NCBI GenBank assembly: GCA_965221125.1
Contig: CBDCRW010000005.1
Location: 224,001 to 288,000 of the forward strand
DNA: 64,000 nt
Reading direction: 5' to 3'
From: Alphaproteobacteria bacterium
GTDB taxonomy: Bacteria > Pseudomonadota > Alphaproteobacteria > UBA828
Below are positions 1 through 64,000 of this stretch, one piece after another. Position 1 is the first letter of the stretch. Each line of letters opens with the position of its first letter. The notes beneath the pieces were generated by a model that was not told where the DNA came from, did no database searches, and saw only the letters and a program-made list of their open reading frames with translations. Made by a program: the position numbers and the translations under genes.

Positions 1-2651
1 CCCACCAGCTTGCGGGTGAGTCCCTTCGCGGCCTGCATCCGCACCGAGCGGATGCCGACGTGAAAGGGCTTCTTCTTGGCGAGCGCCCAGGCCATGTCAG
101 CCTCGTGGGGCGTGGTGAGGCCGTCGGTGTCCTGGCCGATGATGATGTGGCCCTTCTCCAGCCTGAGCAGCCGCTGCGCTTCGACGCCGAAGGGGCGGAT
201 GCCGTGCTCCCTGCCGGCGTCGGCCAGCGCGTCCCAGAGCGCCTCGCCCTGGCTCGCCGGCACGTGCAGCTCGTAGCCGAGCTCGCCGACGAAGCCCACG
301 CGAAGGAAGAGCGTGGGGATGCCGGCGACGTGGCCCTCGCGCACGCCCATGTAGGGAAAACCTTCCGGCGAGAGGTCGACATCGTCGCAGAGCTGCTCCA
401 GCACCGCGCGGCAGTTGGGGCCCGCGATGTTGACGCCGGCCAGCGCCGCGGTGACGTTGGTGACATCGACCTTGAGCCGCCACTGGGCGTTGTACCAGAG
501 CATCTCGCGGTAGACGTTGTCGACGCCCGACGTCGTCGCCGTGACGTAGAAGTGGTCCTCGTGCAGGCGGCAGGCGACGCCATCGTCCACCACAACGCCG
601 CCGAGGTCGGTCATCAGCACGTAGCGCGAGCGGCCCACCGGCTGCTTGAGGTAGGCGAAGGTGTACATGCGGTTCATGAACTCGGCCGCGTCCGGCCCGC
701 GCACATCGAGCCCGCCGAGGGTGGAGACATCGATGATGCCCACGTTGTCGCGGACGTTCTTGGCCTCCTCGCGGATCAGCACCTGGCGCCGGGCCTTGTC
801 GCCGTAGAACTCGGGCCGGAGCCAGAGGCCCGCCGGCATCATGGTGGCGCCGGCCTCCAGGTGGCGGAAGTGCATCGCGGTGTAGCGCACCGGCTCGAAG
901 CTGCGGCCCGCGAGATGGCCCATGGTGACCGGCACGATGGGCTGGCGCACCGTGGTGACGCCGGTCTCGTCGACGCTCCGCGACTTGGCGCGCGCGAGGA
1001 CTCGCACCGCGTTCAGCGAGGAGTGCCGGCCCTGCGAGGGGCCCATGCCGTTGGTGGTGAAGCGCTTGAGCAGCTCGACGTGGTCGTAGCCCTCGGCGAT
1101 GGCGTCTTCCAGGTCGTGGACCTGCACGTCCTCGTCGAGATCGACGAAGGCCTTGTGGTCGGGGTGCGGGAAGATCGGCCACGCGGCTTTCGATCCCGCC
1201 GGCGCCGCCTCGGCGGGCGCGGCGGGCTCGGGCCCTGCGTCGAGGCACGCGCACTGTGCCGCCTGCCAGCCGGCCCGGCGGCCCTCCGCCATCGCCGCAT
1301 CGAGGCCGGACGCGCCGGCCACCGCGCCCGCGGCGAAGACATCCGGGGGAAGGTCCGCGACGGTGGTCGCGCGGCGCGCGCTGTCGTAGGCGAAGGTAGC
1401 GCCCGCCTGGCGCAGCAGCGCCGCCGCCGGCGCCTGGCCGCCGCTGACCACCAGCAGGTCGCAGCTGAAGCTGTCGACGGAGGGCGCGCAGACGCCGTCC
1501 GCCTCGATCCGGGCGACGCGCACGCGGGCGAGCCGGGGCCCCTTGCGCTGGGGCACGGCCTCCCACGGCGCGGATGCGGCGTGGATCGGCACGCGGCGCG
1601 CGGCCAGGGTGTCGCTCATCGCGGTGCGCTGCGCCTCCATGCGGAGGTCGACCACGGCCGCCACCTCGACGCCCGCGTCCAGGAGGTCGAGGGCCGCGCC
1701 GTAGCCCTCGTCGTTCACCGTGGCGACCACGGCGCGGCGGCCGGGCTTCACGCCGTACAGCTTGATGAGGCGCTGCGCGGCCGAGGCCAGCATGACGCCC
1801 GGCAGGTCGTTGTTGCGGAAGACCAGCGGCTGCTCGAGCGCGCCGGTGGCCACCACCAGCGCCTTGGCGCGGAGCTTGTAGAGGCGGTTGCCGCGCACCA
1901 GCGGCAGCCAGTTGTCGGCGTAGCGGCCGAGGCACGCGGTCCCGGTCATCACCGAGATGCGTTCGGAGCCCTCGACCTCGCCCACGAGCCGGGCGCGCTC
2001 CTCTGCCGCGCGGAGGCCGCCGGCGTCCGGGCGGCCGTAGAGAAGCCCGCCGCCGAGCGCCGCGTTCTCGTCCACGAGCACGACCTCGGCGCCGGCCTGC
2101 GCCGCCTGCGCCGCCGCCGCCAGCCCCGCCGCGCCGCCACCCACCACGAGCACGTCGCAGAAGAGGTACTGCTTGTCGAAGTAGCCGTGCGGAGCATGGG
2201 TATCGACGCTGCCGAGGCCGGCGATGCGGCGGATCATCTTCGCCCAGAGCGGCCAGGTCCAGCGCGGCTTGTAAAACGCCTTGTAGTAGAAGCCGACGGG
2301 GAAGAAGCGGTGCAGCAGGCCGAACACCGCAAGCCGGTCGTGCCTGAGCGTGCCCCAATAATTCTGGCCCATGACCTCCAGATCGGGCGCGAGCGGCTCG
2401 CGGTCGGCGAAGCGGTTGGGCGCGGGGCCCACCTGCACCAGCGTGTTCGCATCGAGGCCCGAGAGCGAGTGGATGCCGCGCGGGCGGTGATACTTGAAGG
2501 AGCGCGACAGCACCGGGACGTCGTTGGCCGCCAGTGCGCTCGCCACCGTGTCGCCGCGATAGCCCTCGTACCGCTTGCCCTCGAAGCGGAAGGCGATGGG
2601 CTGCGAACGGTCGAGAAGGAGGCCGGCGGGCTCCGGCAGGCGCGCCATCAT
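1..2651 (-). CDS. soxA: Sarcosine oxidase alpha / N-methylglutamate dehydrogenase large subunit (GcvT-like C-terminus); runs off the left window edge
   Basis: Frame not in the ORF track: MMARLPEPAG...GDTVASAL...SRSFKYHRPRG, VLVVGGGAAG FAD motif, GMGPSQG and GcvT-like C-terminal part; ATGA overlap with the soxD stop. Confidence 0.85.
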   Translation of the reverse strand, partial: MMARLPEPAGLLLDRSQPIAFRFEGKRYEGYRGDTVASALAANDVPVLSRSFKYHRPRGIHSLSGLDANTLVQVGPAPNRFADREPLAPDLEVMGQNYWGTLRHDRLAVFGLLHRFFPVGFYYKAFYKPRWTWPLWAKMIRRIAGLGSVDTHAPHGYFDKQYLFCDVLVVGGGAAGLAAAAQAAQAGAEVVLVDENAALGGGLLYGRPDAGGLRAAEERARLVGEVEGSERISVMTGTACLGRYADNWLPLVRGNRLYKLRAKALVVATGALEQPLVFRNNDLPGVMLASAAQRLIKLYGVKPGRRAVVATVNDEGYGAALDLLDAGVEVAAVVDLRMEAQRTAMSDTLAARRVPIHAASAPWEAVPQRKGPRLARVRVARIEADGVCAPSVDSFSCDLLVVSGGQAPAAALLRQAGATFAYDSARRATTVADLPPDVFAAGAVAGASGLDAAMAEGRRAGWQAAQCACLDAGPEPAAPAEAAPAGSKAAWPIFPHPDHKAFVDLDEDVQVHDLEDAIAEGYDHVELLKRFTTNGMGPSQGRHSSLNAVRVLARAKSRSVDETGVTTVRQPIVPVTMGHLAGRSFEPVRYTAMHFRHLEAGATMMPAGLWLRPEFYGDKARRQVLIREEAKNVRDNVGIIDVSTLGGLDVRGPDAAEFMNRMYTFAYLKQPVGRSRYVLMTDLGGVVVDDGVACRLHEDHFYVTATTSGVDNVYREMLWYNAQWRLKVDVTNVTAALAGVNIAGPNCRAVLEQLCDDVDLSPEGFPYMGVREGHVAGIPTLFLRVGFVGELGYELHVPASQGEALWDALADAGREHGIRPFGVEAQRLLRLEKGHIIIGQDTDGLTTPHEADMAWALAKKKPFHVGIRSVRMQAAKGLTRKLV

Positions 2652-3118
2652 GTGGCGGGATCCTTGGGCTCGCTGGGAGCACTATCGCTTGCGGGCTCTT
2701 CGGCGGCAGGCGCGGCCTCGACAGCCTGCGGCTGCGGCTCGGGGGCGGGCGGCGCCTCGGGCGCTTCGGGTGCGGCCTCCTTCGGCGGCTCGGGCCTGGC
2801 CTCGGCCGGCGCGGGCGTAGCCTCGGGCGGGGGCGCCAGCGGCTCGAAGTCGACGCGCTCGCCAAAAACCTCGCTGGCCGGATAGGTGGTCAAAATCTCG
2901 TCGGTCACCGTGTTGCGCTCGGCGATGAACCAGTAGGACGTGGCGACGTGGCACCACCACTCGCGCACCACGCCGGCCACGTTCTCCTCCAGCCACACAT
3001 ACGCCGCCCATTCTTCGTCCGAGCAGCGGTTGGGATCGGGATGCGGCTCGACCGGGCCGGCGCAGACGAACTCCTGGATGTTGCGCGGCCCGTTGAGCGG
3101 ACAGGGCATGATCTTCAT
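2648..3118 (-). CDS. soxD: Sarcosine oxidase delta / MgdB-like subunit with Pro/Ala/Glu-rich tail
   Basis: MKIMPCPLNGPRNIQEF...EWWCH...ERNTVTDEI motif; lies between beta and alpha subunits. Confidence 0.88.
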   Translation of the reverse strand: MKIMPCPLNGPRNIQEFVCAGPVEPHPDPNRCSDEEWAAYVWLEENVAGVVREWWCHVATSYWFIAERNTVTDEILTTYPASEVFGERVDFEPLAPPPEATPAPAEARPEPPKEAAPEAPEAPPAPEPQPQAVEAAPAAEEPASDSAPSEPKDPAT

Positions 3119-3133
3119 CGGCGCGCCCCTGCC

Positions 3134-4375
3134 CTAGTGCCCGACCGAGGCCGCGCCCTTCTCGCCCAGCAGCGAGAAGTCGCGGAAGCGATCGAGACGG
3201 AACGTCCTGATCAGCTCGGGCACGCGGCCGGTCGCGATCATCTCCGCCATGGTGGTGCCGCAGACCGGCGTCGCCTTGAAGCCCCAGGTGCCCCAGCCGG
3301 AATCGATGTAGTAGTTCTCGACCGGGGTGAGCCCCATGACCGGCGCGAAGTCCGGCGTCATGTCGGTCATCCCGGCCCACTGGCGCAGCACCGGCACGTC
3401 GCCCATGAAGGGGAAGAGCTCCAGGATGTGCGCCATCAGCCCTTCCATGAAGTCGAGCGTCGACGAGGTCTGGTAGCGCGGGTAGGGATCGGTGGCGCCC
3501 CCCATCACCAGCTCGCCCCGGTCCGACTGCGAGATGTAGACGTGCAGGCTGCCCGAGACGATGATCGGGTCGAGAAAGGGTTTTAAAGGCAGCGAGACGC
3601 AGGCCTGCAGCGGCACGGTGCGGATCGGCAGCGTGAAGCCGGCAAGCCGCGCGACCTGGCCGCTCAGCCCCGCCACCGCCTGCATCGCCTTGCCGCAGGC
3701 GACCGGCCCCCGCGTGGTCTCGAGCCCCGTGACGCGGCCGTTCTCGATCTTGATGCCCGTGACCTCGGTCTCCTGGTGGATCTCGACGCCAAGCTCCTGC
3801 GCGCGCCCGGCATAGCCCCAGGCGATGGCATCGTGGCGGGCCAGCGCGCCCGGCGGATGATAGAGCGCGCCGAGCACCGGGTGGCGGACGTCTTCAGACA
3901 TGTTGAGCAGCGGCACCAGCCGGGCCAGCTCCTCGCGCCCCACCACCTCGGAATCGACGCCGAGGTGCTTGTTCACCTCGGCCCGCCAGCGCGAGGTGCG
4001 CATGGCCGCGTCGGAATGCGCGAGGGTGAAGTGCCCGCGCTCGGAATAGAGGATGTTGTAGTCGAGCTCCTCGCTGAGGCCCCGGTAGAGCCGCATCGAT
4101 TCCTCGTAGAACCTGACCCCTTCCGGCGTCAGGTAGTTGGAGCGGATGATGGCGGTGTTGCGCCCGGTGTTGCCGCCACCGAGCCAGCCCTTGTCGAACA
4201 CGGCGACGTTGCGCACGCCGTGCCGCGCCGCGAGGTAGTAGGCGGCCGCGAGCCCGTGGCCGCCGCCGCCGATGATGGCGACGTCGTAGCTCGGCCTAAG
4301 CTCCGGCCGGGCGCCGAGGAAGCGCTTCACCGGCCGGCGCCGGGAGAGGCCGTATTTCAGGAGGCCGAACGCCAT
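3134..4375 (-). CDS. soxB: Sarcosine oxidase beta / MgdA-like FAD subunit
   Basis: IIGGGGHGLA, GGGNTGRNT, GWGTWGFKATP, C-terminal EKGAASVGH. Confidence 0.9.
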   Translation of the reverse strand: MAFGLLKYGLSRRRPVKRFLGARPELRPSYDVAIIGGGGHGLAAAYYLAARHGVRNVAVFDKGWLGGGNTGRNTAIIRSNYLTPEGVRFYEESMRLYRGLSEELDYNILYSERGHFTLAHSDAAMRTSRWRAEVNKHLGVDSEVVGREELARLVPLLNMSEDVRHPVLGALYHPPGALARHDAIAWGYAGRAQELGVEIHQETEVTGIKIENGRVTGLETTRGPVACGKAMQAVAGLSGQVARLAGFTLPIRTVPLQACVSLPLKPFLDPIIVSGSLHVYISQSDRGELVMGGATDPYPRYQTSSTLDFMEGLMAHILELFPFMGDVPVLRQWAGMTDMTPDFAPVMGLTPVENYYIDSGWGTWGFKATPVCGTTMAEMIATGRVPELIRTFRLDRFRDFSLLGEKGAASVGH

Positions 4376-4447
4376 GGTTCGCCGTCGTCGCTAAAATGCT
4401 CGCGGTTGATAGGCCGATTTGCGTGACGCGGCAAGAACTTGTCGTCG

Positions 4448-5410
4448 TTATTGGTCCGACCGCTCGGCCTCGTAGCGGGCGGCCTGCTCGCGCAGCCCCC
4501 GCGCGGTGCCGGCGTTGATGAGGACTAGGCTCAGCACCAGCACGGCGACCGCCGCCCACACCCAGTGGCTCAGCGCCGCGCCGAAGAAGATGCTGGCCCA
4601 GAAGATGCCGGCGGCGACGACGACGTAGTTGAGCTGCGCGAAGAAGAGCGCGCCGGCGCGGCGCACGATCTCGAAGAAGCAGCTGTAGGTGATCGCTTGG
4701 CCCGCCGTGGCCCAGAGCAGGCCCCAGAGGCCGGAGGACGCGGCGTCGGTCGGCAGGAAGAACGTCGCGCCTTCGGCGAGCATCACGACGAGCAGCAGGA
4801 GCGCCGCCGTGATCATCATGCCGCCGCAGAGCGCGAACGCGCTCACGCCCACCGGCGAGAAGCGCGCGCCCGCGACATTGTTCACCGCCGCGGACAGCGG
4901 CATCAGCAGCGAGAACAGCACCCACACCCAGGCGCCCGCGACCGGCAGGCTGCCCGTGGGCACGACGATGAGCAGGATGCCGCCGAAGCCGAGCAACACG
5001 CCGGCGACGCTGAGCCAGCGGAAGCGGTCGAATCGGAGCACGAGGGTGAGCGAGTACGTGGCCGCCGGGATCAGCGCGGCGCAGAGCGTGAGCACCGCCG
5101 GCGGCAGCCGGTCGGCAACGTAGGTGACGACGAGCAGGGGCCCGAGGAAGCCGAAGACCGCGACCAGCGCGAAGACGCGCAGGTTCTCGCGGCGGAGCGA
5201 CGGCAGCTTGGAGAAGACCGCGGACAGCGCCAGCGTGACCACGCCCGCGAACAGCGCCTGCCAGAACGAATACGCGATGAAGGGGAAGCCCGCGTCGATG
5301 GCGATCTTGTTGGCGGTGAACAGGCTGCCGTAGGAGATGCCGCCCAATAGCAGCAGCACCGTCGGCAGCAGGAGCTTGCTCTGGCGCAGGTCTTGGAGCG
5401 ACCAGCTCAT
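4448..5410 (-). CDS. DMT/EamA family transporter
   Basis: About 10 hydrophobic helices with GVLLGFGGI and two-repeat EamA layout. Confidence 0.8.
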   Translation of the reverse strand: MSWSLQDLRQSKLLLPTVLLLLGGISYGSLFTANKIAIDAGFPFIAYSFWQALFAGVVTLALSAVFSKLPSLRRENLRVFALVAVFGFLGPLLVVTYVADRLPPAVLTLCAALIPAATYSLTLVLRFDRFRWLSVAGVLLGFGGILLIVVPTGSLPVAGAWVWVLFSLLMPLSAAVNNVAGARFSPVGVSAFALCGGMMITAALLLLVVMLAEGATFFLPTDAASSGLWGLLWATAGQAITYSCFFEIVRRAGALFFAQLNYVVVAAGIFWASIFFGAALSHWVWAAVAVLVLSLVLINAGTARGLREQAARYEAERSDQ

Positions 5411-5535
5411 GGCCCAGGCTCGCGCACGGCAGCCCGGCGTGCGTTCCGATCCGGGAGGTGGGATGACATGAAGAGGCGGGACGGGGCGGCTCGCGCCGGC
5501 CGTTCAGCCCGTGCTCGCGAGCGAGGGCGGCGGCG

Positions 5536-5610
5536 TGGTGGGCGCTGATGGATTTGAACCATCGACCTCTTGCATGTCAAGCAAGCGCTCTCCCCCTGAG
5601 CTAAGCGCCC
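5536..5610 (-). tRNA. tRNA-Val(GAC)
   Basis: Reverse complement GGGCGCTTAGCTCAGGGGGAGAGCGCTTGCTT-GAC-ATGCAAGAGGTCGATGGTTCAAATCCATCAGCGCCCACCA forms a cloverleaf with encoded CCA. Confidence 0.96.
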
Positions 5611-5705
5611 GTGCCGCGGTGCGCGAGATTGCCATCGTGCGCGCGGCGTTGGCAAGGCCGGGCGCACGGATGACAGGGCCGGCCTTTTGCTCTAAACCGC
5701 GAGGG

Positions 5706-6623
5706 ATGAGCCGAGGACGACCAAACGCCCGGCGACGCCGCGAGGAGCCCCCGCCGGAGGCCGTCAACGGGGTCATCGACGTCCGCCTGCCGCAGCACCA
5801 GACGGCGCCGCTCATCCTCGCCTCCCCTCACAGCGGCAACGATTACGACCCCGCGTTCATCGCGAGCTCCCGGCTCGACGAGAAGAGCCTGCGCCGCTCC
5901 GAGGACAGCTTCGTCGACGAGATCTTCGCGGGTGCGCCGGAGAGCGGCGCACCGCTCCTCTGCGCGCTCTACCCCCGCGCCTACCTGGACCCCAACCGCG
6001 AGCCTTACGAGCTCGACCCCGAGATGTTCTGCGAGCCGCTCCCGAGCCACGTGAAGACGCGCTCCGACCGGGTGCGCGCCGGCTTCGGCACCATCGCCCG
6101 CATGGTCGCCTCGGGCGCTGAGATATACGCCGGCAAGATGTCCTACGCCGAGGCCGAGCGGCGCATCGACACGCTCTACCGCCCCTATCACCGGGCGCTC
6201 GAAGGGCTGATCGAGGCGACGCTCAGGGACTTCGGCGCGGCCTTCCTGCTCGACTGCCACTCGATGCCCTCGGTGGGCGGGCCGACGGACCGGGACCGCG
6301 GCACGCCGCGCCCCGACATCGTGCTCGGCGACCGCTTCGGCGCCTCGTGCACGCCTTCCGTGGTCGAGGCGGCGGAGCGCATCCTGCGCGATCTGGGCTT
6401 CTCGGTGCGGCGCAACGAGCCCTACGCCGGCGCGTTTACCACCTCCCACTACGGCCAGCCGGGAAAACGCGTCCACGCGCTGCAGATCGAGGTCAACCGC
6501 CGCCTCTACATGAACGAGGCCACGGTCGCCCGCTCGCGCGACCTGCCCGGGCTGAGGCGCAAGATGACCGGCTTCATCGCCGCCATGGCGGAAGAGAGCC
6601 TCGCGCTGGTCGAGACGCTCTGA
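5706..6623 (+). CDS. N-formylglutamate amidohydrolase family protein
   Basis: ASPHSG, RRSED, DCHSMPS, DIVLGDRFG, HALQIEVNR motifs; start uncertain (5670 or 5706). Confidence 0.88.
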   Translation: MSRGRPNARRRREEPPPEAVNGVIDVRLPQHQTAPLILASPHSGNDYDPAFIASSRLDEKSLRRSEDSFVDEIFAGAPESGAPLLCALYPRAYLDPNREPYELDPEMFCEPLPSHVKTRSDRVRAGFGTIARMVASGAEIYAGKMSYAEAERRIDTLYRPYHRALEGLIEATLRDFGAAFLLDCHSMPSVGGPTDRDRGTPRPDIVLGDRFGASCTPSVVEAAERILRDLGFSVRRNEPYAGAFTTSHYGQPGKRVHALQIEVNRRLYMNEATVARSRDLPGLRRKMTGFIAAMAEESLALVETL

Positions 6624-6717
6624 GCGTGCCACCCATCTGTTGAACGGGCACGATGCCTGGAATTATGATGGCCGCGCGGCGGCACGGGGCCGCCAGGCAA
6701 CTCGCAGGGAGCAGACC

Positions 6718-7965
6718 ATGAGACTGAGCCGCAGACAGTTCTTCCAAGCCGCATCCGGCGCGCTGGCCTTCGCCAGCTTGCCTCATGTTCTGCGACGCGC
6801 CGGCATCGCTGCCGAGGACCCGATCAAGGTCGGCAACATCCTCGACCGCACCGGCATCCTCAACATCTACAGCCTGAAGCAGATCCAGGCGACGGCGATG
6901 GCGGTGGACGAGATCAACGCCGCCGGCGGCCTGCTGGGCCGGCCGCTGGAGCTGGTGTTCTACGATTCCCAGTCCGACGGCCAGTACAACTCCCAGTACG
7001 TCACCGAAGCCCTGGTCAAGGACAAGTGCGTGGTGGTGCACGGCGGCATCACCAGCTCCTCGCGCGAGGTGATGCGCCCCATCGTCAACCGCTTCAAGGG
7101 GCTGCTCTTCTACAACTCCCTCTACGAGGGGGGCGTCTGCGACCGCCGGCATGTTTCCACCGGCATGGTGCCGGCGCAGCAGCTCGAGCCGCTGTTCGAC
7201 TACGTGGTGAGCGAGCTCGGCGGCAAGCGCACCTATATCCTCGCGGCCGACTACAACTACGGCCACATCACGTCCAAGTGGATGCAGAAGTTCACCCGCG
7301 ACAACGGCGGCGAGGACCTGGCGGTCGAGTTCTTCCCCCTCGACGTCACCAACTTCCAGCCGGCGATCTCGCGCATCCAGGCGGCGAAGCCGGACGTGGT
7401 GATGTCGGCGCTGGTGGGCGGCGCGCACATCGCCTTCTACCGCCAGTTCGAGGCCTCCATCGGCAAGGACAACATGATGCTCGCCTCGGGCTCCTATGGC
7501 GTGGGCCTGGAGCACACCCAGCTCAGCCCCGAGGAGGGCAACGGCATCATCCTCGCCACCTCCTTCGTGGACGACCTCGACACCGACGCGGCGCGGGACT
7601 TCGTGAGCCGCTTCCACGCGTATACGGGCGATACCGGCTACGTGGGCGAGTACGGCGAGTACGGCGAGCGCGGGGTCAAGGTCTGGGCCGAGGCGGTGCG
7701 CCAGGCGGGCGATGCCAGCCCCGACGCGGTGATCGAGGCGCTGGCGTCCTCCAACGTCAGCGTCGCCGGCGCGGGCGGGCAGTACACGGTCGACGGGCAG
7801 ACCAACCACACGACCATGGACATCCACATCGTGCGCGGGAACATGAGCCAGACCTTCGACGTGATCCGCTCGTTCTCGCAGCGCCCGCCGCTGGATACGC
7901 AGCAGGTCTGCGACCTGCACGCGAACCCCGACGACAAGACCCAGTACGAGGTCGAGGTCGAGTAG
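6718..7965 (+). CDS. Urea/amide-type ABC transporter substrate-binding protein (UrtA/FmdD/AmiC-like) with Tat signal
   Basis: SRRQFF twin-arginine signal; INAAGGLLGR, TSSSRE, YNSLYEGG, ADYNYG. Confidence 0.85.
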   Translation: MRLSRRQFFQAASGALAFASLPHVLRRAGIAAEDPIKVGNILDRTGILNIYSLKQIQATAMAVDEINAAGGLLGRPLELVFYDSQSDGQYNSQYVTEALVKDKCVVVHGGITSSSREVMRPIVNRFKGLLFYNSLYEGGVCDRRHVSTGMVPAQQLEPLFDYVVSELGGKRTYILAADYNYGHITSKWMQKFTRDNGGEDLAVEFFPLDVTNFQPAISRIQAAKPDVVMSALVGGAHIAFYRQFEASIGKDNMMLASGSYGVGLEHTQLSPEEGNGIILATSFVDDLDTDAARDFVSRFHAYTGDTGYVGEYGEYGERGVKVWAEAVRQAGDASPDAVIEALASSNVSVAGAGGQYTVDGQTNHTTMDIHIVRGNMSQTFDVIRSFSQRPPLDTQQVCDLHANPDDKTQYEVEVE

Positions 7966-8105
7966 GCGACGCGGCGTCACGACGACGGTTTCGTAGCCGG
8001 GACGCAGGCTCCGTCGGCGGCGGGGATCGCCGCCGGCGGAGCGTCTCGCGTTCGCGGATGCGCATCCCGGCCCGGCCGGCCTTGCCGGGGCGGCGGGAGT
8101 GAGCG

Positions 8106-8966
8106 GTGGATCAGGTCGCGAACTATCTCTTCCAGATCGGCTTTTCCTTCTCGATCTTCATCCTGATCAGCCTCGGGCTCGCGGTCATCTTCGGGATGAT
8201 GCGGGTCATCAACCTGGCGCAGGGCGAGTTCCTCATGCTCGGCGCCTACTTCTGCACCCTCGCCAACCAGGCCGGCATCAACCTCTGGCTCTCGTTCATC
8301 CTGGCGGCGCTCGCCGTGGGCGTCTTCGGCATCATCGTCGAGCGCCTGGTCATCCAGTGGCTCTACGGCCGCATCATCGACACGCTGCTGGCCACCTGGG
8401 GGCTCAGCCTGCTGCTGGTGGGGGGCGTGACCACCATCTTCGGGCCGCAGACCGAGAGCGTGGCAGCGCCCCTCGGCAACGTGCAGGTGGGCGCCTTCGG
8501 CTTCCCCATCTACGGCCTCGTGATGATGGCGATCGCCGTGGTCCTGCTGGGCGCGGTCTACGCCTTCTGGCGCTTCACCCGCTTCGGGCTGATCGTGCGT
8601 GGCACCATGCAGAACCCGAACATCTCCGCCGCCCTCGGGGTCAACCGCAGCCTCGTCTACATGCTGACCTTCGCCTTCGGCTCCGCGCTCACCGGGCTCG
8701 CCGGCGCGGTGCTGGCGCCCATCGTCGGCGCGTATCCCACGCTCGGCATCGTCTACATCGCCAAGGCCTTCATCACGGTCATCACCGGCGGCCACCTGCC
8801 ACTGATCGGCACGGTGAGCGCGTCCGGCCTCTTCAGCACCATCGACGGCATCGTCGCCACCGTCTCCAGCTCGGTGATCGGCGAGATGACCGTGCTGTTC
8901 GTCGCCATAATCCTGCTCCGGCTGCTGCCGCTCGGCATCACCGGGCGCATGACGCGCGGGGTCTGA
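8106..8966 (+). CDS. ABC permease (UrtB/LivH-like)
   Basis: GLAVIFGMMRVINLAQGEFLMLGAY. Confidence 0.88.
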   Translation: MDQVANYLFQIGFSFSIFILISLGLAVIFGMMRVINLAQGEFLMLGAYFCTLANQAGINLWLSFILAALAVGVFGIIVERLVIQWLYGRIIDTLLATWGLSLLLVGGVTTIFGPQTESVAAPLGNVQVGAFGFPIYGLVMMAIAVVLLGAVYAFWRFTRFGLIVRGTMQNPNISAALGVNRSLVYMLTFAFGSALTGLAGAVLAPIVGAYPTLGIVYIAKAFITVITGGHLPLIGTVSASGLFSTIDGIVATVSSSVIGEMTVLFVAIILLRLLPLGITGRMTRGV

Positions 8967-8969
8967 GCG

Positions 8970-10076
8970 ATGATCCACGGCATCGTCGCCATGCAGCATT
9001 CGAGCGAGAAGCCCAAGTGGTGGTGGTGGGCCTTCGTCGCCGCTCTCGCGGCCTTCTTCATCACCATGCCCTTCCACCTGGAGATCTTCGTCATCCTCGA
9101 GATGTCGCGCTTCTTCGGGATGGCGATGCTGGCGCTCAGCATGGGCTTCCTCTGGGGCTTCAGCGGCATCCTGAGCTTCGGGCAGACGGCGTTCTTCGGC
9201 CTCGGCGGCTACGGCTTCACCGTGCTCGCGCTGAATACGGGGGAGACCACGGGCTCGGTCTTCTTCGCCGTGGCGCTGGGCGCGGCCGGCGCGGGCATCC
9301 TCGGCTACTTCATGATCTACGGCCGCATCAGCGAGATCTATCTGAGCGTCATCACCCTCGTCTTCACGCTGATCCTGGAGAAGGGCATCCGCGCCACCTC
9401 GGGCGATCAGTACGTCATCGGCAAGGTGCGGCTGAACGGCCAGAACGGCATCCCCACCGTGCCGCAGCTCGACGTGCCGTGGAACCCGAGCGTTCAGCTC
9501 GACATCAACTGGTTCTTCTGGGTGGGCGCCGTGCTCATGATCCTGGTCTACATCGGGCTCCGCATGATCCTGACCACGCCCTTCGGCCGCGTGCTGGTCG
9601 GCATCCGCGAGAACGAGCGGAGGACCGAGCTGCTCGGCTACGACACCCGGCGCTACAAGCTCGCGGCCTTCATGCTGGCGGGCGGCGTGGCCGGGCTCGG
9701 CGGCGCGCTCTACGCCATCTCGATCCCGCTGGCGCACCCGGAGATGTTCAGCCTGGGCCGCGCGGCGGACGTCATCATGTGGGTGCTGGTGGGCGGCAAG
9801 GGCACGCTGATCGGCCCCATCGCGGGCGTCTTCGCCATCGAGCACTTCAAGGGCTGGCTGGGCACGCAAGGCGTGGGGCAAGTGACGCTGGTGCTGGGCG
9901 CGGTGCTGATCCTCTTCGTGCTCGTCTTCCAGCGGGGCCTCGTGCCGAGCATCGGCTCCCTGCCGGCGCTGTGGCAGGACCGCGCCTCGATCGGGCGGCG
10001 GCTGGGGGAGGTCGCGGCGGACGTCCGCGCGCCGATGCGGCGCCGGGCGCGGCCCCGCCGGGAAGGCCGGTCATGA
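8970..10076 (+). CDS. ABC permease (UrtC/LivM-like)
   Basis: WGFSGILSFGQTAFFGLGGY, GIRENERR, VGGKGTLIGP. Confidence 0.88.
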   Translation: MIHGIVAMQHSSEKPKWWWWAFVAALAAFFITMPFHLEIFVILEMSRFFGMAMLALSMGFLWGFSGILSFGQTAFFGLGGYGFTVLALNTGETTGSVFFAVALGAAGAGILGYFMIYGRISEIYLSVITLVFTLILEKGIRATSGDQYVIGKVRLNGQNGIPTVPQLDVPWNPSVQLDINWFFWVGAVLMILVYIGLRMILTTPFGRVLVGIRENERRTELLGYDTRRYKLAAFMLAGGVAGLGGALYAISIPLAHPEMFSLGRAADVIMWVLVGGKGTLIGPIAGVFAIEHFKGWLGTQGVGQVTLVLGAVLILFVLVFQRGLVPSIGSLPALWQDRASIGRRLGEVAADVRAPMRRRARPRREGRS

Positions 10077-10813
10077 GCGAGGCGGCGCGCGAGCACGAGG
10101 TCATCCTGGAGACGAAGGCGCTGGAGAAGCGTTTCGGCGGCGTGAGCGCCATCGCGGGCGTCGACTTCTCGCTGAGAAGGGGCGAGCTGCGCTGCCTGAT
10201 CGGGCCGAACGGCGCGGGCAAGAGCACCTTCTTCAAGATGCTCACCGCCCAGATCAGGCCGTCCGCCGGGCAGGTGCTGTTCGACGGCCGCGACATCAGC
10301 CGCGCGCACCCGCACGAAATCTCCCGCCTCGGCATCGGCATCAAGAACCAGGTGCCGGACGTCTACGACGGCATCACCGTGGACGAGAACCTGTGGCTGG
10401 CGGCGCGCTTCCGCCACGGCGCACGGGCCGCGCGCGCCAAGGTGGACGAGACGCTCGCCCGGCTCGACCTCGGCGACATCCGCTGGCAGATGCTGGGCGC
10501 CTTGGCCCACGGCCAGCGCCAGTGGGTCGAGTTCGGCATGGTGATGGCGCTGGAGCCCGAGATCATCCTGCTCGACGAGCCGACGGCGGGCATGAGCATC
10601 GAGGAGACGAACCGCACGGCGGCGCTGATCCGCGAGGTGAACCGCACCACGACCATCGTCGTGGTCGAGCACGACATGCAGTTCATCCGCCAGATCGCCG
10701 ATATCGTCACCGTGTTCCACCAGGGCCGCATCCTGGCCGAGGACACCATGGCGCGCATCCAGGCCAACCGGGCCGTGCGCGAGGTCTACCTGGGGACCTC
10801 CGGCCTTGCTTGA
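10073..10813 (+). CDS. ABC ATP-binding protein (UrtD/LivG-like)
   Basis: GPNGAGKST, LLDEPTAGM, VVEHDM; ATGA overlap. Confidence 0.9.
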   Translation: MSEAAREHEVILETKALEKRFGGVSAIAGVDFSLRRGELRCLIGPNGAGKSTFFKMLTAQIRPSAGQVLFDGRDISRAHPHEISRLGIGIKNQVPDVYDGITVDENLWLAARFRHGARAARAKVDETLARLDLGDIRWQMLGALAHGQRQWVEFGMVMALEPEIILLDEPTAGMSIEETNRTAALIREVNRTTTIVVVEHDMQFIRQIADIVTVFHQGRILAEDTMARIQANRAVREVYLGTSGLA

Positions 10814-11498
10814 GGTGGAAGGCCTTAGCGCCGGCTACGGCCGCATCCCGATCCTGAACGGGATCGAGTTCTCCATCGCGCGCGGCGAGATCGTGGGCGT
10901 GCTCGGCCACAACGGCATGGGCAAGACGACGCTCTTGCGCACGCTGATGGGGGAGATCCGCGCCACCGGCGGCAGCATCCACTTCGAGGACGAGGACATC
11001 ACCCGGCTCGCCATGCACCGGCGCGCGCGGCTCGGCATCGGCTATGTGCCGCAGGGGCGCGACATCTATCCGCAGCTCAGCGTCATGGACAACCTGCGCA
11101 TGGGCGAGATCGTGCGCCGCGGCCAGAGCGCCGTGCCGGAGCTGCTCGACTACTTCCCGCTGCTGGAGACGCTGCTGGAGCGGCCGGGGCGCGCGCTCTC
11201 CGGCGGCGAGCAGCAGATTCTGGCGCTGGCCCGCTGCCTCGCCGGGCGGCCGCGCCTCCTGCTGCTGGACGAGCCCACGGAGGGCATCCAGCCCTCCATC
11301 GTCGATCAGATCCAGGCGAAGCTCGCCGAGCTTGCCGCGGCGCTCGACCTCACGGTGCTGCTGGTCGAGCAGAACCTCCGCTTCATCCAGGCGCTGGCGG
11401 AGCGGGTGCTGATCATGCAGAAGGGCACCATCGTCGCGACCATCGCGCCGGAGCAGCTCTCCGACCAAGCGATCGTGGACGAGTACCTGGGCATCTGA
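10806..11498 (+). CDS. ABC ATP-binding protein (UrtE/LivF-like)
   Basis: GHNGMGKTT, LSGGEQQ, LDEPTEGIQPS. Confidence 0.9.
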   Translation: MLEVEGLSAGYGRIPILNGIEFSIARGEIVGVLGHNGMGKTTLLRTLMGEIRATGGSIHFEDEDITRLAMHRRARLGIGYVPQGRDIYPQLSVMDNLRMGEIVRRGQSAVPELLDYFPLLETLLERPGRALSGGEQQILALARCLAGRPRLLLLDEPTEGIQPSIVDQIQAKLAELAAALDLTVLLVEQNLRFIQALAERVLIMQKGTIVATIAPEQLSDQAIVDEYLGI

Positions 11499-11594
11499 CC
11501 GGCGGGCACCGCCGGCCCCGCACCATGGTGCCTTGTTCAGCTACAGACCGAGAGTCATGGGTTCATGGATCGCGAATGGTGGTCGTCGACCGTT

Positions 11595-11804
11595 TCATTC
11601 GTGTTCCAATGGCGTGCGCTGTCCCAGCTTCGCCAGGCGCCGCGCGAATTCCCGTTCAAGCCGCCTTCGGCGGAACGGTGTGAGCTTGAGCCAGTCTCCG
11701 ATCTCGGCGGCGGTCCTGCCACAGCCCAGGCACCACCCCGTCTTCGGGTCGAGTTGGCAGACGTCGATGCATGGGGATTGCGCGCGTCTCGCCCTCCGTC
11801 TCAT
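11595..11804 (-). CDS. DUF1289 family small Cys-rich protein
   Basis: SPCIDVC...CLGCGRT..EI..W signature. Confidence 0.8.
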   Translation of the reverse strand: MRRRARRAQSPCIDVCQLDPKTGWCLGCGRTAAEIGDWLKLTPFRRRRLEREFARRLAKLGQRTPLEHE

Positions 11805-11837
11805 GGAAGAACCTCGATTGGAGTTCCCTGTTCGCGC

Positions 11838-12893
11838 TCATGATGGAGTGCGCCAGTCGGAAAGGCTAATTCGACCGACAAAGCCGCCCTCGGTACCGAG
11901 CGCGAGATGCTGCCCATCCGCCGACCATGCGAGCGCGGTGACGGCGCCCTCGCCGGGTCGCTTGACCACGGCCGGATGATCGCGGTCGATCTGCACGAGG
12001 ATGGCGGCACCGTCCTCGTATCCGGCGGCGACCACGTCATGCCGGGGGTGGGCAGCCACCACCGTCACCACGCCCTCGAAGCCCCACCCGAGGTCGAGCG
12101 CCGCCTTGCCGAGTGGACCGCTCTTGCCGTGGAATGGCCAACAAACCACGGACTCCGCGCCGGCGGTCGCCAGATACCTTCCCTTCGGCAGCCAGCTCAT
12201 CGACTTGACCTTCGTCGGGTAGCCGGGCATCTGCATATCGGTGCCGTCGGAGACACGCCAACCGTGCAGTTCGTTCTCCTGCATTGCGGTGACGATGTAT
12301 TTCCCGTCCGGGCTCCAGGTCAGACTGAGGTGCGAACCCGACCAGCTGAGTCGCTTGGGTTTCTGCGTGCTGGGCTTCGCCCACCAGAGGCTGACCCCAC
12401 CATAGTGCGCGGCGGCGATCCGCCGCCCTTTCGGGTCGAATGCCAGACCGCCGACCGTGTTCGCATGATCGAACGCTCCGACCGCTCTTCCATCCTGCGC
12501 GAAAAGGGAAACTGTCTTGCCGAAGACCGCAGCGCATAGTCCGGATGCCCTGCTCACGGCAATCGGCTCGACCCATCGCCCCGCAATGGCTGCGATTTCG
12601 ATGGTCTCGCCGTCGCTATCGGTGCTCACCAGCCGAGCGTCGTCTCCGCCCGTCAGAACGCGCTGCTGCCCCGAGTCGACGGCCAGCGAAAGACAAGGCC
12701 CGTCATGCACCGAAACGAAGGACGGAGAATTCGTGCTCTCGCTGTCGATGAACGCGACCCGACCGTCCCCGAGTGCAGCCGCGAGCAGCCCCTCCTCAAG
12801 GAACGCGAGGCCCACCACATAAGCGTCGAGCGAGCAGCCGGCGCCGATGCGATCGAGCAGCGACGTCTTGTCCAGCTCAGTGGACAAGCTCAT
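11838..12893 (-). CDS. WD40 repeat protein (partner of a CobW/COG0523 GTPase)
   Basis: Repeated beta-propeller blades (LTGGDD, LAFDPKG, LTWSPDG, LAWSADG); MPGYPTKVKS. Confidence 0.85.
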   Translation of the reverse strand: MSLSTELDKTSLLDRIGAGCSLDAYVVGLAFLEEGLLAAALGDGRVAFIDSESTNSPSFVSVHDGPCLSLAVDSGQQRVLTGGDDARLVSTDSDGETIEIAAIAGRWVEPIAVSRASGLCAAVFGKTVSLFAQDGRAVGAFDHANTVGGLAFDPKGRRIAAAHYGGVSLWWAKPSTQKPKRLSWSGSHLSLTWSPDGKYIVTAMQENELHGWRVSDGTDMQMPGYPTKVKSMSWLPKGRYLATAGAESVVCWPFHGKSGPLGKAALDLGWGFEGVVTVVAAHPRHDVVAAGYEDGAAILVQIDRDHPAVVKRPGEGAVTALAWSADGQHLALGTEGGFVGRISLSDWRTPS

Positions 12894-13846
12894 GCGATGC
12901 AGGCGTCGAACTGCTGACGAAGCTCCAGCTCATCGATGTTTCGCCCGATGAAGACCAGGCGACTCTCTCGGTTCTCGTTTGGGCTCCACGGCTTCGTGAA
13001 ATTGCCTTCCATCAGCATATGGACCGCCTGGACGACAAACTGCTTGTCCTGACCGGCGATCGACAGGATCCCCTTGGTTCGCAGAAAGTCTTGACCGCGC
13101 TCGGCGAGCAGGCGCTGCAACCACCCTGTGAGGCGGGTTCCGTCCAACGGCCGCTCGGTGCGCAGGCAGACGCTCTTCACGGCATCGTCGTGTTCATGGT
13201 CGTCTTCCGAGAGAAAGTCCGGCTCGATCGCCAGGATGCGATCGAGATCGAAGGCGCGGCGCCCCAGAACCGTGTCGAGCCCCACCTCGCATCGCTCCGT
13301 GCGATGAATAACCGCCGTCGCATTGATCGAACGGATGCGCGTTTCCACCTGCGCCAGCTCATCGGCCGGCACGAGATCCGTCTTGTTGAGAAGGATGACG
13401 TCGGCAAAGGCAATCTGTTCCAGCGCCTCATGGCTGTCTTCCAGCCGCCGGACGACATGGCGGGCGTCGACCACCGTCACGATCGAATCGAGCCAGGTCC
13501 GTCGCCGAACGTCTTCGTCCACGAAGAAGGTCTGGGCGACGGGCGCGGGATCGGCAAGGCCCGTGGTCTCGATGAGGATTCCATCGAAGCCGTCTTGCCG
13601 TTTCATCAACCCGCCAAGGATGCGGATCAGATCCCCGCGTACGGTGCAGCAGATGCAACCGTTGTTCATCTCGAACACTTCCTCGTCGGCGTTGACCACG
13701 AGGTCGTTGTCGATACCGATTTCGCCGAACTCATTGACGACCACGGCGTATTTCTTGCCGTGCTCCTCGGTCAGGATGCGGTTCAGGAGTGTTGTCTTGC
13801 CGGCGCCGAGATAGCCGGTCAGAACGGTAACGGGGATCTGGTTCAT
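12890..13846 (-). CDS. COG0523/CobW-family GTPase metallochaperone
   Basis: [31 protein letters not shown]. Confidence 0.93.
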   Translation of the reverse strand: MNQIPVTVLTGYLGAGKTTLLNRILTEEHGKKYAVVVNEFGEIGIDNDLVVNADEEVFEMNNGCICCTVRGDLIRILGGLMKRQDGFDGILIETTGLADPAPVAQTFFVDEDVRRRTWLDSIVTVVDARHVVRRLEDSHEALEQIAFADVILLNKTDLVPADELAQVETRIRSINATAVIHRTERCEVGLDTVLGRRAFDLDRILAIEPDFLSEDDHEHDDAVKSVCLRTERPLDGTRLTGWLQRLLAERGQDFLRTKGILSIAGQDKQFVVQAVHMLMEGNFTKPWSPNENRESRLVFIGRNIDELELRQQFDACIA

Positions 13847-14021
13847 GGATTCCGTCTCCTTCGATCTTTGAAGCCGTTCAGCAGCGCGCTGCGGCCTCCA
13901 CTCAGTTCACGGATGCTGGCTGAAAGCGCTGTTCGGGACACGCCCCCATGCGCGATGTGCCGACCTGTCCCTCTCGTTCGTGGACGTCCAGCGTCCCGTC
14001 TTCCGCAGGCTGCGCCGGGCC

Positions 14022-15065
14022 TTACGGAGCCAGCGCCTGCGCGAGGGTCGTCGCGTTGTGGCGCATCATGTCGAGGTAGGTCGGCGCCGGGCCGTCCGGG
14101 CCGGACAGCGCGCCGGGATAAAGCGTGCCGCCGATGGTGGCCCCGGTCTCGTTTGCGATCTGCTCGAGCAGGCGCCCGTCGGTGATGTTCTCGACGAAGA
14201 CGGCCGAGATACCCTCGTCGCGGATGCGCACGATCAGCCGGGCGACGTCCTGCGCCGATGCCTCGGACTCGGTGCTGAGCCCTTGCGGTGCCAGGAAGGT
14301 CAGCCCGTAGTCGCGGCCGAAATACTGGAACGCATCGTGCGAGGTGACGACGGTGCGGCGGTCGGCCGGCAGGGCTGCCACGATCTCGCGGATCTCCGCG
14401 TCGAGCGTCGCGATCTCGGCGCCGTAGGCTGCGCGGTTCCAGTGGAAGTCGGCCGCGTTCGCCGGGTCGGCCTGAGCCAGAGCGTCAGCGATGTTGTCGA
14501 CATAGGCTGCGGCATTGCGGAGGCTCTGCCAGCCGTGCGGGTCGAAGGCGCCGTGGTCGTGGTGGTCGTGGCCTGCCTCGGCTTGCTCCTCGTGGTCGTC
14601 ATCGTGGTCGTCATCATGACCGGCCTCGGCATGGTCATCGTGGCCGTGGTCATGCCCGGCCTCTTCGGCATGCTCGTCGTGGCCGTCATCATGACCGTGC
14701 TCGTCGTCGAACGCGATCGGGTCGATGCCGTCGGTCGCCACCACCCGGACACCGCGGAAATCCGAAGCGGCGATCAGACGGTCCAGCCAGCCCTCGAACT
14801 GCAGCCCGTTGACGACAAGGATCTCCGCTTCGCTGACGGCCCGCGCGTCGGCGGGGGTCGGCTGGTAGACATGCGTGTCGCCGTCGGGGCCGACGAGCGT
14901 CGTGACGGCGACGTGCTCGCCGCCGATCCGCTTCACCATGTCGCCGAGGATGGAGAAGGTGGCGACCACCGGGGTCGGTTTGTCGGCCTCTGCGACGGCC
15001 GGAGCGGCGAGCGACACGGCGAGGAGGGCTGTGGCGGACATCAGAAGCGCTCTGCGGGTGGGCAT
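14022..15065 (-). CDS. Zinc ABC substrate-binding protein (ZnuA/AztC-like) with His/Asp-rich loop
   Basis: VVATFSILGD, DTHVYQPT, DPHGWQS, TSHDAFQYF; His-rich loop. Confidence 0.9.
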   Translation of the reverse strand: MPTRRALLMSATALLAVSLAAPAVAEADKPTPVVATFSILGDMVKRIGGEHVAVTTLVGPDGDTHVYQPTPADARAVSEAEILVVNGLQFEGWLDRLIAASDFRGVRVVATDGIDPIAFDDEHGHDDGHDEHAEEAGHDHGHDDHAEAGHDDDHDDDHEEQAEAGHDHHDHGAFDPHGWQSLRNAAAYVDNIADALAQADPANAADFHWNRAAYGAEIATLDAEIREIVAALPADRRTVVTSHDAFQYFGRDYGLTFLAPQGLSTESEASAQDVARLIVRIRDEGISAVFVENITDGRLLEQIANETGATIGGTLYPGALSGPDGPAPTYLDMMRHNATTLAQALAP

Positions 15066-15076
15066 TGATACTCCTT

Positions 15077-15207
15077 TCAGGCTTCGAGGTGGCGGCGCGG
15101 GAAGGCCCGCGTGGCGAGACCGCCCACCGGCCCGAAGACCAGCGACAGCGCGCAGGCGAAACCCGCGACACCGCCATCAGCGTGCCGAGCGCCGCCCGCG
15201 GAAATCC
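15077..15207 (-). pseudogene. Remnant of a metal ABC permease (AztB/ZnuB-like)
   Basis: ALGTLMAV in one frame joined to C-terminal LSLVFGPVGGLATRAFPRRHLEA* in another frame, just upstream of the SBP ribosome-binding site. Confidence 0.6.
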
Positions 15208-15276
15208 GGATCGGTGCCGGGCCGGGGTCGGGCCGGCGGTTTCGTCATCGCCTGTCTCACTTTGCGAGGCGTAGAA

Positions 15277-15294
15277 GTAATGTTATAACGTTTT
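15277..15294. promoter_or_regulatory. Putative Zur box
   Basis: GTAATGTTATAACGTTTT near-palindrome in an AT-rich patch upstream of the zinc SBP operon; resembles 20054-20071. Confidence 0.7.
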
Positions 15295-15333
15295 ATATCG
15301 TTTCTTACAAGCATCGGTGGGGAAATCCACCAT

Positions 15334-16239
15334 CTATGTCTCCGAGCCGGGTACGACGCCGCGCGGCAGACTCACGACGTGGTCCGCGATCTCGCCCGGC
15401 CGCGTGAACCACACATGCCCACTGTCAACGTGCGTCCGAATATGCTGAAGCGCGCGCCGGAGCTGGACCAGCCGGAACGGCTGTCCGACGACGGGCGTAT
15501 GGAGCGAGATTGCGCAGACGAGCGGCTGTCGTGCGGATTGACGCAGCATTTCGTCGAACTGATCGACGATCAGGCCGGTAAAGTCGGCGGCCGTGTGATG
15601 GCGGGTGAGCATGGCCGGCGCGTCGTTGATCTCGACCGGATAGGGCATCGCCATTAGCGGGCCGGCACGCGTCGCGAGCCAAACCGGCTGGTCATCCAGC
15701 GGCCAATCGAGAACGTAGGAATAGCCTGCCTCCTTGAGCAGGTCGGGGGTGATTCCCGTTTCCGAAATCCACGGACCCAGCCAGCCCTGTGGCGAATGGC
15801 CTTCATGTCGGGCGATCGTTGCGGTTGCCTCGGCGATCAGCGCGCGCTCGGCCGCTTCGTCGAGATCGCCCTGGCGTTCGGAATTCGTCCGGCCGTGCGC
15901 GACGATCTCGTCACCCCGCGCCCGAGCGCGTTCGAGAATCTGCGGCGCATAGTCATAGACAGCAGAGTTGACCAGATGGCAGGCGGGAATTCGCAACTCG
16001 TCGAAAAGATCGAAGAGCCTCCAGATGCCAACGCGCAGGCCATAGTCGCGCCAGGCAAAGTTCCTCACATCGGGCTGAGGTGTCGCATAGGACGGCGTAT
16101 GACCGAGCCCCTCGCCGAAATGAAAGTGCTCCACATTGACGGCGACGTAGAAGGCGAGCCGCTTGCCACCGGGCCACTCGTAATGCGGCCGGCCGGAGAT
16201 GGGACTGTAGTGGTAGCGGCCGTGCGTCTTGAGGGTCAT
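15334..16239 (-). CDS. Polysaccharide deacetylase family protein (PuuE-like)
   Basis: WPGGKRLA, RDYGLRVG, EIVAHG, GWLGPW, DDQP, ISLH. Confidence 0.82.
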   Translation of the reverse strand: MTLKTHGRYHYSPISGRPHYEWPGGKRLAFYVAVNVEHFHFGEGLGHTPSYATPQPDVRNFAWRDYGLRVGIWRLFDLFDELRIPACHLVNSAVYDYAPQILERARARGDEIVAHGRTNSERQGDLDEAAERALIAEATATIARHEGHSPQGWLGPWISETGITPDLLKEAGYSYVLDWPLDDQPVWLATRAGPLMAMPYPVEINDAPAMLTRHHTAADFTGLIVDQFDEMLRQSARQPLVCAISLHTPVVGQPFRLVQLRRALQHIRTHVDSGHVWFTRPGEIADHVVSLPRGVVPGSET

Positions 16240-16351
16240 TGCGGTCTACGCTCCGCCTGCTCGAACCAGCCAAGACGCGAAGAGCGCGCGGATGAATTGG
16301 AAGGTCCGTGCGCGGGATCGGCGACCGGGCGAGGCGGGACGACGCGCATGG

Positions 16352-16912
16352 TCAGAACTCCCCCTCAAGGCGCTTGTATCCCTGAACGAGGGCGTTGTTG
16401 GTGCGCACGACGTCCTCCGAGAACGCAGAGGCATCGGCGCTGACCTTCGGTATGGCGGCGAGGTCGGTGTGGGGTCCGATACGCTGTGTGGAGGGGACGT
16501 AGAACCCGGCCGGCAGGTCACAGCCATCGACCACCGCGTTGTGACCCACGACGCAGCCTTCGCCCACCGCGCAGTTGAAGAGCACGCTGTTAAAACCGAT
16601 GAAAGCACTGTCGCCGACCGAGCAGGGGCCGTGGACGATCGCGCGATGTGCGATCGAAGTCCGCTCGCCGATGGTGACTGCCGCGCCGGACTTGGAGTGA
16701 ATGACCACACCGTCCTGAATGTTCGAGTGCGCACCGATGACGATGGCCTCCATATGGCCGTTCGCGTCCACCTCGTCGGCGCGGATCACGGCATAGGGGC
16801 CGATGAAGACGTTCTCATGGACGACCACACGACCGCAGAGAATGGCCGTTGGATCGACAAAGGCGCTGTCGTGGACAACCGGGAGGTCGCCGCACGGGTT
16901 CTTGCGGATCAT
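16352..16912 (-). CDS. Gamma-class carbonic anhydrase (hexapeptide repeat)
   Basis: MIRKNP..LPVVHDSAFVDPTA, IRADE, NIQDGVVIH, IAHRAIVHG. Confidence 0.88.
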   Translation of the reverse strand: MIRKNPCGDLPVVHDSAFVDPTAILCGRVVVHENVFIGPYAVIRADEVDANGHMEAIVIGAHSNIQDGVVIHSKSGAAVTIGERTSIAHRAIVHGPCSVGDSAFIGFNSVLFNCAVGEGCVVGHNAVVDGCDLPAGFYVPSTQRIGPHTDLAAIPKVSADASAFSEDVVRTNNALVQGYKRLEGEF

Positions 16913-16978
16913 CGGGCCGGCGATCCCGTTTTCATGGCCGACATGGATTGAAACCAGCGGGGACATCGCGGCATCGGC

Positions 16979-18361
16979 CTATCCGGCTTTCTGCCAGGCC
17001 GGGCCATCGGCCCGATCCTGAACCACGACGCCGAGGCCAGCGAGTTCGTCGCGGATCCGATCCGCGGTGGCGTAGTCTCGTGCCGATCGAGCGGCCCGCC
17101 GTGCCTCGACCAGTCGCCGGATCCTCGCCGTCTCTCCGTCTTCTCCGGTGGGCTGTCCGAACCAGGCTGCCGGATCCTGCTGCAACAGGCCCAGCAAGCC
17201 GCCAGCATCGCGCAAAGCCGCCTTGTACTTGGCACGATCCGCCTCGGTCGTCGCCCGGCGTGCCGCCTTCGCCATTCGGAAGAGTTCGGCGATTGCTCTC
17301 GGGAAATTCAGATCGTCCTCAAGGGCCGCCACGAACGCGTCCAACAGGCCGAGCGGACAGGCAATATCGGGAGCATCGCCGAGATCGCGGAGCACGCCGT
17401 AAAGACGGTCGAGACCATGCCGCGCCTGAGCGAGTCCGTCCGTGCTCCAGTCGAGCGGCTGGCGATAGTGCGCGCCCAGCAGCGCGAAGCGGATGGCCTC
17501 GCCCGGCGCCTCGTCGAGGAGATCGCGGACGAGAAGCACGTTGCCAAGCGACTTCGACATCTTCCGTCCCTCGACGGTGACGAAGCCGTTGTGGACCCAG
17601 TATCGGCAGTACAGCTCTCCGTCATGGGCGCAGGTGCCTTGGGCGATCTCGTTCTCGTGGTGCGGAAAGATCAGGTCTTGGCCGCCGCCATGAATGTCGA
17701 TCGACGCCCCGAGATGCCGCTCGATCATGGCCGAGCATTCGATATGCCAGCCGGGTCGCCCGCGGCCCCAGGGGCTCTCCCAGCCCGGCAGGTCCGGAGT
17801 CGAGGGCTTCCAGAGAACGAAGTCCGCCGGGTCTCGCTTGAAGGGGGCCACTTCCACCCGCGCACCGGCGATCATTTCATCGCGATTGCGGCCAGACAGA
17901 GCGCCGTAAGCCGAAAACGAGGGCACGTGGAACAGGACATGCCCCTCGACCGCATAGGCATGACCCCGCGCGATCAGCCGCTCCACCATGCCGATGATCT
18001 CGGCGATATGCTCCGTCACGCGCGGCTCAAGGTCCGGCGTCAGGACCCCGAGCGCGGCCATGTCGGCATGGTAGGCCTCGATATAGCGTTCAGTGACGAA
18101 CGAGATCGGCTGGCCGGCCTCCTTCGCGGCGGCGTTGATCTTGTCGTCGACATCCGTGAAATTGCGGGCGTAGACGACCCGCCCGAAGCGCCGCTTGAGG
18201 AGGCGATACAGAACGTCGAACACGACCGCCGGTCGGGCATTGCCGATGTGGGCGAAGTTGTAGACGGTCGGTCCGCAGACATACATCGTGACGTGATCGG
18301 GGCTCGCCGGCGCGAACGGCTCTTTCGTTCGCTTCAAGGTGTTGGTCAGGCACAGCGTCAT
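16979..18361 (-). CDS. cysS: Cysteine--tRNA ligase (probable Zur-controlled paralog)
   Basis: [32 protein letters not shown]. Confidence 0.96.
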
Positions 18362-19497
18362 CTTCGCGCCTCGAACATTGCGATGTCGCTGTCGCCCGAG
18401 TCGACGGGCAGGATTTTCGGCTGCCGGACCTCGCGGGTCCCGAGCATCTTCAGCGTGTCTCGGAGCGCGGACTCGTCTATGTCGCGCGTGATGAAGACGA
18501 TCCGGGAGCGGCGGTCTTCACCCGGCCATTCCTTCAGCATGACCGCCGGGTGGAAGATGTGCTGGACGCCGTGAATGACAATCGGTCCATCGAGATCGAC
18601 CACATTGATGAGTCCCTTGGTTCGCAGAAAGTCCGCGCCCCGGAGCAGGAGCAGCGTTTCGAGCCAGAGATCGAGCGCGTCGCCATGGATCGGCTCATCG
18701 ATCGTGAGGCAGAGCGCCTTGATGTGAGCGTCATGGCGATTGACGTCGTTGTGTTGGTGGCCGTGGCCGGCCGTTCCGTGTTCATGATCGTGCGGCTCGG
18801 CGTAGGCCTCCGCCTTGAGCCAGTTCTGCACGTCGAGGCTCTTGGTCTTCGGGTCGTAAAGGCCGGCATCGAACAGCGATGCCGGATCCACGACGCCGTT
18901 TTCTGCAACGATCTGCGGAGCTGCGGGGTTCAGGCCCCTCAGACGGTCCTGCAATCTGCGCAGGACATCGAGGTCGACGAGATCGGTCTTGGTCAGCAGC
19001 AATCGGTCCGCCACCGCCGCCTGCTTGACGGACTCGACCTGGCGATCGAGCGTGTCGCCGCCATTGACCGCATCGACCGTGGCGATGACCCCGTCCAGGC
19101 GATAGCGCCGCGCGACGGCCGGTTCGGTCATCAAGGTATGAAGGATCGGGGCCGGATCCGCGAGCCCGGTGGTCTCGATGACCACCCTGTCGAACCATGG
19201 CTCGCCGCCCCGCGCAAAGCGTCCGGGGGCCTCGCGCAAGGTCTTGGCAAGGTCGCCCCGGATGGTGCAGCAGAGGCAGCCGCTCGACATCTCGATGACG
19301 ACGTCATCCTTGCCGTGCGTGACGAGGTCGTGGTCGAGGCCGATCTCGCCGAACTCGTTGATGAGCACGAGTGTCCGGCTCAGTGCAGGCTGCCGGATCA
19401 GATGGCCGAGCACGGTCGTCTTGCCGCTGCCAAGGAAGCCGGTCAGCACCGAGACCGGCAGACGTTGCGAGGGTCCATCGAGAGTCCAGCTTTCCAC
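18358..19497 (-). CDS. COG0523/CobW-family GTPase
   Basis: [22 protein letters not shown], His-rich linker; GTG start after GAGG. Confidence 0.9.
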
Positions 19498-19517
19498 GGC
19501 GTGCCCCTCGTTCCTGT

Positions 19518-20024
19518 TCAGGCCGCGCCGGCCGCGATGCAGCTCGCGCAGGTGCCCTCCACCTCGACCACGCGTCGCGTCACCCGGTACCCCAGGACGG
19601 CGGCATCCTCGGCAAGCAGCTGCTCGACCCGCAAATCCTCCAATTCGGCGGACGCTCCGCAGTCGCTGCAAATGAAGAACAGGCAATCATGGCCGCGCTC
19701 CGGATGCGCGCAGGGGACGTAAGCATTCCGGCTTTCGATCTTCGAGACGAGTCCCTGGGACATCAGGAACTCGAGCGCCCGGTAGACGGTGGGCGGCCCG
19801 GCCGGGCGGGAGCCCCGAACCTTGAGCGCTTCGATCAGTTCATAGGCGCCCGTCGGGCGACCGCTCTCCCAGAGCAACTCCAGTATCTGGCGCCGCAGCT
19901 CTGTAAGCTGCACCCCGCGCGCGCTGCAGAGGGACATCGCCAGCGCAACCCGTTCAGCCGGCGCATGCTGCCCGCGGCAGCTGGAATCGGTGCAGGGCCG
20001 AGGCTGGGTCGGCGGGAGCGTCAT
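19518..20024 (-). CDS. zur: Zinc uptake regulator (Fur family)
   Basis: GAYELI, PPTVYRALEFL, CSDC and CASC zinc motifs; zinc-gene context. Confidence 0.88.
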   Translation of the reverse strand: MTLPPTQPRPCTDSSCRGQHAPAERVALAMSLCSARGVQLTELRRQILELLWESGRPTGAYELIEALKVRGSRPAGPPTVYRALEFLMSQGLVSKIESRNAYVPCAHPERGHDCLFFICSDCGASAELEDLRVEQLLAEDAAVLGYRVTRRVVEVEGTCASCIAAGAA

Positions 20025-20053
20025 CGGCTTGATCTCTATTGCGCTCTGAGTAC

Positions 20054-20071
20054 GCAACGCTATAACGTTGC
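20054..20071. promoter_or_regulatory. Putative Zur box at the divergent zur/hisI promoter
   Basis: GCAACGCTATAACGTTGC, an 18-bp palindrome with one mismatched pair. Confidence 0.78.
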
Positions 20072-20175
20072 ATTGCTCGATTGCAAGCGCCCAGCCCCCT
20101 TGGAAGCCGGGCGTGGCCGCCGGAAAGGGTTTGACATGGACACAGCGGTGGTCGGAAGCCCCAGGAGCGGCTCCA

Positions 20176-20679
20176 ATGGCTCCTGACAAGTCCGTTCCGG
20201 CAACCGTCGCCGCTTTCGCCGCCCGGACGACGGTCGAGCAGGTCGAAGAAGGCCTCGCCCTGGCACCCAGGTTCGACGCCGACGGACTGATCCCCTGCGT
20301 CACCACCGACGCCAGCACGGGCGACGTGTTGATGCTGGGCTACATGAATGGCGAGGCGCTGCAGCGAACGATCGCGACCGGCGAGGCGCACTACTGGAGC
20401 CGAAGCCGCCAGTGCCTCTGGCGCAAGGGCGCGACCAGCGGCCTCGTCCAGGAGGTTGTCGAGATGCGCATCGACGACGACCAGGACGCCGTCTGGCTGC
20501 GCGTCCGGGTCGCCGGTTCAGGCGCCAGTTGTCACGTCGGATACCGTTCCTGCTTCTACCGCTCGGTTGAGCTCGGCGGCCCTTCCGGTGGACCTGCTCG
20601 GCTCGTGTTCACGGAGCAGCGGAAATCATTTGATCCGAAGGACGTCTACGGTGACGCGCCGAATCCGACGCAGCTTTGA
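20176..20679 (+). CDS. hisI: Phosphoribosyl-AMP cyclohydrolase (paralog)
   Basis: [31 protein letters not shown]. Confidence 0.9.
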
Positions 20680-20751
20680 GGGTCTCCAACGAGCCAGGCG
20701 GCGCCCGCACCCGGCGCACCCGGCGTCGCGATCACGCTCTGACGAATTGCC

Positions 20752-21981
20752 ATGACCCAGCCGCTGGAACGACCCGTTCTGCCCGTCACCGTACTTTCCG
20801 GCTTCCTAGGCGCCGGCAAGACCACGCTGATGAACCACATCCTCAACAACCGCGAAGGCAAGCGCGTCGCGGTCATCGTCAACGACATGAGCGAGGTCAA
20901 CATCGACGCCGATCTCATCCGTGGCGGCGGCGCAGATCTGAGCCGCACGGACGAGACTCTGGTCGAAATGACCAATGGCTGCATCTGCTGCACGCTGCGC
21001 GATGACCTTCTCAAGGAGGTACGCCGGCTCGCTCAGGATGGCCGGTTCGACTACCTTCTCATCGAATCGACCGGCATTTCCGAGCCGCTGCCCGTGGCGG
21101 CCACCTTCAATTTCCGGACGGAAGAGGGCGAGAGCCTGGAGGATGTCTCGCGCCTCGATACGATGGTGACCGTGGTCGATGCCGCAAACCTCCTGCGCGA
21201 CTACGCATCGACCGATTTCCTCAAGGACCGGGGCGAGGCGCTAGGCGAGGATGACAACCGCGCGCTGGTCAATCTGCTCGTCGATCAGATCGAATTCGCC
21301 GACGTCATCATTCTGAACAAGATCGATGCGGCAAAGCCCGAACAGCTCGATGCCGCGCGCAAGATCATCCGGTCGCTCAACAGCGATGCGGAACTCATCG
21401 AGACCAGCATGTCCCGCGTGTCGCTGGACAAGGTGCTGAACACCGGCCGGTTCGACCGTGACAAGGCGCAGGAACACCCGCTTTGGTTCAAGGAGCTGTA
21501 CGGCTTCGCCGAGCACAAGCCGGAGACCGAGGAATACGGGGTGCGCAGCTTCGTGTATCAGGCGCGCCGTCCCTTTCATCCCGAGAAATTCCACGCCTTC
21601 ATCAACTCGTCGTGGCCGGGAGTCATTCGTGCCAAGGGGCGCTTCTGGCTGGCCAACCGTCCTGAATGGGTCGGCGAGTTGAGCCAGGCCGGCGCGCTTG
21701 TCCGCCACGGGGCCGTGGGCTTCTGGTGGGCGAGCGCCCCCAAGGAACATTGGCCCGATCACCCGGAATGGCGTCGGAACATCGCCAAGTCCTGGGATCC
21801 CGTCTACGGAGACCGCCACCAGGAAATCGTCTTCATCGGCACTGACATGGACGAGGCCGCGATCCGACGCTGGCTCGACGACTGCCTTGTCGGCGATACC
21901 AGTGCCAAAGCCATGCAGCCTGCCGCCTGGAAAAAGCTCAAGGATCCGTTCCCGGCCTGGAAGCGGGCCGAGCCGTCATGA
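20752..21981 (+). CDS. zigA: Zinc metallochaperone GTPase ZigA/YciC (COG0523)
   Basis: [50 protein letters not shown]. Confidence 0.88.
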
Positions 21982-22670
21982 CCGTTCCGTCGGTATCCCT
22001 GGACGGCGAGTCCGTGAGGACCTCCGCCACGTTGGGCGTGGGCATCGCGACGTGCGACGCGGCGGAAGGCCTCGCCGCCATCGACGAGCCCAACATGGAG
22101 CTCGTGATCTGGCGGCGCGCGCTTCCCTTGTGTCTGCAGACCTGGCTCGACCGAATGGATGCGTCGTGTCTTCCTGACTTGCGGGTTCTTGTCCGGCCCT
22201 GCGACCTTCGACGGGCGGTGGAACCGCATCTGGACGAATCCGGCATGCCTGCCGGAGACATGCGCGACCTGCTGGTCGGGGACGTCGACGATCTCGTCTC
22301 GGCCTTTGCCGGCATCGCCCGAAGCGATCTCGTCGATGTAAGGCTGGAGCGCGTCAGCCACGATTCCTGCTGGAAGTTCCACCGCGACTTCGTGGAGGCG
22401 CGCCTCCTGACGACGTACCGCGGTCCCGCCACCGAGTGGGTCCAACCGATCCATGCCGAGCGGGCATTGCGCGCACAGAAGCGGTTCGAGGGACCGTTGG
22501 AGCACATCCGTGGCAACGACGTGGCGTTTTTCAAGGGAAACTGCGGCGGACCAGGCAGCGGAATCGTGCACCGCTCGCCGCCCATCGCGGGCACCGGCTG
22601 CACGCGACTGCTGCTCTCCCTCAACAAGCCGTCGGACGCATCTCCGGAGCCGTGGCCGGGAGGCGTCTAG
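21978..22670 (+). CDS. DUF1826 family protein
   Basis: [31 protein letters not shown]. Confidence 0.85.
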
Positions 22671-22687
22671 CACGAGACGCCGCTGTC

Positions 22688-23143
22688 ATGAATATCGAGC
22701 GACCGACCATTTCGGTATGCACGCGCTGTCGACCGCAGGGCTGGCAAGACACTGCAAACCGCGAGCGCCCTGGCGCGGCGCTGGCGAGCGCTTTGCAACG
22801 GTCCCTGTCCGATGCGGTTTTGCCGCCACCTATAAATCTGCGCCGCGTGCGCTGCATGAGCCAGTGTTTGCGCCCCTGCGTTATTGCGTTCTCGCATCGC
22901 GACCGATTCACATACCTGTTCGGCGACCTGGATCCGGCACGCCACGTCGACGATATTCTCGCGGCGGTCCGGATGTGGCTGTCGCGAAGCGATGGGTTCG
23001 TGGAGCGCAACAGGCGGCCCCCGAGCATGCGAAGCGGCATCCTGGCGCGTATTCCGCCGCTCGATTGCACCCACGAAATGATAGAGGGCCAGACTCCCTA
23101 CTTCGGCTCTTGCCAACCCCACCAACTTACCCCGTCACCTTAG
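22688..23143 (+). CDS. DUF1636 family Cys-rich protein
   Basis: VCTRC...CMSQCLRPC...TYLFGDLD...ILARIPP. Confidence 0.82.
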   Translation: MNIERPTISVCTRCRPQGWQDTANRERPGAALASALQRSLSDAVLPPPINLRRVRCMSQCLRPCVIAFSHRDRFTYLFGDLDPARHVDDILAAVRMWLSRSDGFVERNRRPPSMRSGILARIPPLDCTHEMIEGQTPYFGSCQPHQLTPSP

Positions 23144-23333
23144 CAATACGGCTCGCAATCCGATTGGCCGCCGCCTTGACCGGGTCGCTGGCCAGATGCG
23201 CATAGCGGGCGGTGGTCTGCACCCTGGTGTGGCCCAGCAGCTTCCCGATCATCGGCAAGCCCTCGCCAACCAATAGCCCGCCGTTGGCGAAGCTGTGACG
23301 CAGATCGTGGATGCGGAGATTGCGACGCTGCAT
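23127..23333 (-). pseudogene. C-terminal fragment of a tyrosine recombinase/integrase
   Basis: HDLRHSFA...LLGHT..TTARYAH catalytic motifs in only 68 aa. Confidence 0.85.
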
Positions 23334-23596
23334 GTCGGCCGGAGAGCGCCGCGCTGACCATGACCTTGGTGAGAAATACGGGCTGGCCCGGATTCACCAC
23401 CAAGGCCACGGTGAGAGATGCGGGCGGGGGACCCGGACCATGGTGCGGTGCACGGGGCAGGCGGGTGGGGGCAGGCTCTGCGGATGCAGCGCGCACACCA
23501 TCGCCTCTCCATGACAGCAGACCAACGCTCTTCTGCGACATCAGACCATCGCCCTGCCGGGAGAGGCGGGCCGGAGCGGGCGGGGCGAGCCGGCTG

Positions 23597-24205
23597 ATGG
23601 CCGGGCGCTCGTCCCTCGAGCTCTTGCCGCCGCCGGTTCTGGCGGGGGTGCACGAGGCGATCGTCGAGGGCGCCACCATCGACGAGATCGTCCGGCGCAT
23701 CCGCGCGGATGGCGGGAGCTGCTCGCGCTCGGCCGTCGTCCGCTACGTCAAGGGGGAGCGCGAGAGGCTGCGGGCCTGGCGGGAGGAACATGCGCGCGGC
23801 GCTCTCTGGCTCGCGTCGCTCGGCGTACAGCCCGAGGGCGGCACCGGGCCGCGCGCGCTCGAGGCGGTGAGGGCTCTCGCCATGCGGGCCGCCGGCGCCC
23901 TCGGCAGCGAGGAGGAACCGCCGCCGGTCGATCTGATCGCCACGCTCGCGCTGGCCCTGCAGCGCATCGAGTCCGCCGACAAGAGCGGTGCGGAACGCGA
24001 GAGCGCGGCTGGCCGCAGCGCCGGCGCGCCCCCAGGATGGCCCAGGTCTGCGGAAGAGCAGAAGAAGGGGCTCTCCCCCGACGCCGTCGCCCACATCCGC
24101 GCCGCCGTGGAGGGCCACTGGGGCATCCACGATCCGGTCGCGGGCGAAGAAGCCGTCGCCGAGGCCTATTGGCAATTGAAGGCCCGGGATGCGGAGGGCG
24201 AATGA
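23597..24205 (+). CDS. Mu gp27-like (DUF3486) protein, orphan
   Basis: GRSSLELLP...GATIDEI...SRSAVVRY...KKGLSPDAVAHIR resembles the family by eye. Confidence 0.65.
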   Translation: MAGRSSLELLPPPVLAGVHEAIVEGATIDEIVRRIRADGGSCSRSAVVRYVKGERERLRAWREEHARGALWLASLGVQPEGGTGPRALEAVRALAMRAAGALGSEEEPPPVDLIATLALALQRIESADKSGAERESAAGRSAGAPPGWPRSAEEQKKGLSPDAVAHIRAAVEGHWGIHDPVAGEEAVAEAYWQLKARDAEGE

Positions 24206-24250
24206 GGCCGGCGGCACGCGCGGCCGGGTGGCGGCCCTGGGCGGGCCGGC

Positions 24251-24353
24251 TTGGGCCACCATGAGCCGCCTTGGGTCACTTTGGGCCACTTTGGGCCGCT
24301 CGTTTGGACCATCTTGGGCCACTTTGGACCACTTTGGGCCGGAATAGACCGGA
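24251..24353. repeat. Tandem decamer array, consensus TTGGGCCACT (about 10 units)
   Basis: Units start at 24251, 24261, 24271, 24281, 24291, 24304, 24314, 24324, 24334, 24344. Confidence 0.85.
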
Positions 24354-24361
24354 ATGCCGCT

Positions 24362-24566
24362 TTAGAGCGCGTCCGACTTTGACGGACGCGCTCCAGGCCG
24401 CGATAGCGGCCCGTCGCGAACGCGGCGCGCCCGCATCGTGCGCTCCGCGCGCGTCCCGCGCGACGGCGCCGGCCGTCGCGCCGGTAGGCGCGCGGAATCG
24501 CACGACGGCCGGCTGCCGTGAGCGAGAAATGCTTAAACCTTTCCGTGCAAAACGGAAACGCTCTAG
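24362..24566 (+). repeat. Miniature palindromic repeat family A (RIME/MITE-like)
   Basis: TTAGAGCGCGTCCG...GGAAACGCTCTAG; homologous to 48136-48315 and 57661-57809. Confidence 0.85.
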
Positions 24567-24652
24567 CATTCGCGCCGGACCGCCCGGCGGGGGCCGGCCG
24601 CAGCGGGTGGCGGGGACGAGCGGCACGATCGACACCGGCTGAGGAGAGCGGC

Positions 24653-25429
24653 ATGGCGCGCGCAAAAATTCTGCTGGCAGGCGAATCCTGGGTGACGACG
24701 GCGACGCACGTCAAAGGCTTCGACCAGTTCCCCACGGTCACCTTCCATCGCGGCGCGGACGCGCTGGCCGAGACGCTGGCGGACAGCGACTTCGCGCTCA
24801 CCTACATGCCGGCGCACGAGGCGCAGACGCATTTTCCGTCCACGCTCGACGGGCTGCGGGACTACGCCGCCGTCATCCTCAGCGACATCGGCGCCAACAC
24901 CCTGCTGCTGCATCCCGATACGTGGATCGACAGCGAGCCCACGCCGAACCGGCTCAAGCTCATCCGCGACTACGTGGGCGCGGGCGGCGGCCTGATGATG
25001 GTGGGCGGCTACTACAGCTTTCAGGGCATCAACGCGGGTGCGCGATACCGGGGAACGCCGGTGGAAGACGTGCTGCCCGTGACGATCCTCCCCTGGGACG
25101 ACCGCGTCGAGGTGCCGGAAGGGTTTCGCGCTGAGATGCGGGGGCCCGCCGCGCACCCGATCCTGGCCGGCCTCGGCACGGAATGGCCGCTGCTGCTGGG
25201 CTACAACGAGGTCGCGCTGAAGGAGGGGGCGGAGCTTCTGCTCAAGGTGCCGGACGACGCGGGCGGCCATCCCCTGCTGGCGACGGGAGACTACGGCAAG
25301 GGCCGCGCGATCGCCTGGACCTCGGACATCGGCCCGCACTGGTGCCCGCCCGATTTCGTCGCGTGGGCGGGCTACGGCCGCCTCTGGCGCCAGTGCCTCG
25401 CGTGGCTGACGCAGGCTTCGGGAGAGTGA
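24653..25429 (+). CDS. Glutamine amidotransferase-like protein (DUF1355/GATase1-like)
   Basis: LLAGESW...KGFDQF, ILSDIGANT, GGYYSFQG, SDIGPHW. Confidence 0.82.
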   Translation: MARAKILLAGESWVTTATHVKGFDQFPTVTFHRGADALAETLADSDFALTYMPAHEAQTHFPSTLDGLRDYAAVILSDIGANTLLLHPDTWIDSEPTPNRLKLIRDYVGAGGGLMMVGGYYSFQGINAGARYRGTPVEDVLPVTILPWDDRVEVPEGFRAEMRGPAAHPILAGLGTEWPLLLGYNEVALKEGAELLLKVPDDAGGHPLLATGDYGKGRAIAWTSDIGPHWCPPDFVAWAGYGRLWRQCLAWLTQASGE

Positions 25430-25456
25430 GGCGGGCCTTCTTCCCATACGCCGCAG

Positions 25457-25695
25457 GAACGATTTCCGACCTTACGAGATCACTGCGGCCAGAACACTCC
25501 CACCTCCCCCTGTCCCCCTCCTCCCATTGGGAGGAGGGGGGACGCTGACGCCGATGGCGGAGAGTCTCCCTCTCCTCCCCGCCGGGGAGGAGAGGGCCGG
25601 GGTGAGGTGGGGGATTCTTTTCGGACCGCGCAGCACTTGAAGGCGCGACCCTGCGGCAAGCGCGAACGATTCCATCCGATCGGATAGTGCGCTAG
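25457..25695 (+). repeat. Miniature palindromic repeat family B
   Basis: CGATTTCCGACCTTACGAGATCACTGCGG...GGAGAGGGCCGGGGTGAGGTGGGG...; homologous to 39319 and 49768 copies. Confidence 0.85.
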
Positions 25696-26411
25696 CGGGT
25701 GAAGCGCGATTCGGTGTCCGCGGTGCCGAACCTGCGGCTGTCCTCGTCGCTCCAGCGCGCGCCGCTCGCCTGGGTCGCGAACTTCTCGACCATGTACGCG
25801 CCGGCCGTGATCGGCGGATATTTCGCCGGCCGCTCCGCGCTCTGGCAGGTCGGCAGGCACTCGATCACCGCGTCGTGACGGGGCTCGACGAAATAGCAGA
25901 GCGACAGGCGCGGCCCGGCGGCGCGCGGCGGATTGACCACGCGATGCCGCGTGGAACGCCAGCGGTCGTTGGTCCACCGCATCATCTGGTCGCCGATATT
26001 GACCACGAACGATCCGGCGACGGCCTGCACGTCCACCCAGGCGCCGTCGGGGCTCCGCGCCTGCAGGCCCCCCGGCTTGTCCTCGATCAGGCAGATCGTG
26101 AGGTTGTCGTAGTCCGAGTGCTCGCCGGCGCGGAGCTGCCCCTCGTCCGGCGCCGTCCGCTGCTCCGGATAATTCAGCACACGCAGAATGCTGAATCCGT
26201 TCTCGAGCCGCGCGTCGAAATGATCCTCCGGCAGGTCGAACGCCAGCGCCGCGATCCTGTGCAGGTGCCGGCCCAGCCGGTCCAGCGCCCGGATGTAGGC
26301 CTCGATCGCCGGCCGGAACGCCGCCGGACGCCGCGGCCACAGGTTGGGCGCGTAGTGGGGCGCCGCCGCCGCCGTGCGGAAGGAGGGATCGTCCGGCACG
26401 TCGAGCGGCCC
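25692..26411 (-). pseudogene. 3' part of an isopenicillin-N-synthase-family 2OG-Fe(II) oxygenase interrupted by the transposon
   Basis: HSD...H facial triad (GEHSDY, STRHRV), RLS motif; in frame with 31038-31370 once the element is removed. Confidence 0.9.
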
Positions 26412-26785
26412 GATGGTGTTGTTTTCCGGTCTAGCCGGATAGAAGCACGGGTTTTTTTCTCACTTTGATTGGTTGGTGGATTTCCCGGGATGGTGGCCGA
26501 GTGCGGGAAGGACGCTGCCTGCGGCATTTTTTTGATCCTCAGCAGAATCCTCATTGCTGTTGAAGCTGTGGAGCGGTGGGCGCGAGATCGGCGAGTGTGG
26601 TCAGGCGGTGGGCAAGCGCCAGCTTGTCCACGGGCTGTCCACACGGTCCGCAGGACGCCGATCGGTCCGCAGGACGCGTCCACGGCTCCACAGCTTGGCG
26701 GCGGCGGGGAGCGTCCGTAATCTTGGCCTCTCACTGAACGACAAAGAGAGGCCCGGGGGACGGAACTCCCGCCGGGCCAGGGCCG

Positions 26786-27421
26786 GTGCAGCTTCGCTAC
26801 GAAACGGGGCTCACCAGCGAGGAATACGTTAAGACCGAGGCGTGGCGCGACGCAAGGCTTGAGCGCTGCCCGAATCACCCGCACGGCGGATGTTCTGTGG
26901 CAAGCCACGGCACCTACGAGCGGAAGACCCCGCCCGGCGCAAGGGTTCCTCGCTGGTATTGCCGTGAGAGCCATACGACCATCGGCCTGCTGGCCGACTG
27001 TCTGGCGGCGCGGCTGCCGGGCACGCTCGATGCGCTGGAAGCGGTTGTTGTCGTGGCGGAGGAGGCCGGCAGCCTGGAGGAGGCAGCGGACGAGGTGCGC
27101 TGCCCCGAGGACGAGGACGCCATCGAGCTTCCCGGCGCCGTGCGTTGGATCCGCCGCAGGCTGAAGCTTGTGCACGACGCGCTTGTGCGCGTCATCGGCC
27201 TGATCCCCGACCTGCTCGCGGGCTGCGCGCCCACCATGAGCGCGGTGCGCGAGCGTCTGAAGAGCGACAGCGCGTTGATGGAACTGCGCGGCCTGGTCGC
27301 CGGGCAGCTCCGGACGCTACCCGCGCCTCTGGGCTTCCAACCCCACGGCATCGACGTGGGGAATCGCAAACCGCAGTTCCAACAACGGGCGGGGCCGGAC
27401 CCGCCGCCGGAGAGTTCGTAG
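26786..27421 (+). CDS. Transposon-associated Cys/His protein (DUF6431-like)
   Basis: CPNH...C...HGTYER...WYC...TIGLLADC; first gene of the element. Confidence 0.65.
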   Translation: MQLRYETGLTSEEYVKTEAWRDARLERCPNHPHGGCSVASHGTYERKTPPGARVPRWYCRESHTTIGLLADCLAARLPGTLDALEAVVVVAEEAGSLEEAADEVRCPEDEDAIELPGAVRWIRRRLKLVHDALVRVIGLIPDLLAGCAPTMSAVRERLKSDSALMELRGLVAGQLRTLPAPLGFQPHGIDVGNRKPQFQQRAGPDPPPESS

Positions 27422-27466
27422 CGTGACGATCCCGGGGCCAGGGAGTCCCTGAACGAGGATCGCACC

Positions 27467-28795
27467 ATGAACAGCTCAGACGACGACCTTCGCCAACAGA
27501 TCGCGCTCTTCCGATACGACGTCATCGCCGATCTGGTGCATCTGCCCGTGGGTGCACCGGGTGCCGGCGCGATGATGCGCGCCAAAGCCGAGAAGACCTA
27601 CACGATCCCCGGAACCACCAGGACCCGGGTCGCCGCCGAGACCATGCGGCGCTGGATCAAGGACTACCGCTACGGCGGCTTCGACGCGCTCTACCCCAAG
27701 CCCCGCACCGACCGGGGGAAGCCCCGGCGGCTGCCGCCCGAGGTCGCCGAGCGCCTCATCGCGCTGAAGACCGAGAACGACGCATTGTCGGTTCGCGCCA
27801 TCATCCAGAAGGTCAAGGAGGAGGGTATCGACCACCCGCTCGCCTCGTCCACCGTGCACCGCCTCTTCAGCCGCGAGGGCCTGTTCGACAAGAAGCCGCC
27901 CGACGGGGCGGATCGCCGCCGCTTCGCCTTCCGGCATGCCGGCGAGATGTGGATGAGCGACGTCATGCACGGACCCAAGGTCCGGCACGGCCGAACCCGG
28001 CGCAAGACCTACCTGATCGCCTTCATCGACGACGCCACCCGCGTCATCCCGTTCGCCGCCTTCGCCATGGCGGAGAACACTGCGGCGTTCCTGCCGGTGT
28101 TCAAGGACGCGCTGATCCGGCGCGGCCTCCCGGCCCGCTTGTACGTCGACAACGGAAGCGCCTACCGCTCCCGTCATCTCTCCCTGGTCTGCGCCAGGCT
28201 CGGCGTTGCGTTGATTCACGCAAGGGCGTTCCAGCCAGCGGGAAAGGGTAAGATCGAGCGCTTCTTCCGCACCCTCCGGGCCGGCTGGCTCCGCCACCTC
28301 GGCGATGACGTCGACAGCCTGGAGGCGCTCAACCGCAGCCTCTGGGCCTGGATCGAGGGGGAGTATCACAACAGCCCGCATCGTGGCCTCGACGAGGGGC
28401 GCACCCCGCTTGAGCAGTGGGCGCTGGCCTCGGCCGGCGTGCGCTATCCCGACGCCACCATGGACCTCGACGATCTGTTCCTCTTCGAGGCCAGGCGCCG
28501 TGTCTACAAGGACCGCACCGTTAGTCTGAACGGCCGCGTCTACGAGGTCGACGCCCTCCTGGTGGGTCAGAACGTCATCCTGCGCTACGACCCGGCCGCG
28601 CCGCCCTCGCGCCCTCTCGACGTGGTCCATGACGGCAAGCCGGCCGGCAAGGCCAGCCCTCTCGACGCCTACGCCAATACCGCCGTCAGGCGCACCTACC
28701 CGGCCAGGGAGATCGAGGCCGAAGATCCGGCGCCCGAGCCTCCGCCCTCGCCGCTGGCCATGCGCAACCTCAAGGACAAGAAGGAGGACGAGTGA
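27467..28795 (+). CDS. DDE transposase (HTH + rve core + Mu-transposase C-terminal domain)
   Basis: WMSDVMHG, YVDNGSAY, KGKIERFF, YHNSPH, RRVYKDRTVSLNG. Confidence 0.93.
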   Translation: MNSSDDDLRQQIALFRYDVIADLVHLPVGAPGAGAMMRAKAEKTYTIPGTTRTRVAAETMRRWIKDYRYGGFDALYPKPRTDRGKPRRLPPEVAERLIALKTENDALSVRAIIQKVKEEGIDHPLASSTVHRLFSREGLFDKKPPDGADRRRFAFRHAGEMWMSDVMHGPKVRHGRTRRKTYLIAFIDDATRVIPFAAFAMAENTAAFLPVFKDALIRRGLPARLYVDNGSAYRSRHLSLVCARLGVALIHARAFQPAGKGKIERFFRTLRAGWLRHLGDDVDSLEALNRSLWAWIEGEYHNSPHRGLDEGRTPLEQWALASAGVRYPDATMDLDDLFLFEARRRVYKDRTVSLNGRVYEVDALLVGQNVILRYDPAAPPSRPLDVVHDGKPAGKASPLDAYANTAVRRTYPAREIEAEDPAPEPPPSPLAMRNLKDKKEDE

Positions 28796-29595
28796 TGTAC
28801 CTGCGCCACTTCGCCTTCACCCGCCTGCCCTTCGAGACCCCGGCAGAGACCGACGAGCTGTTCGAGTCCAACGCGCGCCGCGAGGCCGAGGCCAGGCTCG
28901 GCCACCTCATCGACCTGCGCGGCATCGGCCTGCTCACCGGCGAGGTGGGCTCCGGCAAGACCACCGTGTGCCGGCATCTGACCGCGCAGCTTCATCCAGG
29001 CCTCTACCGGGTCCACTACGTCTCGCTGACCACGGGCAACGTGCTCGACATGTACAAGGCGATCGCGTGGGAGATCGGCCTGCCCATCGAGCGCTCCCGC
29101 GCCTCGGCCTATCAGGCCATCCGAAACGAGATCTCCCGCCTCGTCACCGAGGCCAAGCAGCTGCCGGTCCTCGTCATCGACGAGGCCCATCATCTGCGCA
29201 ACGACGTCCTTGAGGACCTGCGCCTGCTCACCAACTTCGCCATGGATGCAGAGCAGCGCCTGTGCCTCGTCCTCGTCGGTCTGACCGAGCTCAGGCGCCG
29301 CCTGGCCATGGCCATGCACGAATCCCTCAGCCAGCGCCTCGTCGTCCGCCACCACCTGAGCGGTCTCGACCGCGACGAGGTCGACGCTTACATCAAGCAC
29401 CGCCTCAGGCTCGCGGGATGCGAACTGCCGCTGTTCGAAGAGCCCGCCGTCGAGGCCCTGTTCCAGGGCGCGCGCGGCCTGCCGCGCCAGATCAACCGCA
29501 TCGCCCACTACGCGCTCTCCGCCGCCGCTCTCGACGAGGCGAGGACCGTCAGTGCCGACCACCTGCAGCACGCGCTCGAGGAACTGCGGCCATGA
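28792..29595 (+). CDS. ExeA/TniB/TnsC-like AAA ATPase (transposition regulator)
   Basis: [28 protein letters not shown]; overlaps the transposase stop. Confidence 0.88.
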   Translation: MMYLRHFAFTRLPFETPAETDELFESNARREAEARLGHLIDLRGIGLLTGEVGSGKTTVCRHLTAQLHPGLYRVHYVSLTTGNVLDMYKAIAWEIGLPIERSRASAYQAIRNEISRLVTEAKQLPVLVIDEAHHLRNDVLEDLRLLTNFAMDAEQRLCLVLVGLTELRRRLAMAMHESLSQRLVVRHHLSGLDRDEVDAYIKHRLRLAGCELPLFEEPAVEALFQGARGLPRQINRIAHYALSAAALDEARTVSADHLQHALEELRP

Positions 29596-30632
29596 CCGGC
29601 TTCCCGACCCGCGCCCCGATCGAGCTGGAGGAGCGGCCGCGCGAGCAGCAATGGCTGGTGGACACGCTATGGGGCGAGCAGGCCGTCGGCATCGTCGGCG
29701 GCGAGCCGAAGTGCGGCAAGTCCATCCTGGCGCTGGACCTCGCGGTCGCAGTCGCCGCCGGCGTCCCATGCCTGCGGCACTTCGCCCCGGCCCGGCCTGG
29801 CCCGGTCCTGCTGTTCGCCGCAGAAGACGCCGGCCACCTCGTGCGCAAGCGCCTGCAGGGGATCGCCCGCGCCGCAGGCGCCCGCTTCGAGACCCTCGAC
29901 ATCGCCGTCATCGACGTGCCCACACTGCGCCTCGACCATCTCGACGACCGCCGCCGCCTGCAGCAGACCGTGGAGCGCATCGCACCGCGCCTCGTGGTCC
30001 TCGACCCCCTGGTCCGCCTGCACGGCGTGGACGAGAACACGGTTGCGGACGTCGCCCCGATCCTCGGCTTCCTGCGCGACCTGCAACGCCGCTTCGAGAC
30101 CGCCGTCCTCCTCGTCCACCACGCCCGCAAGAGCGGGGCCACGAGGCCGGGGCAGGCCCTGCGGGGCAGCAGTGAGCTGCACGCCTGGGGGGACTCGAAC
30201 CTCTACCTGCGCCGCCGGGACCGGCAGACCCTCATGACCGTCGAGCATCGCGCCGCACGCGGTCTCGACGACATCGAGATCGAGCTCAAGGAAGACGGAG
30301 AGGAGCCCTCCTTCCGGCTGCGCCAGCCGCCCACGGCCGGCGGCGGGGCGCCTCAGCCCGAAACACCCGAATGCCGCGTTCTCAAGGCGCTCGCCGACGC
30401 CGGGGCGCCGCTCTCGCAACGCCAGATCCGGGAACGCGCCGCGACCCGGCACAAGACCGTCGGCGTAATCTTGCAAAAGCTCGTCCAGGAGGGTCGCGTC
30501 GCGCGCAACGCCGAGGGCGGCTACAGCGTCGTCGCAGGCGCAGCGGACAAGCGGGCGGCGGCCGCCGCCGCCAACGGCAGCAGTCGGCCGCAGGCCCCGC
30601 GGTTCCCGGAGCCCGGTTCCGCCAACGCCTAG
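29592..30632 (+). CDS. AAA_25/RepA-like RecA-fold ATPase with C-terminal winged HTH
   Basis: WLVDTLW, GGEPKCGKS, LFAAED, VVLDPL, DEN, LVHHARK, RGSS; ATGA coupling. Confidence 0.85.
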   Translation: MTGFPTRAPIELEERPREQQWLVDTLWGEQAVGIVGGEPKCGKSILALDLAVAVAAGVPCLRHFAPARPGPVLLFAAEDAGHLVRKRLQGIARAAGARFETLDIAVIDVPTLRLDHLDDRRRLQQTVERIAPRLVVLDPLVRLHGVDENTVADVAPILGFLRDLQRRFETAVLLVHHARKSGATRPGQALRGSSELHAWGDSNLYLRRRDRQTLMTVEHRAARGLDDIEIELKEDGEEPSFRLRQPPTAGGGAPQPETPECRVLKALADAGAPLSQRQIRERAATRHKTVGVILQKLVQEGRVARNAEGGYSVVAGAADKRAAAAAANGSSRPQAPRFPEPGSANA

Positions 30633-31037
30633 GGGTTCGAGCCGGAACCGCCGTCGGGAACCACCCTTCCCCAACGGTCCGGAAGGCGCTGCGCCTCCAC
30701 CGGGATACTACGTCAGGTGAGCGGCCAGTCCGTGGCCGGAAGCTTGCTTCAGGCCATGGCAGCACTTCGTCGTGTGGACGGTGGCGAGTCACCCGAAGGG
30801 CCGAAGCGAAGCGCAGGAGCGGCGCAGCCGCTTGACGCGCCGACGGCCGCGCGACACCTCGTCAGCTCTCCTCAAGCACCAGTCCAAACCTCAATCAGAC
30901 AGCGACCCCGGACCGCCCGCAGAGACCATGAGCTCCTACGCTTCGATCCGGAAAAGACCGAGCAATCTGGGAAATCAGGGCAGCGATCACGTCAAATAAT
31001 CTGGGAGATTCGGCGTCAAATAACGTGCGAAACAACA

Positions 31038-31370
31038 GATGGAGACGGACTCCTTCAGGTCCGGCGGCGTCGTGAGGCCGATGGTGGCAGAAAGCTGCTC
31101 GGTGCCGAGCGGCTCGTAGCCCCGGTTGGCCTCGTCGCCCGGGTCCTGCCTGATGGCGAGCTTCTCAGCCAGCGGCAGGTCGAAGAAGGCGCGGGAGGCG
31201 TCGCGCGCCCGCGCGCACAGCGCCGGGTCGACCCCGTGGCCCGTGATCAGGAAGAAGCCGATGCGCTCGCAGGCTTCGCTGACCGCGTGCGCCACGCGCT
31301 GCCGGTCGGCGCGGCCCCCGGCGAAATAGGGGCCGAGGTCGATGAGGGGGATCTGGGGTTCGCTCGACAT
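31038..31370 (-). pseudogene. 5' part of the interrupted 2OG-Fe(II) oxygenase
   Basis: IPLIDL...ACERIGFFLITGHGV...NRGY...PPDLKES. Confidence 0.9.
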
Positions 31371-31389
31371 GGCGGCTCCTTGCGCGACG

Positions 31390-32295
31390 CTACTCGCCGG
31401 CGGCGGCGGTGCTATCGAAGGGGTGGCGGCGCCGAAAATCGGCGGCCATCTCGGCCTTGGTCACCATGCGCACGCCGGAGTGCGACATGATGTGATCGAT
31501 GAGCCGCTCCACCATCATGAGGATGTGCGGCTTGCCGGAGCAGTCGGGGTGGATCACGCAGTTGTAGACGGCGTAGTCGTGGTGGCGGTAGATCCAGTCG
31601 AACTGGTCGCGCCACATCTCCTCGATGTCGCGCGGGTTCACCCAGCCGTGGCTGTTGGGGAAGGTTTTCACGAACATCATGGGTGGCGCGTCGTCGAGGT
31701 ACCAGCTCGCCGGCAGCTCGACGAGATCGACCGGCTCGCCCGCCACCCAGGGCTTCATCCACGTGGCCGCGTCCTGGCTGTAGTCGATCTTGGTCCAGCT
31801 GTCGCCCTTGCGCAGGTAGTAGGGGGAGAAGTCGTCCTCCATGAGGCTGCTCTCGTAGACGAAGCCGCGCTCGGTCAGCAGGTCGATGGTGTTGGGGCTG
31901 AGCTCCCACCAGGGGGCGACGTAGCCGGTGGGCCGCTCGCCGCTGAGCTCGGTCACCAGCTCGACGCACTTGTCGAGGACGTCGGCCTCCTGCTGGCGGG
32001 ACATGGCGAGTGGGTTCTCGTGAGTGTAGCCGTGGACGCCGATCTCGTGGCCGTGCTTCGCGACCATCTCGGCTTCCCTCGGGAAGCTCTCGATGGAGTG
32101 GCCGGTGATGTCCCAGGTCGTCCTGATGCCGTAGCGGGCGAACACGTCGAGGATGCGCGGCACCCCCTTGCGCGCCGCGAAGACGCCGCGCGAGATGTCG
32201 CAGGGCGAATCCGCGCCGCCGAACGATCCGATCCAGAGCGAAACCGCATCGAAGTGCGGATTGATGCAAACCTGGATGTCCTTTGCCGTGGCCAT
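31390..32295 (-). CDS. Polysaccharide deacetylase family protein
   Basis: HFDAVS, GHSIESFP, HEIGVHGYTHE, GYVAPWWE, YLDD, IHPD. Confidence 0.85.
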   Translation of the reverse strand: MATAKDIQVCINPHFDAVSLWIGSFGGADSPCDISRGVFAARKGVPRILDVFARYGIRTTWDITGHSIESFPREAEMVAKHGHEIGVHGYTHENPLAMSRQQEADVLDKCVELVTELSGERPTGYVAPWWELSPNTIDLLTERGFVYESSLMEDDFSPYYLRKGDSWTKIDYSQDAATWMKPWVAGEPVDLVELPASWYLDDAPPMMFVKTFPNSHGWVNPRDIEEMWRDQFDWIYRHHDYAVYNCVIHPDCSGKPHILMMVERLIDHIMSHSGVRMVTKAEMAADFRRRHPFDSTAAAGE

Positions 32296-32462
32296 GGTCT
32301 CCCCTCCCCGTGCAGCCCGGTCGCCGTGTCCGCCGATGATAGCGCGCGACGCGCCGGCCGGGCTCCTTTTCCGCCTTCTCTCGGCCTCTAGGGCGCGCTA
32401 CGCTCACGGCAAGGCGCGGGGCAAGAGGGACGCGGCCGGCGGCGGCCGCGGGGAGGCGAGCG

Positions 32463-33557
32463 ATGACCAAGCCGGTGCTGAACCTGACGGGCGAGCCCAA
32501 GGATCGCGGCCGCGCCCACGGCGAGATTCTCTCGCGGGAGATCGACCAGAACCTCGACCGCTACCTCAAGCGCTTCCAGCTCTTAGGGTTCGAGAAGGAC
32601 GCGCTGATGGCGGAGTCCGCGACCTGGGCCGAGGCGCTCCGACCGAAGGACCCGATCTTCTGGGAGGAGATCGACGGCGTGGTCGAGGGCTCGGGCAGGA
32701 GCCTGGAGGAGATCACGCTGCTCAATGTGCGCTACGAGCTGCTCGTCGGCATGATGAAGAGCAAGGCACAGGCCGCGCCACTGCCGGCCGGGGCGGCCGA
32801 CGGCTGCACCTCGTTCGCGGTGCTGCCCGAGCGCTCGAAGAACGGCGATACCGTGATCGGCCAGAACTGGGACTGGGTGCGGGACATCAACACCGCGGTC
32901 TCGCGGGTGACGCGGGACGATGGGCCGGACTTCATCCACATCGGCGAGGTCGGCACCATCGGCGGCATGCAGGGCGTGAACGAGCACGGCATCGGCGTCT
33001 GCATCAACGCCCTGATGACGACGGAGGACGGCACCTACGAATACGAGAGGCCCTTCCGCATGCGGGTGCGGGACATCCTGAATGCCCGCAACATGCACGA
33101 GGCGATCCTCGCCATCTGCGGCACCAACCGCACCGTCGCGATGAACTTCCTCATCGCGCACGAGGACGGCATCGCCATCGACATCGAGACGAGCCCGGAC
33201 AAGGAGGCCTTCATCTACCCGGAGGACGGCCTGCTCACCCACTCCAACCACTTCTGCGCGCTCGACGTGGAATCGGAGGTGGTGAAGCTCTGGCCCAACA
33301 CCATGTACCGCCACGTGCGCCTCGAACGGCTGCTCAGGCAGTCGCAGGAGCTGGACGTGCCGGCCATCGGGGACGCCATGGCCGACCACTTCGCGCACCC
33401 GCACTCGATCTGCGCGCACTACGACGAGGACGAGCCGGAGAACCTGCGGCTGGAGACCAACCATTCGGTGGTGATCTCGCTGAAGCAGCGGACGCTGCAC
33501 ATCACCGACACCCAGCCCTGCCGCTCGTCGTTCGAGGCGTATCCGCTCGCCGCGTGA
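32463..33557 (+). CDS. C45 family autoproteolytic Ntn hydrolase/acyltransferase
   Basis: LNVRYE, DG-CTS nucleophile site, GQNWDW, GVNEHG, HSNHF. Confidence 0.87.
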   Translation: MTKPVLNLTGEPKDRGRAHGEILSREIDQNLDRYLKRFQLLGFEKDALMAESATWAEALRPKDPIFWEEIDGVVEGSGRSLEEITLLNVRYELLVGMMKSKAQAAPLPAGAADGCTSFAVLPERSKNGDTVIGQNWDWVRDINTAVSRVTRDDGPDFIHIGEVGTIGGMQGVNEHGIGVCINALMTTEDGTYEYERPFRMRVRDILNARNMHEAILAICGTNRTVAMNFLIAHEDGIAIDIETSPDKEAFIYPEDGLLTHSNHFCALDVESEVVKLWPNTMYRHVRLERLLRQSQELDVPAIGDAMADHFAHPHSICAHYDEDEPENLRLETNHSVVISLKQRTLHITDTQPCRSSFEAYPLAA

Positions 33558-33591
33558 GCGCCGGCCCGCGGGGCTCGGACGAGGCCGCGCC

Positions 33592-33932
33592 ATGTGCGCC
33601 TTCTGCGCGATGATGGCGGACGGCAGCACCCATTGGACCGAGGCCGGCACCGATGCCGGGCAGACAGAAGAACCCGAGAGCGGGCGCGCGCGCTACCTCG
33701 GCCGCCTGCGCCGGGTCGCGCTGGTCAACCGCATCCTCGATCACTACGGCTGCGAGGCGTCGGACTGGGCCAACAACCAGTACGTCGTCAGGAGTCGCGA
33801 CGGGCGGACGAGCCTGGTGGCGCACCTGCCCCAGGTCTGGGCGGCGGCGGAGGAGATCGCCGGCCGCCCGCTCGACCCCCTGGACCCGGCGCTCGTGGAT
33901 GCGCTCCGCCGCGCCACTGCGCCTGCGGGAGT

Positions 33933-33936
<4 letters not shown>
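33592..33936 (+). CDS. Small hypothetical protein with N-terminal CxxC...HW motif
   Basis: MCAFC...HW...RVALVNRIL...DW...DPLDP; coding-like codon usage. Confidence 0.65.
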
Positions 33937-35798
<1,862 letters not shown>

Positions 35799-35904
35799 GG
35801 CGGGTTTCTGCGCCGTCCGCGCGTGCGGCGCAAGGCCCGGCCGACGCCGATTCCGCGGATGTGCGACAATGGCGGCCACACACAGGGATGAGGGAGAGCG
35901 CCCC

Positions 35905-36237
35905 ATGCTGATCGTCGCCGTCGTCTTCGAGTTCGTGCCCGGCGGGTTCGACCGCATCGAGGCGGAGGTCCTCGACGCCGTCGAGAACTCGCGCAAGGAG
36001 CCCGGCGCGCAGATCTACGACTGGGCCATCGACGTCACCGCGCCCAACCGGGCCATCATCTTCGAGGTGTGGGACGACCAGGCGGCGCTCGATGCGCACT
36101 TCACCCATCCCTACATGGACACCCTCGTCGCGGCGCTGAGCGCGGCCAACATCCGCGGCGACATCACCCACTACTCGGCGGAGATCTACGACGTGAGCGG
36201 CAAGCGCGACATGGGCTTCCGGCTGCCGACCGAATAG
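35905..36237 (+). CDS. Putative quinol monooxygenase (ABM domain)
   Basis: SRKEPG...FEVW...ALDAHF..PYM. Confidence 0.8.
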   Translation: MLIVAVVFEFVPGGFDRIEAEVLDAVENSRKEPGAQIYDWAIDVTAPNRAIIFEVWDDQAALDAHFTHPYMDTLVAALSAANIRGDITHYSAEIYDVSGKRDMGFRLPTE

Positions 36238-36260
36238 TGCGTGCCGAACGAGGTATCGCC

Positions 36261-36674
36261 GTGAGCGCCGGCCCCATCGCGCCGCCCTTCGACGAGAGCG
36301 CGGCGCGCGCCATCGTCCAGGCCTTCGAGGACGCCTGGAACCGCAGGGTCGCCGAAGAGATCCCCAAGACCTGCACGGCGGACACACGCTGGCGCTACCG
36401 CGAGGCCTTCGTCGAAGGGCGGGAGAACATCGTGCCGTTCCTGCGCGAACGCTGGCCGCTGCAGGAGCACTATCGGCTCAGGAAGGAGCTGTGGAGCTAC
36501 ACGGCGAACCGCATCTCCGTGCGCTTCGTCAGCGAATGGCGCCACCGCGACAGCGGCCAGTGGTACCGGACGCACGGCAACGAGCACTGGGCGTTCGCGG
36601 CGGACGGGCTGCAGAGCGTGCTCGATCTCTCCGCCAACGACATCCCGATCGAGGAGTCCGAGCGCTCGCTCTGA
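36261..36674 (+). CDS. DUF1348/SnoaL-like protein
   Basis: PPF...EDAWN...WRYR...YRLRKELW...WYRTHGNEHW. Confidence 0.82.
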   Translation: MSAGPIAPPFDESAARAIVQAFEDAWNRRVAEEIPKTCTADTRWRYREAFVEGRENIVPFLRERWPLQEHYRLRKELWSYTANRISVRFVSEWRHRDSGQWYRTHGNEHWAFAADGLQSVLDLSANDIPIEESERSL

Positions 36675-36692
36675 TTACCAGCCGAGTGGGGA

Positions 36693-38411
36693 TTACCAAC
36701 CCAGCGCGCGGCTCATGCGCCGGGGGTCGGCGGCGCCTTCGATCCCGCCGGTCTCGAGGTCCTGGCGGACGGCGCAGACGCCGCCGGTCCAGTGCGACCA
36801 GTCGTCCAGCCGCTCGACCCGGTGGCCGCGCGCGGCGAGCGCATCGCCGGTCGTGTCGTCAAAGCGCCCTTCGAGGGTGACGAGGCCCGGACGCGCCGCG
36901 TGGGGCGCGAAGGAATCCGGGTGGCTGTGGGTGACGAGGCGCGGGGCCTCCACCGCATCCTGCAGGCCGAGGCCGAAGGCCAGGTGGCCGAGTAGCGTCT
37001 GCAGGTTCGCCTGAATTTGCGTGTCGCCGCCGGGGGTGCCGAAGGGCATGACCCAGCGGCCGGGAGAGAGGGCGAGGCAGGGGTTGGGCGTGAGCCGCGG
37101 CCGCTTGCCCGGCGCGAGGCAGGAGGGGTGCCCCCGCACTGCCCGCGACTGCGCGCCGCGCGAGGAGACCGCGAGCCCGGTCCCCGGCACCACCGGCGTA
37201 TCCCAGCTCGTGTCCGACGGCGTCGAGCAGAGCGCGTTCCCGTCCCCGTCGATGACGCAGACGATGGACGTGTCGGCCGGCGGCTTCAGCGACGCGGAGC
37301 ACGCGCCCGCCGGCGGAACGTATGGCTCGTGGCCCGCGATCCGGCCGGGGCGCGGCATGCCGGGGGATGCCGTGCGGGGGTCGATGGCCTTGCTCCGCTC
37401 CGCCGCGTAGGCGTCGCTGGTGAGCGCATCGAGAGGCACGTCCACGAAGTCCGGGTCGCCGAGGTAGCCTTCCCGGTCGGCGAACGTGAGCTTGAGGGTC
37501 TCGGCGATTGTATGCAGGTAAGCGTCCGAACCGTACTGCCGATCGGCGATGCCCGCCGCCTCGGCGATGGCGAGCGCCTCCAGCAGGAACGGCCCCTGGC
37601 ACCAGGCGCCGCAGGTGTGGACCTCGACCGCCTCGCCGTCGAAGCGGAAGCGCCGGGAAACGGAGGGCACGATCCGGCAGCGGAAGGAGTCCAGGTCGTC
37701 CGCCGTGAGCAGCCCGTCGTTCTCTCTCTGGTGCGCGAGAATCTGGCGCGCGATGTCGCCCCGGTAGAACGCGCGGCGCACGGCGGCGAGGCCGGCCATG
37801 CGGTCGCCGCCGGCCGCGCGCTCCTCATCGCAGAGGAACTTGAGGGTCCGGCCGAGATCGGCTTGTACCAGCCGCTCGCCAGGCGCCGGCACGGCGCCGC
37901 CGGGCATCCAGATCGCGACGTTCTCCGGCCACTGGCGGAATTCATCGGCGTGGCTGCGCACGTAATCGAGCATGACCGGGTGGCGGGGAAAACCCTCGGC
38001 CGCGTAGCGCACCGCGCGCGCCGCCACGTCGCGGAAGCACATGGTGCCCCAGCGCTCCAGCGCCTGGATGCAGGCGTCCGGGGCGGCCGGCACCACGGTG
38101 CGCCGCACGCCGAGGGGGATGGTGCCCCCGTGGCGCGCGATGAAGGCGTCCGCGTCGAGCGCCCGCGGCCAGCCGCCGACGCCGGCGATGGTGACGACCT
38201 CGCCGGTCGCCGCGAGGCGGACGATCATCGGCGCGACCCCGGCCACGCTCACCTGGTCGCTGTAGACGACGCCGAGGGTCAGGATCGCGGCGACGCCCGC
38301 GTCGATCGCGTTGCCGCCGTTCTCCAGCGCCTCGAACGCGGCCAGCGCCGCGAGCTCGTGGCCTGCGCTGACGACGTGGTGGTGGCCGCGGGTGACGGGG
38401 ACGACGGACAT
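36693..38411 (-). CDS. Gamma-glutamyltransferase family protein
   Basis: GGNAIDA, FADRE, DT nucleophile (ADTS), PGKRP, GTPGG, ADPRR. Confidence 0.9.
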   Translation of the reverse strand: MSVVPVTRGHHHVVSAGHELAALAAFEALENGGNAIDAGVAAILTLGVVYSDQVSVAGVAPMIVRLAATGEVVTIAGVGGWPRALDADAFIARHGGTIPLGVRRTVVPAAPDACIQALERWGTMCFRDVAARAVRYAAEGFPRHPVMLDYVRSHADEFRQWPENVAIWMPGGAVPAPGERLVQADLGRTLKFLCDEERAAGGDRMAGLAAVRRAFYRGDIARQILAHQRENDGLLTADDLDSFRCRIVPSVSRRFRFDGEAVEVHTCGAWCQGPFLLEALAIAEAAGIADRQYGSDAYLHTIAETLKLTFADREGYLGDPDFVDVPLDALTSDAYAAERSKAIDPRTASPGMPRPGRIAGHEPYVPPAGACSASLKPPADTSIVCVIDGDGNALCSTPSDTSWDTPVVPGTGLAVSSRGAQSRAVRGHPSCLAPGKRPRLTPNPCLALSPGRWVMPFGTPGGDTQIQANLQTLLGHLAFGLGLQDAVEAPRLVTHSHPDSFAPHAARPGLVTLEGRFDDTTGDALAARGHRVERLDDWSHWTGGVCAVRQDLETGGIEGAADPRRMSRALGW

Positions 38412-38520
38412 GGCAACCTGCGAAAGCGGTGGACGGGCATGGGTTGGCCCGGAGCAGTATAGACTGTAATGCAACGGCGGCGTCTCGCCTGCCGATCAAC
38501 CTCACGGGGGCCGAAAGTCA

Positions 38521-39285
38521 ATGCAACGTGTGTGTCTTGTCATCGGCGCCGGCGCCGGGATCGGCAGCCATGTCGGAAGCCGCTTCGCCCGCGAGGGCTA
38601 CCACGCCGTCCTCTGCCGGCGGACGGACGAGCAAGGGCTGAGCCGCGCGGTCGCCGCCATCGTCGCGGAGGGCGCCGCCGCCTCGGGCTTCCTGCTGAAC
38701 GCCGTGGCGCCCGATGCGATCGAGGAGCGCATCGCCGCGGTCGAGGCGGAGATCGGGCCGATCGAGGTGGCGGTCTACAACCTGGGCGCGCAGATCGGCG
38801 ACCGGGCGCTTGCAGACACCAGCCACAAGGCATTCGAGCTGGGCTGGCGGCTTGCGACCTTCGGCCTGTTCCGCACCGCATCCAGCGTCTGCCCGCTGAT
38901 GGCGGAACGGGGCGGGGGGACGATCCTCGTGACCTCGGCGACTGCGGCGATGCGCGGCAACAAGGGCCAGCATTCCCACGCTTCCGCCATGGCCGGGCGG
39001 CGCATGCTGTGCCAGAGCCTCAATGCGGAGTTCGGGCCGAAGGGCATTCACGTGGCCCACGTCATCGTCGACGGCATGGTCGATGCGCCCGATACCCTGG
39101 GCCGGATGCTGGGCGCGGACGGGTTCCGCAAGCTGCGGGAGGAACGGGGGCTGGAGAAGGACGGCCTGCTGCTCCCCGCCGCGATCGCCGATACCTATTT
39201 CCACCTGTCGCAGCAGCACCGCTCCGCCTGGACGCAGGAGCTGGATTTGCGGCCGTTCTCCGACAAGCCGTGGTGGAACGACTGA
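38521..39285 (+). CDS. SDR family oxidoreductase
   Basis: GAGAGIG, YNLGA, TSATAAMRG, HVAHVIVDG, WTQELDLRP. Confidence 0.88.
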   Translation: MQRVCLVIGAGAGIGSHVGSRFAREGYHAVLCRRTDEQGLSRAVAAIVAEGAAASGFLLNAVAPDAIEERIAAVEAEIGPIEVAVYNLGAQIGDRALADTSHKAFELGWRLATFGLFRTASSVCPLMAERGGGTILVTSATAAMRGNKGQHSHASAMAGRRMLCQSLNAEFGPKGIHVAHVIVDGMVDAPDTLGRMLGADGFRKLREERGLEKDGLLLPAAIADTYFHLSQQHRSAWTQELDLRPFSDKPWWND

Positions 39286-39288
39286 GGT

Positions 39289-39556
39289 CGGAGCGTTTCC
39301 GTACCTGACGGACGCGCTCTAAAGCGATTTCCGATCTTACGAGATCACTGCGGACGGAGCGTTCCCACCTCCCCCTGTCCCCCTCCCCCCAATGGGCGGA
39401 GGGGGGACGCTGACACCGATGGCGGAGTCTCCCTCTCCTCCCCTCGGGGGAGGAGAGGGCCGGGGTGAGGTGGGGGATTCTTCTGGCCGCGCGGAATGTG
39501 AAGTCGTGACTCTGCGGCAACTGCGAACGATTCCGGCCGGTCGGAAACCGCTCCAG
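39289..39556 (+). repeat. Mini family A hairpin fused to a family B repeat
   Basis: GAGCGTTTCCGT...ACGGACGCGCTCTA followed by AAGCGATTTCCGATCTTACGAGATCACTGCGG... Confidence 0.82.
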
Positions 39557-39624
39557 CCAGCCGGTGACGCCGGCCTGCTTGTCAGGCGTGCTTGCAACGC
39601 GACCGTCCCTCCGCCACAATCGCA

Positions 39625-39715
39625 GGCGCTCTGGGGGAGCCGTACGCGGCTGAGAGGTCGGACCCACCCGACGACCCCTTGAACCTGATCCGGTTAGGAC
39701 CGGCGTAGGAAACGA
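39625..39715 (+). ncRNA. TPP riboswitch
   Basis: GGGGAGCC...GGCTGAGA...ACCCCTTGAACCTGATCCGGTTAGGACCGGCGTAGGAA upstream of thiXYZ-like genes. Confidence 0.93.
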
Positions 39716-39718
39716 GAC

Positions 39719-40494
39719 GTGCCCCCGCCACAACACCAACACTCCGAATCGAACCACGCCGTTCGCGTGCACGGCGCGCGCGCTTCGGCTTCGAAGGCAC
39801 GCTGCTCTTCGACGGCCTGGAGCTCGGCCTGGAGCGGGGACGCTGGACCTGCCTGCTGGGGCCGAGCGGCGTGGGGAAATCCAGCCTGCTGCGGGTCATT
39901 GCGGGCCTGGAGCGGCTGGAGGCCGGCGGCCTCGCCGTGGACGGCGGTGCGTCGGTCGCCTACATGGCGCAGCAGGACCTGTTGATGCCGTGGCTGAGCG
40001 CGCTCGGCAACGTCTCCCTCGGCGCGCGCCTGCGCGGCGAGACGCCGGACCGCGCACGCGCGCGCGCGATGCTGGAGCGCGTGGGCCTCGGCGGAGAGGC
40101 CGACGCGCTGCCGCACACGCTCTCCGGAGGCATGCGCCAGCGGGTGGCGCTCGCGCGTACGCTGATGGAGGACCGCCCCATCGTCCTCATGGACGAGCCG
40201 TTCTCCGCGCTCGACGCGATCACGCGCATGCGGCTGCAGGAGCTTGCCGCCGGCCTGCTCGCCAGCCGCACGGTGCTGCTGGTGACCCACGACCCGCTGG
40301 AGGCGCTGCGGCTGGGGGATCGCATCTACGTCATGGCGGGGCGCCCGGCCTCGCTGCAGAGCGCGCCCGCGCCCGACGGCCCGCCGCCCCGCAGGCCCCG
40401 CGACCGCTCCCTGCAGGCGATGCATGCGGAGCTGCTCGAACGGCTCGGCGCGGCCGACGACGCCGGGGCCGAGCTGCGGCCCGCCACCCGATGA
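39719..40494 (+). pseudogene. ThiZ-like ABC ATP-binding protein with apparent frameshift near 39774-39783
   Basis: GPSGVGKS, LSGGMRQR, MDEPFSALD; the catalytic frame has no ATG/GTG/TTG between a stop at 39706 and the Walker A motif. Confidence 0.65.
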
Positions 40495-40506
40495 CGGCGG
40501 CGGGGA

Positions 40507-41247
40507 ATGCGCGCCCTCAGGCTGACGGCGGTCTGCGGCCTTCTGGTCCTGGTCTGGCAGGCGGTGGTCTGGCTGGCGGAGACGCCCCACTACATCCTGC
40601 CGGGGCCGGCGCGGGTTGCTGCGACCTGGTGGGAGCACGCCGGGCTGATCCTGGAGCATGCCCAGACCACGGTTCTGGAGATCGCGCTGGGGCTCGTCCT
40701 CGGCACGCTGCTCGGCGTCGTCAGCGCGCTGGTGCTCACCTACGTGCGGCCGGCGCGGCTCTGGCTGCTGCCGGTGCTGGTCGCCTCCCAAGCGGTGCCG
40801 GTCTTCGCGCTCGCGCCGATCCTCGTGCTCTGGCTCGGCTACGGCATCGCGTCCAAGGTCGCGATGGCGACGCTCATCATCTACTTCCCCGTGGCCGCCA
40901 ACTTCTTCGACGGGCTGAGGCGGACCGAGCCCGGCTGGCTCGACCTCGCCCGCGCCATGGGCGCGCGCCCGTGGCGGACGCTCTGGCGCATCCGCGTGCC
41001 GGCGGCGCTGCCCGCGCTGGCCTCGGGCGTCCGCGTGGCGGCGGCGGTGGCGCCCATCGGCGCCGTGGTGGGCGAGTGGGTGGGCTCGAGCGCGGGCCTC
41101 GGCTTCCTCATGCTGCACGCCAACGGGCGCATGCAGATCGACCTGATGTTCGCCGCGCTGCTCACCCTCGCGGTCTTCGCGGTGACGATCTACTTCATCA
41201 TCGACCACGTGCTGCGCCGAGCCCTGCACTGGCAGCCCGACGCGTAG
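40507..41247 (+). CDS. ThiX-like ABC permease
   Basis: SQAVPVFALAP, LWLGYG, GAVVGEWVG. Confidence 0.88.
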   Translation: MRALRLTAVCGLLVLVWQAVVWLAETPHYILPGPARVAATWWEHAGLILEHAQTTVLEIALGLVLGTLLGVVSALVLTYVRPARLWLLPVLVASQAVPVFALAPILVLWLGYGIASKVAMATLIIYFPVAANFFDGLRRTEPGWLDLARAMGARPWRTLWRIRVPAALPALASGVRVAAAVAPIGAVVGEWVGSSAGLGFLMLHANGRMQIDLMFAALLTLAVFAVTIYFIIDHVLRRALHWQPDA

Positions 41248-41270
41248 CGCACCGGCAGGGAGGACGTTAG

Positions 41271-42230
41271 ATGCGGAAATTGACCAGGACGCTGATGGTT
41301 GCGGCCGCCGTTTGTCTGGCTGCGGCGGTGCTCGCCCCGAGACCTTCCGGGGCTGCGGAGACGATGACCCTGATGCTCGACTGGTTCATCAACCCCGACC
41401 ACGCGCCGCTCTTCGTGGCGCAGGAGAAGGGCTACTTCGCGGAGGCCGGGCTGGAGGTCGAGCTGATCGCGCCGGCCGATCCCAACGACCCGCCGAAGCT
41501 GGTCGCCGCCGGCAAGGCGGACCTCGCGGTCTCCTACCAGCCGCAGCTTCACCTGCAGGTGGCCGAGGGGCTGCCGCTGGTCAGGATCGCGACGCTGGTG
41601 GCGACCCCGCTCAACACGCTGCTGGTGCTGGCCGACGGGCCGGTGCAATCCATCGCCGACCTCAAGGGGCGCACGGTGGGCTACTCGGTCGGCGGCTTCG
41701 AGGACGCGCTGCTCGGCGCCATGCTCGAGCGCCACGGCCTGAGCGTGGACGACGTGACGCTGGTCAACGTCAACTTCTCGCTCTCGCCGTCGCTGATCTC
41801 GGGCCAGGTCGATGCGGTGATCGGCGCCTACCGCAACTTCGAGCTCAACCAGATGGATATCGAGGGCCGCCCCGGCCGCGCCTTCTACATCGAGGAGGAA
41901 GGCGTGCCGCCCTACGACGAGCTGATCGTCGTGGCCCAGAGCGGGCGGCAGGGCGAGCCCGCGATGCGCCGCTTCGTCGATGCGCTGGAGCGCGGCGTGC
42001 AGTTCCTCATCAACCACCCGGACGAGTCCTGGCAGCTCTTCCTGCGGGGGCGGGAGGAGCTCGACGACGAGCTCAACAAACGCGCCTGGCGCGACACGCT
42101 GCCGCGCTTCGCGCTCCGGCCGGCGGCGCTGGATACCGCGCGCTACGAGCGCTTCGCGGCCTTCCTCCAGGCGCAAGGCCTGATCCCGGAGGCGCTGCCC
42201 GCTTCGGCCTACGCGGTGGAACTCGACTGA
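41271..42230 (+). CDS. ThiY/NMT1-THI5-like substrate-binding protein
   Basis: LDWFINPDH, SYQPQL, GAYRNFE, YDEL; under a TPP riboswitch. Confidence 0.9.
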   Translation: MRKLTRTLMVAAAVCLAAAVLAPRPSGAAETMTLMLDWFINPDHAPLFVAQEKGYFAEAGLEVELIAPADPNDPPKLVAAGKADLAVSYQPQLHLQVAEGLPLVRIATLVATPLNTLLVLADGPVQSIADLKGRTVGYSVGGFEDALLGAMLERHGLSVDDVTLVNVNFSLSPSLISGQVDAVIGAYRNFELNQMDIEGRPGRAFYIEEEGVPPYDELIVVAQSGRQGEPAMRRFVDALERGVQFLINHPDESWQLFLRGREELDDELNKRAWRDTLPRFALRPAALDTARYERFAAFLQAQGLIPEALPASAYAVELD

Positions 42231-42331
42231 CCGGGGGCTGTCGCGCCGGCAGGCGCGCGGAAGCAAAGGACGGCCGGCTGCCGTGAGCGGAAAATTCGTA
42301 GAGCGTTTCCGTTCAGGGCGGATACGCTCTA
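42231..42331 (+). repeat. Partial (3' half) family A repeat
   Basis: GGCTGCCGTGAGCG...TAGAGCGTTTCCGT...CGCTCTA. Confidence 0.7.
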
Positions 42332-42369
42332 CTTTCCCGCCCGACGCCGCCTGCGGAGGATCCCGGCCC

Positions 42370-43083
42370 ATGATCGACGCCCATTACTGGCCGACGCCCA
42401 ATGGATGGAAGATCTCCATCGCGCTGGAGGAGATGGACCTCGACTACCGGATCGTCCCGGTCAACATCTACCGGGGCGAGCAGTACGAGCCCGACTTCCT
42501 CGCCATCAGCCCGAACAACCGGATGCCGGCGATCGTCGATCACGATCCGGCTGACGGCGGCGAGCCGCTCGCGGTGTTCGAGTCCGGCGCGATCCTGATC
42601 TATCTCGCCGAAAAGACCGGGCGCTTCCTGCCGGCGGACCTGCGCGGGCGCAAGACGGTGCTCGAATGGCTCTCGTGGCAGCTCGGCGGCCTCGGCCCGA
42701 TGATCGGCCAGGCCGGCCACTTCAAACTCTATGCGCCGGAGCAGATTCCCTACGCCATCGAGCGCTACCGCGCGGAAATGCTGCGCCTCTACGGCGTGCT
42801 CGACCGCAGGCTGGAGGGGCGCGAGCACATCGCGGGCGACTACTCCATCGCCGACATGGCCTGCTGGCCCTGGGTCATCACCTACAAGGGGCAGAAGGTC
42901 GACCTCGACGCCTTCCCCAACGTGAAGCGCTGGTACAAGGCGCTGCAGCAGCGCCCGGCGCTCCGGCGCGGCTACGACGCCGGCAAGGAGCTCGGCAAGC
43001 TCAAGACGGAGTGGGACGAGGAAACCAAGCGAAACCTCCTGCCCGGCTACCGGCCGGAGCGCGCGGCGGGTAGCGCCGGCTGA
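42370..43083 (+). CDS. Glutathione S-transferase (YfcG/YghU-like)
   Basis: PTPNG, ISPNNRMPAI, FESGAIL, YSIADMA. Confidence 0.9.
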   Translation: MIDAHYWPTPNGWKISIALEEMDLDYRIVPVNIYRGEQYEPDFLAISPNNRMPAIVDHDPADGGEPLAVFESGAILIYLAEKTGRFLPADLRGRKTVLEWLSWQLGGLGPMIGQAGHFKLYAPEQIPYAIERYRAEMLRLYGVLDRRLEGREHIAGDYSIADMACWPWVITYKGQKVDLDAFPNVKRWYKALQQRPALRRGYDAGKELGKLKTEWDEETKRNLLPGYRPERAAGSAG

Positions 43084-43162
43084 GACGCGCGCCGGGGTGC
43101 GGCGCCTCGGGGCGAGGTGCCATAATGGCGGCGCGCAGTCGCGTCAGAGGGAGGCAGGGACC

Positions 43163-44407
43163 ATGGCCCAGCGCAAGCCGCTGAAGACGCTCCGTATCGG
43201 CATGATCGGCGCGGGCTTCATCGCCCGCTTCCACCTCGAGTCCTTCACCGGCGTGCGCAACTGCGCCATCACCGGGGTCTACAGCCCGACGAAGGAGAGC
43301 CGCAACGCGCTGGCGGCGCGGGCCAACGCGCTCGACCTCGGGCCGTGTACCGCCCATGCTTCGCTCGACAAGCTGATCCGGGCGAAGGACGTGGACGCGC
43401 TCTGGATCCTCGCGCCCAACGATACCCGCGTCGCCACGATGCAGGCGATCCACAAGGCGGTGAAGGGCGGCAAGCGGCTGCGCGGCGTCGCCTGCGAGAA
43501 GCCGCTCGCGCGCAACCTCGCCGAGGCCCGCGCCATGGTGGAGCTTGCGGACGACGCCAGGCTCGCCACCGGCTACCTGGAGAACCAGGTGTTCTCGACG
43601 GCGGTCGAACGTGGCAAGGAGATCATCTGGCGGCGCGCCGTGCCGCTCACGGGCCGGCCCTACCTCGCGCGCGCGGCCGAGGAGCATTCCGGCCCGCACA
43701 TGCCGTGGTTCTGGCAGGGGGAGAGGCAGGGCGGCGGCGTCCTCTCCGACATGATGTGCCACTCGGTGGAGGTCGCGCGCCACATGCTGACCGCGCCGGG
43801 GGAAGCGCGGGATTCGCTCAAGGTCATCAGCGCGAACGCCACCATCGCCAACCTGAAGTGGACCCGGCCGGCCTACGTGCGCCGGCTGAAGCGGGAGATG
43901 GGGCGCGAGGTGGACTACGGCCGCCGGCCCGCCGAGGATTTTGCGCGGGGCACCCTGGTGCTGGAGGACGCGGACGGCAACGAGGCGATGATCGAGACCA
44001 CCACGTCCTGGGCCTACGTGGGCGCAGGCCTGCGCATCCAGCTTGAGCTGCTGGGGCCGGAATACTCGATGGAGTTCTCCTCCCTCGGCACCGGACTCAA
44101 GGTCTTCATCTCGCGCGCGGTCAAGGGCGACGCCGGCGAGGACCTGGTGGAGAAGCAGAACGCCGAGCAGGGGCTGATGCCGGCGCTGGAGGACGAAGCC
44201 GGGGTCTACGGCTACACCAGCGAGAACCGCCACATGGTGGAGTGCTTCCGCACCGGCGCCACGCCTTCCGAGACCTTCCGCGACGGGCTCGCCGTGACCG
44301 AGATCCTGATGGCGCTCTACCGCTCGGCAGAGCTGGGGCGCACGGTGCACTTCGGCGAGGAGGACCTCACCGACTACATCCCGCCGGTCGCCCGCGCCGC
44401 GTCCTGA
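43163..44407 (+). CDS. Gfo/Idh/MocA family oxidoreductase
   Basis: IGAGFI, CEKPLA, GGGVLSDMMCH. Confidence 0.87.
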   Translation: MAQRKPLKTLRIGMIGAGFIARFHLESFTGVRNCAITGVYSPTKESRNALAARANALDLGPCTAHASLDKLIRAKDVDALWILAPNDTRVATMQAIHKAVKGGKRLRGVACEKPLARNLAEARAMVELADDARLATGYLENQVFSTAVERGKEIIWRRAVPLTGRPYLARAAEEHSGPHMPWFWQGERQGGGVLSDMMCHSVEVARHMLTAPGEARDSLKVISANATIANLKWTRPAYVRRLKREMGREVDYGRRPAEDFARGTLVLEDADGNEAMIETTTSWAYVGAGLRIQLELLGPEYSMEFSSLGTGLKVFISRAVKGDAGEDLVEKQNAEQGLMPALEDEAGVYGYTSENRHMVECFRTGATPSETFRDGLAVTEILMALYRSAELGRTVHFGEEDLTDYIPPVARAAS

Positions 44408-44480
44408 AACAGGCGGAACACACCCTCGCCCGCCGACGAACCTGCACATCGGTGGCTACCCGAAAGGAGACCGTGGAGCG

Positions 44481-46514
44481 ATGAACGGCGACTCTCTGCT
44501 CTGGACGCCGTTTCGCCTCGGCGAAATCGAGCTGCGCAACCGCTTCGTCATGCTGGCGCACTGGAACGGGCTGGAGGCGGCGGACGGGACGCCGACGGAG
44601 GACCTCGCCGCCTACTACGCGGCGCGGGCGCGGGGCGGGACCGGCCTCATCGTTACCGGCAGCCAGTCCGTTCATCCCTCCGGCCTGATGTGCCCCGCTT
44701 ACGGCCGGGCGTGGGACCGCGCGGCGCTGCCGGCCTACCGCCGGCTGGTCGACGCGGCCCATGCCAACGGCGCGCACATCTTCGCCCAGCTCAACCACGG
44801 GGGGCACACCAGCCTGGAGCACCCGCCGAAGGAGCTCTGGGCGCCCACCCAGATGCCCGAGCCCCATGCCCGCTACAACACCCTCGAGATGGGGCCGGGG
44901 GAGATCGAGGCGGTCGTCGAAGGGTTCGCGACATCGGCGGCGAACATGCAGGAAGCCGGCTTCGACGGGCTCGAGTTCAAGATCGGCCACGACGGACTGC
45001 TGCGAAGCTTCGTCTCGCCCTTCTTCAACCGCAGGGAGGACCGCTACGGCGGCTCCTTCGAGAACCGCATGCGCCTTCCCCTGGAGGTGCTGGCCGCGAT
45101 ACGGGGCGCGGTCGGCCCCGACTGGCCCATCTCGATCCGCCTCTGCCTGCACGAGTACACCTCCTTCGGCTACGACTTGGACTACGGTCTCGACATCGCC
45201 CGCGCGCTCGCGGCGAGCGGGCACGTCGACCTCTTCTGCTCCGATGCCGGCACGTTCAGCAGCTTCTGGATGGAGATACCGCCGTCGGCGGTGCCGCAGC
45301 TCGTCTTCAACGACCTGAACGCCGCGCTCAAGCGCGCGACCCCTGTGCCGGTGGTCGCCTTCGGCCGGATCAAGAAGCCGGAGGACGCGGAACGAATCCT
45401 GCGCGACGGCGATGCGGACCTCATCGGCATGGCGCGCCAGCTCGTGGCCGACCCCGAGATCGCCAACAAGGTGCGCGACGGGCGGCTCGGCGAAGTGCGG
45501 CCCTGCATCGCGTGCAACGCCTGCCTCCTTCGAGTCTCGCGCCAGCTCCCGATCCGCTGCGGGCAGAACCCGCAAGCCGGGCGCGAGCGCACGATGGGCG
45601 CGCCTGCACCTGCCACCCTGCCCCGTCACGTGGCCGTGGCAGGCGGCGGGCCGGCCGGGCTCAGCGCCGCGGTGACCCTCGCCCGGCGCGGCCATCGCGT
45701 CACCCTGTTCGAGCGCGAGAGCGAGCCGGGCGGCCTTATCCGGCTCGCGGAACGCCAGCCCCTCCACGCCGAGATCGGGGAATCGGCGTGGCACTTCGCG
45801 TCCGAAGCGGAACGCCTCGGCGTCGACATGCGCCTCGGCGTGGAGGCGAGCGCAGACACGATCGAGGCGCTCGGGCCCGATGCCGTGATCGTCGCCACCG
45901 GCTCGCGCCCCTACCTGCCGGGGCGCGACGCTCGGGACGGGCCGAGCCCGCCAATCGCGACGGAGGGGCTGTGGGCCTCGATGGGCGGGCTGGTGCCGGG
46001 CCTTGCCGACGATCCGAGGGTCGTCTCGGTCGACGACGTGCTGTCGGGGCGCGTCGACGCGGGGGGAAGGGTCGTGGTGCTCGACCGCAACGCGCACTGG
46101 GAGGCGTGCGGCACCGCCGAGTTCCTGCTGGAGGCGGGCCGGGATGTCGAGTTCGTGACGCCGCTCGGGGGAGCGGGCGTGGACCTTGAGCCGGGCAACG
46201 TCGAGCTCTTCTATCAGCGCGCCCGGCGGCGGGGGCTTCGCATTACCACGCACACGGATATCCGCGCCATCGCGCCGGAGGGCGTGGCCCTCGTCGACGT
46301 CCATACGAACGAGGAACGCGTCCTCCGCGACGTGGACACGATCGTGCTCGCCATCGGGCGGCGCTCCAACGACGCGCTCTACCGCGCCTTGCGCGAGCGG
46401 CTGCCCACCTTCCGCATCGGCGACTGCCGCGCGCCCCGCCTCGTCGAGCACGCGATCCACGACGGGGACGCCATCGGGCGCGATCTCGAGGAACAGCTCG
46501 CCGGGCGCGCGTGA
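44481..46514 (+). CDS. NADH:flavin oxidoreductase (OYE/FadH-like, FMN + 4Fe-4S + FAD)
   Basis: LRNRFV, ARGGTGLI, NRREDRYGGSFENR, CIACNAC...C, GGGPAG. Confidence 0.88.
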   Translation: MNGDSLLWTPFRLGEIELRNRFVMLAHWNGLEAADGTPTEDLAAYYAARARGGTGLIVTGSQSVHPSGLMCPAYGRAWDRAALPAYRRLVDAAHANGAHIFAQLNHGGHTSLEHPPKELWAPTQMPEPHARYNTLEMGPGEIEAVVEGFATSAANMQEAGFDGLEFKIGHDGLLRSFVSPFFNRREDRYGGSFENRMRLPLEVLAAIRGAVGPDWPISIRLCLHEYTSFGYDLDYGLDIARALAASGHVDLFCSDAGTFSSFWMEIPPSAVPQLVFNDLNAALKRATPVPVVAFGRIKKPEDAERILRDGDADLIGMARQLVADPEIANKVRDGRLGEVRPCIACNACLLRVSRQLPIRCGQNPQAGRERTMGAPAPATLPRHVAVAGGGPAGLSAAVTLARRGHRVTLFERESEPGGLIRLAERQPLHAEIGESAWHFASEAERLGVDMRLGVEASADTIEALGPDAVIVATGSRPYLPGRDARDGPSPPIATEGLWASMGGLVPGLADDPRVVSVDDVLSGRVDAGGRVVVLDRNAHWEACGTAEFLLEAGRDVEFVTPLGGAGVDLEPGNVELFYQRARRRGLRITTHTDIRAIAPEGVALVDVHTNEERVLRDVDTIVLAIGRRSNDALYRALRERLPTFRIGDCRAPRLVEHAIHDGDAIGRDLEEQLAGRA

Positions 46515-46532
46515 CACCGGCCACGGCGATCG

Positions 46533-48038
46533 TCAGCCGTCCCCCGCCTGAAGGTACGCACGCAGTCGGGCCGCGCCGTCGGCGGAGACGCCGAGACCCT
46601 TGCGGGTGCGCCGCCACAGGATGTCCCCGGCGGTCCGGGCCCACTCGTGCTCGACCAGATACGCGACCTCCGCCGCGTAGAGCCCGGCGCCGAAGTGCTC
46701 GCCCAGGTCTTCGACGCCGTTGCAGCCCGTGAGCAGCGCGTGCAGCTCGGCGCCGTAGTGGCGGAGGTAGTGACGAAGCAGCCGCTCCGGCAGCCACGAA
46801 TAGCGCGCGGCGCATTGCGCGGCGAAGGCGCCGATGTCCGCGCCCGGGATGTCGCCGCCGGGGAGAGGCGCGGCGCTCGTCCACCGCGACCCTGCGGCTT
46901 GGAGCGGCCCCGCCAGCATGTCCACCGCCTGCTCGGCGAGCCTGCGGTAGGTCGTGATCTTGCCGCCGTAGACCGAGAGCATCGGCGCGGGTCTCGAGTC
47001 GAGGTGCAGCGCGTAGTCGCGCGTGACCTCGCTCGCCTTCTCGGCGTGGTCGTCGAAGAGCGGCCGGATGCCGGCGTAGCTCCACACCACGTCGCGCGGG
47101 GCAACGGGCGCCGCGAAGTAGGCGTTGGCGGCGGCGCAGATGTAGTCGACCTCCTCCGGCGTGATTTCGACAGGACCGGGCGCGCCTTCGAACTCCACAT
47201 CGGTCGTCCCCAGCAGCGTGTAGTCCTCCTCGTAGGGGAGCGCGAACAGCACGCGGCCGTCGCCGGTCTGGAAGATGTAGGGGTGATCGTGGTCGAAGAG
47301 CCTGCGCACCACGATGTGGCTGCCCTTGACGAGCCTCACCCTGTGCGTCGCCCCGCCACCGCCTGCGAGCGAGCGGACCTGGCCGACCCAGGGGCCGCTC
47401 GCGTTGACGACGGCCCGCGCTTCCACCGCGACACGCGCGCCGGATACCTGGTCGGCAAGGACCGCCGTCCAGCGCGCGCCGGACGGCGTGAGCGAGACGC
47501 AGGCGGTGCGGGTGCGAACCTCCGCTCCGCGGGCGTGCGCGTCGCGGGCGTTCAGCACCACCAGCCGCGAATCCTGCACCCGGCAGTCCGAGTACTCGAA
47601 GGCCCGGCGGTAGCGGCCCTGCAGCGCGCGCCCGCTCGCGTGCCGGCCGAGGTCGATGCTGGCTGACGGCGGCAGCGGGCCGCGCGGGCCCAGATGGTCG
47701 TAGAGAAAGAGGCCGAGCCGGATCATCCACCAGGGGCGGAGCCCTGCGTGATGCGGCAGCACGAAGCGCATGGGCCAGATGATGTGCGGGGCGATCCGCA
47801 GCAGCACCGCGCGCTCCCGCAAGGATTGGCGCACCAGCCGGAAGTCGCGCTGCTCCAGGTAGCGCAGCCCGCCGTGGATGAGCTTGGTGCTGGCGGACGA
47901 GGTGTGCGCGGCCAGGTCGTCCTGCTCGCAGAGCAGCACGTCGAGGCCGCGTCCCGCCGCGTCCCGCGCGATGCCGCAGCCGTTGATGCCGCCGCCGACG
48001 ACCAGCAGGTCGACCGTGCGGGGCGCCCCATCCCTCAT
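46533..48038 (-). CDS. glpD: Glycerol-3-phosphate dehydrogenase (FAD)
   Basis: GGGINGCG, TSSASTKLIHGGLRYLE, GGKITTYR; start uncertain. Confidence 0.93.
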   Translation of the reverse strand: MRDGAPRTVDLLVVGGGINGCGIARDAAGRGLDVLLCEQDDLAAHTSSASTKLIHGGLRYLEQRDFRLVRQSLRERAVLLRIAPHIIWPMRFVLPHHAGLRPWWMIRLGLFLYDHLGPRGPLPPSASIDLGRHASGRALQGRYRRAFEYSDCRVQDSRLVVLNARDAHARGAEVRTRTACVSLTPSGARWTAVLADQVSGARVAVEARAVVNASGPWVGQVRSLAGGGGATHRVRLVKGSHIVVRRLFDHDHPYIFQTGDGRVLFALPYEEDYTLLGTTDVEFEGAPGPVEITPEEVDYICAAANAYFAAPVAPRDVVWSYAGIRPLFDDHAEKASEVTRDYALHLDSRPAPMLSVYGGKITTYRRLAEQAVDMLAGPLQAAGSRWTSAAPLPGGDIPGADIGAFAAQCAARYSWLPERLLRHYLRHYGAELHALLTGCNGVEDLGEHFGAGLYAAEVAYLVEHEWARTAGDILWRRTRKGLGVSADGAARLRAYLQAGDG

Positions 48039-48135
48039 GCCCATCCGAGTCCGGCTCATGGCTGAACATATAGTCTCACGTTCGCGCATTGCCCGCGGCG
48101 CGGAGGCCGTGACCCTGGCGAGACAAGCGGGCTAG

Positions 48136-48315
48136 CTAGAGCGCGTCCGACTTTGACGGACGCGCGACAGGCCGCGACAGCGGCCCGCCGCGAATGCGGC
48201 GCGCCCGCGCAGGCGCTGGCCGGTCGCGCCGAAAGGCGCGCGCAAGCGAAGACCGGCCAGCTGCCGTGAGCGACAAATGGCTAGAGCGTTTTCGTGCAAA
48301 ACGGAAACGCTCTAG
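48136..48315 (+). repeat. Family A repeat, complete copy
   Basis: CTAGAGCG...CGCTCTAG terminal inverted repeats with internal hairpins. Confidence 0.88.
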
Positions 48316-48325
48316 CATGCCTCGC

Positions 48326-49767
<1,442 letters not shown>

Positions 49768-49771
<4 letters not shown>

Positions 49772-50124
49772 AGCGATTTCCGACCTTACGAGATCACTGC
49801 GGTCCGAACGTTCCCACCTCCCCCTGTCCCCCTCCCGACTCTTTCATTTCCCTCAGACGCCGGGCGCTCGCTCCGCTCGATCGTGCGCTCCGCGCACGTG
49901 GCCGTGCGACGCTTCGCGCTACGCGCGCGGCGCGGTCGCGCCGTCCGGGCCTGCGGCCCGGCAGGCGGAGGGGGGACGTCGACGCCGATGGCGGAGTCTC
50001 CCTCTCCTCCCCTAGGGGAGGAGAGGGCCGGGGAGAGGTGGGGGTTTCTTTTCGGGCCGCACTGCACGCAAATTCGGACCCTGCAGCGAGTGGGTCGGAT
50101 GCTATCCGGTCGGATCGTGCCCTA
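49768..50124 (+). repeat. Family B repeat with an internal insert of about 120 bp
   Basis: CTAGAGCGATTTCCGACCTTACGAGATCACTGCGG...; both ends coincide with convergent TAG stop codons. Confidence 0.85.
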
Positions 50125-50844
50125 ATACATATGCGTGCCGCCGTTCATGGTGATGGTGGAGCCCGTGGTCCACGCCGCCTTGTCGTCGACGAGGAAGAGC
50201 ACGGCATGGGCCACCTCGTCCTCGTGGCCCATGCGGCGGATGGGGGACTTGTCGACGATCTTCTTCGCGATCCGCTCCGGCATGTTGCGCATGAGGTAGG
50301 TGTCCACGTAGCCGGGCGCCACGGTGTTGACCGTGATCCCGTGCTTCGCCCCCTCCTGCGCGAGCGCCTTGGTGAAGCCGTGCATGCCGGCCTTGGCGGC
50401 GACGTAGTTGACCTGGTTGAGCTGGCCGGCCTGGCCGTTCATGGAGCCGATCTGGATGATGCGGCCCCAGCCGCGCTCCATCATGCCGGGGTAGACCGCC
50501 TTCGACATGTAGAAGACGGAATCGAGATTGACCCGGACGACGCGCTGCCACTGGTCGTCGGTCATGTTCTCGAACTTGTTGTCGGAGACGGTGCCCGCGT
50601 TGTTGACGAGGATCTCGACCGGGCCGTGCTCGGCCTCGATGGCTGCCACGCCCGCGCGGCAGGCCTCGCCGTCGCTCACGTCCCACTTGAGCGCGGGGAT
50701 GCCGGTCTCCTCCGTGAAGGCGGCGGCGCATGCCTCGTCGGCATGGTAGTTGACCACCGCCGGGTGGCCCGCGTCCTTGAGCGCGCGCGCGATGGCGGCG
50801 CCGATGCCGCGCGTGCCGCCCGTAATCAGTGCCAGCCGTGCCAC
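50122..50844 (-). CDS. Acetoacetyl-CoA reductase-like SDR (second copy)
   Basis: TGGTRGIG, NNAG, NYVAAKAG, NGGTHMY; similar to its neighbour. Confidence 0.85.
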   Translation of the reverse strand: MARLALITGGTRGIGAAIARALKDAGHPAVVNYHADEACAAAFTEETGIPALKWDVSDGEACRAGVAAIEAEHGPVEILVNNAGTVSDNKFENMTDDQWQRVVRVNLDSVFYMSKAVYPGMMERGWGRIIQIGSMNGQAGQLNQVNYVAAKAGMHGFTKALAQEGAKHGITVNTVAPGYVDTYLMRNMPERIAKKIVDKSPIRRMGHEDEVAHAVLFLVDDKAAWTTGSTITMNGGTHMY

Positions 50845-50875
50845 GCCCGCCTCCCCTCAGTCCGTGCCCTCAGTA

Positions 50876-51598
50876 TTAGTACATGTGGTGGCCGCCGTTG
50901 ACCGAGATCGTGGACCCGGTGATGAAATCGGCGTCGTCGGCGGTGAGGAAGAGCACCGCGCGCGCGATGTCCTCGGCCCGGCCGAGCCGGCCCACGGGGA
51001 TGGACGCCACGATCTTCTCCAGCACTGCTTCCGGCACCGCGCGCACCATGTCGGTGTCGACGTAGCCGGGTGCGACCGCGTTCACGGTGATGCCGTGGCG
51101 CGCGCCCTCCTGCGCCAGCGCCTTGGTGAAGCCGTGGATGCCGGACTTGGCGGCGGCGTAGTTGACCTGGCCGTACTGGCCGGCCTGGCCGTTGATCGAG
51201 CCCACGTTCACGACGCGGCCGAACTTGCGCGCGCGCATGCCGGGGAAGGTGGCGTGGCAGAGGTTGAAGCAGGAGCCGAGGTTGGTGTCGAGCACCGCCT
51301 GCCATCGCTCCGGCGTCATCTTCTGCAGCGTGCCGTCCCGCGTGATCCCGGCATTGTTCACGAGGATGTCGATGGGGCCGAGCTCCGCCTCGATCCGCTC
51401 CACGCCCGCCTCGCAGGCCGCGAAGTCGCTCACGTCCCACTTGTAGACCGCGACGCCGGTCGCCTCGCGGAAGCGCTCGGCCGCCTCGTCGTTCGCGCCG
51501 TAGTTCGCGGCCACCCGGCAGCCGGCGTTCTTCAGCGCCTGGGAAATTGCAGCGCCGATACCGCGCGTTCCGCCCGTCACCAGTGCGACCCGATCCAT
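50876..51598 (-). CDS. phbB: Acetoacetyl-CoA reductase
   Basis: TGGTRGIG, NNAGITRD, SINGQAGQYGQVNYAAAKSG. Confidence 0.9.
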   Translation of the reverse strand: MDRVALVTGGTRGIGAAISQALKNAGCRVAANYGANDEAAERFREATGVAVYKWDVSDFAACEAGVERIEAELGPIDILVNNAGITRDGTLQKMTPERWQAVLDTNLGSCFNLCHATFPGMRARKFGRVVNVGSINGQAGQYGQVNYAAAKSGIHGFTKALAQEGARHGITVNAVAPGYVDTDMVRAVPEAVLEKIVASIPVGRLGRAEDIARAVLFLTADDADFITGSTISVNGGHHMY

Positions 51599-51711
51599 TC
51601 TCTCTCTCCCGGCAATGATGCGCGCCGCCGGGAGCCGACTCCTCGGCGGCGCGCGGCCCTCATATGCGCTCGCGCCCGCGCATTTTCAAGCGCTGGTGCC
51701 GATAATTGGGA

Positions 51712-52932
51712 TCAGGCCGCGGCGTGATCCGCGATCCAGGCCGCGAGCTTGCGCCAGAGCAGGCGCTTGGCGCGGGGACTTGCCATCATGCCGATGTGGC
51801 CGAGGGGCGGGCGCCAGGTCTCCACGTGCGGCAGCGCATCGCTCAACGCCTCCGCCGAGGCCGGCGGGACGATGCGATCCCGCGCCGGCACGACGTTGAG
51901 CGCCGGGCAGGTTATGCGCTCGGGCCGCACCGCCTCGCCGCCCACCCGCCAGAGCCCGCGCGCGGGCGCGTTCCCGCCGTACCAGTCTTCGAGGCAGGCG
52001 CGGGCCACGGGGCCGGTGAGCGGCACGGCGTCGTTGAGCCAGTCCTCCAGCGCCACGAAGTTGCGCGCCGCGGCGCAAGCCGGCGGGAGATCGGCGAAGG
52101 CCGAGAACTTGCGCGCCGCCAGCAGCGGGTCGAGGGCGGCGAACATGGCCTGCAGCGCGTCGGGCGGCAGCTGCCCGAGACTCTCGTTGAGCAGGGTGAG
52201 CCCCGGCCGGTGGGCCGCGATCAGCCGTGCCTGATGGCCACCGTCGGCCCGAAAATCCCAGGGCGTCGCGAGCAGGACGAGCGCGGCGACGTCGGCGCGG
52301 GCGGCCAGCGGCAGCACCATGGTGCCGCCCATGCAGTAGCCGGCGAGCGCCAGCGGCCGGCCCGCGTGCCGGCGCACCGCCTCCAGCGCCGGCGCGAGGC
52401 GGCCGAGGATGTAGTCGTCGAGGCCGAACGCGCGCTCTTCCGCGCCTGGCGCGCCCCAGTCGAGCAGGTAGGGGCGGAGGCCGCGGCCCCGCAGGTAGCG
52501 GGCGAAGCTGCGCTCGGGCCTGAGGTCGAGGATGTAGGCGCGGTTGATGAGCGAGGGTACGAGCAGCGCGGGCGCGCCGGCCGCCTCGCCGCCGAAGGCG
52601 AGGACCCGCGTGGTGCCGGCCTGCCAGAGCACCGGCGGGTCGGCGAGGCGGCGGCGGTAGGGATGCGCGCGGTAGCCCTCGATGCCGTCGAGGAAGCGGG
52701 CGATGCGGGCCGCCGCTTCGGCGCCGAGCGCGCGTGCGAGCGCTTCAGGCTCGGCCTTGGCGAGGGCCTCCTGCAGGGCCGTCGCCTCCGCCGGGATCGC
52801 GCTGCGCCAGTTGAGCGATCCGCTCCTCGCAGGCGGCAAGGCGGCGAGCGAGCTCAGCCAGCCGCCGAGCGCCATCCCCAGATGGAGGGGGAGCGGCCTC
52901 GGCCCGAGACGCGGGCGTGCCGGCGCGGCCAT
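51712..52932 (-). CDS. PHA synthase-like alpha/beta hydrolase (PhaC class III-like)
   Basis: VPSLINRAYILDL, GYCMGG (Cys nucleophile), DRIVP, GHIGM. Confidence 0.82.
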   Translation of the reverse strand: MAAPARPRLGPRPLPLHLGMALGGWLSSLAALPPARSGSLNWRSAIPAEATALQEALAKAEPEALARALGAEAAARIARFLDGIEGYRAHPYRRRLADPPVLWQAGTTRVLAFGGEAAGAPALLVPSLINRAYILDLRPERSFARYLRGRGLRPYLLDWGAPGAEERAFGLDDYILGRLAPALEAVRRHAGRPLALAGYCMGGTMVLPLAARADVAALVLLATPWDFRADGGHQARLIAAHRPGLTLLNESLGQLPPDALQAMFAALDPLLAARKFSAFADLPPACAAARNFVALEDWLNDAVPLTGPVARACLEDWYGGNAPARGLWRVGGEAVRPERITCPALNVVPARDRIVPPASAEALSDALPHVETWRPPLGHIGMMASPRAKRLLWRKLAAWIADHAAA

Positions 52933-53110
52933 TCAGGCCGCCGGGCGCGGCGCCCGGCGCCAGCGCCGCGAGGTGCAGGGCGCCGAGGCGGAGCGTGAGC
53001 GCGCCGGGGCCTTCGTCCCGCCCGGTGCCGGCGACCTCCTCCTGCCAGAGGTCGAGGAAGCGCCGGGCGAGCGCCGCCGGGTCGTCGTCATCGCTCGTGC
53101 CCCTGCTCAT
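52745..53110 (-). CDS. Small hypothetical coiled-coil protein overlapping the PhaC-like gene
   Basis: LARRFLDLWQEE and LAELARRLAACEERIAQL; TATACT 6 nt before the ATG. Confidence 0.55.
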   Translation of the reverse strand: MSRGTSDDDDPAALARRFLDLWQEEVAGTGRDEGPGALTLRLGALHLAALAPGAAPGGLNGRAGTPASRAEAAPPPSGDGARRLAELARRLAACEERIAQLAQRDPGGGDGPAGGPRQGRA

Positions 53111-53226
53111 GGTGCCAGTATAGCCGATGCGGCGGCCCCGTCGCGCGGCCGCCCCGTCGCGCGGCTACCTGGACATGCGGCCGCCCGGTCGTTGACTTGG
53201 CCGGCCCCGCCAACCATGCTCGGGCC

Positions 53227-53751
53227 ATGACCATCGAGCAGAAGATCGAGGCCGCGGGCCTGACCCTCCCCCGGCTCGAGGACAGCTACGGCAACAACCC
53301 GGCGGGCGCGAAATACGTCTCGCACCATGCGCTGGGGCGGGTGCTCTACCTCTCAGGCTGCACGCCGTTCAAGGACGGCAAGCCCTACATGACCGGGATC
53401 CTCGGCGTGGACCGCACCATCGAGGATGGCTACGAGGCGGCGCGCCAGTGCATGCTCTGCTACCTCGGCCTGATCAAGTATGCGCTGGGCGATCTCGACC
53501 GGATGCACCGCATGCTGCACCTCACCGGCTACGTGAACTCCGGCCCCGGCTTTGCGGATCAGCCGCGCGTCATCAACGGCGCCGTGGACCTGCTCGTCGA
53601 GCTCTGCGGCCAGCGCATGATGCCGACGCGGGCCGCCATCGGCTGCCACGGACTCGCGGTCAACCATTCGGTCGAGCTGATCGCGATGGTGGAATTCGAC
53701 GGCGGCAGCGTGGCGCCGCCGCTCGCCCGCGACGGAACGGTGCTCGACTGA
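53227..53751 (+). CDS. RidA/YjgF family protein
   Basis: LYLSG, GYEAAR, GYVNS...QPRVINGA...RAAIG. Confidence 0.85.
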   Translation: MTIEQKIEAAGLTLPRLEDSYGNNPAGAKYVSHHALGRVLYLSGCTPFKDGKPYMTGILGVDRTIEDGYEAARQCMLCYLGLIKYALGDLDRMHRMLHLTGYVNSGPGFADQPRVINGAVDLLVELCGQRMMPTRAAIGCHGLAVNHSVELIAMVEFDGGSVAPPLARDGTVLD

Positions 53752-53800
53752 GGCGCGCGCCCGCCCGCCAGTCCCCCCGCCATTCACGAGACCTGACGCC

Positions 53801-54790
53801 ATGAAAGCGGTTCTGTGCAGGGCCTTCGGCCCGCCCGAGATTCTTGCGTTCGAGACCGTGGACCCGCCCGCGCTCGGACCCGGCGAGGTGCGCGTCGCCG
53901 TGGCCGCGGTCGGCGTGAACTTCCCCGATCTGCTGCTGATCGAAGGCAAGTACCAGATCAGGCCGCCCTTTCCCTTCAGCCCCGGCCTGGAGTGCGCGGG
54001 CACCGTCACGGAGCTGGGAGCGGGCGCAGACGGGCCGGCGCCCGGCACCCGCGTGCTCGTCTACTGCACCCACGGCTGCATGGCAGAGGAGGTGGTGGCG
54101 CCGGCGTCTTCGGTCATCCCGATCCCCGATGCGATGCCCTTCGACGCCGCGGCGGCCTTCCCCGTGGTCTACGGCACCGGCTACCACGCGCTCGTCGGCC
54201 GCGCGGCGCTCGCCGAAGGCGAGACCCTGCTGGTGCTGGGCGCCTCCGGCGGTGTGGGGCTGTCGGCGGTGGAGATCGGCAAGCGGCTGGGCGCAACCGT
54301 GATCGCGGCCGCGAGCAGCGACGAGAAGCTGGCTCTGGCCGGGCAGCACGGCGCCGACCACCTCGTCAACTACGGCACGGACGATCTTCGCGAGCGGGTC
54401 AAGGCGCTGACCGACGGGCGCGGCGCGGACGTGATCTTCGACCCCGTCGGCGGCGATTTCTTCGACGCGTCGATGCGCTGCATCGCCTGGAACGGCCGGC
54501 TGCTGGTCATCGGCTTCGCCTCCGGGCGCATCGCCGAGGCCAGGACCAACATCATCCTGCTCAAGGAGATGAGCGTGGTCGGAGTCGCCTGGGGCGCCTT
54601 CGCCTTTCGCGATCCCGCCGCGAATCGCGCCTATTTTGCCGAATTGCTGCGCTGGTACGAGGCCGGCGCGCTGAAGCCCCTCGTCTCCCGCAGCCTGCCG
54701 CTGGCCGACGCCCCTGCGGCGCTGGCGGCGTTCCAGAGCCGGAGCGTGGTCGGCAAGCAGGTGCTGACGGTGGAGCGGCCTGGCGGCTGA
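53801..54790 (+). CDS. NADPH:quinone oxidoreductase (MDR family)
   Basis: GVNFPD, PFSPGLE, GASGGVG, FDPVGG, IGFASG. Confidence 0.9.
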   Translation: MKAVLCRAFGPPEILAFETVDPPALGPGEVRVAVAAVGVNFPDLLLIEGKYQIRPPFPFSPGLECAGTVTELGAGADGPAPGTRVLVYCTHGCMAEEVVAPASSVIPIPDAMPFDAAAAFPVVYGTGYHALVGRAALAEGETLLVLGASGGVGLSAVEIGKRLGATVIAAASSDEKLALAGQHGADHLVNYGTDDLRERVKALTDGRGADVIFDPVGGDFFDASMRCIAWNGRLLVIGFASGRIAEARTNIILLKEMSVVGVAWGAFAFRDPAANRAYFAELLRWYEAGALKPLVSRSLPLADAPAALAAFQSRSVVGKQVLTVERPGG

Positions 54791-54821
54791 CTGCTTTACC
54801 CAAGCGCGCGAATTTTCTACC

Positions 54822-55949
54822 TTGTTGCAGCCCCGCGGCGCCGCGGAGCAGTGGACTGCAGAACGGCTAGGACAGAGCGTGGCTGGGGAGGCGATCCGAG
54901 GCGCTGCGGGGCCGCTCGTGGACGATCCCGTCATCGGACATGCGGTCCGCGCCGGCGGCTTCGCGGATCACGCGGCCTCGTCCTACATGCTGGCGGCGGA
55001 CGCCCTCGATGAGGGCCGCTTCGCCGACGCCGCGGCGCTGGCCCGCCATACGGTCGAGGAAGCCCGCGAGGGCTACGAGCTCTACGCGCTCTGGGCCGAG
55101 CAGATCAGGGAAACGCTCGCCGCCGAAGGCGTGGACGACGCCGAGATCGCGGCGGGCGAAGCGCAGCTGCGCACGCTGCTGGCGGGCGAGGCGGGGGAGC
55201 CGTTCGACATTCACGCCGGCTGGGCCGCCTATACGGGCGAGATCGGGGCGGTCGAGGCCGCCTGCGGGGCGGGCGATGCGCCGGCGGCCCGCGCGCGCCT
55301 GGAGCGCGCCCGCACGCTCTGGCTCGAGACCCACGACAGGGGCTGCGACCTGGTCTACGGCATGCTCGACCTTGTGGTCCGCCATCTCGGCGAGCGCCGC
55401 ATCGGCCCGCTCTGGGACGAACTGATGGCGCCGATGTACGAGACCTACGACGTCTACGATACCGCCACGCACCCGTGGCCGCGCTCCATGCACCGGCTGA
55501 TCCTGATCGCGGCGCTCTCGCTCCGCGGGCACCTGAGCGGGCCGGGGCGCACGGGCGCCATCGACATCGCGGAGGAGGCCGACCGCTGGGTGCTGAGCTT
55601 CGACCCCTGCGGCTCCGGCGGGCGCACCTACCGTGACGACGACCCGAAGGGTCCCCGCATGGAGGCCCCTTACGGCTTCGCCGTGACCACGGAGGCCCAT
55701 GACTGGGCCTGGGGCAAGACCGGCGTCTGCGTCTACTGCGTCCACTGCTGCCAGCTCAACCAGCGCATGCCCATCCGGCGCTTCGGCTATCCGACGCGGG
55801 TGATCGACCCGCCCACATGGCCCGCGTCCAGGGCGGGCGGCGTCTGCCGCTGGTCGGTCTACAAGGATCCTGCGCTCGTGCCCGACGAGGCCTATACCAG
55901 CGTGGGCTACGAGAGGCCGGCGGCGGCCGGTGCGGGAGCGGCGCGATGA
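54822..55949 (+). CDS. Hypothetical protein with C-terminal Cys cluster
   Basis: DPCGSGG...CVYCVHCC...CRW; coupled to the next gene; start uncertain. Confidence 0.7.
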   Translation: MLQPRGAAEQWTAERLGQSVAGEAIRGAAGPLVDDPVIGHAVRAGGFADHAASSYMLAADALDEGRFADAAALARHTVEEAREGYELYALWAEQIRETLAAEGVDDAEIAAGEAQLRTLLAGEAGEPFDIHAGWAAYTGEIGAVEAACGAGDAPAARARLERARTLWLETHDRGCDLVYGMLDLVVRHLGERRIGPLWDELMAPMYETYDVYDTATHPWPRSMHRLILIAALSLRGHLSGPGRTGAIDIAEEADRWVLSFDPCGSGGRTYRDDDPKGPRMEAPYGFAVTTEAHDWAWGKTGVCVYCVHCCQLNQRMPIRRFGYPTRVIDPPTWPASRAGGVCRWSVYKDPALVPDEAYTSVGYERPAAAGAGAAR

Positions 55950-57304
55950 GCGGGACGGAGAACGAGGGGCTGGATGCCGTGCGCGAGCGCATGCGGGCCG
56001 ACGGCGTGCGCTACGTTCAGGTCGAGGTGCCGGAGCTCGACGGCGGGCTGCGCTGCAAGCTGCTCGCGCTTGACAAGGGGCTCTCCGACGGGATCGGCTG
56101 GTCCAACATCATCTACGGGCTGACCGCGGCGGACGACGTCTATGAATCGCCGTTCTCCTCCTACGAGAACGGCTTCGCCGACGTCTTCGGAACGCCGGAC
56201 GCGGCCACGGCCTGCCGCCTGCCCTGGCGGCAGGACACGGCGGCGGTCCTGATCGACGTTCACGATGCGGACGGCACCATGACGCCGGAAGGCCCGCGCA
56301 CGATGCTGCGGCGCGCCGTGGGCAAGGCGGACGCCATGGGCTTCCAGCCGCGCTTCGCGGTCGAGTACGAGGTCGCCGTCTACTACGCGGACGACGCCGC
56401 CTCGCCGCCCTCGCCCGCGACGCTCACGCCGGTCTCGCGCACGCGGAACGCCTACAGCGTGGTCCGCATGCCGGAGCTGCGCGCGCTCTTCGAGACCTTC
56501 ATGCAGCGCATGGAGGAGGTGGGCGCGTCGGTCCTCTCCATGCACACGGAGTTGGGGCGCGGCGCGGTCGAGTTCGCGCTCGCCCATGCGCCGCCGCTGG
56601 CTGCCGCCGACGGCGCCATGCGCGCCAAGGCCTATCTGAAGGAGCTCTGCGCCGAGCGCGGCATGGTCGTGACCTTCATGGCCAAGGTCGACCCCGACAT
56701 GCCGGGCTCCGGCGGGCACGTGCACCAGAGCCTGTGGCGGGACGGCGAGAACGTGTTCTGGGACGGCACGGGTGCGAGCGAGACGGCGCGGCAGTACGCC
56801 GCCGGGCAGATCGAGCACCTGCCGGCGCTCACCGCGCTCTTCATGGCCAACATCAACTCGTACCGGCGGCGGGACTGGCAGCACTGGGTGCCGCTCAACG
56901 CATCCTGGGGCGACGACAACCGCAGCGCGGCGCTCCGCCTCATCACCCGGCCGGTACCGCACGGGGCCCGCTTCGAGAACCGCGTGCCGGGCGCCGATTC
57001 CAACGCCTACCTCTGCATCGGCGGCATGCTGGCCGCGGGGCTCGACGGCATCGAGCGCGGCCTCGTGCCGCCGCCGCTCTGTTCGGGTAACGCGGCGCTC
57101 GACGAGAGCTATACGAAGCTGCCGGCCACGCTGGCCGAGGCGGTGGACGCCTTCGCGGGCTCGGCCTTTTTGCGCCACGCCTTCGGCGAGCGCTTCGTCG
57201 ATCACTACGCGCTCTCGCGCCGGGTCGAGCTCGATCACTGGCACGCCTGGCTGCGGAGCCACGTGAGCGCCTGGGAATACGAGCGCTATTTCGAGACAAT
57301 TTGA
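55946..57304 (+). CDS. Glutamine synthetase-like gamma-glutamyl ligase (PuuA-like)
   Basis: LRCK, VEYE, HTELG..VE, FMAK, GSGGHVHQSL, WGDDNR, FENRVPGAD. Confidence 0.88.
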   Translation: MSGTENEGLDAVRERMRADGVRYVQVEVPELDGGLRCKLLALDKGLSDGIGWSNIIYGLTAADDVYESPFSSYENGFADVFGTPDAATACRLPWRQDTAAVLIDVHDADGTMTPEGPRTMLRRAVGKADAMGFQPRFAVEYEVAVYYADDAASPPSPATLTPVSRTRNAYSVVRMPELRALFETFMQRMEEVGASVLSMHTELGRGAVEFALAHAPPLAAADGAMRAKAYLKELCAERGMVVTFMAKVDPDMPGSGGHVHQSLWRDGENVFWDGTGASETARQYAAGQIEHLPALTALFMANINSYRRRDWQHWVPLNASWGDDNRSAALRLITRPVPHGARFENRVPGADSNAYLCIGGMLAAGLDGIERGLVPPPLCSGNAALDESYTKLPATLAEAVDAFAGSAFLRHAFGERFVDHYALSRRVELDHWHAWLRSHVSAWEYERYFETI

Positions 57305-57406
57305 GGCAGGCGCGGCCAAGCGCCTTTTCGCTCCGGCCTTCTGCCACTATATCGGTAGGGTCGGGCCGGCGCGGCGTGCCGGACCCGAGGGGACGAAGAG
57401 GGACCG

Positions 57407-57595
57407 ATGACCGATCAGGAGACCATCGCGCAGCGCCTGGAGGCGTTGCGCGCCCAACATCAGTCGTTGAACGACGAAATCGATGCGCTTGCGGGCCGCG
57501 GCGACGCTCTCGAGATCCAGGGGCTCAAGCGCCAGAAGCTGCGGCTCAAGGACGAGATCGCGCGGCTGGAGAGCGAGCACGCGCACGCGGGGTAA
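57407..57595 (+). CDS. DUF465/YdcH family protein
   Basis: H..L..EI...LKRQKLRLKDEI. Confidence 0.85.
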   Translation: MTDQETIAQRLEALRAQHQSLNDEIDALAGRGDALEIQGLKRQKLRLKDEIARLESEHAHAG

Positions 57596-57660
57596 ACCGC
57601 GGAACGCGAAATTGAAAAACGAACCCAATTTCGCATAGAACCCTGTTTTACATTATGAAT

Positions 57661-57809
57661 TTAGAGCGCGTCCGTCACGCACGGACGCGCGACAGGCCGC
57701 GATAGCGGCCCGCCGCGTATGCGGCGCCCTCGCGGAGGCGCTGGCCGCAGGCCAGCTGCCGTGAGCGATAAAGAGTCAGAGCGTTTCCGTGTGAACGGAA
57801 ACGCGCTGA
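57661..57809 (+). repeat. Family A repeat, shorter copy
   Basis: TTAGAGCGCGTCCG...GAGCGTTTCCGTGTGAACGGAAACGC. Confidence 0.82.
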
Positions 57810-57813
57810 GGGA

Positions 57814-58677
57814 TCAGGCCGGGGCGGGCTTCACCCCGGTGCCGATCCGCACGTGGGCCGCGAGAGGGATCTCGTCCCCCTCGCGCAAATGCTCGAAGCC
57901 TGCCGCCACCGCCTCCAGCAGGGCCGGGCGCTTGTCCTCGCCGGCGCCATCGAGTGCGCGGCCGAAGGTCATGTCGAACTGCGCCTGCCAGAAGGGGGCG
58001 CCCGCCGGGACCCGCGGCGCGAAGCGAACCTCGCGCTCTTCCACGTCCGTGAACCCGCCCTCGGTGAGCGCGCCGGCGAGGGCGCCGCTGGCGCCCAAGG
58101 AGAAGGGCCGGGCGAGGTCGATCTCGTCCACCTCGTCGAGCGGGCCGAGCACGGCCTCGGCGGCGGCGGCGAAGACGACGAACATGGTGGTCTCCGCGCG
58201 CGGCCCCCAGACGAGATAGGCCACCCGCCCGCCGGGCTTGAGCACGCGGAGCGCCTCGGCGGCGGCGCGTGCGGGCGCCGGGCAGAACATCAGCCCGAAG
58301 CGGCAGATCACCCGGTCGAACGCGGCATCCGCATCGGGCAGCGCCAGCATGTCAGCGGTGCGGAAGGTCATGTTGCTGAGCCCATGCGCTGCGGCTCGGC
58401 GGCGGGCGCCCAGCATCATTTCGGGGCAGAGGTCGGTGGCGAAGACGCGGCCCTCCGCGCCCACCAGTTGGGCCACGCTGAGCGCGGGCTCGCCCGCGCC
58501 CGTCGCGATGTCGCAGACCTGCTGGCCGGGCGCGATCTCGGCGGCCTCGATGAGCGGCGCGTTCATGCGCGCCGCCTGGTCGGCGATCTCGTCGGCGCGG
58601 CGGTCCCAGTGGCGCCCGCGCCCGGCCCAGTCGGCCCGCACGCGCTCGGTCTCGCGTCTGATCGCGTCAGCGTCCAT
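57814..58677 (-). CDS. Class I SAM-dependent methyltransferase
   Basis: DIATGAGEP, FDRVICRFG, VLKPGG. Confidence 0.87.
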   Translation of the reverse strand: MDADAIRRETERVRADWAGRGRHWDRRADEIADQAARMNAPLIEAAEIAPGQQVCDIATGAGEPALSVAQLVGAEGRVFATDLCPEMMLGARRRAAAHGLSNMTFRTADMLALPDADAAFDRVICRFGLMFCPAPARAAAEALRVLKPGGRVAYLVWGPRAETTMFVVFAAAAEAVLGPLDEVDEIDLARPFSLGASGALAGALTEGGFTDVEEREVRFAPRVPAGAPFWQAQFDMTFGRALDGAGEDKRPALLEAVAAGFEHLREGDEIPLAAHVRIGTGVKPAPA

Positions 58678-58731
58678 GGCTCCGCACTCTCCCCGCGCCC
58701 GCGCCCGTGTCAAGGCCGGTAAACCCGTTCG

Positions 58732-60270
58732 TCAGAATAGCTGCACGGCGAGCAGGCCCGCGAGTAACGCGGCGATTACCGCCAGAATAAGCGGGAGCGC
58801 GCTGCCGCCCCGCCTGCGGCCGCTCATCGCCTCCAGGGTGTCGGGCGAGAGCGAGACGCCTTCCTCCAGCCCGTCGAGGACGCGCTCGGCGCGGGCGGCG
58901 AGGCGCGGGATTCGCCCTGCCGCCTCCAGGAACTCCTCCGCCGCATCGCGCACGCGCGCCTGGACCCCCAAATTCTCCCGCGCCCAGCGCTCGATGAGCG
59001 GGCGGGTGAAGACCCACATGTTCTGGTCCGGCGTGAGCCGGCGCGTCAGCCCCTCGGCCATCAGCATCGTTTTCTGCAGCAGCAGGAGCTGCGGCTGGGT
59101 CTCCATCTCGAAGGCCTCGGTGATCTGGAAGAGCTGGCCCAGCAGCTGGGCGATGGAGATCTCGTGGAGGGGCCGGCCGAGGATGGGCTCGCCGATGGAG
59201 CGGAGCGCCTGCACGAACGCGGCTTTCGAGGTGCGCCGCGGCACGTAGCCCGCCTCGACATGCACCTCGGCCACGCGCTCGTAGTCGCCGATCAGGAAGC
59301 CCAGCAGCATCTCCGCGAGGTAGCGCCGGGTCTGGGCGTCGAGCCGCCCCATGATGCCGAAATCGACGGCGACGACGTTGCCCTTCGCATCCACCAGAAG
59401 GTTGCCGGGGTGGAGGTCGGCGTGGAAGAAGCCGTCCCGAAACACCTGGTTGAAGAAGGCGGCGGCCGCCTTGCCCAGCACCTCGTGCGGGTCGTGGCCG
59501 GCCGCGACCAGGGCGTCGCGCTCGTCGATGGGGATGCCGTCCACGCGCTCCAGCGTGAGCACGCGCCGGCTGGTCCTGCGCCAGTCGACCGCCGGCACCA
59601 GGAAGCCTTCGTCCTCGGCGAAGTTCTGGCGCAGCTCCGATGCCGCGGCGGCCTCGAAGCGGAGGTCCATCTCGATCATCACGCTCTGGGCAAAGGTGCG
59701 GATGACCTCGACCGGCCGGAGCCTGCGCCAAGAGGGGAGCGTGCGCTCGGCAATCTCGGCCAGCCAGTAGAACAGCTCGAGGTCGCGCTCCAGGGCGCGC
59801 TCCACGCCCGGCCGTAGGATTTTCACCGCCACCGGCTCGCCGGCCGCGGTGACGGCGAAGTGCACCTGGGCGATGGAGGCGGCGGCGACCGGCTCGTCGG
59901 TGAACGCGCGGAAGAGGGAGTCCAGCGGTGCGCCGAACTCGGATTCAACGATGGCGCGGGCGGCCTTCGCGTCGAAGGGCGGCAGGCGGTCCTGCAGCGC
60001 GGACAGCTCGGCCGCGGTCTCCTCGCCCACCAGGTCCGGCCGGGTGGAAAGCGCCTGGCCGAACTTGATGAAGCTCGGCCCCAGCGCCTGGAACGCGCCG
60101 GCAAGGCGCTGGCCGGGCGAGCCGAGGCCGCGCTTCCTCGGCGCCATGCCGGCGAGGACGGTGACCGCCGGCACGAGGCCGTAATCGCTCAGCAGGAAGA
60201 GCGCGTCCCAGCGCCCCAGGGTCCAGGCAATCCGCAGCAGCCGCCCAATATTTCTGAGCGCCCGGCGCAC
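58732..60270 (-). CDS. ubiB: Ubiquinone biosynthesis kinase-like protein UbiB
   Basis: LGPSFIKFGQ, AASIAQVH, FFHADLHPGN, DFGIMG, QKT. Confidence 0.95.
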   Translation of the reverse strand: MRRALRNIGRLLRIAWTLGRWDALFLLSDYGLVPAVTVLAGMAPRKRGLGSPGQRLAGAFQALGPSFIKFGQALSTRPDLVGEETAAELSALQDRLPPFDAKAARAIVESEFGAPLDSLFRAFTDEPVAAASIAQVHFAVTAAGEPVAVKILRPGVERALERDLELFYWLAEIAERTLPSWRRLRPVEVIRTFAQSVMIEMDLRFEAAAASELRQNFAEDEGFLVPAVDWRRTSRRVLTLERVDGIPIDERDALVAAGHDPHEVLGKAAAAFFNQVFRDGFFHADLHPGNLLVDAKGNVVAVDFGIMGRLDAQTRRYLAEMLLGFLIGDYERVAEVHVEAGYVPRRTSKAAFVQALRSIGEPILGRPLHEISIAQLLGQLFQITEAFEMETQPQLLLLQKTMLMAEGLTRRLTPDQNMWVFTRPLIERWARENLGVQARVRDAAEEFLEAAGRIPRLAARAERVLDGLEEGVSLSPDTLEAMSGRRRGGSALPLILAVIAALLAGLLAVQLF

Positions 60271-60280
60271 GATGGTTGCT

Positions 60281-61052
60281 CTAGGTGCGCCAGCCCGAAT
60301 GGAGCGTGGCGATGCCGGCAGACAGCGGGCGCACGCGCACGCCGCCGAAGCCGGTGTCGGCCATCATCGCGGCGAGCGTCTCCGGCGGGGGGAAGCGCCG
60401 GATGCTCTCCACGAGGTAGGCGTAGGCGTCGCGCTGGCCGGTCACCGCCGCGCCCAGCAGCGGAATGACGGCGAAGGAGTAGGCGTCGTACAGCCGGTCG
60501 ATACCCACAGGCGGGCGGGCGTTGAACTCGAGGCAGAGGAAGCGCCCGCCGGGCCTGAGCACGCGCGCGGCCTCGGCCAGCCCATGTTCGATCCGGGTGA
60601 GGTTGCGGATGCCGAAGGCGATCGTGTAGGCGTCCACCGAGCGGGCCGGGAGCGGCAGCGCCTCCGCATCGCCCACCAGCCACTCGATGCCGCCGACGAT
60701 GCCCGCGTTCCAGGTGCGCTCGCGGCCGGCGTCCACCATCTGCGCGCTCGCGTCGCAGACGACCACGCGGCCCTCGCCCCCCATCGCCGCCAGCACGCGG
60801 CGCGCGATGTCGCCGGTGCCACCCGCCACGTCGAGCACCGCCATGCCGGGGTGGGGTGCGAGCCACGCCACCATCTCGCGCTTCCACAGGCGATGAACGC
60901 CGCCGCTCATCAGGTCGTTCATGAGGTCGTAGCGGCCGGCGACCCGGTCGAACAGGTCGCGGACGAGACCGGGCTTCTCGTCCTCGCCGACGCGGCGGAA
61001 GCCGAAGTCGGCGCCATCCGTGGCGTCGTGCTCTCCGCGCGCCCAAGCCATG
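60281..61052 (-). CDS. ubiE: Ubiquinone/menaquinone C-methyltransferase
   Basis: YDLMNDLMS.GVHRLWK, LDVAGGTGD, YLVESIRRFP; start approximate. Confidence 0.93.
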
Positions 61053-61100
61053 ACGGCGACCATAGCCCAGCGCCGAAACCCGCGCTACCGTGGCCCGAGG

Positions 61101-61925
61101 ATGCCGGAATTGCCCGAGGTCGAGACCGTGCGCCGCGGGCTTGCCGCGCGGCTTGCGGGCCGGCGCATCACCCACGTCACGGTGCGCCGCCCCGATCTGC
61201 GCCGCCCGCTGCCGCCGGACATGGGGCAAGCGCTCACGGGGCGGACGCTGCAGGGCTTCGGGCGCCGGGGGAAATATCTCCTGCTGCGCCTCGACGGCGG
61301 CCGCGTGCTGATCGTCCACCTCGGCATGTCGGGGCGCATGTCCGTGGGCGACGCGCCCAGCGGGGGCGCGCACGAGCACGTCGTCCTGCACTTCGACGAC
61401 GGCGCGGTGCTCAGCTACGAGGACCACCGCCGCTTCGGGCTGATGGACCTAGCGGACGCCGGGCGGCTCGAGGAGCACGACCTGCTGCGCAGCATGGGGC
61501 CGGAGCCGTTGGCGCCCGACTTCGACGGGCCGGCGCTGGCGCAGCGGCTCCGCGCCAAGGACACGCCGATCAAGGCTGCGCTGCTCGATCAGCGGGTGAT
61601 CGCGGGCCTCGGCAACATCTACGTGTGCGAGGCGCTCTTCCACGCGGGGCTGAGCCCACGACGCCGCGCGGGCTCGGTGCAGGGCAGGCGCGCGGATAGG
61701 CTGGCGCGCGCGATCCGCGACGTGCTGGAAGACGCCATCGCGGCGGGCGGCTCGTCGCTCCGCGACTACGTGCAGGCGTCGGGCGAGCTCGGCTACTTTC
61801 AGCACCGCTTCGCGGTCTACGACCGGGCGGATCTGCCCTGCCCCGGCTGCGATTGCGGGGCCGCGGTGCGGCGCATCGTGCAAGGCGGGCGCTCGACATT
61901 CTATTGCGCTAAGCGGCAACGGTGA
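61101..61925 (+). CDS. mutM: Formamidopyrimidine-DNA glycosylase
   Basis: [19 protein letters not shown]-terminal zinc finger. Confidence 0.96.
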
Positions 61926-62017
61926 GTAATAGGCGAGCCGCACGCCCCTCACAGCGCCCGGCCGGCAGCAGCCTGCCGCTTCAGAACGCGGGCCCCGGCC
62001 GCTCAAGGGAGAACACG

Positions 62018-62791
62018 ATGGCGTACGAACACATTACCGTCGACCGGCGCGGCCGGGTCGGCCTGATCACGCTGAACCGGCCCAAGGCGCTCAACGCGCT
62101 GAACGGCGCGCTGATCGATGAGCTCAACGCCGTGCTCGACAGCTTCGAGGCGGAGGAAGAGATCGGCGCCGTCGTCCTCACCGGAAACGAGAAGGCCTTC
62201 GCGGCCGGCGCCGACATCACCGAGATGCGCTCGATGAGCTTCGTGGACGCGCACGACAGCGACTTCATCGCCAGCTGGAACCGGATCACCGCCTTCCGCA
62301 AGCCGGTCATCGCTGCGGTCGCGGGCTATGCGCTGGGCGGCGGCTGCGAGCTCGCCATGATGTGCGACATCGTGATCGCCGCCGACAACGCGCGGTTCGG
62401 CCAGCCGGAGATCAAGCTCGGCACCATCCCCGGCGCCGGCGGCACCCAGCGGCTCACGCGCGCGGTCGGCAAGTCGAAGGCGATGGAGATGATCCTGACC
62501 GGGCGGATGATGGACGCCGAGGAGGCCGAGCGCAGCGGGCTCGTGAGCCGCGTGGTGCCGGTCGCCGACGTCGTCGACGAGGCGATGGCCGTCGCCAAGC
62601 GGATCGCGCACTTCTCCGCCCCCACCGTGGCGCTCGCCAAGGCAAGCGTGAACCGCGCCTTCGAGACCACGCTGACCGAGGGCGTGCTGTACGAGCGCGC
62701 GGTCTTCTACGCGACCTTCGCCACCGAGGACAAGCGGGAGGGGATGGACGCCTTCATCGAGAAGCGCGAGCCGGCCTTCACCAATCGTTAG
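62018..62791 (+). CDS. Enoyl-CoA hydratase
   Basis: [27 protein letters not shown]. Confidence 0.92.
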
Positions 62792-62813
62792 TCCGTATCA
62801 GCCGGTGGCGGCG

Positions 62814-62841
62814 TTGACCCTGCCGGAGCGCGTGGTATAAG
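62814..62841 (+). promoter_or_regulatory. Putative sigma70 promoter of rpsT
   Basis: TTGACC-N16-TATAAG with a TG extension, 30 nt upstream of rpsT. Confidence 0.5.
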
Positions 62842-62870
62842 GCCGCCCAACCAGAAGAGAGACCTCCGCC

Positions 62871-63140
62871 ATGGCCCATTCGCGCCAGGCCCGCAAGCGG
62901 GTTCGGCAGAACAAGCGCCGCGTCGCGATCAACCGCACGCGGCTTTCGCGCATCCGCACCTTCATCCGCCGCGTCGAGGAAGCGATCGAGAGCGGCGACA
63001 AGAGCCGGGCCGAGCAGGCGCTGCGCGAGGCCCAGCCGGAGATCATGCGGGGCGCGTCGAAGGCGCTCCTGCACCGGCGGACGGCATCGCGCCGGGTCTC
63101 CTCGCTCGCACGCCGCGTGGGCGCGCTGCCCGACGGCTGA
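62871..63140 (+). CDS. rpsT: 30S ribosomal protein S20
   Basis: [13 protein letters not shown]...IRTFIR...TASRRVS; position before dnaA. Confidence 0.93.
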
Positions 63141-63762
63141 GGGCGGGGCGCGGGCGCTCGGGCGCCGCGTCAGTTCAGCGCAGGTGCGCCGGGGCAGGGC
63201 CGCGCCGCACGCGGCCCGTCCGCCATTCCCCTCGACAACGATGGCCCGAGACGCCCTGCCGCGGGAGGGTGCTCACTCCCGGCGGGCTGCCTTTCAGCTT
63301 TCTCCATAACAATCTTGAGAGGTCGCGGGCGCCGATCGGAATCCCGGCGTGGCGCCAACCGATTGCAGTCCCGCGTTCACGCCGGCAGCCAAGAGAGTGG
63401 CGGAAGTCGGGGCGCCATAATTTTCGCCGGTTCCGCTTTCATACCTGTTGCCAGCGCCGACTCCGCACTTTAACCTGACCGTCACATTCCGCCGGAAGGA
63501 GCCGCCGGTGGAATGCAAACCGAAAACACAGCGTTCACGACGGCGAGGCAGGCAGTGCTTGCCCCGGAGAGAAGACCCCTCGCCGTGCCCGAGAACCGCG
63601 ACACAACACAAGAACATAAATGGGACCAAGCAGGGAGATAACAGGAACATTCGGCCCGACGCGGCCTGAGCGGTGCCGTCACGGTGCGCGCATGAGCGTT
63701 GCCCACAGTCGCCGGGCAGGCCCATGCGGCTCGCTCCGCCGGCCGCAGGCAAGGCGCCCGTG

Positions 63763-64000
63763 ATGGACTGCACGCCGGCGCCGGCCCGGGACGGGCAGGA
63801 CGCCTGGGAGAGGGTGCGTGCGCGCCTCCTCGCCGAGGTCGGTCAGGCCACCTTCGCGAGCTGGCTGGCGCCGCTCACCCTGGTCGGCGTCGACGGCGAC
63901 CAGGTCACGCTCGGCGTCGGCACGCGCTTCCTCCGCGACTGGGTCGTGTCGCGCTTCGCGCACCGCATCGCGGCGCTCTGGTCCGACGAGCGGCAGGGCA
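63763..64000 (+). CDS. dnaA: Chromosomal replication initiator DnaA, N-terminal part (runs off the window)
   Basis: AWERVRARL..EVG...F.SWL..L...TRFLRDWV; rpsT-dnaA synteny; in-frame alternative starts at 63724 and 63760. Confidence 0.87.
   Translation, partial: MDCTPAPARDGQDAWERVRARLLAEVGQATFASWLAPLTLVGVDGDQVTLGVGTRFLRDWVVSRFAHRIAALWSDERQG

Follow-up and report, generated by a model that had tools for sequence, protein, structure and literature searches.

A four-gene DDE transposon with a predicted RepA-type helicase gene in a module shared with Tn6049-family elements

Phage Mu is the standard textbook example of replicative transposition by a DDE transposase. Its ends are of the TG...CA type, its insertion duplicates 5 bp, its replication depends on host PriA and DnaB, and several host factors must act in succession for the transpososome to give way to the replisome. 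Tn5053/Tn402 (TniA, TniB, TniQ, TniR) also combines a DDE transposase and an AAA ATPase, and Tn552 of Staphylococcus encodes a DDE transposase with a Mu-type C terminus followed by an AAA ATPase of ∼270 amino acids, accompanied by a serine resolvase (BinL) and bla genes. Tn6049, from Cupriavidus metallidurans CH34 and the Pseudomonas aeruginosa plasmid pHS87a, has the gene order small Cys-rich/HTH protein, DDE transposase, AAA_22 ATPase, and the start codon of the ATPase gene overlaps the stop codon before it. In the available portions of the published accounts, Tn6049 has TG...CA-type ends with 4-bp repeats (PMC4739549), is present in 12 copies in CH34 (PMC2864759), and contains a transposition module that “could not be categorized” (PMC6210171), and a Tn402-like element makes 5-bp duplications (PMC4739549). 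These portions of the three papers hold no formal definition of a Tn6049 family; Tn6049 is named but unstudied. The same three-gene order recurs in unnamed DUF6431-DDE-AAA elements on plasmids of Pandoraea, Geobacillus, Streptomyces, Cupriavidus necator, and others.

The element described here lies in a 64,000-nucleotide stretch of an alphaproteobacterial contig (CBDCRW010000005.1; “the window”), and no account of it turned up in our searches of the literature. The first-pass annotation had read it as an intact four-gene transposon with 8-bp inverted repeats and a GATGG duplication; this follows directly from the sequence, and 20 copies in the genome share the same boundaries (Table 1). All four ORFs lie on the same strand inside the ends, and the last three have overlapping stop and start codons, as noted at the outset, with GTGATG at the ORF2/ORF3 junction and ATGA at ORF3/ORF4. 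The TGTTGT tip of the left end is kept in all eight aligned relatives from the lineage of this element (type A). The subterminal repeat GATTTCCCGGGAT has two matches in the window against 0.25 expected, and two copies of GTCAAATAA lie in the final 50 bp of the element. The transposon is inserted in, and splits, a 2OG-Fe(II) oxygenase gene: removal in silico of the element and one GATGG restores a single 350-amino-acid ORF whose halves match DIOX_N and 2OG-FeII_Oxy.

Table 1. Features of the transposon and the host gene that it interrupts, in window coordinates
Feature	Position	Strand	Remarks
Host 2OG-Fe(II) oxygenase gene, C-terminal part	25692-26416	-	interrupted
Target-site duplication GATGG, left copy	26412-26416	.	
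Whole transposon	26417-31037	+	4621 bp; boundaries common to 20 own-genome copies
Left terminal inverted repeat TGTTGTTT	26417-26424	+	
Subterminal repeat GATTTCCCGGGAT	26479-26491	+	candidate transposase-binding site; relatives' left ends keep GATTTCCCGGGAT (alignment)
ORF1, 211 aa	26786-27421	+	putative divergent DUF6431-type protein
ORF2, 442 aa	27467-28795	+	DDE transposase; Pfam HTH_32 + rve + Mu-transpos_C
ORF3, 267 aa	28792-29595	+	AAA+ ATPase (AAA_22), MuB/TniB/TnsC type; likely ATG 28795
Exchangeable module (ORF4 + motif)	29586-30858	+	∼74-80% DNA identity with Tn6049-family (type B) elements
ORF4, 346 aa	29592-30632	+	ATG overlaps ORF3 stop
Structured non-coding motif	30713-30870	+	core 30719-30858 (140 nt); strand-specific structure
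Subterminal repeat GATTTCCCAGATT, right end	30964-30976	-	alignment of relatives and repeat search
Degenerate extra copy of right-end subterminal repeat	∼30998-31011		
Right terminal inverted repeat AAACAACA	31030-31037	+	
Target-site duplication GATGG, right copy	31038-31042	.	
Host oxygenase gene, N-terminal part (DIOX_N)	31038-31370	-	interrupted

Of the 20 copies in the genome, 17 are intact and 100% identical across exactly positions 1–4621, an identity that consensus polishing could overstate in this 7-contig assembly (92% completeness, 5.8% contamination); the other three are broken up by another IS. Mapping of the ends and duplications of the copies, as had been proposed earlier, gives a perfect 5-bp duplication in 15 of the 20, a 4-bp duplication in two, and one that matches at four of five positions. 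Two further copies have swapped flanks, each with the flank of the other. An inversion is expected to give such a pattern, and replicative inversion and plain homologous recombination both fit. The 20 sites share no common target, with only a weak C-rich preference at duplicated bases 1 and 2. Orientation is unbiased relative to GC skew (9 versus 11), so nothing ties insertion to replication forks. Of 20 other genomes of the same genus, 8 have the type A transposase, at 1–30 copies each; none of 20 searched genomes of other genera has it. The transposon is real, autonomous, and currently active; its family disrupts genes and probably drives inversions.

Genes 1–3 form a conserved core module, comprising a DUF6431-like protein, a DDE transposase with a Mu-type C terminus, and an AAA_22 ATPase of MuB/TniB-like type. 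Alignment places the catalytic residues of ORF2 at D165, D228, and E264, and ORF3 has Walker A (GSGKT) and Walker B (VIDEA) motifs. ORF2 matches the transposase family phrog_310 (3e-49) and ORF3 the “DNA transposition protein” family phrog_296 (1.4e-29), so the Mu-type C-terminal domain and MuB-like partner are common to this element, phage Mu (MuA/MuB), and Mu-like phages; tblastn against phage transposases gives ∼25% identity (E 1e-6 to 1e-8). The earlier placement of the element as a compact member of the Mu/Tn7/Tn5053/Tn552 lineage holds. The closest annotated transposases are those of the plasmid DUF6431-DDE-AAA elements (37–40% identity over ∼90% of the protein). Identity to Tn6049 is 26% for the transposase (E 9e-25) and 28% for the ATPase (E 6e-15), and to Tn552 it is ∼21–23% (E 1e-8 to 1e-10). 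The element has the Tn6049-family gene order inside TG...CA ends with 4–5-bp repeats, and differs from Tn6049 in its end sequence (TGTTGTTT versus TGTGCATAAGCA) and in its fourth gene, which encodes a 90-amino-acid protein in Tn6049 and a predicted helicase here. The plasmid relatives differ in having no AAA_25 gene and in a first protein that passes the Pfam DUF6431 threshold, which ORF1 does not. The family was initially called poorly described, and rightly, but its three-gene core had already been seen in Tn6049 and the plasmid elements.

Other described families were considered and rejected. Tn552 has neither a DUF6431 gene nor a helicase, and Pfam and NCBIfam find no recombinase domain in any of the four ORFs. 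For Tn5053/Tn402, TniA aligns over 125 amino acids only (E 1e-7), TniB gives E 0.01, the Pfam TniB score of ORF3 falls below threshold (20.8 bits, cutoff 22.4), and there is no TniQ or TniR. The best NCBIfam match of ORF2 is IS481 (NF033577), at 201.9 bits below the curated cutoff of 224, and the element has four genes, as opposed to the single gene of such an IS. For IS21, NF033546 scores 43 bits against a cutoff of 160, and ORF3 has no PF01695 (IstB_IS21) match. A Tn7-like assignment finds no TnsA, TnsD/TniQ, or TnsE, and only weak PADLOC matches to TnsB (2.6e-7) and TnsC (9.5e-4).

ORF1 has a Cys/His zinc-ribbon-like N terminus and a helical region that includes an RWIRRR segment; its structure model is poor (pLDDT 45). 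Pfam assigns it no family, and DUF6431 (PF20020) does not reach its gathering threshold, with no match even at E 10. Profile comparison with hhalign nevertheless relates ORF1 to the DUF6431 proteins of related elements (96.7%, E 3.7e-10). In the Atlas, ORF1 scores 0.98, with 28 of 30 matches in DUF6431 sets, and the nearest clusters bear PF20020. BLASTP and hhalign find no direct similarity between ORF1, for which 1297 homologs were found, and the first protein of Tn6049; DUF6431 is the sole link between them (hhalign, 96.7% for ORF1 and 94.7% for the Tn6049 protein). These profile matches support ORF1 as a probable divergent, distantly related DUF6431-type Zn/HTH protein.

The first-pass annotation had noted that no TniQ or resolvase was recognizable and had suggested that the first and fourth genes fill the roles of the TniQ/TnsD-type selector and resolvase of Tn5053/Tn552. 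The observation stands, since Pfam and NCBIfam find no TniQ, TnsA, or resolvase in the four ORFs. The suggestion could draw on this, on the first position kept by ORF1 with its zinc-ribbon-like N terminus and HTH-like segment, and on the putative winged helix of ORF4, a DNA-binding type. We nonetheless regard it as very unlikely: ORF1 and DUF6431 profiles compared with Tn402 TniQ by hhalign reach a probability of just 0.2–0.4% (0.2% for ORF1 itself), the 20 insertion sites have no common target, and ORF4 matches no recombinase family in Pfam or NCBIfam. A resolvase-like role for ORF4 is contradicted by its alignment with the RSF1010 RepA helicase, in which all catalytic motifs are in place.

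ORF4 matches Pfam AAA_25 (9.4e-37) and, below threshold, a C-terminal MarR_2 winged helix. The sole PDB sequence match for its core is RSF1010 RepA (1g8y; phmmer E 9.6e-10), and the Walker A, catalytic Glu, Walker B, His motif, and Arg finger all align. The helicase-motif residues are invariant in 19 homologs, and residues 1–230 are nearly invariant in these 19 sequences. Foldseek with the ORF4 model, itself weak (pLDDT 52), places RepA first (∼24–25% identity), followed by DnaB, RadA, and KaiC. Prediction of self-association gives 0.56, compared with 0.00 for the best control, with contact agreement of at least 75% and partner pLDDT of at least 76; of 30 solved homomers put to this test 20 passed, as did 1 of 23 single chains, and because the RepA hexamer is solved the pass of ORF4 may reflect likeness only. 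More than 7,800 homologs were found. ORF4 is, as judged from sequence, a helicase of the RepA(RSF1010)/DnaB type with a RecA fold and a C-terminal winged helix. It appears to share with RSF1010 RepA the core of a RecA-fold hexameric helicase, and differs in its extra winged helix, its transposon setting, and the absence of RepB and RepC partners. Mu, in contrast, uses a host helicase, whereas this element, which is no phage, would encode its own.

ORF4 is not confined to the type A lineage. Among 80 ORF4-bearing loci, 19 are full type A elements, 2 are cut type A, 57 belong to a second type (type B), and 2 contain ORF4 only; a transposon ATPase lies upstream of ORF4 in 78 of the 80, a count from a search seeded with the transposon ORF4 in which many loci are copies within one genome. 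Type B elements have TGAGC...GCTCA ends and are 51%, 52%, and 40% identical to Tn6049 (51–52% for the transposase and ATPase). They are the true Tn6049-family members with the predicted helicase, and the element described here appears to form a separate clade. Similarity between the two types is limited to ORF4 plus 226 nt: it starts at the ORF4 start, stops 226 nt past the ORF4 stop, and amounts to 66–80% identity across ORF4 and the motif that follows it. In the ORF4 tree, a single branch (support 99) divides type A from type B. The first-pass check, whether ORF1 and ORF4 are conserved inside the ends of homologs, has a mixed outcome: the ORF1 type is kept in first position, and ORF4 is not kept throughout the wider family, being absent from Tn6049 and the plasmid relatives. 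ORF4 and the motif are an accessory, swappable module outside the core, exchanged between two deeply different transposon lineages.

The motif is predicted to fold into a hairpin and a long stem of ∼18 pairs that encloses small hairpins. In the alignment, 95.3% of cells are paired, against at most 49.8% in slid controls, with 8 compensatory pairs and 48 G-U versus 4 A-C. In seven distinct sister elements a DUF3991+Toprim_2 protein follows ORF4, and in one type-A-like element without ORF4 (L088) a 50%-identical homolog of the Toprim protein, itself without a Pfam match, stands directly after the ATPase. None of the 40 loci searched has both the full motif and Toprim. In sister elements, the Toprim (primase-like) gene takes the place of the motif or follows the ATPase on its own. 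The motif is also absent from L016, a relative of 4491 bp that appears intact and has a 5-bp duplication, and may therefore be dispensable.

We lean, by a little, toward a DDE transposon of the Mu/Tn552/Tn6049 kind in which the ORF4 helicase, with the motif or Toprim, sets up replicative transposition. By analogy with these families, the transposase would bind at the TGTTGT tips and at the subterminal GATTTCCC repeats, nick the 3′ CA ends, and transfer these to target DNA cleaved with a 5-bp stagger. The AAA+ protein would capture the target and activate the transposase, as do MuB, TniB, TnsC, and IstB, and ORF1 might act as a DNA-binding regulator or assembly factor. ORF4 may then form a ring helicase, partnered either by the plus-strand hairpin motif, which would serve for loading or priming in the manner of a single-strand initiation signal, or by the Toprim primase of sister elements, and prepare the strand-transfer intermediate for DNA synthesis. 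Copying of the element would thereby rely little on the primosome loaders of the host, the replicative mode being proposed by analogy with Mu. Such a replication module would fit the lack of a 5′-end nuclease, the bursts of copies, and the spread of the element among hosts. The bolder claim, of a DDE transposon family bearing replisome parts (a RepA-type helicase with a priming/loading hairpin or a Toprim primase) that free Mu-style transposition from host primosome loaders, is one we hold only tentatively.

Tn6049 and the plasmid relatives transpose without a helicase, so ORF4 is not essential to the chemistry. ORF4 also stands beside transposases that are only 25–28% identical, which argues against specific contacts and would suit a passenger gene just as well. 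ORF4 and the motif could accordingly be selfish or host-beneficial cargo (derived from a plasmid or ICE, or with a role in regulation or defence) that occupies a right-end slot and plays no part in transposition. The content of the fourth slot does vary, from the Tn6049 protein to one of 74 amino acids in the element from Pandoraea and to Toprim or different genes in further elements, and ORF4 has shifted between lineages as a unit. However, ORF4 is translationally coupled to the ATPase gene by the ATGA overlap in both lineages, is extremely conserved, matches no PADLOC defence model, and has the transposon ATPase upstream at nearly all its loci, within the bounds of that seeded search; the other slot occupants seen are again of replication type (Toprim), which is unexpected for random cargo. 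We consider cargo unlikely.

Simple insertions with clean duplications, as in 15 of the 20 copies, are left also by cut-and-paste and copy-out elements, and their predominance would also suit an element excised or copied out as a circle, as in IS481/IS3, with ORF4 and the motif or Toprim replicating or completing the circle in place of a Mu-type fork. The IS481 match of the transposase points the same way, as does the layout of the module: strand-displacement replicons such as RSF1010 combine a helicase with a single strand-specific hairpin site, or with a primase. Yet that IS481 score lies under its cutoff, the Mu-type C-terminal domain and MuB-like partner argue against such a circle, and no right-end-to-left-end junction or circle appears among the assembled contigs of four runs, from which rare circles cannot be excluded. 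A circular intermediate therefore seems distinctly unlikely.

If replicative transposition driven by the element's own helicase is correct, a small transposon with that helicase, and in sisters a primase-like protein, would offer a simple natural system in which to study the handover from transpososome to replisome, and a new route by which a transposon widens its host range. The exchanged module could explain the bursts of 20–30 identical copies, as well as the ∼90%-identical elements found in sponge and marine genome bins whose labels name different phyla. DUF6431, for its part, gains a context: it is the first gene, and a conserved one, in a superfamily of transposons. Metagenomes contain this family in great abundance; it reaches 20–30 copies per genome and is therefore a major unannotated shaper of these genomes.

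Removal in silico of the element together with one copy of GATGG joins the flanking sequence into a single 350-aa ORF, whose two halves are DIOX_N and 2OG-FeII_Oxy domains, so the ends are exact and the insertion is real. The host genome (GCA_965221125.1; 4.58 Mb, 7 contigs; completeness 92%, contamination 5.8%) contains 20 copies. Of these, 17 are intact and share 100% identity over precisely positions 1-4621, and the other three have a 1453-bp IS inserted close to their ends. With all 20 copies normalised for orientation, the target duplication is a perfect 5 bp in 15 copies and 4 bp in two, and matches at four of five positions in one. The first-pass annotation had described an intact transposon with terminal repeats, a GATGG duplication and a four-gene operon. 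The sequence, the 20 copies and the restored ORF all bear this out.

Features of the 4621-bp element, in window coordinates
Feature	Position	Strand	Remark
Left junction GATGG/TGTTGTTTTCCGG	26412-26424		Read from window sequence
Subterminal repeat GATTTCCC, left	26479-26491		Candidate transposase-binding site
ORF1	26786-27421	+	
ORF2	27467-28795	+	
ORF3	28792-29595	+	ATG at 28795 overlaps ORF2 stop
ORF4	29592-30632	+	ATGA overlaps ORF3 stop
Structured non-coding motif	30719-30858	+	140 nt
Subterminal repeat GATTTCCC, right	30964-30976		Candidate transposase-binding site
Right junction GAAACAACA/GATGG	31029-31042		Read from window sequence

The remaining two copies (G000:C4:671960-676580, minus strand, and G000:C4:716887-721507, plus strand) are inverted relative to each other and have swapped flanks, CGGGG and CCCTC. 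Each bears the duplication of the other, which marks an inversion of the ∼40-kb segment between them, whether through recombination of the two copies or through replicative transposition within the molecule; the pair fits both replicative and conservative movement. Insertion orientation in the 20 copies shows no bias relative to GC skew (9 to 11), and a promoter scan of the element found no sigma-70-like site.

The transposon makes up only ∼2% of the genome. The 1453-bp IS is present in 14 identical copies (for example, G000:C7:276233-277685), none of them within the window, with ends of the type G(G/A)T(T/C)GTGTCCC and 8-bp duplications. Three of the 14 lie inside the terminal 180 bp of transposon copies, at element positions 172-179, ∼4528-4541 and 4557-4564. 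The non-coding stretch between the left end and ORF1 contains a 22-nt inverted repeat (window 26563-26696; 91% complementary, arms 90 nt apart), which falls in a stretch of ∼170 bp absent from 4380-bp relatives.

The first three genes form the core of the element. ORF2 comprises HTH_32, rve and Mu-transpos_C domains (Pfam), with a catalytic triad of D165, D228 and E264 as read from alignment to the TnpA of Tn6049. Among NCBIfam models IS481 scores highest (201.9 bits, below the cutoff of 224), and among PHROGs the Mu-type transposase phrog_310 (3e-49). ORF3 is an AAA_22 ATPase (Pfam, 5.7e-27) that matches the “DNA transposition protein” phrog_296 (1.4e-29); TniB falls below its cutoff and the PEP-CTERM/ExeA-like model TIGR03015 far below. 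ORF1 has no Pfam match even at E 10, and its structure prediction is poor (pLDDT 45). The nearest annotated plasmid transposases (37-40% identity to ORF2; Pandoraea, Geobacillus and Streptomyces) all share one gene order, with a DUF6431 protein of 177-197 aa ahead of the transposase and an AAA ATPase after it. A profile of 16 ORF1 homologs matches these DUF6431 proteins over 127 columns (96.7% probability, E 3.7e-10), and the ESM Atlas clusters nearest ORF1 are assigned to PF20020 (score 0.98). Together these matches indicate that ORF1 is a divergent protein of the predicted DUF6431 Zn/HTH type, in which CPNHPHGGC and CxESH stand where DUF6431 proteins have two CxxC knuckles.

An alternative raised by the first-pass annotation is that ORF1 and ORF4 stand in for the target selector and resolvase of better-known transposons. 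Profile comparison found no likeness to TniQ in ORF1 or in DUF6431, which speaks against a selector of that type, and a TniQ-like assignment was rejected. A defense role for ORF1 or ORF4 was also rejected, neither protein having a match among the PADLOC models.

The closest named system with this core is Tn6049, described as a 3.5-kb element with 12 copies in C. metallidurans CH34 and an ATPase gene named gspA (PMC2864759), and as carrying a transposition module that “could not be categorized” (PMC6210171). On pHS87a its TG...CA repeats are imperfect and 12 bp long, and its direct repeats measure 4 bp (PMC4739549). The pHS87a copy has four genes, encoding proteins of 181 aa, 479 aa (DDE), 277 aa (AAA_22) and 90 aa. 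Its transposase and ATPase are only 26% and 28% identical to those of this element, and its first protein shows no direct similarity to ORF1, although the family of that protein matches the DUF6431 set too (94.7%). These low identities and the shared DUF6431 link place this element in a probable sister clade within a wider DUF6431-DDE-AAA_22 superfamily, rather than among the close relatives of Tn6049. Other transposases are more remote from ORF2: Tn552-type enzymes are 21-23% identical, those of Mu-like phages ∼25%, and TniA can be aligned over 125 aa only.

ORF4 is an AAA_25 protein (Pfam, 9.4e-37) with a C-terminal winged helix. Its only solved sequence relative is the hexameric helicase RepA of RSF1010 (E 9.6e-10), to which it aligns at Walker A, the catalytic Glu, Walker B, the His motif and the Arg finger. 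Its PHROG matches are the helicase halves of primase-helicases, and Foldseek, run on a weak model (pLDDT 52), ranks RepA first, followed by DnaB, RadA and KaiC. Residues 1-230 are nearly invariant across 19 homologs. Three copies of residues 1-255 gave a self-association score of 0.56, against 0.00 for the best control, with contact agreement of at least 75% and partner pLDDT of at least 76; among solved homomers 20 of 30 reach this mark, and among single chains 1 of 23. In the model, an invariant N-terminal arm (residues 2-15) packs against the neighboring core. Because the RepA hexamer is already solved, the score may reflect likeness to that structure alone.

A search with ORF4 recovered 80 loci from 25 genome bins, which tblastn sorted into four classes. 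Nineteen have the complete gene set of this element at 72-99% identity (type A), two are cut type A copies and two have ORF4 alone. The other 57 (type B) have an ORF4 of 66-80% identity, preceded by a transposase and/or ATPase that shares only 25-33% identity with its counterpart in this element. Type B elements have ends TGAGCGGGCGC...GCGCGCTCA and duplications of 4-6 bp, and their core proteins are 51%, 52% and 40% identical to those of Tn6049; by protein sequence, these elements are genuine relatives of Tn6049. Between the two types, similarity at the DNA level extends from the ORF4 start codon to 226 nt past its stop. The ORF4 tree (33 rows) separates type A from type B by one branch (SH-aLRT 99). 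Within type A, ORF4 (77%) and the transposase (79%) diverge at similar rates; set against the 66-80% versus 25-33% found between types, this indicates transfer of the ORF4 module between the two lineages. We consider it very likely that ORF4 is an exchangeable accessory module of helicase type. At one locus (L026, CBDEUT010000009.1) two elements, one of type A and one of type B, are arranged tail to tail, at 2973-7352 and ∼7800-12300, within ∼500 bp of each other, in a genome with many copies of both types, a setting where the shared right-end module could be exchanged.

The shared segment includes the structured motif 3′ of ORF4, which is 84-86% identical between types A and B, above the adjacent coding sequence. 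RNAalifold applied to a 17-sequence alignment predicts a hairpin together with a long stem of ∼18 pairs. In this structure 95.3% of cells are paired, a percentage inflated by deriving the structure from the same sequences, compared with 25.9-49.8% with slid partners; there are 8 compensatory pairs versus 2-5 in slid controls, and none of 500 shuffles reached any observed measure. G-U pairs exceed A-C pairs by 48 to 4 among 642 cells, and the structure therefore forms on the plus strand, as RNA or single-stranded DNA. It is visible in the alignment only: the single-sequence fold of the downstream region does not exceed shuffles (z −0.67). A covariance model of the motif finds it in the host genome in the 20 element copies only and, across 40 loci searched, always on the plus strand 3′ of ORF4, while one apparently intact relative (L016) lacks it. 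An Rfam scan of the element returned nothing relevant, with one chance-level match (E 0.93). In contigs of one DNA run and of an RNA library from the same sample, 65 nt of the inner motif are missing (window 30776-30842); partial model matches at loci L058, L079 and L080 may represent comparable shortened versions.

In seven distinct elements (the CAXXVO set, L062, L071, L072, L074, L079 and the L081 set), ORF4 is instead followed by a 289-aa protein with DUF3991 and Toprim_2 domains, a putative primase by these Pfam matches, with no PDB sequence or NCBIfam match. The full motif and the Toprim gene never occur together in the loci searched, a partial motif being present in one element, and the two states are interspersed on the ORF4 tree. 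A type A-like element without ORF4 (L088), whose core proteins are 40-58% identical to those of this element, has a homolog 50% identical to the Toprim protein, itself lacking a Pfam match, directly after the ATPase. At another locus (L061, 2330-9452), ORF4 and the Toprim gene have no transposase or ATPase upstream, and their neighbors (a fragment of an IS66-type transposase, a tyrosine integrase, an IstB-like ATPase and a Fic protein) suggest a copy disrupted by other mobile DNA.

With its defined ends, 5-bp stagger, conserved core of three genes and exchangeable helicase module, the element is almost certainly an active Mu/Tn6049-type transposon. By the precedent of its families, the DDE enzyme would nick the 3′ ends and transfer them to the target, the AAA+ partner would capture the target and activate the transposase, the subterminal repeats would serve as binding sites and ORF1 may be a DNA-binding regulator or assembly factor. 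Since the element has neither a 5′-end nuclease nor a resolvase, the strand-transfer product would, on this hypothesis, be a fork, which the RepA-like helicase could turn into a replication fork, partnered by either the hairpin, as a priming or loading site on the displaced plus strand, or the putative Toprim primase. We put forward this replicative role of the module tentatively, at somewhat less than even odds. ORF4 and the motif might otherwise be passenger cargo, or the module might be the replicon of a circular intermediate. In the contigs of four runs no joint of right end to left end was seen, and those from RNA libraries include parts of the family, with DNA carry-over possible and strand and ends unreadable; these contigs are neutral on circles and on transcription.

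Of 20 other genomes in the genus, 8 have type A transposases (1-30 copies each), as does none of the 20 genomes searched from other genera. By record title, the bins of relatives include Alphaproteobacteria, Gammaproteobacteria, Chloroflexota, Acidobacteriota, Actinomycetota, Gemmatimonadota and Poribacteria, the non-alphaproteobacterial cases being mostly on short contigs that binning could misplace. Two are on long sequences: the 442-kb Dehalococcoidia contig L016, with the four genes at 86-96% identity and a 5-bp duplication, and the 6-Mb Rariloculaceae chromosome L091. Element G+C holds steady at 0.68-0.70, while that of the flanks varies from 0.63 to 0.71. The sequence or part of it occurs in runs labeled sponge, marine and coral metagenome from eight studies.

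The DUF6431-DDE-AAA core is of a known kind, named (Tn6049) yet unstudied. In the literature searched, with ISfinder and TnCentral outside the comparison, we found no helicase, Toprim or motif module on a DDE transposon; DUF6431 received incidental mentions only, and searches for transposon-encoded helicases or primases and Tn6049-like elements returned retrotransposon papers only. What is new here is a highly active example, with 20 copies, of a clade distinct from Tn6049 proper, together with an ORF4 tree pointing to a single transfer and strand-specific structure statistics for the motif.
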